Shown: in pieces, positions 1 through 24,138 of the stretch | How the letters are laid out: the number at the start of each line of letters is the position of its first letter | Numbering within the stretch: the stretch's first letter is position 1 | Assembly: GCA_026986135.1 (NCBI GenBank) | Contig: JALSPD010000168.1 | Location: 1-24,138, forward strand | From: DHVE2 group archaeon | GTDB lineage: Archaea; Thermoplasmatota; Thermoplasmata; Thermoplasmatales; Aciduliprofundaceae | Direction of reading: 5' to 3' | Length of the DNA stretch: 24,138 nucleotides | The notes under the pieces: generated by a model | Seen by the model: the letters and a program-made list of their open reading frames with translations, nothing else | What the model was told of the DNA's origin: nothing | Database searches by the model: none | Position numbers and translations under genes: made by a program

Positions 1-1599
1 GATCTTGCAGAGATGATGAGTTATGGATCCAATAACAACATAACAATAATCGTCCTTTACGATTCAACCTCAAATGGAGACTCTGCTATATACAAAATTG
101 AAAAAGGAAAAAAAGTGCTGTTGAAAGATCTAGGTGAAGTGGATATGGGCGACGGAGCCACTCTTGAATATTTTCTAAACTGGACGTATAAAAACTATCA
201 CGGGATGCACTACTTTCTTGATTTATGGGACCACGGAAGTTATTACACAGGCGTATGTCTCGATCATGGAGATTGGTTGACTCTTGAAGAAATAAAAAAA
301 TCTCTGGAAAAATTCAACATTATACGTGGTAAAAGACTGGAGGTCCTTGGATTTGATGCCTGCAGAATGGGTGGCATTGAAATATACTATGCTCTTGCTA
401 ATACTGCAGATTACATAGTTGCTTCAGAGAAGGATGAGCCTGCCAATGGATGGCCATATTATGATATACTAAGTAAAATTGAAGATAAAAATCCGGAGAA
501 TGCAAGTAAACTAGTAGTGGATTCTGTATATAATTGGGCTAGAAGATTCTATACCCAAGAGGGACTATCTGTAATCATGGCCTCAGTTAATACAAGCAGG
601 ATACCCCGATTCATCAAAGATTTTAACACTGCTTTAAATAACACCATACCCCTAGGACCATATCTGTCTGATAAGATAATAAATGCAACAAAGGATGTTG
701 AAAGATACGAACTTCACAGTGTTGTAGATCTCTACGATCTCATGGAAAAAATTGAAAGCATACATGACTATAAGCTTTCCATATTGGCAAGAATAACCAA
801 AGAGAATATTGAAAACATGACATATGCAAAAGCATGGGATTGTCCGCATCCTGCCAACGGATACCATGTAAGGAACGCACATGGTATTGGAATTTACTTT
901 CCAAGTTACACGATAAATCCAGAGTATTATTTCACAGATTTTGCAAAAGATTCACTATGGGACGAATTTCTTGATTCCATATTCTACCCCCAAACAATAA
1001 AAAGAGCCTCTGGGAGAGTAAACTATACCATTGTGGAAGATACACTTTTAGTTAAATACTCATCAAACTCCAGTTATGTGGAAATTTATGTAGAAAACAT
1101 TACAAACGGATATAGTGGAATAATAGGTCCTGAGGGTAAATTTAGTATAGCCATTGGTTACGGAAGTTTTACTATATTTATTTACGGATACAATAAAAAT
1201 GGTACGGTAAACTGGTATTTTCGGGAACATATAACAAGAATGAGAAAAATATATGTGGTTGGTAAGATATATATCAATGGATACCTTGCTCAGGGTGCTA
1301 GGTTGAAAATCACCGTGGGAAACCACAGTATATGCACCATCCAAAATGAAAGTGGCTTTAATATCACACTGTATTATCCTGAGCAAATACAAGACAATTC
1401 AACTATAGATATAGAACTTAATTTTGGCTACATACACAGAGTGTACGAATGCAAATTGGGTATACTGCGTGGTAGCACCATAACACAGATAGTAATAAAA
1501 GACCAAATAACACCCAACATACTACAAATGATATCAATTTCAACTATTTTGACCATACTGGTTTTTGTTATTATAAGAAAATTAAACAGATCCGTCTAG
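1..1599 (+). CDS. Clostripain-family (peptidase C11) cysteine protease with C-terminal beta-rich domains and a C-terminal membrane anchor; 5' end lies outside the window
   Basis: Frame is open from base 1 (DLAEMMSYGSNNNITIIVLYD). Catalytic His motif LWDHGS and catalytic Cys motif LGFDACRMG are present, plus YIVASE and GWPY segments typical of C11. Hydrophobic tail ILQMISISTILTILVFVII followed by RK. Confidence 0.88.
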   Translation, partial: DLAEMMSYGSNNNITIIVLYDSTSNGDSAIYKIEKGKKVLLKDLGEVDMGDGATLEYFLNWTYKNYHGMHYFLDLWDHGSYYTGVCLDHGDWLTLEEIKKSLEKFNIIRGKRLEVLGFDACRMGGIEIYYALANTADYIVASEKDEPANGWPYYDILSKIEDKNPENASKLVVDSVYNWARRFYTQEGLSVIMASVNTSRIPRFIKDFNTALNNTIPLGPYLSDKIINATKDVERYELHSVVDLYDLMEKIESIHDYKLSILARITKENIENMTYAKAWDCPHPANGYHVRNAHGIGIYFPSYTINPEYYFTDFAKDSLWDEFLDSIFYPQTIKRASGRVNYTIVEDTLLVKYSSNSSYVEIYVENITNGYSGIIGPEGKFSIAIGYGSFTIFIYGYNKNGTVNWYFREHITRMRKIYVVGKIYINGYLAQGARLKITVGNHSICTIQNESGFNITLYYPEQIQDNSTIDIELNFGYIHRVYECKLGILRGSTITQIVIKDQITPNILQMISISTILTILVFVIIRKLNRSV

Positions 1600-1986
1600 C
1601 ATCTTTTCTATTTTTGAGAGGTACCTAGACAGCCTAACTGATCTTGATGATATTCCTACGATGTTGCCTTTTTCAATGACAAAATGCTTTACGGCAAATT
1701 TTTTTTCGGAATATTTAAGCAATTCCTCGGCTATGTAATGCAGCTGAACACAGTGAGGGGACCCGTCCACCGTGAGAATAACTAATTCCTCAGCCACGGA
1801 TATCATGGCAATAAGTTTGTAAAACGCCATGTTGATATGCTCTTTCTCAGGGCAGAATGAAAGTTTTGTATAATCTCCAAATTTTTCCAAAAACTCTGGA
1901 TGCTCTTTTGCCACACAGGAGCCAAACACCAGTAATTTCTTACCTCTTATAAACCGACCCTTGGCATTAGTACTCATTAGATCCAT
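1582..1986 (-). CDS. Small conserved Cys/His protein, probably metal or Fe-S binding (standalone version of the domain found C-terminal to some 4Fe-4S ferredoxin-type proteins)
   Basis: 134-aa ORF with GSC, FCPE and DGSPHC motifs. It has its own TATA-like box upstream and overlaps the protease stop convergently by 18 nt. Family assignment is from memory of the motif pattern. Confidence 0.6.
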   Translation of the reverse strand: MDLMSTNAKGRFIRGKKLLVFGSCVAKEHPEFLEKFGDYTKLSFCPEKEHINMAFYKLIAMISVAEELVILTVDGSPHCVQLHYIAEELLKYSEKKFAVKHFVIEKGNIVGISSRSVRLSRYLSKIEKMLDGSV

Positions 1987-2007
1987 ATGAGATGGGAGAA
2001 ATTACAG

Positions 2008-2016
2008 ATATAAAAA
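2008..2016 (-). promoter_or_regulatory. Putative TATA box (TTTTTATAT) for a leaderless transcript of the 134-aa gene
   Basis: Lies 22-30 nt upstream of the ATG at 1986. No Shine-Dalgarno-like sequence precedes that ATG. Confidence 0.5.
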
Positions 2017-2044
2017 TATTGGTGAGGATCTATGACTTCCAATC

Positions 2045-5000
2045 TTACGAATTGTCTCCATAGCCTCTATCTGGCGTGGGAACGTCTATGAAATAACTAC
2101 CTGAGAGCACATAAGATCTCCAAGAGGCACGATAATCGCCTTTTTCTCGGTACCCGAATATAGATGATGATTCATAATTTGTATGCATCCATAAGTTGTT
2201 CACCATGTAATAAACGTTTCTCAATCGGAGATCATCATATCCATGCTGCGGAAACTCCGAAATACCCACTTTATATATAATATACCGTATCTCATTGTTT
2301 AACCATACTACAAATTCGTCTTTGGTTGGCGTTCCATTGTACCATACTGCGTAGGTGACATCTTCTTCTGCATACATAATATTTACAAAAACGCCCAGCC
2401 TAAAACCAAGCGAATCATTGTAATTAACATATATATCTTTAAGCATTTTGTGGAACACGTGGATTAAATCTTCTTGGGTGATGAGCCCTGGCCTCAACCT
2501 GGGGAAGTATTGCTTAAGATTTGAAACCGCTCCGCTATCACCTATGAAACCAAAATCCACACGGTAAACATCCTGTTTTGCTTCCACAAACATTTTCATC
2601 ACTGCACCGCCACTGGATGTGTAATACGACATCTTGTTATAAGTTATACTTCCCGGACGTATTCCAATATGAATATCAATACCATCGTAGATTCCATTAA
2701 GATTAATTTTGAAACCTGCACGCTCCATAGTGCCCATAAAGTTGAAATTGCCTTCTGAGTATTTTTCTTCTATTTTTATAGAACCAATGTCAACAGAATA
2801 ATTTTGATATCCATTGTCCTCATAAACATGTCCACCGTTAGTTGCTGTGAATACCCTCTCAAAATAGAAGAATTTTAGATGTGATGCATAGCTTCCAGCT
2901 TTGGAAAACAGACTGTTTATATCCTGAGAAACTGTGGAAAAAGCGCTTACTGAGTTATTTAATGCATCATTAGTTTTTCTGGTAGCCTCCAGAATTATTC
3001 TTTCATAGGTATAATTCCAAGCAGCCATTTCATCTTTAGCATTTATAAGAGAGAAATGGTAAAATGTAGAATATCTGTTCCACAGTTCTCCAATCTTCTC
3101 ATAGTCATAAATGAAAGTATTCAACTCCCTGCTTACAAAGAATGGGTTAAACTTGCTATCACGAGAAACCATTTTAAAGTATCCTCTTGTGTAATTGAAT
3201 GGTACATCGGTATGAAACGCCCAATTATCAGCATGTGTGCATTTATTCCAGTGGGATTCCAAGAACCATGCGCTGTAAATAGGTATTTTAAGATGCAAAT
3301 TGAATTTAACCGTGTCATTATACCATGTATACCAGTGATGACCACCGTATACCAAAGAGGTTCTATCAGTTCTCAAATTTATATCTAGATGACCAGATAC
3401 ATATACATCAATTTGGTATTCATATGGCGCATTACCCATATTATAATCAACATCCTGCACATCTACAAACCTATGTCCTGGACCCACACCAACCATGATG
3501 CTGAGGTCGCTACCTTCCTGAAGATAATCCGGCTGAAAATCAACTACAATAGTCTCGTTCTTGGTTCTCTGAGCATATTCATCAAATGTACGATTAGTAT
3601 CCCAGAAATCGTAACGTGAAAGGCGCGTGTTTGGAAATATAGGTATGGAGGAATAGTTCGCATTTAGTAGAATATTTTTAGAAAGTACATCAAGAGACTG
3701 ATACATCCATTCGGTCATATTATCCAGTAAATTGCTTCCAATCCCTCTGGAAGACATAGCCCAAGCCTTCATTAAATTTGTAAACTTTGTAGTTCCATGG
3801 TAAACATCAAGGTCCACTGTTCCGCTAATTCCTGGCACAGATCCGCTGTCCGTATATTGCCAGAACATCCAATCACTCCAAACACCTGTATTTGGGGAAG
3901 AAACACCATAATGTGCAACCCACAGGTTCCATCTTGTAAGAGAGGGATCAAGATGTCTAGCATAATAACTGGACACATAGATTATCGGTGTAACCCCCAA
4001 CCTAGATTCAACACGTTCAAGGAAAGTCTTTGCCCAATTAGATAGGGCACCCCACCCCATGCTTTCTCCAACCTCTAGATCAAGAGCTGGCGGGAGAGTA
4101 AGATAGCTCATATATGGCTGAATTGTGTCCACAAAATGATCCGCCTCAGATATTGCCGAATTGCTTGTAGGTCTTGCAAAGTGATAGGCGCCTACCTCAA
4201 GTCCTGCTGCAGATGCACCCTGAATATTTGTAACAAACATAGGATCTTTATAAGTTACACCCTCGGAAGCCTTTACATACGCAAAGGTGTATCCTGCACC
4301 AGCCACTTGATTCCAGTCAATATTTCCCTGATAATGAGATACATCTAGCCCATGAGTGCCATTGGTTAAATTACCACTGTTGTTACCACCACCGCCACCA
4401 CTGTTATTCTGATCAGTACAAGGATCATATCCAGGAGGACCTATGATTCTCCAACCTACATGCCATCTCACAAAATGGCAGAAATTGGAATCATAGGTAC
4501 CTGTATCCGTAACATAATCAAGGAATGCCCTGAGATTATTAAAGTTCTGGGCATCAAAGTTTATTGGATTGAAATAGAAATACGGGAAATTGAAATTTAA
4601 ATCAGAGATCAAGCCATTATCGCCCACCACATTTTGTCGTGCCTCTTCGGTCTGATCTTTAACGGTATTCCAGACTTCCTCTGAATCATAATCTGGAAAA
4701 GCAATATCTGCACCCGATTTCTGCCACTCCTCTAGGGTCATCTCCCAAATTATGGCTATAATATCATTATATGCATCTCTAGTAAGGTCACGATGAAAGT
4801 TAAATGATCCATTATGGATCCTGTCATAGAAAGGATATCCATCATAACCCTGTGGCCATGTACTCTGTTGATAATCTGGTGGATATGAATCACAGTCATC
4901 ATCGTAAGGACCAGCATCATCACTTGGAGACGGATCACCACCATCATATAGATTTTTCATTGCCTCGTACCACAGATCAACTGTATCACGGGTAAGGTAA

Positions 5001-6823
5001 AATAGGTATGCATCGTCATCTGTGGAATTTTTGTATTTCTTGTAAGCACCATCCATCCACCAGTACTCTTTAAGCCAGAATATACTATTCTCAAAAGTAT
5101 TAACACCATCTTCCAGTGGTCCATGAATAATATCCCGTGATCCATCCACAAGTATGGTACTTTCATCCTTTGGATCAGCAGAAATAGGTGCGTAGGAATC
5201 TCCAATTAACTGAGCCATATCATAGGCAGCATGATCTACAAATCCTTTATTTGTTACATCATCCCAGGTATCCGATCGTCTTTTCATAGATCTGGTCAAA
5301 GCATCAATAACATACCTGAAAGCATTGTAATATTCATTGCCATCAGCATAATTCCCATGCTTATCCACAAATGACTTTTTGACCAGATCATACTCATAAG
5401 TATGATAAAACACTAAAGGGATATCCGTACTTTGTGAAACACCAATTGCATGCAGAGTGAAATATTGCCTTTTTCCATCCGGATCAAGAATAAGATCAAC
5501 CGTATCAGAGACTGGATCATTATATATGGTCCATTCCATTTTAGCAGTTGCAGGAACAGTAACAACCACAGGAGGTGTGGTAAGCCATATAAGCACTATA
5601 TCAAAATCAACGCTAATGTCTGCAGTATCCATATGAGGGTATATAACCTTTGGAATTTGCAGCCATTGCCTCCACTTATCAAGATAGATATAAAGCATCT
5701 GCCTAGCCCAATCTTCTCCTTTATTTTTTATTTTACTCCAAGACATTAAAGGTTCTTTGAGAGTTGGATCTGCAAAGTATTCGTTTGCTAAATTATCACC
5801 CCAGAAAAGTCTAAAAAGTTCATAAACAAACCTATCTGCATAGCTGTACATTGCCTGGCCAATTATCTTTCCTACAGCAATCTCATCATCCACATTGTTC
5901 CACAGGAAATAAACATCTGCCGCATCAATAGTCCCTGTTCTGGCATATCTGTCCAGTATTCCACGTATACCCAAGGCATTTGCAGCATCCTCATCATAAG
6001 TATGGAAAAATCTAACACTTTGAAGCATTAATGCAAGATTCACTGCCTTCTCTACATCTTGCTTTGTTAACACCTCTGTTACTGGCACCTCAATGCCATC
6101 ATAGGCTCCGGCTGCATAGCCCTCAAGAATCCTATACTGGGCAATAGTAGTTAAAATATATCTCATCAATCTACCAAAATCACCCATATTCGTGGTAGAA
6201 CTGTTAAACTCATCAAATACAAATTTAAGTAATGGCAAAGGTGAATAAATAATCCTGTTATATTTCATCATTCTCTTAATCTCATATCCTGTGCGTTTAT
6301 CATGATACGTATAATTGACAAATCCAACCACATAGGGATAAACGGGCAGTTGCGTGCTGTTTCTGTATCCCTCCTTCCTGTTATCCAACATATAATCAAA
6401 ATTAACCCATGTTAACCTGTAACTTTTTATGAAATCCCTCGTCTTCTTATAGTCCATTACAACTTTTATGGAGAAGTTGCCGACAGTAATATTGTAATCC
6501 TGAGTTATTAGCGGAAAGGTATAATTTATATACTCAGAAAAATTCTGGAAAACATAATACTGAATCATGTATATTTTGGGATCTCTCTTCTTGGTAACAT
6601 TATGGATCACATCCATTACAATATGATACGCCTTTTCACGTACCATATCATGAACATGCCTTAGATTTTCATCAGCCTCTTCATAGAACTTTTGTACACT
6701 GTTTATGTTGTGATAGCCCAATATTGAGGCATAAATCCCAGCTAACATCAACATCAAAACAAAAATTATGGCAAACACGTATGCAAACGGTATTCTTCCT
6801 CCCTCCTTCTTTATCATCTTCAT
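2045..6823 (-). CDS. 1592-aa exported protein with a pilin-like/class III-like N-terminus and an internal GH25 muramidase (lysozyme) domain
   Basis: N-terminus MKMIKKEGG-RIPFAYVFAIIFVLMLMLAGIYASILG (charged leader, Gly, one hydrophobic helix). About 23 N-x-S/T sequons by hand count. GH25 domain at aa ~822-1010. Strong RBS, and the start is 1 nt from the upstream stop. Confidence 0.9.
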   Translation of the reverse strand: MKMIKKEGGRIPFAYVFAIIFVLMLMLAGIYASILGYHNINSVQKFYEEADENLRHVHDMVREKAYHIVMDVIHNVTKKRDPKIYMIQYYVFQNFSEYINYTFPLITQDYNITVGNFSIKVVMDYKKTRDFIKSYRLTWVNFDYMLDNRKEGYRNSTQLPVYPYVVGFVNYTYHDKRTGYEIKRMMKYNRIIYSPLPLLKFVFDEFNSSTTNMGDFGRLMRYILTTIAQYRILEGYAAGAYDGIEVPVTEVLTKQDVEKAVNLALMLQSVRFFHTYDEDAANALGIRGILDRYARTGTIDAADVYFLWNNVDDEIAVGKIIGQAMYSYADRFVYELFRLFWGDNLANEYFADPTLKEPLMSWSKIKNKGEDWARQMLYIYLDKWRQWLQIPKVIYPHMDTADISVDFDIVLIWLTTPPVVVTVPATAKMEWTIYNDPVSDTVDLILDPDGKRQYFTLHAIGVSQSTDIPLVFYHTYEYDLVKKSFVDKHGNYADGNEYYNAFRYVIDALTRSMKRRSDTWDDVTNKGFVDHAAYDMAQLIGDSYAPISADPKDESTILVDGSRDIIHGPLEDGVNTFENSIFWLKEYWWMDGAYKKYKNSTDDDAYLFYLTRDTVDLWYEAMKNLYDGGDPSPSDDAGPYDDDCDSYPPDYQQSTWPQGYDGYPFYDRIHNGSFNFHRDLTRDAYNDIIAIIWEMTLEEWQKSGADIAFPDYDSEEVWNTVKDQTEEARQNVVGDNGLISDLNFNFPYFYFNPINFDAQNFNNLRAFLDYVTDTGTYDSNFCHFVRWHVGWRIIGPPGYDPCTDQNNSGGGGGNNSGNLTNGTHGLDVSHYQGNIDWNQVAGAGYTFAYVKASEGVTYKDPMFVTNIQGASAAGLEVGAYHFARPTSNSAISEADHFVDTIQPYMSYLTLPPALDLEVGESMGWGALSNWAKTFLERVESRLGVTPIIYVSSYYARHLDPSLTRWNLWVAHYGVSSPNTGVWSDWMFWQYTDSGSVPGISGTVDLDVYHGTTKFTNLMKAWAMSSRGIGSNLLDNMTEWMYQSLDVLSKNILLNANYSSIPIFPNTRLSRYDFWDTNRTFDEYAQRTKNETIVVDFQPDYLQEGSDLSIMVGVGPGHRFVDVQDVDYNMGNAPYEYQIDVYVSGHLDINLRTDRTSLVYGGHHWYTWYNDTVKFNLHLKIPIYSAWFLESHWNKCTHADNWAFHTDVPFNYTRGYFKMVSRDSKFNPFFVSRELNTFIYDYEKIGELWNRYSTFYHFSLINAKDEMAAWNYTYERIILEATRKTNDALNNSVSAFSTVSQDINSLFSKAGSYASHLKFFYFERVFTATNGGHVYEDNGYQNYSVDIGSIKIEEKYSEGNFNFMGTMERAGFKINLNGIYDGIDIHIGIRPGSITYNKMSYYTSSGGAVMKMFVEAKQDVYRVDFGFIGDSGAVSNLKQYFPRLRPGLITQEDLIHVFHKMLKDIYVNYNDSLGFRLGVFVNIMYAEEDVTYAVWYNGTPTKDEFVVWLNNEIRYIIYKVGISEFPQHGYDDLRLRNVYYMVNNLWMHTNYESSSIFGYREKGDYRASWRSYVLSGSYFIDVPTPDRGYGDNS
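3794..4360 (-). other. Glycoside hydrolase family 25 (Chalaropsis-type muramidase) domain within the 1592-aa CDS
   Basis: GLDVSHYQG (first catalytic Asp), FAYVKASEG, GAYHFARP, ALDLE (DxE catalytic pair), PIIY, LWVAHY, WMFWQYT and G..GTVDLDV are all present in the correct order. Confidence 0.95.
4361..4411 (-). repeat. Low-complexity Gly/Asn linker (QNNSGGGGGNNSGNLTN) with an 11/12-identical 12-nt repeat, just N-terminal to the GH25 domain
   Basis: AATAACAGTGGT (4408-4397) and AACAACAGTGGT (4384-4373) flank a GGT/GGC run. Confidence 0.8.
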
Positions 6824-6824
6824 T

Positions 6825-7349
6825 TTACCTCACCCTCCATACATACATTGTTATCATCGCTTTATCATTATTCTGAGGCATATCAATATATGTTGTAAAA
6901 CTTATCCTGTTATCAGGAAGCACTCCTGAACCTATGACAAAATGAACTCCATGGTAGCTAGCATGTAAAGAATACTCATAAATCGGATATGTCATATTTC
7001 TGAGAGTAACATTTATTTTTTCTTCTAAACCCATCTTCAAAGTAGCTATGTCTGCACCACCTACAGATCTTAGATACAAATCTTCCGAAATCAAATGTTC
7101 AATAGTTTTGTCTTCCAAGATAATTAAATTACCTGAGGAATCATAATACCATACATAGCGGATAGTTGATTTAAGCATGGAATATGTAAGATCCTCTGCA
7201 AATCTTTTTTCATTTCTTTCTGTAAAGAAAACATTTGTATTAGATGAGGCAATAATGTACCCCACCATGAGAATCATCATCAATATTGGCGCTATGAGAG
7301 CGGCATCAACTACCGCGGATTGGGCCCTTTCATAAACAATTATCGCCAT
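6825..7349 (-). CDS. Small pilin-like protein with a class III-like signal peptide
   Basis: N-terminus ERA|QSAVVDAALIAPILMMILMVGYIIAS has the [KR][GA]|Q-S pattern followed by a hydrophobic helix. C-terminal strand MITMYVWR. Perfect GGAGGTGA RBS and a 10-nt overlap with the upstream gene. Confidence 0.7.
   Translation of the reverse strand: MAIIVYERAQSAVVDAALIAPILMMILMVGYIIASSNTNVFFTERNEKRFAEDLTYSMLKSTIRYVWYYDSSGNLIILEDKTIEHLISEDLYLRSVGGADIATLKMGLEEKINVTLRNMTYPIYEYSLHASYHGVHFVIGSGVLPDNRISFTTYIDMPQNNDKAMITMYVWRVR
6828..6838 (-). promoter_or_regulatory. Ribosome-binding site (GGAGGGTGAGG) for the 1592-aa gene
   Basis: Ends 4 nt upstream of the ATG at 6823, embedded in the end of the upstream CDS. 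Confidence 0.7.
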
Positions 7350-7822
7350 GCAATCACCTCCAGTTTAGCAGGATGCACTTCATGATCATTAACCCATATA
7401 TTTACAGGATATATCACCACCACTTTGTAGTATCCATATTTTATATCCTCTGGTGTGCCAAAAGTAGCGTTGTATTTAATAACATAATCACTGCAGTCAG
7501 TTATGTTTATAAAGAAATTAAAACTTGGAGCAAGATCCCTTGCGATAAGATTGTGCATCTCTGTACTGTTATAACCCTTTATCTTATGATAGTCAAACAG
7601 CCCTTCTACAGAATCGTGGAGTATTCTCTCGTATCCACGCACTTTCTGCACAAAATCATAGACCTGATTTATAAATTCCACCTTTGCGTACTCTTCAGCC
7701 TTTGTACTTCCATAATATGCAGCCATTGTTAATGTAGAAACAAACAATATGGTGACGACTGCAAATAAAATCAGCTCTTCAAAGAATCCGCTAGTTCCAG
7801 TATCATTCATAGAAATCTTCAT
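7340..7822 (-). CDS. Small pilin-like membrane protein (start uncertain: 7837, 7828, 7822 or 7810)
   Basis: MKISMNDTG|TSGFFEELILFAVVTILFVSTLTMAAYYG: short leader ending in Gly, acidic residue at +6, one hydrophobic helix. C-terminal strand KLEVIAWR. GGTGA lies 5 nt before the ATG at 7822, and the gene overlaps the upstream stop. Confidence 0.62.
   Translation of the reverse strand: MKISMNDTGTSGFFEELILFAVVTILFVSTLTMAAYYGSTKAEEYAKVEFINQVYDFVQKVRGYERILHDSVEGLFDYHKIKGYNSTEMHNLIARDLAPSFNFFINITDCSDYVIKYNATFGTPEDIKYGYYKVVVIYPVNIWVNDHEVHPAKLEVIAWR
7354..7361 (-). promoter_or_regulatory. Ribosome-binding site GGAGGTGA
   Basis: Canonical archaeal SD sequence 4 nt upstream of the ATG at 7349. Confidence 0.8.
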
Positions 7823-10800
7823 ACTCATCACCCACATCTACTTCCTCACTCCTATATATCACCTTTGGTTTCACTCCACGGATAGGAATTTCTTTAGCCT
7901 TTTCATGAAGCATTTTCCTTCGTATTAAGAGTGCTACTATTCCTACCAACAAAAACATCAGAAGAACCCATATCCACCAATTTACAAGGTACCAAGGAGT
8001 AACAAAAATCTCAAAACCTCTACTTTCTGCAGAGTTCCCAAATGTATCATACGAGACTATGTAAAATTCTAATTTGGAAGGTATAACATCGTCCCCAGGA
8101 ATATAGGCCACCCATTTATCTCCCTCTTTTTTCATATTCAGGGCGGTATATGTATCTGTATCTTGAGTACGATAATAGAGCATTGCTGAGGTCACGTTAG
8201 AATACTCATCTACAATAGTGGCAGTAATTTTAATTTTTTCGCCCTCATCAACTTTTAAAGGATAAATTACATCTGATACCTTTGGGCCTTTAGTATCAAC
8301 AATAATCGTCTTTGATATGGGTTTCATCTCATTCCCAGCAAGATCTTTTGCACCATAAACGGTAATATTTACAGGACCATATTCATCTTTTATATCGTAT
8401 CTTCCGGTCCAGAGAGTAGAGTTTATCCAATGCCCAACCACCGGATATCCTCCAAAATCCACATGAATTGTATCTGGAGATATATCCTCACTAAAGCTTA
8501 TTGTGATATTCACCACATTGTGTCCAACTATCTTCATTGTTGGCTCTAAAAATATTGCCACTGGAGAGTCTGTATCTACAGTAAAATTTTTGCTTGTGCT
8601 ATTGGTATTCCCAACAGTATCAGAGAAAACAGCATATATCTCATACACTCCCGAACTCCAAGAATAATCTACATCCACAGTCCCACGCCATAGGGTGGAG
8701 GATAACCATATACCCTCAATGGTATGATTCCATGTAGAATTTCTGCATATAAAAATTGTAGAATTCTTATCCACCTCTTCGCTGAATTGTATAGTTATAT
8801 TTACTGTACCCGGCCCAAAAGGTTCTTTATCATCAAGGGAAATAATTGCCGTGGGGGCGATATTATCGGCATAAATATAGAAAGAATAGTTTTCCTGTAT
8901 GTTACCTGCAATATCTTTTGCACCCATAATGGTCAATTCAACCCTTTCTGAGATACTTGCACTCAATGACATACGAATGAGAGCAGTCTTATTGTCTAAC
9001 CAATTAATTGATTTTATGGAAAACGCACTCTGATCTCCAAACGCCACTCCTGGATAAATTGAGGTATTCATAGCCTCATTATATGTAACACTTATATCAA
9101 AATCATCCCTCACATATAACTTTCCATCCATAGTTATATTTGGAGATATAACAAGAGATTCCACCGCTGGTTTTTTTGTATCAACATCCACTGTAAAGTA
9201 ATAAGGCCTCATTGAATTACCCACCACATCCTTTGATCCATAAAGCTGAATTTCCACTTTACCCTCAACATTCATATTAACTGAAAAAGCAAGTTTCAAA
9301 TCTGAAGGGGTTGTCCACACCCTAGAAGTCACCGTAATAATACTTGGATCAATGGAAATTGATGGGAATAAACTGGTATCCATATATTCAGAAAAATGGA
9401 ATGACATTGAGAAATCACTAGAGACAAGACCACTAATATTCGTCCTATAGAGAACCTTTGGAGGTACCGTATCCACATGAAGAGCTATGGAGTAGCTCTC
9501 CATTCTATTTCCTGCCGTGTCTCTAGCACCAGCAATAGTAATAAGGATTTCCCCATCATATTTGCCATATATAACAAACTCCTGCCTCCAGGTACGTGAA
9601 TTTAACCAGTATCCGGCAGATTTAGTTACGTTGGCTGATGTGATGCTGACGCCAGGATCTATATTGGTAAGCATATCTTTATTGAAAAGTAAATCAATAG
9701 TGAAATTCTCACGCACATACATCTTACCACCAATAATTATAGAAGGTGTGACTGATGAAGACACCACATTAGGAGGAGCCTGATCTACAGGAAGTATCTC
9801 GGTAGCATTAGAAGAAACATCACCGTGCGTAAACACTATTGTTGATGCGTCCGTAGGTACTAGATCACTGGAAGAAATAGACACAGAAAATATATGATGA
9901 TAGGCAAGATAAGATGTGGTAATATCTGCCAAAACAAACAGGTAAATTTCTTTTCCGGGATCAACAGTAAGACCCAAATTTGAAAAAATTGCTCTGCCAC
10001 CATAAAAAGTGGTGTTGCGGACTAGATTATCTCCAACATTATACTCACCATTACCATTCTCATCTTCAAAAAGTTTGATGTGAGTAATATCAGAATCTGT
10101 TGCATTTCCTTTCAATTCAATGGATAGGTTGGTTACCCCCACAGTATCTCCTATAGCCCCTAACTTTATCTTTAACAGATAAACATTTCTGGCACCAACA
10201 CTTACATTCGCCGGTGAACGAGAATAGCCCACAGCATACAAAAGAGGCGAATTTGAAGTTCCTGGGGTGGCTGAACTTCCATTGCTAACATACCAATCAG
10301 ATGCACGATCATTATCTACTCCGTTGGGAACCAATGAGATACTTCCTCCTAAGTAAGGCGCAGGTGCACAGCCCCATGCCCCAGAACCATCCAAGGTAAA
10401 ATTGATTCCCGAAGGTGGAGAATCCACATCAAGATCACCTGACCCACGTGAATATGCCATATAATCAATATAATGCCCATTATATATCAAAAGAACATCA
10501 TCTCCATCATCGTTCCACATATTCTCAATACCTGTATGAAGGATCGCATATCCCGTGGAAAAATCATATTGATTATCTCCATTGCCTGAATAAATAATCA
10601 AAAACTTTCCTGGTGGCATATAATACAAGTCATCAGGGATCGTATAGGTATTTCCATCTTGGTCCGTAAGTATCCATCCATTAAGATAAACATTCTCTGT
10701 ACCTGCATTATACAACTCAATCCATTCATCGCTTCCTGAACCAACAGACGATACTTCGTTGATAACAATTTTAAGAGGTGTTCTGTAAAAATGGACCACT

Positions 10801-12437
10801 ATAGATGTATCGCGGGTAATATAATATGAGGTATTATCGTAAGTATATAATCCATCAGGAACCCCTATGGATACTGTAGTCTGATTGTCACATAGGTCTT
10901 CAAAAAATGGATGATCTGAATTCAAAGGAATGGTCCTTTCACTTCCAAACTTATAGTAGATAACAGTAGTTGACTCACTACCAAGCCCGGTAACAGAAAC
11001 TGATATTGTGTGCATATCTCTAACATCAAAATGAAAAGTATAAGGTCCATATCCCGCCACTCTTTTTATTACCACTGAATAGGTACCTGTAGTATCACTT
11101 AATGATAATCTATAAACCACACTTTCTATAACCCCATCACCCACATGTGCTGCGGAGGTTAAAAGTTTCCCATTGGGATCATACAGATAAACATCATAAT
11201 CAGCATTTTGATTTGGGGTCATCTGAAACACTATGGTCTGCTTAGTAGATATATCATCCTGAGTTATTTCAAATTCCCAAGTGTCCTGGGGATCATTGTA
11301 GTTGGTTTTGCCATTGTACTCCGTTATCAGATACCCGGCACCATCGCTTCCCCGTGCAACAGTTCTGGGATTATTATCAGAATCACTTTCTACAAAAAAC
11401 CATACGTCTGCCCACCCATCATCGCCACTTGTTTCTGCATATGGTGAAGATGTATCCCCACTCCATGTTTTGGTTACGGTATTATAAGTAATGGTAAAAG
11501 AACCATAATCGTCATCACCCCCACAGGCTCCCGAATCATCCTCGTAAACATGAACCGTTATCTGAACAGTATTAGCAGTAACATATGCTGTAAACGTGGC
11601 ATCTCCAGACCAAGAATCCTCATCCTCAGGACCTGTAAATGTCCAAGAAGAGCTGCCAATATAGATCCGCATATATATGTCATTACCTGAATAACAATCA
11701 GATTCGCCAGAATAGTAATCAACAATATGCAATGTAACGTTAACTCCACCTTTAGATTTATAATTAGGTGAACTTTCAGAAACTGTTTCAGGATTACTAT
11801 GAACGTTGAATGGTCCAATCATTTTGTCGTCTATGCTTTTTATCCCATATTCTATCAGATAGGCTAACCTCCAGTTATCTATTTGATTATCAAGAAGATA
11901 GCAAAGCCATTCAAGATGATCAATAAGAGTATCATTGTACCAATCTTTCATATACCAAAACCTGCTATCACCACTAGCCAATTCCTCAGCATATTTTACA
12001 CGATAACCCTCAAGGGTATTGAGCCAATGACGAACCTCCCATCTGCGGCGATTTTCCGTTAGCAATTCCCACTCATACTTTACAATATCTTTCCTTATAA
12101 ACTCTGTACGATAAACAGGTCCCGCTGTTTCATGAATTAAACGGGAAGCATATTTTTCTTCAATACAATTATTCACATTACCATCCACAAAATCTCCGGA
12201 AGAAACAGGAGTATCCTTATATAAAGAAGACATTGGATCCTGCAAACTAACCCATTTTCTAAGAGAACTCTCATTGTAGTCTTCAATATATTTTTTTAAG
12301 GACCTTAAAAATTCGTCATAGCTCATCTCGGGATGATCTGAGATAGAAGATAGATATGATGGTGTCTGATGTAATATAATACTAAATAATGTTGTGAAAA
12401 AAAGCATTGCAAGGGCAAACGATACCACACGTTTCAT
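7803..12437 (-). CDS. ~1544-aa secreted, C-terminally membrane-anchored multidomain surface protein: unknown helical domain, C2-like domain, PPC domain, lamin-tail domain (LTD), about 7 Ig-like repeats, transmembrane helix, charged cytoplasmic tail
   Basis: Signal peptide MKRVVSFALAMLFFTTLFSIIL (start moved from 12575 to 12437). LTD motif IVINEV...DEWIELYN...LNGWILTD at ~10770-10250. PPC-like ADYDVYLYDPNG at ~11300-11030. Repeated D-x-x-G-N...D-T-x-x-P motifs at ~9790-8030. TM WWIWVLLMFLLVGIVALLI followed by RRK. Confidence 0.85.
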   Translation of the reverse strand: MKRVVSFALAMLFFTTLFSIILHQTPSYLSSISDHPEMSYDEFLRSLKKYIEDYNESSLRKWVSLQDPMSSLYKDTPVSSGDFVDGNVNNCIEEKYASRLIHETAGPVYRTEFIRKDIVKYEWELLTENRRRWEVRHWLNTLEGYRVKYAEELASGDSRFWYMKDWYNDTLIDHLEWLCYLLDNQIDNWRLAYLIEYGIKSIDDKMIGPFNVHSNPETVSESSPNYKSKGGVNVTLHIVDYYSGESDCYSGNDIYMRIYIGSSSWTFTGPEDEDSWSGDATFTAYVTANTVQITVHVYEDDSGACGGDDDYGSFTITYNTVTKTWSGDTSSPYAETSGDDGWADVWFFVESDSDNNPRTVARGSDGAGYLITEYNGKTNYNDPQDTWEFEITQDDISTKQTIVFQMTPNQNADYDVYLYDPNGKLLTSAAHVGDGVIESVVYRLSLSDTTGTYSVVIKRVAGYGPYTFHFDVRDMHTISVSVTGLGSESTTVIYYKFGSERTIPLNSDHPFFEDLCDNQTTVSIGVPDGLYTYDNTSYYITRDTSIVVHFYRTPLKIVINEVSSVGSGSDEWIELYNAGTENVYLNGWILTDQDGNTYTIPDDLYYMPPGKFLIIYSGNGDNQYDFSTGYAILHTGIENMWNDDGDDVLLIYNGHYIDYMAYSRGSGDLDVDSPPSGINFTLDGSGAWGCAPAPYLGGSISLVPNGVDNDRASDWYVSNGSSATPGTSNSPLLYAVGYSRSPANVSVGARNVYLLKIKLGAIGDTVGVTNLSIELKGNATDSDITHIKLFEDENGNGEYNVGDNLVRNTTFYGGRAIFSNLGLTVDPGKEIYLFVLADITTSYLAYHHIFSVSISSSDLVPTDASTIVFTHGDVSSNATEILPVDQAPPNVVSSSVTPSIIIGGKMYVRENFTIDLLFNKDMLTNIDPGVSITSANVTKSAGYWLNSRTWRQEFVIYGKYDGEILITIAGARDTAGNRMESYSIALHVDTVPPKVLYRTNISGLVSSDFSMSFHFSEYMDTSLFPSISIDPSIITVTSRVWTTPSDLKLAFSVNMNVEGKVEIQLYGSKDVVGNSMRPYYFTVDVDTKKPAVESLVISPNITMDGKLYVRDDFDISVTYNEAMNTSIYPGVAFGDQSAFSIKSINWLDNKTALIRMSLSASISERVELTIMGAKDIAGNIQENYSFYIYADNIAPTAIISLDDKEPFGPGTVNITIQFSEEVDKNSTIFICRNSTWNHTIEGIWLSSTLWRGTVDVDYSWSSGVYEIYAVFSDTVGNTNSTSKNFTVDTDSPVAIFLEPTMKIVGHNVVNITISFSEDISPDTIHVDFGGYPVVGHWINSTLWTGRYDIKDEYGPVNITVYGAKDLAGNEMKPISKTIIVDTKGPKVSDVIYPLKVDEGEKIKITATIVDEYSNVTSAMLYYRTQDTDTYTALNMKKEGDKWVAYIPGDDVIPSKLEFYIVSYDTFGNSAESRGFEIFVTPWYLVNWWIWVLLMFLLVGIVALLIRRKMLHEKAKEIPIRGVKPKVIYRSEEVDVGDEYEDFYE

Positions 12438-12513
12438 CGTTGAAAATATAGCAAATCCCCTATTTATCACTTTCGCAAACGAAAAAATTAAACATAAAAG
12501 AGAAATACCCATT
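12438..12513. promoter_or_regulatory. Divergent promoter region: minus strand CGAAAG-T-GATAAATA (12475-12461); plus strand GAAAAAA-TTAAACAT (12481-12495)
   Basis: Both BRE/TATA-like elements lie about 20-30 nt upstream of the inferred ATGs (12437 and 12514), consistent with leaderless transcripts. Confidence 0.45.
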
Positions 12514-13905
12514 ATGGATAGAATGGTGCTAACTTCAGGATCCCAAGTAAGATATGTGGAGACAAAAAAGTTCACTATACCCCCGGAATTAAAAGTTGTA
12601 TCCCAAGATAATCCCGTAGATGTAGTTGTATGCGGTGATTACAACTCAAAATATAGGGAGATTGCTGAATACTTAGCAAAAACAATATCCCAAAATGAAA
12701 AATTCTATGCTTATTCATTTTTAAGCGGGGCAAAGATTAAGGTAGAGGGAGATGGACGTGAGGACTTTGAACCCAGATATATTGACCATTTTTCACTCTA
12801 CCATACTGTAGATAAATTGAAAAATCTTTATCTATACGCCAGCAGAATACCTAATGGATCCGTATTGTTGATTGAAGACATTGATGAACTTGTACTAGAT
12901 TATAAAATGCGCCATGATACGGTGACTGTTGAAGAGATTGTATATCTGCTTCATCAGGATCTTGTTAAAAATGGAGGATTAAACCTGGTAATCCCCACAA
13001 TCCACAAGAATATAGAGCTAATAACAATTGTTGATACATTACTCACCATAGATGTGGAAAAAATTGGTGATTATCCAATTCAGGTGATAAACATAGAACA
13101 GGTAAGAAAGAAAAAACTAAAGAAAACGTATGTAATAGGTGGCTCTGAAGGAAAATACATGTTTTATAAATCTACCGAGAAATACAAAAAAGGGAAACTA
13201 GGTATTGTATCCCCTACAAAAATGATATCTACCGGCATAAGGGATCTGGACATCTACTTGGGGGGCGGATTATCTCCAGGTACATATAATGTTATTGAAA
13301 TTAGCAACGATGTTCCCGAGGAAATTTACAATGTTATATTATTCAGCATAGCCATATCCAATATAAAATCACACCGGGGTGTGCTCCTAGCACCATCTGA
13401 AAGATTTTCAACTGAAGAATACTATAGAATAATAAAAGCACATATAGACGAGTCAGAAATCAGATTTTTAAAAATAATAAAAAGTACTCCTCTTGTTGAA
13501 AAATTGAATTACATTGTGGACGGATTTTCAAAAACACCTGAAGATAGGCATGCTATATGGAAAAGTGTTATGGAATATTTAAACAGAATAAGCGAAGGGC
13601 CGGTCTTAGATATAACAGAATACGGACCAATTGAAGCAAGGTATTCCGGAGAGGAATTAATTACTCTTGTAACTCAAGGGATAAACTGGCTTAGCGAATG
13701 GGGAGATATTGGCATTGGCATACTTCCAGAAGAAAGCGAAGTAAAAAGAAATATAATGTATTTGACAAGAAACTATCTTAAAATCTTTGATTTTCACGGA
13801 GTTTATATGATACAGAGCATTAAACCACGTAGATCCCCAAAAATTATACAGATGGGATCAGATAACAACGAAATTAATATCCGTTTAAGGAGGCTGATAT
13901 ATTGA
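12514..13905 (+). CDS. GvpD-like / RAD55-KaiC family protein with two RecA-like domains and degenerate P-loops
   Basis: IPPEL...VVVCGDYNSKYR occupies the Walker A position of domain 1. Domain 2 starts MISTGIRDLDIYLGGGLSPGTYNVIEI, the typical KaiC/GvpD start, but has no GKT. Start moved from 12394 to avoid overlap with the divergent gene. Confidence 0.7.
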   Translation: MDRMVLTSGSQVRYVETKKFTIPPELKVVSQDNPVDVVVCGDYNSKYREIAEYLAKTISQNEKFYAYSFLSGAKIKVEGDGREDFEPRYIDHFSLYHTVDKLKNLYLYASRIPNGSVLLIEDIDELVLDYKMRHDTVTVEEIVYLLHQDLVKNGGLNLVIPTIHKNIELITIVDTLLTIDVEKIGDYPIQVINIEQVRKKKLKKTYVIGGSEGKYMFYKSTEKYKKGKLGIVSPTKMISTGIRDLDIYLGGGLSPGTYNVIEISNDVPEEIYNVILFSIAISNIKSHRGVLLAPSERFSTEEYYRIIKAHIDESEIRFLKIIKSTPLVEKLNYIVDGFSKTPEDRHAIWKSVMEYLNRISEGPVLDITEYGPIEARYSGEELITLVTQGINWLSEWGDIGIGILPEESEVKRNIMYLTRNYLKIFDFHGVYMIQSIKPRRSPKIIQMGSDNNEINIRLRRLIY

Positions 13906-14594
13906 TTAAGAATTTTGAAAAATTTGATATTTTGCTTGGTGGCGGCTTTAAAAAAGGAAGCAATATTTTCTTCATAGGAAAAACATTTACTGGTGCAACA
14001 CGTTTTCCTCTCTACCTCATCTCAAAGGCACTTGAAAATGGAGAAGGTGCTGTTATTATAACAGTTGATAAACCATATACAACAATTCAAGACATACTCT
14101 CAAATTATAATAACAATTTGAAAAATCTTAGATTTATTGACCTTTATTCAATACCCACACAATTTTTGGACTTTGACTATGATGAAAATAACGTGGTTCT
14201 GTTAGAAAATAGAAAAGATCTGGACACCCTGCTGAATGTTTTAAAAAGAAAAACCTCAGAGTTTGAGAGATATAGAATAATGATACCTATTTCCTCACTT
14301 CTGCTTTTCATAGATCCTCTGGAAATGTCCAATTTTATAGAGAGGGTAAGTGCGATGGTAAGGAAAGATGGAAGTCTGGGTTTCTATATTATGAACTCTG
14401 GAATGCATGAAGAGAGGACTGTGGAACTATTTAAGCGGTTATCGGATGGGGTTATTGAATTCACTGAGAGAGAGGGAAAACATTACTTCAGAGTTCTTGG
14501 CATACCAACTGCAAAGACTACAGCATGGGTAGAGTTTCATATATTCAAAAATGAAGTAGTCATTGAATCTTTTACAATTTCCAAAATAAGATAA
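13902..14594 (+). CDS. Single-domain KaiC/RAD55-like protein with degenerate Walker motifs
   Basis: FDILLGGGFKKGSNIFFIGKTFTGAT (GKT replaced by GAT), RIMIPISS at the Walker B position, and LSDGVIEF. TTG start overlapping the upstream TGA, preceded by GGAGG. Confidence 0.78.
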   Translation: MIKNFEKFDILLGGGFKKGSNIFFIGKTFTGATRFPLYLISKALENGEGAVIITVDKPYTTIQDILSNYNNNLKNLRFIDLYSIPTQFLDFDYDENNVVLLENRKDLDTLLNVLKRKTSEFERYRIMIPISSLLLFIDPLEMSNFIERVSAMVRKDGSLGFYIMNSGMHEERTVELFKRLSDGVIEFTEREGKHYFRVLGIPTAKTTAWVEFHIFKNEVVIESFTISKIR

Positions 14595-15268
14595 TGGAGG
14601 ACATTAATATGGCCTGTGGTGTTGATGAGGCAGGAAGAGGCCCCGTAATAGGCCCCATGGTGGTTGCAGGAGTATGTGCAGATCGCAGAGACCTCAGCTC
14701 AATAGGGGTAAAAGATTCCAAAAAGTTGAGCCCCAAAAAAAGAGAATTTCTTGCAGAAGAAATAAAAAAGACTGCTACAAAGATCGTCGTGAGAATTGTA
14801 GAACCTGAAGAGATTGACAGATTAAGGGAGACCATAACAATCAATGAAATAGAGGTCAAGATATTTTCTGAGGTAATTCTAAAATTAAATGGTAATATTA
14901 TATATGTAGATGCTGCGGATGTAAATGCAGATCGTTTTGCTAAAGAAATATGTAGAAATCTTCCGGAGTTTTTTAGACCAAGAATAATATCAGAACATAA
15001 AGCCGATGCTAAATATCCAGAGGTTAGTGCAGCGTCTATAATCGCAAAAGTGGAGAGAGATAAAATAATAAAAGAGATATCTAAAGAAATAGGAGATTTC
15101 GGATCTGGATATCCTGCAGATCCCAGAACATACAAATTTATAAAGGAATATTACAATAAACATAGAAAACTTCCTCCGCACACCAGGAAATCATGGAAAA
15201 GTGCAAAAAAAATAATGAAAGAATACGAACAGAAAAAACTGGCATATTTTGAAGAAAAAAGTAATTAA
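14594..15268 (+). CDS. rnhB: Ribonuclease HII
   Basis: GVDEAGRGPVIGPMVVAG, DSKKL, KADAKYPEVSAASIIAKVERD and GSGYPADP motifs. TAATG overlap with the upstream gene. Confidence 0.97.
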   Translation: MEDINMACGVDEAGRGPVIGPMVVAGVCADRRDLSSIGVKDSKKLSPKKREFLAEEIKKTATKIVVRIVEPEEIDRLRETITINEIEVKIFSEVILKLNGNIIYVDAADVNADRFAKEICRNLPEFFRPRIISEHKADAKYPEVSAASIIAKVERDKIIKEISKEIGDFGSGYPADPRTYKFIKEYYNKHRKLPPHTRKSWKSAKKIMKEYEQKKLAYFEEKSN

Positions 15269-15291
15269 AAGAACACATTAAGGGTTGACAA

Positions 15292-17955
15292 ATGTTAAGC
15301 AAACTTAGCAAAGATATAGTATCTGCCCTATACGAGAAGGGTATTCAGGAACCAACTGAAATACAAAAAATCGCAATACCTTTGATTTTAGAAGGAAAAA
15401 ATGTTCTTATAATATCCCCAACCGGATCTGGAAAAACCGAGGCAGCTATTTTACCTGTGATGCATAGGATAGTAAACTCCAAAGAACCACGAAAAGGCAT
15501 TTCATGCATATATATAACACCACTAAGAGCTTTAAACAGGGACATGTTGAAAAGATTGCGATATTTTGGAGAAAAATTAAATATACAAATATCCGTAAGG
15601 CACGGAGATACCCCACAGAGTGAAAGAAGAAAACAGTCGTTAAATCCGCCAGACATAATGATAACCACCCCAGAAACATTTCAAATAATGTTTTTAGGAA
15701 AAAAATTAAAAGACGCCTTGAGACATGTTAGATTTGTAATCGTGGACGAAGTTCATGAGCTCGCTGGAGATGAGAGAGGTGCTCAGCTGGCGGTGGCTCT
15801 TGAGAGACTAAAAAGATTAACCAATTTTCAAATTATAGGACTATCAGCCACTGTTGGTAATCCGGAAGAAATTGCGAAGTTTTTATCACCTGATAAAGAG
15901 ATAATTACTGTAAAAATAAGAGATAAAAACATAGCGAACATTGAGGTACGATACCCCACTGAAAACGCGGATGATGTCGCAGCAATTATGGGGTGCGAAA
16001 AAGAGTATGCATCAACTCTTATTGACATATGGAAAGAAGCAATGAAACATCGTGCAACACTTCTTTTTGTAAATACAAGATGCACGGCTGAGGATATAGG
16101 AATGCGGTACAATCTGTGGTTGAAAGATCCGCCAATTGAAGTTCATCATGGATCTCTTAGCAAAGAGCATCGCATTAAAGTTGAGAATGAATTAAAAGAG
16201 GGAAAAATAAAAATGCTGATATGCACCTCGTCTCTGGAACTAGGAATTGATGTTGGCATTGTTGATCTGGTTATACAGTACAATTCACCCAGGCAGGTTA
16301 CAAAACTTATTCAAAGAGTTGGCAGATCAGGACACAGGCAGGGTGCTATATCTAAAGGGATAATATACGCTGAAAATCCTGTAGAGCTGTGGGAAGCAGG
16401 TGCAATCGCAAAATTGATGGTTAAGGGATGGATAGAAAATGTAAAAATAAGGAAAAAACCCATAATGGTCCTGTTTAATCAAATTGTTGCCATGGCCAAT
16501 TCTGAGCGAAAGATAAATGCCATGGAAGCATATGAAATTGTAAAATCTGCATACCCATTTAGGGACCTAACATGGGAAGAATTTGAGGAAGTACTTTTTT
16601 TCGCAAAAGAGAATAAAAAGATATGGTATGATGGCTTTGAATTTGGAAAAAGCAGAGGAGGGAACATGTATTTCTACGATAACATTTCAATGATACCGGA
16701 TGAGAAATCCTACAGGGTGGTAAGCACTGACGGAAAATTCATAGGCCTTGTAGATGAGAGATTTGTTTCCACATTAAATCCGGGAGAGAGTTTTGTAATG
16801 GGCGGAAAAACATGGAGGGTTATTAACATATATGGAGAAAAGGTTATTGTGGAATACATTATGGATATCTCAATACCCCCTCGATGGATTGGTGAAGAAA
16901 TTCCGGTGCCATACGAGATAGCCATAGAGGATCCCACAATGAAATTTATGAATGATAAAGCCAAAGAGAAACTAGAAAATTTTAAACTATGGAAAAAAGA
17001 TGAAATAACCATTGAAAGGGGTGAAAATTTGATATTTGTGGGCATACGCGGAGGTACCAAAGGAAATTACACACTGGGACTTGCAATATCATCATTACTT
17101 TCGCAAAAAATTGGAGAAAGCGTGGAATTTAGCATAACTCCATACAGTATAGCGTTTTTTAATCCACATGTAGCAGAGAAGGATATTGAAAATATTTTTA
17201 AAAAATTGACAAACCTTCGTGGATTATTAAAAATCGTCATTAAAAACTCACGAGTATTCAAATATACATTCCTACATGTAGCCAGAAAAATGGGAGTTAT
17301 AGGAAAAAATTCCAGCATAACCAATACAAAAATTGAGAAGATTGCAAACACCTATAAAAACAGTGTCTTATACAGGGAGGTACTCAATAAGATATTGCAT
17401 GATTATATGGACATAGAAAATGCAGAAAAAATTCTAAAAGAAATACAAAAGGGGAATATCAAAATAAAATTCAGAAAACTAAGCAATGAAGCAAAACTAC
17501 TTCTTGAATCAAAGGGTGATCTTGCTTCACCAATATTGGCCACTAGACCTGTGCTTGAAGCAGTACATAAAAGACTAATGAACGAAGAAATGATTTTGCT
17601 ATGTCTCTCCTGTAAAAAGAGCATGCATATAAAGGTAAAAAATTTTGAGAAAGCCATATGTCCTTTCTGCGGAAGTGTGAGGGTTACTCTTCTTAAACCA
17701 TATGAGGAAAAACTGATAAATGAAATAAAAAAAGGAAATAAAATTAAAGCTTCTGATATGGAGAGACTAATTGGCATCTCGCATTTATTACGTAGACACA
17801 GAAGAATAGGCGCCATGGCTCTTGCAGGTAGAGGAATAGGTTTGACTGCTGCAGCCAGAATACTGAGCATCCCTTATGATGATGAATTAGAAGTTGTAAA
17901 AAGGATCTTAAAGGAAGAACTAAAATATGCAAAAAATAGGCAGTTTTGGGATTAG
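15292..17955 (+). CDS. lhr: Lhr-family SF2 (DEAD/DEAH-box) helicase with a C-terminal CxxC...CxxC zinc-binding motif
   Basis: SPTGSGKT, YITPLRALNRD, DEVHE, GLSATVG, HHGSLS, TSSLELGIDVG and QRVGRSGH motifs; CLSC...CPFC near the C-terminus. Confidence 0.92.
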   Translation: MLSKLSKDIVSALYEKGIQEPTEIQKIAIPLILEGKNVLIISPTGSGKTEAAILPVMHRIVNSKEPRKGISCIYITPLRALNRDMLKRLRYFGEKLNIQISVRHGDTPQSERRKQSLNPPDIMITTPETFQIMFLGKKLKDALRHVRFVIVDEVHELAGDERGAQLAVALERLKRLTNFQIIGLSATVGNPEEIAKFLSPDKEIITVKIRDKNIANIEVRYPTENADDVAAIMGCEKEYASTLIDIWKEAMKHRATLLFVNTRCTAEDIGMRYNLWLKDPPIEVHHGSLSKEHRIKVENELKEGKIKMLICTSSLELGIDVGIVDLVIQYNSPRQVTKLIQRVGRSGHRQGAISKGIIYAENPVELWEAGAIAKLMVKGWIENVKIRKKPIMVLFNQIVAMANSERKINAMEAYEIVKSAYPFRDLTWEEFEEVLFFAKENKKIWYDGFEFGKSRGGNMYFYDNISMIPDEKSYRVVSTDGKFIGLVDERFVSTLNPGESFVMGGKTWRVINIYGEKVIVEYIMDISIPPRWIGEEIPVPYEIAIEDPTMKFMNDKAKEKLENFKLWKKDEITIERGENLIFVGIRGGTKGNYTLGLAISSLLSQKIGESVEFSITPYSIAFFNPHVAEKDIENIFKKLTNLRGLLKIVIKNSRVFKYTFLHVARKMGVIGKNSSITNTKIEKIANTYKNSVLYREVLNKILHDYMDIENAEKILKEIQKGNIKIKFRKLSNEAKLLLESKGDLASPILATRPVLEAVHKRLMNEEMILLCLSCKKSMHIKVKNFEKAICPFCGSVRVTLLKPYEEKLINEIKKGNKIKASDMERLIGISHLLRRHRRIGAMALAGRGIGLTAAARILSIPYDDELEVVKRILKEELKYAKNRQFWD

Positions 17956-17973
17956 ATAAATAGATATATGAAC

Positions 17974-18010
17974 ACCAATAAAAATGACGCCTGTGACAAA
18001 CCAATAAAAA
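17974..18010 (+). repeat. 11-nt exact direct repeat ACCAATAAAAA (17974-17984 and 18000-18010), immediately upstream of a TTTTTTAAA TATA-like element
   Basis: Read directly from the sequence; the copies start 26 nt apart. Confidence 0.7.
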
Positions 18011-18051
18011 GTTTTTTAAATGTTCACACAATGCACGAAAAGGTGTCTGAA

Positions 18052-18669
18052 ATGACTGAGCTATACGATTATGAATTCCTGTTAAAGAGAGTAAGAGATT
18101 CGCTCCCTGAAACCATAAAACATCATGAGAGATTTGAAATTCCAAAAGCGGAGGTGCTTCAAGAAGGTAAAAACACAATTATAAGAAACTTCCTTACAAT
18201 AGCTAAAAGGGTAAATAGAGATCCGACACATATATATAAATACCTTATGAGGGAGTTAGGCACTGCAGGTACTGTCCAAGGAGAAAGGCTAATACTTAAA
18301 GGCAGGATTTCTCCTTCAATGGTACAGAGACGAGTGGATAGTTATGTTCGCACATATGTGCTCTGCTCCGAATGCGGATCTCCTGACACAGAACTAAGAA
18401 AAGATGGAAGAATTGAAATATTGGTTTGCAAGGCATGCGGTGCAATGAGACCCGTTCAAGCGAAAATTGATGTCCGCATGGCCACAGAAAGCGTAAAAGA
18501 AGGGAAGATTTATGATTTAGAAATCACTGATCTAAGCAGAGACGGTGATGGAATTGCAAGGTATGGAAATTATGTAATATACGTCCCTGGCGCAAGAAAG
18601 GGCCAGAAAGTAAAAGTAAAGATAATAAAAATAAAGAAGAATATGGCGTTTGGCGAAGTAGTGAGTTAA
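18052..18669 (+). CDS. eif2b: Translation initiation factor 2 subunit beta (aIF-2beta) with a C-terminal TRAM domain
   Basis: YDYEFLLKR...RFEIP, YLMRELGTAG, zinc ribbon CSECGSPDT...CKACGA, and TRAM segment GDGIARYGNYVIYVPGARKG. The ATG at 18052 is preceded by AGGTG; upstream ATGs at 17968 and 18031 are less likely. Confidence 0.93.
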   Translation: MTELYDYEFLLKRVRDSLPETIKHHERFEIPKAEVLQEGKNTIIRNFLTIAKRVNRDPTHIYKYLMRELGTAGTVQGERLILKGRISPSMVQRRVDSYVRTYVLCSECGSPDTELRKDGRIEILVCKACGAMRPVQAKIDVRMATESVKEGKIYDLEITDLSRDGDGIARYGNYVIYVPGARKGQKVKVKIIKIKKNMAFGEVVS

Positions 18670-19026
18670 ATGCGAGTGGTGCTCGACACCAATGCCCTTC
18701 TAATGCCATTTGAATTCAGGATCAACATAGATACTGAGTTAAGAAGGTTACTTGGAAATCCAGAGATATATATACCTAGCTGTGTTATTGGAGAACTTAA
18801 TAGATTATCAAAAAAAAGATGGGAAGGAAAGGCTGCATTACAACTCGCCAGAAAATACAATATAATAGAGGTTTCTATGCTAGGAGATAGTGGTGTGATA
18901 GAAGCGGGTAAAAAACTTGGAGCATATGTGGTAACCAATGACAGAAATCTTATTGAAAAACTCAAAAAAGAAGGAATCAAAATTGTAACACTAAGTAACC
19001 ATCATTTGGTGATAGAAAATGAATAG
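18670..19026 (+). CDS. PIN-domain protein (Fcf1/Utp23-like archaeal family)
   Basis: MRVVLDTNALLMPF, IPSCVIGEL, GD..VI and VVTNDRNL motifs; abuts the aIF-2beta stop. Confidence 0.88.
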   Translation: MRVVLDTNALLMPFEFRINIDTELRRLLGNPEIYIPSCVIGELNRLSKKRWEGKAALQLARKYNIIEVSMLGDSGVIEAGKKLGAYVVTNDRNLIEKLKKEGIKIVTLSNHHLVIENE

Positions 19027-19684
19027 GGCATACGCTCAAATGCTATTAAGAGAACTGGCACTCCGTGGAGCTATGGATCGTTACGTAATAATTTCAACTA
19101 AGGATGTAGGTAAGAGAATAGGCATCAGTCAGCAGAGTGCCTCCAGATGGCTTAGCGAACTTGAAACCGAAGGCTTGATCCGAAGGGAAAGATTTGGAAA
19201 AAATATGAAAGTAAAAATAACTCCCGCGGGGATCAACATTTTAAAGAGGATATACTACGAGTATTCCGCCATATTTGGCATACCCAAAATAATAAAATTA
19301 AAGGGCACTGTTATAAGTGGGTTGGGGGAGGGCCGATATTACATAATGAAAGAGGGCTATCGCTCACAGATAAGGGAAAAACTTATGTTTGATCCATATC
19401 CAGGGACACTTAATATTAAAGTTTATCCCAACTATGTAGATAATGCAAGGAATCTGAGAGAGGCAAATGATATTATCTTAAAAGGATTTGTAGAGAACGG
19501 ACGCAAATTTGGTGATGTTAGAGCATTTTTTGCAACAATTGAAGGATATATGGGTGCTCTCATAATCCCTGAAATGAGCCACTATAAAGATATAGTGGAG
19601 ATAATAGCAGACGTAAGTCTTAGGGAAAAATTTAGACTTAAAGATGGGGATGAAGTGGAGATAAATGTTTATCTCCTGTCTTAA
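19019..19684 (+). CDS. ribK: CTP-dependent riboflavin kinase with an N-terminal HTH domain (RbkR-type regulator/kinase)
   Basis: HTH segment ISTKDVGKRIGISQQSASRWLSELETEG; kinase motifs GTVISGLGEGRYY, PYPGTLNI, VEIIADVSLR and LKDGDEV. Confidence 0.93.
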   Translation: MNRAYAQMLLRELALRGAMDRYVIISTKDVGKRIGISQQSASRWLSELETEGLIRRERFGKNMKVKITPAGINILKRIYYEYSAIFGIPKIIKLKGTVISGLGEGRYYIMKEGYRSQIREKLMFDPYPGTLNIKVYPNYVDNARNLREANDIILKGFVENGRKFGDVRAFFATIEGYMGALIIPEMSHYKDIVEIIADVSLREKFRLKDGDEVEINVYLLS

Positions 19685-19695
19685 ATATTGCGCAT

Positions 19696-20160
19696 TTATA
19701 TTATGTTCTCCACGATGTCTTCCGCATTCATTTCTCTACCGCAATACTTGCATTTTATTGTTATCGGCGTCTTTGATATCACATAAAATTCAGATTGTAT
19801 AGGCTCTTTATGATTGGTAATACATCTCGGGTTCATACACTTAACAATTCCTTTTACAACTGAAGGTATCTCTACCCTATGCTTCCTCACAACTTTATAA
19901 TTTTCTATAAAATTTACTGTTGCACTGGGTGCTATCAGAGAAATTTTATCAATCTCACGATCATCAAGATATCTGTCCTCAATCTTTACAATGTCCTTCC
20001 ATCCACGACTACTTTTAACATGCATTGCAAGGGTTACTGTAGAGCCAATATCACCCTGTATACCAAGTATTTTAAGAACTTTTAGAGACATACCGCAAGG
20101 AATATGGTCAATCACAATCCCATTTTTTATTTTCTGAACCTTAAGTACCTGCTCATCCAT
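19696..20160 (-). CDS. pyrI: Aspartate carbamoyltransferase regulatory subunit
   Basis: LKVQKIKNGIVIDHI, KDIVKIE, ISLIAPSATVN, zinc site CMNPRCITN...CKYCG; TAATG overlap with pyrB. Confidence 0.96.
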   Translation of the reverse strand: MDEQVLKVQKIKNGIVIDHIPCGMSLKVLKILGIQGDIGSTVTLAMHVKSSRGWKDIVKIEDRYLDDREIDKISLIAPSATVNFIENYKVVRKHRVEIPSVVKGIVKCMNPRCITNHKEPIQSEFYVISKTPITIKCKYCGREMNAEDIVENII

Positions 20161-21074
20161 TACATCACCCCCAGTACAAGGGATAATAGGGCCATTCTTA
20201 TAGGAACACCGTAAAATGCCTGCTTGAAATACCTTGCATGCTTTGTTTTATCAACTTCAAATGAAATTTCATCAACCCTGGGAAGAGGATGCATAATTAT
20301 AGCCGTGTCTTTCATACGCTTAGTTAGCTCTAGACTTATCTTATATGATCCTGCTACTTTCATATACTCTGTAGGGTCTGGAAACCTCTCCCTCTGAATC
20401 CTAGTTACATAAAACACATCTGAAATTTCAATAACCTCTTCAATGTTTTCATGGACCTCTGGGGATGTTTTCATCTCCCTTAAAATATGGCCCGGCATTT
20501 TAAGTGTTCTCGGGGACACTAAATGTATCTCTGCCCCTAAATTACTGAGAGCAATGGCAAGAGAGTGTACTGTTCTCCCGTATCTCAGATCCCCCACCAG
20601 GGTAACCTTTAATCCCTCCACGTGGGCAAATTCCTGAAGTATCGTGAAAATATCAAGTAAAGTTTGAGTAGGATGCTGGCCTGCACCATCACCAGCATTT
20701 ATAACTGGATTTTCTGCAAATTCAGCTGCAAGCCTAGCAGCACCCTCCAGCGGATGACGAATCACTATCACATCGCTATAAGCATCCATCATCCTCACAG
20801 TATCCGCAAGGGTCTCACCTTTGCTCAGAGAGGTTGAGGAAGGATTACTGAACCCCAAAACCTTACCGCCAAGTCTGTACATGGCCGCTTCAAAGGACAT
20901 TCTTGTTCTGGTTGAAGGTTCAAAAAATAGATTGGCAAGTATATATCCTTTGAGAAGATCGCTTTTTCTCTCGCCCTTAGCTATAGGTATCATCTCTTCA
21001 GCAACCTCAAAAATCCTTTCCATATCACTTTTTGATAGGTCCCCTATAGACACAATATCTTTTCCTTTGAACAT
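20160..21074 (-). CDS. pyrB: Aspartate carbamoyltransferase catalytic subunit
   Basis: FFEPSTRT, HPTQTLLD, GDLRYGRTVHS and HPLPR motifs. Start moved to MFKGKDIVSI at 21074. Confidence 0.97.
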   Translation of the reverse strand: MFKGKDIVSIGDLSKSDMERIFEVAEEMIPIAKGERKSDLLKGYILANLFFEPSTRTRMSFEAAMYRLGGKVLGFSNPSSTSLSKGETLADTVRMMDAYSDVIVIRHPLEGAARLAAEFAENPVINAGDGAGQHPTQTLLDIFTILQEFAHVEGLKVTLVGDLRYGRTVHSLAIALSNLGAEIHLVSPRTLKMPGHILREMKTSPEVHENIEEVIEISDVFYVTRIQRERFPDPTEYMKVAGSYKISLELTKRMKDTAIIMHPLPRVDEISFEVDKTKHARYFKQAFYGVPIRMALLSLVLGVM

Positions 21075-21093
21075 CAGGGAAATATGGAAAAGA

Positions 21094-21101
21094 TATATAA
21101 A
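21094..21101 (-). promoter_or_regulatory. TATA box TTTATATA for pyrBI (probably leaderless)
   Basis: Consensus archaeal TATA box 20-27 nt upstream of the ATG at 21074. Confidence 0.6.
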
Positions 21102-21206
21102 GAATTGCCCCACTAAAAACTCTTAATCCATATTTTAAAGTACCCCATAGATAAAGTATTATGCGCGCAATCACAATCTACAAATAGAGAGTTTATTATT
21201 AGAAAC

Positions 21207-21776
21207 TCATATTGTCCTATCCCGCCCACTGCATAGATTTTTAAAATGCTTTACACCTTCTAACGGGCCTTTCGCTATTAAAATATCCCCTGGTAACACC
21301 ACAGTATTTTCTGTAGGTCCAAATATCCATCTGCCCTTTCTTTTTATAGCGATTACCCACATACCAGTCTCACTGGCCAAATTAAGTTCTCCAAGAGTTT
21401 TATTTGCCAAAACACTACGCTCACTTACTTTTCCTAAGGTAATAGTGACATCGCTTTCCTTAATGCTTTCTTTGATGACGGGATGTGGCTCTATATCCCT
21501 TAAAACAACATCTGCTATCTGTACTGCAGAATCAGATATGGCCTCAATGCTTGTGGCGAGCCTTATTATAACAAGAGCTTTGGAAACATTTCCTTCTTCA
21601 ACCGCCTGCCTGATGGCTTCTTCTTGAATCCGATAGTAAGTTTCATCAATTTTTTCCTCAAGATATTTCACTTCCTCTGCAATTTCTCTGTTGTTATAAA
21701 TCAGCGATGAGTATGCAAGGTCAATCATCAACTCAGATATATTTTTCATCTCAATTAGCATCTCACCTAATCCCAA
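21207..21776 (-). CDS. PhoU-like helical domain plus TrkA_C (RCK_C) domain protein, paralog 2
   Basis: EMKNISELMIDLAYSSL...LEEKID (PhoU-like) and LGELNLASETGMWVIAIKR...PGDILIAKG (TrkA_C). TTG start overlapping the upstream paralog. Confidence 0.85.
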   Translation of the reverse strand: MGLGEMLIEMKNISELMIDLAYSSLIYNNREIAEEVKYLEEKIDETYYRIQEEAIRQAVEEGNVSKALVIIRLATSIEAISDSAVQIADVVLRDIEPHPVIKESIKESDVTITLGKVSERSVLANKTLGELNLASETGMWVIAIKRKGRWIFGPTENTVVLPGDILIAKGPLEGVKHFKNLCSGRDRTI

Positions 21777-22339
21777 CTTTCTTCCCCCCTGGCAACCCTA
21801 TCAAGGAATTTGTAGCCATCTTCAGTACCTCTTATTATCAAAATATCTCCTGATTTTATTCTTACATCACCTTCAGGATCATATATCCATCCTTTACCCC
21901 TTTTAATGGCAATAATACGAACCCCCGTCTCCGCCTCTACATTAAGATCACCAATTGTCCTGTTCACAATTCCAGATTTATCGCTTACCATCACCACATG
22001 GAGTTTTTCATCAGCTTTACTAAACAGGCTAGGCAAAAACGGACGTGTTGTTATATCCAAATCAAGCAGATATACGATATCTGTAGCTGCATTAGCGATA
22101 TTTTTAGCTGCATCTGCCACCTGCAAAATTCCAGAGAGTTGCTCAGCCTCTTTTATATTGTTTGCAGCAAGCATCGTCTTTATCCTGACTTTATAAACCA
22201 GATCATCCATTTCTCTTTCCAGATTCTCCACTTCACGAGCCATATCCTCACTATCAAAAATAAGAGCCGAATATGCTAGATCCACGATAAGCTCTGATTT
22301 TTCTTTTATATCAACCAATAGGTCCTTTACTGATTCCAT
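21767..22339 (-). CDS. PhoU-like helical domain plus TrkA_C (RCK_C) domain protein, paralog 1
   Basis: DIKEKSELIVDLAYSAL...LEREMD and IGDLNVEAETGVRIIAIKR...SGDILIIRG. Start moved to MESVKD at 22339. Confidence 0.85.
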   Translation of the reverse strand: MESVKDLLVDIKEKSELIVDLAYSALIFDSEDMAREVENLEREMDDLVYKVRIKTMLAANNIKEAEQLSGILQVADAAKNIANAATDIVYLLDLDITTRPFLPSLFSKADEKLHVVMVSDKSGIVNRTIGDLNVEAETGVRIIAIKRGKGWIYDPEGDVRIKSGDILIIRGTEDGYKFLDRVARGEESWD

Positions 22340-22363
22340 CAAAAAAGCATAGAAAAAATAAAG

Positions 22364-22377
22364 ATATAATGTTTTCG
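22364..22377 (-). promoter_or_regulatory. BRE-TATA element CGAAAA-CA-TTATAT for the PhoU/TrkA_C pair
   Basis: TATA box lies 25-30 nt upstream of the ATG at 22339. No SD sequence, and the spacer is T-rich. Confidence 0.6.
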
Positions 22378-22385
22378 CCCGATAC

Positions 22386-24138
22386 TTAACTTGCAAGCCA
22401 ATGAATTATATTATACATCAATTCTGCTCCGACACTGGCGTCCTTCTTCTCTACAGCCTCAAAGGAAAATGCTGTAAACACCGTCTTGAAGTTTCCATGC
22501 TGATAGGAGGCAGCAGTGATATAGCCCTTATAATCCACGAATACGGGATTTGCATCCGAGCGTATTCCAAGACGATCAGCATAGTTATGATATGGATACT
22601 TGAAGTACACCACGCCGAAATCACCGCTTATTGGATTGCCACTGAGACCATACACACGGGTATACCCAACATCATTCTGAACTTTCAATACACCAAGGTA
22701 ATCATTTGCAAATCTATTGTTCACAGCACCATCGTAACCACCGGTAACCTCCCATAGAAAGTCCTGAGATGAAAGATACAGTCTGCCACCATGTTCCAGG
22801 TACTTTATGAGATTTTGCTGGTCTTCTGGGGTAAGCGTGTATTTGTAAGTATATCCTGTACTCCATATCACAATGCCATAATTAATAAGATCTCTGTAAC
22901 TAGGGGAATAACCAATGCGATAAACATCCCATTCATAAACCTCAAACTCATTGGTCAACCCAGAATCTATCAAGGCCTGCTCAATATATTTATTCACCAC
23001 ACTTCCACCATCATCATCCACAAATAGAATCTTATTGGATAACAGTCCCGAATTAGCCGCATGCGGCGTCGCACTAACCTCATTGCTCTTATCGCTCTCA
23101 CCGTAGGAATTCACAGCGGTCACGTAGTAGTAATATGTCACTCCATTGCTAACTCCAGTATCCGTATAACTGTACGTTGAGCCTGATACCGACGCTAGGA
23201 ACGTCTCTCCACCCGATGTCGTGCCCCTGTATATCCTGTACTGCGTTATCACACTGCCTCCATTCTCACTCGGCGCAGTCCAGCTTAGCTTCACATACCC
23301 ATCTCCCGCCGTCGCCTGCAGGTTCAACGGTGCGCTCGGTGCACTGCCTCCATTGTTGCCTCCTCCGTTCATCAGCCACTCTATAATCCTCTTCATAAGC
23401 TGCGCTCCTGTGCTCGCACTGTTCTTCTCAACCGCCTCAAACGAGAACGCAGTGAATACGGTCCTGTACTTGCCTCCATCGTACCTCACTCCCGTAGCTG
23501 CTCCGCTGCTGTCCTTGAATATCACCACTCCTGATCCTACTCCCACCTCATCCGCATAGTTGTAGAACGGATAGCTTAGCGTTATGCTCCCAAATCCCCC
23601 GCTTATCGGATCTCCGCTCACTCCCTTGACCTCGCCGTAACTCTTGTCATTCGCTACACTGCTCACACCAAGATAGTTGTTCACAAATTCATTGCTTATC
23701 GCTCCATCATTCCCGCCACTCAAATCCCACAACAGATCCTGTGAACTCAAATACAGCTTCCCACCATTGTTCAAATACGCTATCAACGCATTCTGCTCCT
23801 CGCTCGTAAGCGTGTTCTCCCACATTGATCCCGTGCTCCATATCACAACCTTATACTTGCTCAGCGTGTTCGCATCAGGCGTGCCACTGCTCGCCGTGTC
23901 CCATACATCATAACCGTATCCTGCATCACTAAGTGCGCTCTTTATGTACGTATCATAATCCTTTCCCCCATCATCATCCACAAAGAGTATGTCCTTAGCC
24001 ACATTGCTCGCATGCGGCGTCGCACTAACCTCATTGCTCTTATCACTCTCACCGTAGGAATTCACAGCGGTCACGTAGTAGTAATACGTAACTCCATTGC
24101 TAACTCCGGTATCCGTATAACTGTACGTTGAGCCTGAT
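22386..24138 (-). CDS. 3' part of a large repetitive surface protein made of [fibronectin type III + ~210-aa ILFVDDDGG domain] units; 5' end lies outside the window
   Basis: Frame is open to the window edge (SGSTYSYTDTG...). FN3 segment APSAPLNLQATAGDGYVKLSWTAP...YRIYRG...YYYYVTAVNSYGES at ~23343-23064. Two homologous alpha/beta domains at ~23990-23372 and ~23030-22389. Confidence 0.88.
   Translation of the reverse strand, partial: SGSTYSYTDTGVSNGVTYYYYVTAVNSYGESDKSNEVSATPHASNVAKDILFVDDDGGKDYDTYIKSALSDAGYGYDVWDTASSGTPDANTLSKYKVVIWSTGSMWENTLTSEEQNALIAYLNNGGKLYLSSQDLLWDLSGGNDGAISNEFVNNYLGVSSVANDKSYGEVKGVSGDPISGGFGSITLSYPFYNYADEVGVGSGVVIFKDSSGAATGVRYDGGKYRTVFTAFSFEAVEKNSASTGAQLMKRIIEWLMNGGGNNGGSAPSAPLNLQATAGDGYVKLSWTAPSENGGSVITQYRIYRGTTSGGETFLASVSGSTYSYTDTGVSNGVTYYYYVTAVNSYGESDKSNEVSATPHAANSGLLSNKILFVDDDGGSVVNKYIEQALIDSGLTNEFEVYEWDVYRIGYSPSYRDLINYGIVIWSTGYTYKYTLTPEDQQNLIKYLEHGGRLYLSSQDFLWEVTGGYDGAVNNRFANDYLGVLKVQNDVGYTRVYGLSGNPISGDFGVVYFKYPYHNYADRLGIRSDANPVFVDYKGYITAASYQHGNFKTVFTAFSFEAVEKKDASVGAELMYNIIHWLAS
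23059..23187. repeat. Copy 1 of a near-identical intragenic direct repeat (C-terminal half of the FN3 domain)
   Basis: 125 of 129 nt identical to 24010-24138; period 951 nt (317 codons). Confidence 0.95.
24010..24138. repeat. Copy 2 of the intragenic direct repeat, truncated by the window edge
   Basis: 125 of 129 nt identical to 23059-23187; all 4 differences are synonymous. Confidence 0.95.

Follow-up and report, generated by a model that had tools for sequence, protein, structure and literature searches.

The haloarchaeal T4F 'subsystem 4F' (subclade 4F of Makarova 2016; Sivabalasarma and Albers 2026) is used here as the haloarchaeal reference, and its gene run in Halorussus, which reads ATPase-platform-DAO-DUF7283-DUF7285-DUF7284-DUF7286 and stands beside CetZ, agrees with the published description of the subsystem (Makarova 2016; Sivabalasarma and Albers 2026). 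The DUF7286 protein of this run carries Pfam DUF7286 as its sole domain. We take DUF7286 to be, probably, the 'adhesin-like arCOG02945' giant subunit of haloarchaeal loci of the subsystem 4F type. In the bindosome of Sulfolobales, sugar-binding proteins with class III signals are served by BasEF. Closer to the organism studied here, a GH25 muramidase has already been described in the Aciduliprofundum lineage (Metcalf et al. 2014, eLife; PMC4241558), where it was acquired from bacteria by horizontal transfer, and the purified GH25 domain of A. boonei alone kills bacteria, namely Firmicutes of the Bacillaceae and Paenibacillaceae (PMC4241558). In the literature searched, no paper links the GH25 of this lineage to filament machinery.

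The locus described in the following lies in a stretch of 24,138 nt (the window) from an archaeon of the family Aciduliprofundaceae; we know of no cultured member of its genus. It encodes a GH25 domain within a pilin-like giant subunit, an arrangement which suggests, without proving it, a role of type IV filament machinery in exporting and displaying the enzyme.

Organization and conservation of the locus

On the minus strand, four genes overlap or abut their neighbours (Table 1): the gene of an upstream giant surface protein and small1 share 20 nt (7803/7822), small1 and small2 share 10 nt (7340/7349), and 1 nt separates small2 from the large subunit gene (6825/6823). The open reading frame coordinates agree with these junctions as listed in the first-pass annotation of this DNA, and the internal Shine-Dalgarno (SD) sites it reported are likewise present, with GGAGGTGAT and GGAGGGTGAGG as SD-like sites closely 5' of the starts of small2 and large, and GGTGAT or GGAG/GAGG as SD-like sequences preceding the small1 starts. 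We infer that the four genes are carried on one transcript. The reading frame of the upstream giant reaches 12575 with a GTG start (7803-12575), the ATG at 12437 being the alternative, and the GC content across the locus is flat at 0.35-0.42.

Table 1 Features of the locus and of its candidate partners elsewhere in the genome
Feature	Position	Strand	Details
Large subunit gene	2045..6823	-	1592 aa
Inserted segment	3791..4438	-	residues ~796-1011: Gly/Asn/Ser-rich linker + GH25
GH25 catalytic domain	3794..4354	-	residues 824-1010; Pfam PF01183
Large subunit N-terminal 420 aa	5564..6823	-	AF2 model; hhalign to DUF7286
small2	6825..7349	-	174 aa; class-III-like N-terminus, then alpha/beta head
small1	7340..7822	-	160 aa from ATG 7822; 165 aa if start = ATG 7837
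Upstream giant surface protein	7803..12437	-	1544 aa from ATG 12437
KaiC/RecA-like divergent pair	12394..14594	+	503 and 230 aa
Candidate ATPase + platform	contig C26		in trans to triad; 808-aa T2SSE ATPase; 661-aa platform
Candidate class III signal peptidase	contig C27		280 aa; Arc_PepC_II + Peptidase_A24

The four genes had been treated as one unit in the first-pass annotation, and their adjacency in the window stands; as to conservation, the triad small1-small2-large alone recurs and is the conserved unit, not the four-gene set. Throughout the genus, its sister genera and many families of the class Thermoplasmata, these three genes strictly keep together, with small1 always adjoining small2. 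The N-domain of the large protein was found in 159 of the 401 genomes searched, and the scaffold and small genes are spread over 53/104 genera in a largely vertical-looking pattern. Housekeeping genes usually flank the triad, archaeal ones in the case of the window's copy. The upstream giant, which besides a Lamin Tail Domain (LTD) and Ig-like domains has a signal-like segment at its N-terminus and a TM segment at its C-terminus and thereby bears out the membrane-anchored Ig-stalk protein proposed earlier, occurs at the same position only in the window and in genome G023. Comparable large genes are found upstream of the triad in three further loci (L071, L072, L038), and the upstream giant is a variable accessory; it resembles the S-layer-like proteins that have been reported in archaeal pilus loci.

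The divergent KaiC/RecA-like pair, whose 230-aa member matches Pfam KaiC with E 1.5e-9, was not found beside the triad in the other loci examined. KaiC-family ATPases have been reported near archaeal T4P loci (PMC4858521), and the two proteins may be regulators, the link being weak. At 446 bp from the stop of the large gene, with one small ORF intervening, a gene for a sequon-rich C11 clostripain-family peptidase is located, which is probably surface-exposed because it carries a C-terminal TM-like segment.

The GH25 domain and its insertion

The GH25 muramidase of the 1592-aa protein is, as already noted in the first-pass annotation, intact in sequence. It matches Pfam PF01183 over residues 827-999 (E 2e-48, 165.6 bits) and cellosyl 1JFX with E 6e-35, keeping the catalytic Asp, the Asp-x-Glu and the C-terminal Asp; in an alignment to 1JFX and 4KRU, the motifs DVSH, LDLE and VDLD are conserved. 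Orthologues of only 1261-1280 aa that lack GH25 exist in P0015, G013 and G023, so that the GH25 segment is an insertion, and in BLAST comparisons with them the alignment breaks at 795 and at 988-1012. In the tree, the GH25 of the window falls within a clade of seven mid-scaffold copies with a support of 100/100, and these seven inserted copies form one clade within the genus. In family f32, an independent fusion has joined a GH25 of a different clade to the C-terminal end of this scaffold, and smaller GH25 proteins, of 557-630 aa, are likewise encoded in related genomes. By these comparisons, GH25 is a recent insertion into an older, widespread scaffold; both the insertion and the second fusion had been missed previously.

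Subunits of the triad

The large subunit is composed of a class-III-like leader with helix, a DUF7286-like N-domain, the inserted GH25 and, C-terminal to it, a conserved region, and shares 53-78% identity with its orthologues. The window's own large protein gives no match to the DUF7286 (PF23957) profile at E<=0.1, and none of the window's triad sequences reaches a Pfam DUF728x threshold. DUF7286 is matched by 12 of 17 class-wide relatives of the large protein (best E 4.5e-8), a precomputed PF23957 annotation is present on some close relatives, and hhalign aligns the profile of the large family with the Halorussus DUF7286 protein over 261 columns (95.7% probability, E 8.9e-9). The N-terminus of the latter also bears RGRVPFALV, a motif common to the large protein family. 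By transitivity via these relatives and by profile comparison, the large protein is assigned to DUF7286 as a putative divergent member. For the small proteins, only weak matches to DUF7287/DUF7285 were obtained among those scanned, and hhalign of the small proteins against single Halorussus proteins gave no significant match.

All three families share a short charged leader, followed by Gly/Ala and a hydrophobic helix in which a charged residue is conserved, and the large protein, small1 and small2 each possess one N-terminal TM-like segment; N-glycosylation sequons occur at ~2x expectation. Class III sites were scored with our own regular expression approximating the FlaFind consensus. With this expression, small2 (N-terminus ..ERA/QSAVVDAALIAP..), for which 95 distant relatives were found, shows a FlaFind-like site in 62/84 relatives, the window's copy (ERA/QS) fits the approximated consensus, and the conserved charge is a nearly invariant Asp. 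In small1 (..DTG/TSGFFEELILFAVV), the motif [charged][GA]xx[GD]F[FY]E[ED] is present in 21/27 relatives and the conserved charge is Glu-Glu/Asp, while the window's copy, unlike the fitting relatives, has Thr at -2. The large subunit, whose leader ends in ..EGG/RIPFAYV, belongs to a family with the motif R[IV]PFA, in which G/A stands at -1 in all 34 relatives, -2 is charged in 20/34 and the conserved charge is Arg; this Arg at +1 is presumably outside the published class III consensus. A likeness of the three N-termini to class III (prepilin) signals is thus supported at the family level, which sustains the pilin-like N-termini of the first-pass annotation for all three proteins.

Both AF2 models consist of a long N-terminal helix and a globular domain. 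In small2 (pLDDT 95), helix 3-60 (58 residues) is followed by E,E,H,H,E,E,E,E, corresponding to a PAS/PDC-like beta-beta-alpha-alpha-beta4 topology of the head, and among the look-alikes of small2 in the ESM Atlas are periplasmic sensor domains from histidine kinases. In the N-domain of the large subunit, helix 13-77 (65 residues) leads into long beta-hairpins; pLDDT is 73 overall and, in 10-residue block means, mostly >85 for residues 20-130 and 160-200. A Foldseek search for a pilin fold with these two models matched no solved pilin (best E ~1e-2 to 3e-3, TM <0.31).

Type IV filament machinery in the genome

Genes for ATPase, platform or peptidase adjoining the triad are found neither in the window, as the first-pass annotation had stated, nor in most other loci. 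Contig searches revealed that the genome holds type IV filament ATPases and platforms as well as an archaeal class III signal peptidase, with candidates on contigs C26 and C27, and two of the grounds on which the first-pass annotation would have been refuted fall away. The C27 peptidase scores 52.2 bits with Arc_PepC_II (cut-off 29.9) and 22.5 bits with Peptidase_A24. The ATPase of the Halorussus run matches the C26 ATPase with 248 bits vs <=91 bits for the other three ATPases tested, and the C26 platform is the sole match of the Halorussus platform. No major pilin was identified for the proposed filament system of the triad.

The C26 type of ATPase/platform adjoins the triad in another Thermoplasmata family. 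In genome G198, one run that stands divergent from the large gene combines a gene resembling small2 with a 621-aa gene, a C26-type ATPase (E 2e-180) and its platform. The distance between a C26-type ATPase gene and the large gene or triad is 4-7 kb in five places (G412, G082, twice in G350, and G002) and 12-23 kb at four further places. Neither the triad nor the C26-type ATPase was found in f7 (43 genomes), f5, f3, f14, f16, f19 and f26, and both occur in the same 5/59 genomes of f17 and the same 3/33 genomes of f29; discordant families also exist (14/48 vs 0/48 in f12, 44/46 vs 21/46 in f10, 6/8 vs 1/8 in f30), and G005 has the C26-type ATPase with the triad absent. Presence of the triad and of the C26-type ATPase/platform is similar at the family level, as judged by raw counts uncorrected for phylogeny.

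Proposed mechanism and alternative explanations

The evidence leans modestly towards the triad being a set of old, Thermoplasmata-wide class-III-signal surface proteins of an archaeal T4F system, with GH25 displayed outside. The subunits, which are made with a short basic leader, would be processed by the C27 class III signal peptidase, whereupon the C26 ATPase/platform, acting in trans, would extract them from the membrane and assemble them via their N-terminal helices. The product would be a tip or priming complex of minor pilins or else a short surface structure similar to the bindosome. GH25, which in this genus was inserted in the mid-subunit linker of the large protein, would be held outside the cell on the assembled structure and would cleave bacterial peptidoglycan there. 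Tip location, contact dependence and killing by the apparatus, as put forward in the first-pass annotation, are pure inference.

Alternatively, the triad proteins might be uncleaved type II (N-in, C-out) anchored proteins of a static, T4F-independent envelope complex, in which the subunits join through the charged residues at the starts of their TM helices and GH25 is merely tethered. Such complementary charges (Asp; Glu-Glu; Arg) could just as well bring about a heterotrimer within the membrane, the head of small2 is like TM-anchored PAS/PDC sensor domains, and both the solved pilins unmatched by the models and the housekeeping neighbours around the triad, where assembly genes are usually absent, accord with it. 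A static complex nevertheless leaves unexplained why three unrelated families conserve Gly/Ala at the very position preceding their motif, as well as the homology to a DUF7286 protein encoded in an ATPase/platform run, and it is also opposed by one ATPase/platform type being repeatedly near the triad and co-occurring with it; we regard it as unlikely, if still deserving serious attention. More doubtful is a scaffold that acts as export vehicle only, with GH25 freed by proteolysis at the linker as a diffusible lysin or murein scavenger, such that a peptide fermenter would use murein and neither contact nor filament display would be involved. GH25 is internal in the genus and followed by ~580 conserved residues, and its release would therefore need two cuts; moreover, that GH25 was joined to this scaffold twice independently suggests a benefit beyond export. 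These points outweigh, in our view, the flexible low-complexity linker ahead of GH25, the nearby C11 peptidase, the occurrence of GH25 in the smaller proteins of related genomes and the killing of bacteria by the purified A. boonei domain itself (PMC4241558). A recent mobile or viral acquisition of the GH25-bearing locus, unrelated to host surface biology, could draw on the bacterial origin of the lineage's GH25 by horizontal transfer (PMC4241558); it is highly improbable given the flat GC content, the vertical-looking distribution of scaffold and small genes, the archaeal housekeeping genes at the flanks and the single clade formed by the seven inserted copies within the genus.

Comparison with known systems

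The display of GH25 by T4F machinery, as favoured here, can be set against several known systems. With TadE/TadF/TadG and the Myxococcus Kil system, the triad shares a layout in which one large protein accompanies two small ones that resemble pseudopilins, and with Tad a similar-looking motif of Gly, an acidic residue a few positions later and then a Pro-containing hydrophobic run. A membership in TadE/TadF/TadG is not supported: TadE/TadF (PF07811) gave E 0.076 and 13.6 bits, below the cut-off of 22.9, no TadE match at E<=0.01 was obtained among 84 small2 relatives, and TadG (PF13400 Tad) was hit by 1/41 sequences at E 0.027, with no vWA domain found. To our knowledge, Kil carries no muramidase on a pilin, and the Tad comparison is an analogy only.

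The bindosome likewise endows a surface structure with a biochemical function and employs a functional non-filament protein with a pilin-like N-terminus whose T4F ATPase/platform is encoded elsewhere. Its cargo, however, is a solute-binding protein coupled to ABC transporters, in contrast to a glycoside hydrolase in a 1592-aa subunit, it has no sequence relationship to the triad, and its ATPase/platform dependence was shown experimentally, whereas that of the triad is a proposal.

Haloarchaeal subsystem 4F has in common with the present locus small N-terminally anchored proteins encoded directly 5' of a DUF7286-type large protein, together with an ATPase and platform of the same type as the C26 pair. 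These two genes are part of the gene run there and in trans here, three small proteins there stand against two here that are weakly related to the DUF families, the large protein here is longer by 1.3-2 kb, and its GH25 is absent from the one DUF7286 protein examined and from published descriptions.

The A. boonei GH25 protein (UniProt B5ID12), finally, agrees with the present one in archaeal family and in GH25 lineage, with 51% domain identity and intact catalytic residues. With 574 aa, it is much shorter and not built on a DUF7286 scaffold, and neither triad nor C26-type ATPase was found in the genomes searched of genus g5, to which such 574-aa GH25 proteins belong. GH25 itself is hence known in the lineage.

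The surface operon and its neighbourhood

The contig is archaeal since aIF2-beta, RNase HII, Lhr and PyrB/PyrI are encoded on it, and its GC content is approximately 0.37. ORF calling returned the four minus-strand genes of the surface operon at the positions proposed by the first-pass annotation, together with the same junctions (overlaps of 20 nt and 10 nt and a gap of 1 nt) and with SD-like sites, GGAGGTGAT ahead of small2 and GGAGGGTGAGG ahead of the large gene. The intact GH25 muramidase domain claimed for the 1592-aa large protein was confirmed as well (Pfam 2e-48, residues 827-999), and in an alignment with cellosyl (1JFX, E 6e-35) the catalytic Asp, Asp-x-Glu and Asp positions are retained. 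In Pfam and NCBIfam searches with the four proteins, the two small ones gave no match except to sub-threshold TadE. Small1, small2 and the large protein each carry a single N-terminal TM-like segment, while N-glycosylation sequons occur at about twice expectation in all four proteins and at or below expectation in cytoplasmic neighbours.

Features of the window and of related loci in other Thermoplasmata genomes
Feature	Location	Strand	Description
Clostripain-family protein	window 13-1599	+	Peptidase_C11 (E 1e-42), C-terminal TM-like segment
Large protein	window 2045-6823	-	1592 aa, DUF7286-like N-domain, inserted GH25
small2	window 6825-7349	-	
small1	window 7340-7822	-	
Upstream giant	window 7803-12437	-	Lamin Tail Domain (LTD), Ig-like domains, N-terminal signal-like segment, C-terminal TM
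KaiC/RecA-like gene pair	window 12394-14594	+	overlapping genes, divergent from the surface operon
fn3-domain surface protein	window 22386-24137	-	ORF running off the contig end
Tandem GH25 protein	G003:C14:185-1405	-	1207-aa ORF, same genus as the window
Transglutaminase/PMBR protein	L037 (JAOAJK010000001.1) 14443-17274	+	943 aa, transglutaminase core and pseudomurein-binding repeat (PMBR)
DUF58 gene run	L038 (CAYRFL010000079.1) 255-10609	+	DUF58, three unannotated genes, 1393-aa Ig/VWA7-like giant, small1-small2 at the end

The Peptidase_C11 gene is separated from the stop of the GH25-bearing gene by 446 bp, a stretch containing one small ORF, and the Peptidase_C11 product, which has the highest sequon density of the window (30 per 1000 aa), is possibly a surface protease that could process neighbouring surface proteins. 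At the other end of the window, the fn3-domain protein contains a long near-exact internal repeat, in which an fn3 tail of about 45 residues and a module of about 230 residues are present in two copies; over the final kilobase of the window, GC reaches 0.51. Of the KaiC/RecA-like pair, only the 230-aa protein is matched by Pfam KaiC (E 1.5e-9). KaiC-family ATPases have been reported in association with archaeal type IV pilus (T4P) loci (PMC4858521), an association with which the divergent pair is consistent; no recurrence of the pair beside the triad was seen in the other loci.

A conserved triad with wide distribution

The four-gene operon, initially regarded as the unit, did not hold up as such: the conserved unit is the triad small1-small2-large, and the LTD/Ig giant precedes it only in the window and in G023, a genome of a neighbouring family. 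Other triads have housekeeping flanks, e.g. Nop5, MoaE, ThiF or Hef. No genome without the large protein was found to have small1 or small2, and the two genes always lie directly upstream of the large gene, irrespective of the presence of GH25. Full-length GH25-bearing orthologues with 53-78% identity occur in seven of the eight other genomes of the genus searched (one being cut by a contig end). A search of the class with the first 420 residues of the large protein gave homologues in 159 of 401 genomes, representing 53 of 104 genera, mostly in ORFs of 1200-2160 aa, and in many of the families concerned small1 and small2 HMMs placed both small genes immediately upstream of the large one. A small2 profile retrieved 95 cluster representatives from a library of 1.8 billion proteins, and no Pfam family was matched by 84 small2 relatives. 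A locus search with a narrower alignment yielded 17 related loci, all from MAGs and labelled Thermoplasmata (13), Thermoplasmatota (two), Aenigmatarchaeota (one) and Methanobacteriota (one); the named records with related loci are uncultured MAGs, mostly labelled Thermoplasmata.

In locus L038, from another lineage, no DUF7286-like gene is present downstream of the small1-small2 pair, and a 1499-aa gene near this pair proved not to be homologous to the large protein. DUF58, with which the L038 run begins, is usually found with MoxR/vWA systems, and such systems have been reported near archaeal T4P loci. In two genomes, the large gene is broken by a single in-frame TAG with homology on both sides (G023:C5, L024 at about 12431, and G271:C1), which could reflect a pseudogene, a sequencing error or read-through.

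Repeated capture of GH25

Orthologues of 1261-1280 aa lacking GH25 are encoded in the sister genus (G013) and in the neighbouring family (G023), and their alignment breaks at residues 795 and 988-1012 of the large protein. Hence, GH25 together with a Gly/Asn/Ser linker is a segment of about 216 residues that was inserted into a protein of older origin. GH25 itself is present in 21 of the 401 class genomes. Family f32 (G150, G143, G271 and the NCBI MAG contig JAOAJK010000001.1) possesses the same scaffold with small1 and small2 upstream, yet with GH25 at the C-terminus (residues ~1400-1590), where the domain shares 59% identity with that of the window. A tree of 33 GH25 domains from Thermoplasmata grouped the seven mid-scaffold copies in a single clade (100/100), to which tandem or stand-alone copies of the same family are sister. 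The three C-terminal copies form a separate clade (99/95) grouping with copies of family f17 (99/98). The scaffold therefore acquired GH25 on at least two occasions, drawing on different local sources. Nearest in the tree to the scaffold-inserted copies are the two tandem GH25 domains of the G003 ORF, a possible donor of the insertion. Directly after the large gene with C-terminal GH25 in L037 follows the transglutaminase/PMBR protein, which may be a second cell-wall-directed protein of that neighbourhood.

N-termini and predicted folds

At the start of the hydrophobic helix, each protein family of the triad displays its own motif behind a short, variable, basic leader (putative cleavage site marked by a slash): [charged][GA]/xx[GD]F[FY]E[ED][LIV]P in small1, [KR][GA]/QSx[LV][FI]DAxLFF with a nearly invariant Asp in small2, and [charged or small][GA]/R[IV]PFA in the large protein. 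Gly/Ala is in place in 62 of 84 small2, 21 of 27 small1 and all 34 large relatives, as counted with our own regular expression approximating the published class III consensus. Judged by these sequences, the three N-termini appear to be built like class III (prepilin) signals, albeit with an imperfect fit to the published consensus; the departures are Thr at -2 in small1 of the window and Arg at +1 in the large protein. Profiles of small1 and small2 are in register over 23 N-terminal columns only (probability 11.6%), so that paralogy of the two is unsupported by sequence.

The AF2 model of small2 (84 sequences, pLDDT 95, pTM 0.79) comprises a helix at residues 3-60 followed by beta-beta-alpha-alpha-beta4, and that of the large N-domain (37 sequences, pLDDT 73) a helix at residues 13-77, a second helix and long beta-hairpins, with mostly high confidence at residues 20-130 and 160-200 (10-residue block means above 85). 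Both models thus suggest a layout of a long N-terminal helix plus head. In Foldseek, neither model matched a solved pilin or gave any other credible match in the PDB. The modelled small2 head looks PAS/PDC-like, and its structural look-alikes in the ESM Atlas include periplasmic sensor domains and the archaeal DUF7284, 7285, 7287 and 7288 families.

Relation to type IV filament loci

The ESM Atlas hinted at DUF7286 for the large protein, and PF23957 matched 12 of 17 class-wide N-domains (best E 4.5e-8, Pfam). The large-family profile aligned with the DUF7286 protein of Halorussus limi at 95.7% probability, the N-terminal RGRVPFALV being common to both. For the small proteins, DUF7287 or DUF7285 matched only weakly and in few members (Pfam), and no significant alignment was obtained by hhalign between the small1 and small2 profiles and single DUF7285 and DUF7284 proteins of Halorussus. 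In the window's genome, the DUF7287 profile found nothing and the DUF7288 profile no credible match, only a sub-threshold one of 17 bits on contig C176. The Halorussus gene run consists of DUF7310, DUF7311, a T2SSE ATPase, a platform protein, DAO, DUF7283, DUF7285, DUF7284 and, last, DUF7286, beside CetZ. It fits the published description of haloarchaeal subsystem 4F, a type IV filament (T4F) locus that encodes a large protein resembling adhesins and has FtsZ/CetZ beside it (Makarova 2016; Sivabalasarma and Albers 2026).

The filament genes on which the proposed pilin-like apparatus would depend are indeed present in the genome, namely an 808-aa ATPase followed by a 661-aa platform protein on contig C26 plus one class III signal peptidase on contig C27 (Arc_PepC_II, 52 bits). 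The Halorussus ATPase matches that of C26 with 248 bits versus at most 91 bits for three others tested, and the Halorussus platform matches the C26 platform only. No pilin genes lie beside the C26 pair, and the 1708-aa gene following the platform, considered as a pilin, encodes an Lhr helicase; in euryarchaeal systems, pilins encoded in trans are known. In genome G198, a single gene run, oriented divergently to the large gene, comprises a small2-like gene, a 621-aa gene, a C26-type ATPase (E 2e-180) and its platform. The distance between a C26-type ATPase and the large gene or triad is 4-7 kb in G412, G082, G350 (twice) and G002, the last from the same genus as the window, and 12-23 kb in four more genomes. 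By family, raw counts ignoring kinship are concordant in that both genes were unfound in f7 (43 genomes), f5, f3, f14, f16, f19 and f26 and occur in the same 5 of 59 genomes of f17 and the same 3 of 33 of f29, but discordant in f12, f10 and f30. In G023, an archaellum operon lies at a distance of about 4 kb from the triad; it was dismissed as coincidence, with unrelated genes in between and no counterpart in the other loci examined.

Many C26-type ATPase orthologues of about 760 aa in f21 and f10 (e.g. G146:C25, G215:C16, G262:C18, G250:C17) are interrupted within the matching region by one or two in-frame TGA or TAA stops. Further lineages have a separate ORF of 200-230 aa for the ~200 residues with which the N-extension of the ATPase begins, and the stops may correspond to this gene boundary or have another meaning.

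Proposed mechanism and alternatives

An intact muramidase domain resides in a single-pass, N-terminally anchored, sequon-rich protein of a conserved triad, and this protein has a homologue encoded in a T4F locus and is linked to one type of ATPase/platform pair. The leaders would be cut by the C27 peptidase, and the C26 pair would extract and assemble the proteins through their N-terminal helices. The product may be a tip or priming complex or, alternatively, a bindosome-like stub, from which GH25 would be displayed against bacterial murein. We lean towards this mechanism as a whole, from cleavage and C26-driven assembly to GH25 display, and consider it slightly more likely than not. The principal alternative, in which the proteins stay uncleaved and form a membrane complex without T4F involvement, appears less likely; it would sit well with the Foldseek outcome, and less well with the recurrent proximity of the C26-type ATPase. 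Release of GH25 by proteolysis as a diffusible lysin seems improbable and is compatible with either model. A viral or mobile origin of the locus was rejected in view of composition, flanks and distribution.

Implications and comparison with known systems

Peptidoglycan hydrolases have turned out to be common in archaea; about two thirds of them lack a recognised Sec or Tat signal, and their route to bacteria is an open question (PMC12352652). One archaeal hydrolase, the 574-aa GH25 lysozyme of A. boonei, was taken up from Firmicutes and is lethal to Bacillaceae and Paenibacillaceae (PMC4241558). The 574-aa proteins of genus g5 correspond to this lysozyme, and neither triad nor C26-type ATPase was found in the g5 genomes searched. 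With an enzyme carried on what would be a class-III-signal giant subunit of a T4F system, the locus described here offers a concrete, testable route. The favoured display mechanism would also provide a first plausible biochemical function for a widespread triad without functional annotation (159/401 Thermoplasmata genomes searched). The two independent GH25 fusions suggest that the scaffold is a general carrier, and other members may bear other cargo domains. More tentatively, and with some doubt on our side, Thermoplasmata might use a dedicated T4F machine for the display or delivery of antibacterial enzymes, with the DUF7286-family giant as modular carrier that captured GH25 at least twice independently. 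If true, this would be the first "weaponised" archaeal T4F as well as an export and delivery route for some of the archaeal peptidoglycan hydrolases without Sec or Tat signals.

GH25 in this archaeal family and large adhesin-like proteins in T4F loci are already known, and the literature searched contained no paper naming DUF7284-7289 and none that connects a muramidase with an archaeal T4F or a class III signal. Conceptually closest are the bindosome and the 2026 proposal of "functionalised" T4F machines, made there for substrate binding, which would be widened here from solute binding to interdomain antagonism.

Follow-up and report, generated by a model that had tools for sequence, protein, structure and literature searches.

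A separate gene with an intact GH25 muramidase domain in a giant pilin-like protein suggests a cell-surface weapon against bacteria in a DHVE2 archaeon

The P0001 gene, located at 2045..6823 on the minus strand of the 24,138-nucleotide stretch of DNA from a deep-sea vent archaeon (DHVE2) analysed here (the window), was found to encode, in a 1592-aa open reading frame taken from the ORF list and its translation, a giant scaffold protein with a complete GH25 muramidase in its middle. The gene is separate from that of the published Aciduliprofundum boonei lysozyme and its intact GH25 domain suggests a cell-surface weapon against bacteria; we consider P0001 to be probably a surface-displayed bacteriolytic enzyme. 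Its enzymatic activity, bacteria as its target, class-III processing of its N-terminus and its assembly with small neighbouring proteins are what we infer from the sequence data. In the mechanism that we propose, P0001 would be extracellular, glycosylated and anchored to the surface of the cell through a single pilin-like helix at its N-terminus. Its scaffold belongs to a family common in Thermoplasmatota, before which two small pilin-like genes usually lie; a complete GH25 module with flexible linkers entered one exact point between the scaffold halves in the lineage of the window, and in sister lineages that module is C-terminal or missing. The substrate should be bacterial peptidoglycan, because the host makes no murein, and the surface-tethered enzyme would serve, upon cell contact, to attack bacterial competitors or to use bacteria as food.

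The protein is composed of about 1360 aa of scaffold and about 236 aa (796-1031) of linker, GH25 and linker. It begins with a class-III-like (type IV pilin-like) signal and a hydrophobic helix (aa 1-38; 6710..6823), the N-terminus reading K-K-E-G-G-R-I-P-F-A, followed by the N-half of the scaffold (aa 39-795; 4439..6709), whose fold is without known match, and by an upstream low-complexity linker rich in Gly, Asn and Ser (aa 796-824; 4352..4438). The GH25 domain (aa 825-1010; 3794..4351, from Pfam and back-translated coordinates) is separated by a downstream linker (aa 1011-1031; 3731..3793) from the C-half of the scaffold, a helical bundle with beta-rich domains (aa 1032-1592; 2048..3730). 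All these features lie on the minus strand, and both linkers were delimited with a junction alignment. An earlier note on this DNA had placed the GH25 domain at 3794-4360, a span within which the computed domain falls, and in the middle of a scaffold of about 1400 aa; the position in mid-protein was borne out, but the length was not, since the whole protein has 1592 aa. Full-length, colinear homologues of P0001 (53-78% identity) were found in at least 10 other assemblies (ENA, NCBI, JGI), and the locus of the closest one, L147, was syntenic with the window.

Only one hydrophobic segment was detected in P0001, at aa 8-38 of the N-terminus. The protein contains 25 N-glycosylation sequons, about twice the mean of 12.1 (sd 3.2) obtained with shuffled sequences; in the cytoplasmic neighbours their density is 0-3.4 per 1000 residues. 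The single N-terminal hydrophobic segment, the excess of sequons and the LTD, PKD, Big_5 and CARDB domains on distant relatives are signs that P0001 is likely to be extracellular.

The Pfam model PF01183 (Glyco_hydro_25) covered aa 827-999 of P0001 over model positions 2-180 of 180 (E 2e-48), scoring 165.6 bits where the cut-off is 27, and 172 bits in the genome scan. The motifs GLDVSHYQG (825-833), ALDLEVG (913-919) and VDLDVYHG (1003-1010) were present, and D827 (minus-strand codon 4343-4345), D915 (4079-4081), E917 (4073-4075), D1004 (3812-3814) and D1006 (3806-3808) were invariant across 20 archaeal GH25 domains, in agreement with the earlier claim that all the GH25 catalytic motifs (DVSHYQG, DLE and DLDV) are intact. 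In a sequence alignment, DVSH and LDLE of P0001 corresponded to DVSH and LDIE of Cellosyl (1JFX), which we take to be the catalytic residues of that enzyme. The PDB sequence matches 4KRU and 1JFX (E ~1e-34) spanned the whole catalytic domain, and from these matches to solved GH25 structures a (beta/alpha)-barrel-like fold is predicted for the domain.

Selection between P0001 and L147 was expressed as pN versus pS and not as dN/dS, because synonymous sites were saturated (pS 0.84). The pN of the GH25 segment was 0.18 and that of the scaffold C-half 0.19, while the upstream linker (aa 796-824) evolved fastest (0.29 vs 0.10-0.19 in the other parts). GC3 was equal in all parts of P0001 (0.34-0.35), indicating that the GH25 module is old and constrained, and it is under purifying selection. 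The domain might instead be a decaying relic or a non-catalytic module for glycan binding or adhesion, a reading with nothing specific in its support, although decay is frequent among horizontally acquired genes (PMC4241558); we regard it as highly improbable, given catalytic residues that do not vary in the 20 copies, a pN far under the saturated pS and a full-length Pfam match.

GH25 is mainly a bacterial and phage family, and the GH25 segment has a GC content of 0.45 vs 0.37 in the scaffold, as might be expected if the contig were bacterial or an assembly chimera. However, the contig belongs to a MAG from A. boonei's own family (Aciduliprofundaceae), the genes flanking P0001 (aIF2-beta, CTP-dependent riboflavin kinase, RNase HII and Lhr) are archaeal, GC3 does not change from one part of the gene to another, and identical junctions were found in 10 other assemblies. 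The sequencing runs listed as holders of the P0001 gene, all of them of DNA only, came from a hydrothermal vent metagenome, which is probably the source of the assembly, and from a second study, whose run contains 80% of the words sampled from the gene. A bacterial contig, which the earlier note had also thought unlikely, or a chimera is thus effectively ruled out by the flanks, GC3 and the recurrent junctions; the presence of the gene in at least 10 independent assemblies by itself argues against a chimera.

A GH25 domain of A. boonei is known to kill Bacillaceae and Paenibacillaceae in vitro, and co-culture induces the lysozyme that contains it (Metcalf et al. 2014, eLife, PMC4241558). The warning that GH25 may not be new in this lineage was therefore justified, because the MAG shares its family with the genome carrying the published 1725-bp gene. 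The product of that gene (UniProt B5ID12) is a 574-aa protein with the arrangement TM-GH25-Amidase_6-2xSH3_3-TM, and proteins of the same type (GH25, Amidase_6 and SH3_3 repeats, about 575-630 aa) were found in the genomes G013 and G066. When P0001 was compared with B5ID12, the alignable part was restricted to the GH25 module (51% identity, with all the catalytic residues in common); nothing beyond it aligned, and Pfam recognised in P0001 the GH25 domain only, with no Amidase_6 or SH3_3. No flanking gene was common to the window and the lysozyme loci of A. boonei or G066. The RNase HII neighbourhoods of these two genomes differed from that of the window and were too rearranged to read the presence or absence of the cassette. 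A profile search did not find the scaffold in the two complete Aciduliprofundum genomes.

These results answer in the negative, at the gene level, the question of whether P0001 is orthologous to the published copy, since architecture, locus and scaffold all differ. The P0001 gene could still be viewed as a B5ID12 orthologue enlarged by annotation or by lineage-specific additions, because the host family is identical, each of the four family genomes has one GH25, and the modules of both proteins group in the best tree (78/91). We give this view hardly any credence: an alignment limited to a module of 51% identity, the Amidase_6 and two SH3_3 domains of a B5ID12 that has no scaffold, the non-syntenic loci and the lack of the scaffold in either complete genome rule out an extended orthologue at the gene level. 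The GH25 phylogeny proposed in the earlier note did place the rows of scaffold-borne and A. boonei-type domains, 18 together, on one side of a branch, with a weak support of 78/91; a 71-row clade left Bacillota outside and had a weakly resolved internal topology. With this clade weakly supported, a common archaeal origin of the GH25 modules of both architectures would be possible. Of the two nearest relatives looked up, P0035 adjoins a deoxyhypusine synthase gene and is for this reason probably archaeal; the genomic context of the other, P0032, was ambiguous.

The scaffold family was detected in 109 of the 201 genomes sampled from the class by a search with profile A1, which represents the N-half. 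The junction alignment showed that in the lineage of the window the GH25 insertion point is exact, between V-G-x-R-I-I-G and x-x-L-L-D-N-M-T-E-W, and that the upstream linker is missing from scaffolds without a GH25 in the middle. In three other lineages (P0010/G075, P0033 and G119/G112) the scaffold bears GH25 at its C-terminus, joined by poly-Pro or Gly/Ser linkers. P0013 has no GH25, though it is 88% identical to P0033; likewise, the G119 paralogue C5 has none, though over 1372 aa it shares 93.7% identity with C1, which extends past the shared part with a poly-Pro linker and GH25. GH25 is an optional add-on to a widespread pilin-like scaffold and has been gained, lost and relocated.

AlphaFold2 models of the scaffold were confident for aa ~330-800 of the N-half and aa ~1232-1582 of the C-half, and for neither half was a fold match found in the PDB. 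Searches of AFDB clusters and of the Atlas with both halves returned only family members, annotated as 'Lamin tail domain-containing protein'. The description of the scaffold as one of unknown fold was right in that there is no solved structural relative, but it missed that the family is widespread and pilin-like and that GH25 is optional in it. In 25 distant members of the family, a search for other enzymatic payloads found only LTD, PKD, Big_5, GEVED and CARDB domains, which gives no support to a scaffold of "polymorphic effectors" other than GH25.

The linkers on both sides of GH25, as well as those of the C-terminal versions, would also suit a scaffold that is a carrier or pro-protein, from which GH25 would be released at the low-complexity linkers to act as a secreted lysozyme on its own. 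In favour of this, a clostripain-like C11 peptidase, predicted to be extracellular, is a conserved convergent neighbour in the window and in L147. However, this neighbour was not conserved at other loci, and a GH25 in mid-protein would need two cuts, severing the scaffold, so that we find release improbable.

The genes upstream of P0001 form with it a conserved, as yet uncharacterised cassette of pilin-like character that occurs in about half of the genomes sampled from the class. P0026 (6825..7349, minus strand) encodes a small pilin-like protein of 174 aa with the leader E-R-A↓Q-S-A-V-V-D; its stop lies 1 nt ahead of the P0001 start, and the gene is kept upstream of scaffolds at several other loci (alignment A5). 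Its match to TadE was weak (E 0.076), and its Atlas model resembles DUF7284 (TM 0.72) and also DUF7285. P0027 (7340..7822, minus strand), which overlaps P0026 by 10 nt, encodes another small pilin-like protein, of 160 aa from the conserved start, with a G-F-F-E-E motif kept across families (alignment A6). The two small upstream genes, recognised by their R-A/G↓Q-S leaders and G-F-x-E-E motifs, were conserved in at least five families of the class. The first cassette gene in the lineage of the window is P0002 (7803..12437, minus strand), a giant surface protein with LTD and Big_5 matches in Pfam, Ig-like repeats and a C-terminal hydrophobic segment (TM) at 1528-1556. An LTD giant is also conserved upstream in L020 and L147, but not in G119, G112 or L148.

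Across the class, the N-termini of the scaffold relatives have a conserved D-x-x-G-R-V-P-F-A-x-V-A-V sequence, and several show the canonical leaders K-A↓Q-I or R-G↓Q-M; the leader of P0001 itself, G-G↓R-I-P-F, departs from the canonical class-III cleavage motif. DUF7286 matched only the N-terminal ~60 aa of the relatives L128, L127 and L130 (profile positions 2-63 of 1000), one of these matches having 28.6 bits with a cut-off of 27, and it did not match P0001 even at E<=5. None of P0001, P0026 and P0027 had a Pfam match to DUF7284-DUF7289. DUF7286, DUF7287 and DUF7288 were among the language-model neighbours, and literature searches on DUF7284 to DUF7289 found nothing. FlaI/PilB-like and FlaJ/PilC-like genes are encoded in the MAG (T2SSE and T2SSF homologues on contigs C60, C7 and C26), and its sole Peptidase_A24 match was sub-threshold (25 vs 26.5 bits) in an assembly that is 71.5% complete. 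No secretion ATPase or platform gene adjoined the cassette at any locus examined, the nearest being at ~22-28 kb (G171 and G119).

These data raise a more specific form of our explanation, in which the cassette would build a filament resembling a type IV pilus, or else a short pseudopilus, with the giant protein as its tip or minor-pilin subunit, armed with the muramidase in DHVE2-type vent archaea. By analogy with TadE/TadF/TadG or with minor pilins and PilY1, the two small proteins would prime P0001, and GH25 displayed at the filament tip would act as a contact-dependent antibacterial device. Pilin-like N-termini on three consecutive genes, conserved as a trio across at least five families, the TadE and DUF7284 resemblances of P0026 and the DUF7286 matches at the N-termini of giant relatives are consistent with it. 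In addition, the cassette with P0002 has the composition of the archaeal pilin sets modelled by Makarova et al. (2016, PMC4858521), in which minor pilins of small size accompany two large proteins, one bearing a signal peptide ('adhesin or minor pilin') and the other S-layer-like and anchored at its C-terminus. On the other hand, genes for an ATPase or a platform protein are not linked to the cassette, none of its genes was recognised as a major pilin, and P0001 lacks a canonical cleavage motif. Surface proteins that form no filament, for example those of the Sulfolobus bindosome, can carry class-III signals as well. The filament is for us a tentative proposal, and pilus display of P0001 may be considered possible.

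The broader reading, a surface-displayed bacteriolytic enzyme, has to accommodate several of the same observations, namely the non-canonical leader, the sub-threshold peptidase and the distance to secretion ATPase and platform genes at the loci examined. A muramidase tethered to its producer would also require close contact with the prey, and the scaffold fold offers no functional clue.

Few cases of direct antagonism of bacteria by archaea are documented: the GH25 lysozyme of A. boonei came first, and lysin-like hydrolases were added by a survey of 2025. P0001 corrects the ready assumption that a GH25 found in a DHVE2 archaeon must be the gene of Metcalf et al. P0001 gives a first functional handle on the scaffold family, as extracellular and facing other cells, and the versions with GH25 in the middle, at the C-terminus or absent, including pairs 88-94% identical with and without it, are natural contrasts for the contribution of the enzyme. 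It raises the idea that vent archaea kill or feed on bacteria in a contact-dependent manner. If the armed pilus-like tip were true, it would be an archaeal contact-dependent nanomachine, antibacterial or lysing bacterial prey, whose scaffold family occurs in about half of the genomes sampled from the Thermoplasmata class and whose linker-bounded enzyme has been gained, lost and relocated.

Among known systems, the A. boonei lysozyme shares with P0001 the host family, the type of GH25 module and the presumed target, bacterial peptidoglycan; it differs in being a small 574-aa enzyme at a different locus, whereas P0001 has its GH25 in the middle of a 1592-aa pilin-like scaffold. Peptidoglycan hydrolases occur in ~5% of archaeal genomes, with Thermoplasmatota reported as prominent (PLoS Biol 2025, PMC12352652). 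These modular enzymes resemble P0001 in being encoded by archaea, among them Thermoplasmatota, and of bacterial origin, but they have lysin-like architectures of catalytic and wall-binding domains, and a term search of the article's main text found neither 'type IV' nor 'pilin'. In the solved bacterial and phage GH25 muramidases, Cellosyl (1JFX) and the clostridial autolysin (4KRU/4KRT), the catalytic Asp and the Asp-x-Glu pair align with those of P0001; such enzymes are small, being secreted or serving as endolysins, and none lies within a larger host protein. The archaeal proteins DUF7284-DUF7289, themselves uncharacterised, are similar to the N-termini of scaffold relatives and to the P0026 model, with P0001 itself unmatched. 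The pilin sets of Makarova et al. (PMC4858521), TadE/TadF/TadG and the minor pilins with PilY1 would be analogous to the P0001 cassette in gene-set composition and not in membership of arCOG or Pfam families; no enzyme payload has been described for them, and the cassette lacks an adjacent ATPase or platform gene. The bacterial polymorphic toxin carriers CdiA, Rhs and MafB might likewise be compared, by analogy, as large conserved surface scaffolds with near-identical copies that have or lack an effector attached by a linker. They have no homology to P0001, on whose scaffold one type of enzymatic payload (GH25) was seen, and, in contrast to them, an immunity gene is neither needed nor seen. 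At the P0001 locus, an enzyme of a known kind stands in quite another delivery setting, within a giant surface protein with pilin-like features.

The region 3794-4360 fell within an ORF of 1592 aa (P0001; 2045-6823, minus strand, from the ORF list and its translation), the ~1400 aa of the earlier note being the only point of that observation that had to be corrected. Pfam GH25 (PF01183) matched aa 827-999 over model positions 2-180 of 180 (E 2e-48), the three motifs described as intact were all found, and D827, D915, E917, D1004 and D1006 were verified at the DNA level, confirming a GH25 domain inside an archaeal giant ORF. These five catalytic residues were invariant across 20 archaeal GH25 copies, and the DVSH and LDLE motifs of P0001 aligned with DVSH and LDIE of Cellosyl (1JFX). 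Against the homologue at locus L147, the pN of the GH25 segment was 0.18 with pS saturated at 0.84, showing that the module is under constraint; pN was 0.10 in the N-half of the scaffold (aa 39-795), 0.19 in the C-half (aa 1032-1592) and 0.29 in the linker. Beside these data, the explanation of GH25 as a relic or a binding-only module ranks lower.

The window is the entire contig C168 (24,138 bp) of a 1.2 Mb MAG (completeness 71.5%), in which a genome scan found no further GH25. Flanking genes were archaeal and encoded a CTP-dependent riboflavin kinase, RNase HII, Lhr, KaiC-like proteins and an aIF2-beta homologue (17968-18669, plus strand; eIF-5_eIF-2B domain) with a C-terminal TRAM domain (Pfam, E 5e-15). 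Full-length colinear homologues of 1547-1601 aa (53-78% identity) were found in 10 other assemblies (ENA, NCBI and JGI), all with GH25 in the same position and one of them, L147, syntenic with the window; GC3 was equal in the GH25 segment and the scaffold (0.34-0.35). All this excludes a chimeric or bacterial contig, which had already been thought unlikely, and an assembly artefact likewise ranks lower as an explanation.

The published A. boonei lysozyme gene has 1725 bp (Metcalf et al. 2014, PMC4241558), which equals the 574-aa GH25 ORF of the complete A. boonei genome (G013; 1,486,778 bp), a genome of the same family as the host MAG. Its product has the order TM-GH25-Amidase_6-SH3_3 repeats-TM, also present in a congener (G066; 591-630 aa). 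P0001 aligned with the A. boonei protein exclusively in the GH25 module (51% identity), no flanking genes were shared between the window and the lysozyme loci of G013 and G066, and the scaffold profile gave no match in two complete Aciduliprofundum genomes. Gene-level orthology with the published lysozyme, raised in the earlier note, ranks lower given the different architecture, the GH25-restricted alignment and the lack of shared flanks: P0001 is encoded by a different gene. All four genomes of the host family had one GH25 and no more, of the lysin type in Aciduliprofundum (genus g2), C-terminal on the scaffold in the sister genome G075 (genus g3; gene split over two contig ends and near-identical to the scaffold homologue P0010) and in the middle of the scaffold in the window MAG (genus g1). 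Three further Thermoplasmata genomes, of family f17 (G178, G136 and G171; loci L006, L008 and L012), carried GH25 in ~1000-1300-aa frames with an Amidase_6-like plus SH3-like region N-terminal of it, the reverse of the A. boonei order, and held a GH25-less scaffold at another place.

BLAST and profile searches revealed three architectures on one scaffold, with GH25 in the middle (window clade), at the C-terminus (P0010/G075, the homologue P0033, and genomes G119 and G112) or absent (the homologue P0013 and paralogue C5 of G119). P0033, with GH25, and P0013, without it, were 88% identical over 996 aa. The G119 paralogues C1 and C5 (L017 5345-10156 and L130 386-4507), a natural plus/minus GH25 pair, were 93.7% identical over 1372 aa, where C5 ends and C1 continues into ~19 consecutive prolines and then the C-terminal GH25. 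These near-identical scaffold pairs differ solely by the GH25 module. The mid insertion point is also exact: V-G-x-R-I-I-G runs straight into x-G-K-L-M-D-N-M-T-x-W in scaffolds lacking the insert, and in the mid-type the two blocks are separated by aa 796-1031, in which GH25 has a linker on either side, the first of them rich in Gly/Asn/Ser.

In the scaffold N-half tree the mid-type formed a single clade with full support and P0010/G075 as sister, congruent with the grouping of their GH25 domains in a quick tree of 262 rows (SH-aLRT 96). A careful tree, built from 87 GH25 domains, placed all Thermoplasmata copies in a 71-row clade (support 91/99), together with many metagenomic representatives and a few MAG sequences of Bacteroidota, Planctomycetota and Verrucomicrobiota, the sampled Bacillota GH25 lying outside. 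The interior of this clade was poorly resolved, the best tree having scaffold-borne and A. boonei-type domains on one side of a branch (support 78/91), and AU tests rejected monophyly neither for the mid-type (p 0.30) nor for the whole set of scaffold-borne domains (p 0.36); the data are thus compatible with one archaeal origin of GH25 followed by domain shuffling.

Of the 201 genomes that were sampled within the class, 109, from 44 of 77 genera, had the scaffold family by the N-half profile, its members being open frames of about 1200-2500 aa; GH25 occurred in just 12 of the 201. The family's common N-terminal motif (charged residues, Gly/Ala, R/K/Q-V-P-F-A, hydrophobic helix) is class-III-signal-like, and Pfam DUF7286 matched exactly this stretch, and nowhere else, in three relatives. 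P0001 has one hydrophobic segment only (aa 8-38) and twice the N-glycosylation sequons expected from shuffling, with almost none in cytoplasmic neighbours, and distant members bear LTD, PKD, Big_5, CARDB and GEVED domains, all of which points to an extracellular, envelope-associated protein. Sequons (N-x-S/T) numbered 13-20 per 1000 residues in the scaffold halves and zero in the GH25 module (3794-4351, minus strand), which may reflect bacterial origin or a need to remain unglycosylated. AF2 models of both halves were confident for about half of the residues; neither had a PDB match, and AFDB searches matched only family members.

We consider it probable that P0001 tethers a muramidase to the archaeal surface, where it would attack the walls of bacteria in contact with the cell, the outcome being antagonism and/or feeding. 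A. boonei is a peptide-fermenting vent heterotroph, and this reading fits a lineage of that kind. It also fits the A. boonei GH25 domain, found bactericidal in experiment (PMC4241558). A clostripain-family (C11) peptidase gene (13-1599, plus strand) is convergent with the giant gene, a position kept in L147; the enzyme is probably extracellular, because it has about 30 sequons per 1000 residues, and could process surface proteins. Proteolytic release of GH25 as a free lysozyme ranks lower than the tethered muramidase. At the other end, a repeat-rich protein (22386-24137, minus strand; GC 0.51 vs ~0.37), cut by the contig end, was homologous (58% identity, internal repeats) to a 1476-aa protein of G075 (L019 2736-7166) that adjoins a GH25 fragment on contig C60.

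Two small genes lie 5' of the giant gene, with stops and starts that overlap or abut, and at least five families of the class keep the pair ahead of their scaffold genes. Their pilin-like products have leaders of the types R-A/G|Q-S-x-x-x-D (P0026) and G-F-x-E-E (P0027); P0026 matched TadE weakly (E 0.076), and its Atlas model resembled DUF7284 (TM 0.72), with DUF7287 and DUF7288 among its feature neighbours. In the window lineage a fourth gene, P0002 (7803-12437, minus strand; ~1545 aa), heads the cassette, as also in L020 and L147 and not in G119, G112 or L148; its product combines a Lamin Tail Domain with Big_5/Ig-like repeats, has a TM segment plus a charged tail at the C-terminus, and is twofold enriched in sequons. 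The longest ORF starts at a GTG at 12575, overlapping the divergent gene; the ATG at 12437 is the probable conserved start. A KaiC-like pair (503 and 230 aa; 12394-14594, plus strand), of which only the 230-aa member matched Pfam KaiC (E 1.5e-9), is divergent from the cassette and lies beside it also in L147, not at other loci.

The surface tether also has a narrower and more novel form, in which a type IV pilus-like filament would carry the giant protein, primed by the two pilin-like proteins, at its tip; we regard this as a tentative and rather unlikely possibility. FlaI/PilB-like and FlaJ/PilC-like genes are present in the MAG away from the cassette, and its prepilin peptidase candidate was below threshold (71.5% complete genome). 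No such gene adjoined the cassette at any locus examined, the closest being about 22-28 kb off in G171 and G119. The archaeal 'pilin set' models of Makarova et al. (2016, PMC4858521) combine small minor pilins with two large proteins, one signal-bearing and putatively an adhesin or minor pilin, the other S-layer-like and anchored at its C-terminus, and the cassette matches this composition; no enzyme-bearing set is described there, and a term search of a 2026 T4F survey gave no mention of a lysozyme or hydrolase. GH25 in DHVE2 archaea (PMC4241558), as the earlier note had supposed, and archaeal peptidoglycan hydrolases in general (PMC12352652) were already known. In the literature searched we found no description of GH25 joined to a giant scaffold of pilin-like type, of its being gained, lost and relocated as a module bounded by linkers, or of how broadly the scaffold cassette occurs.
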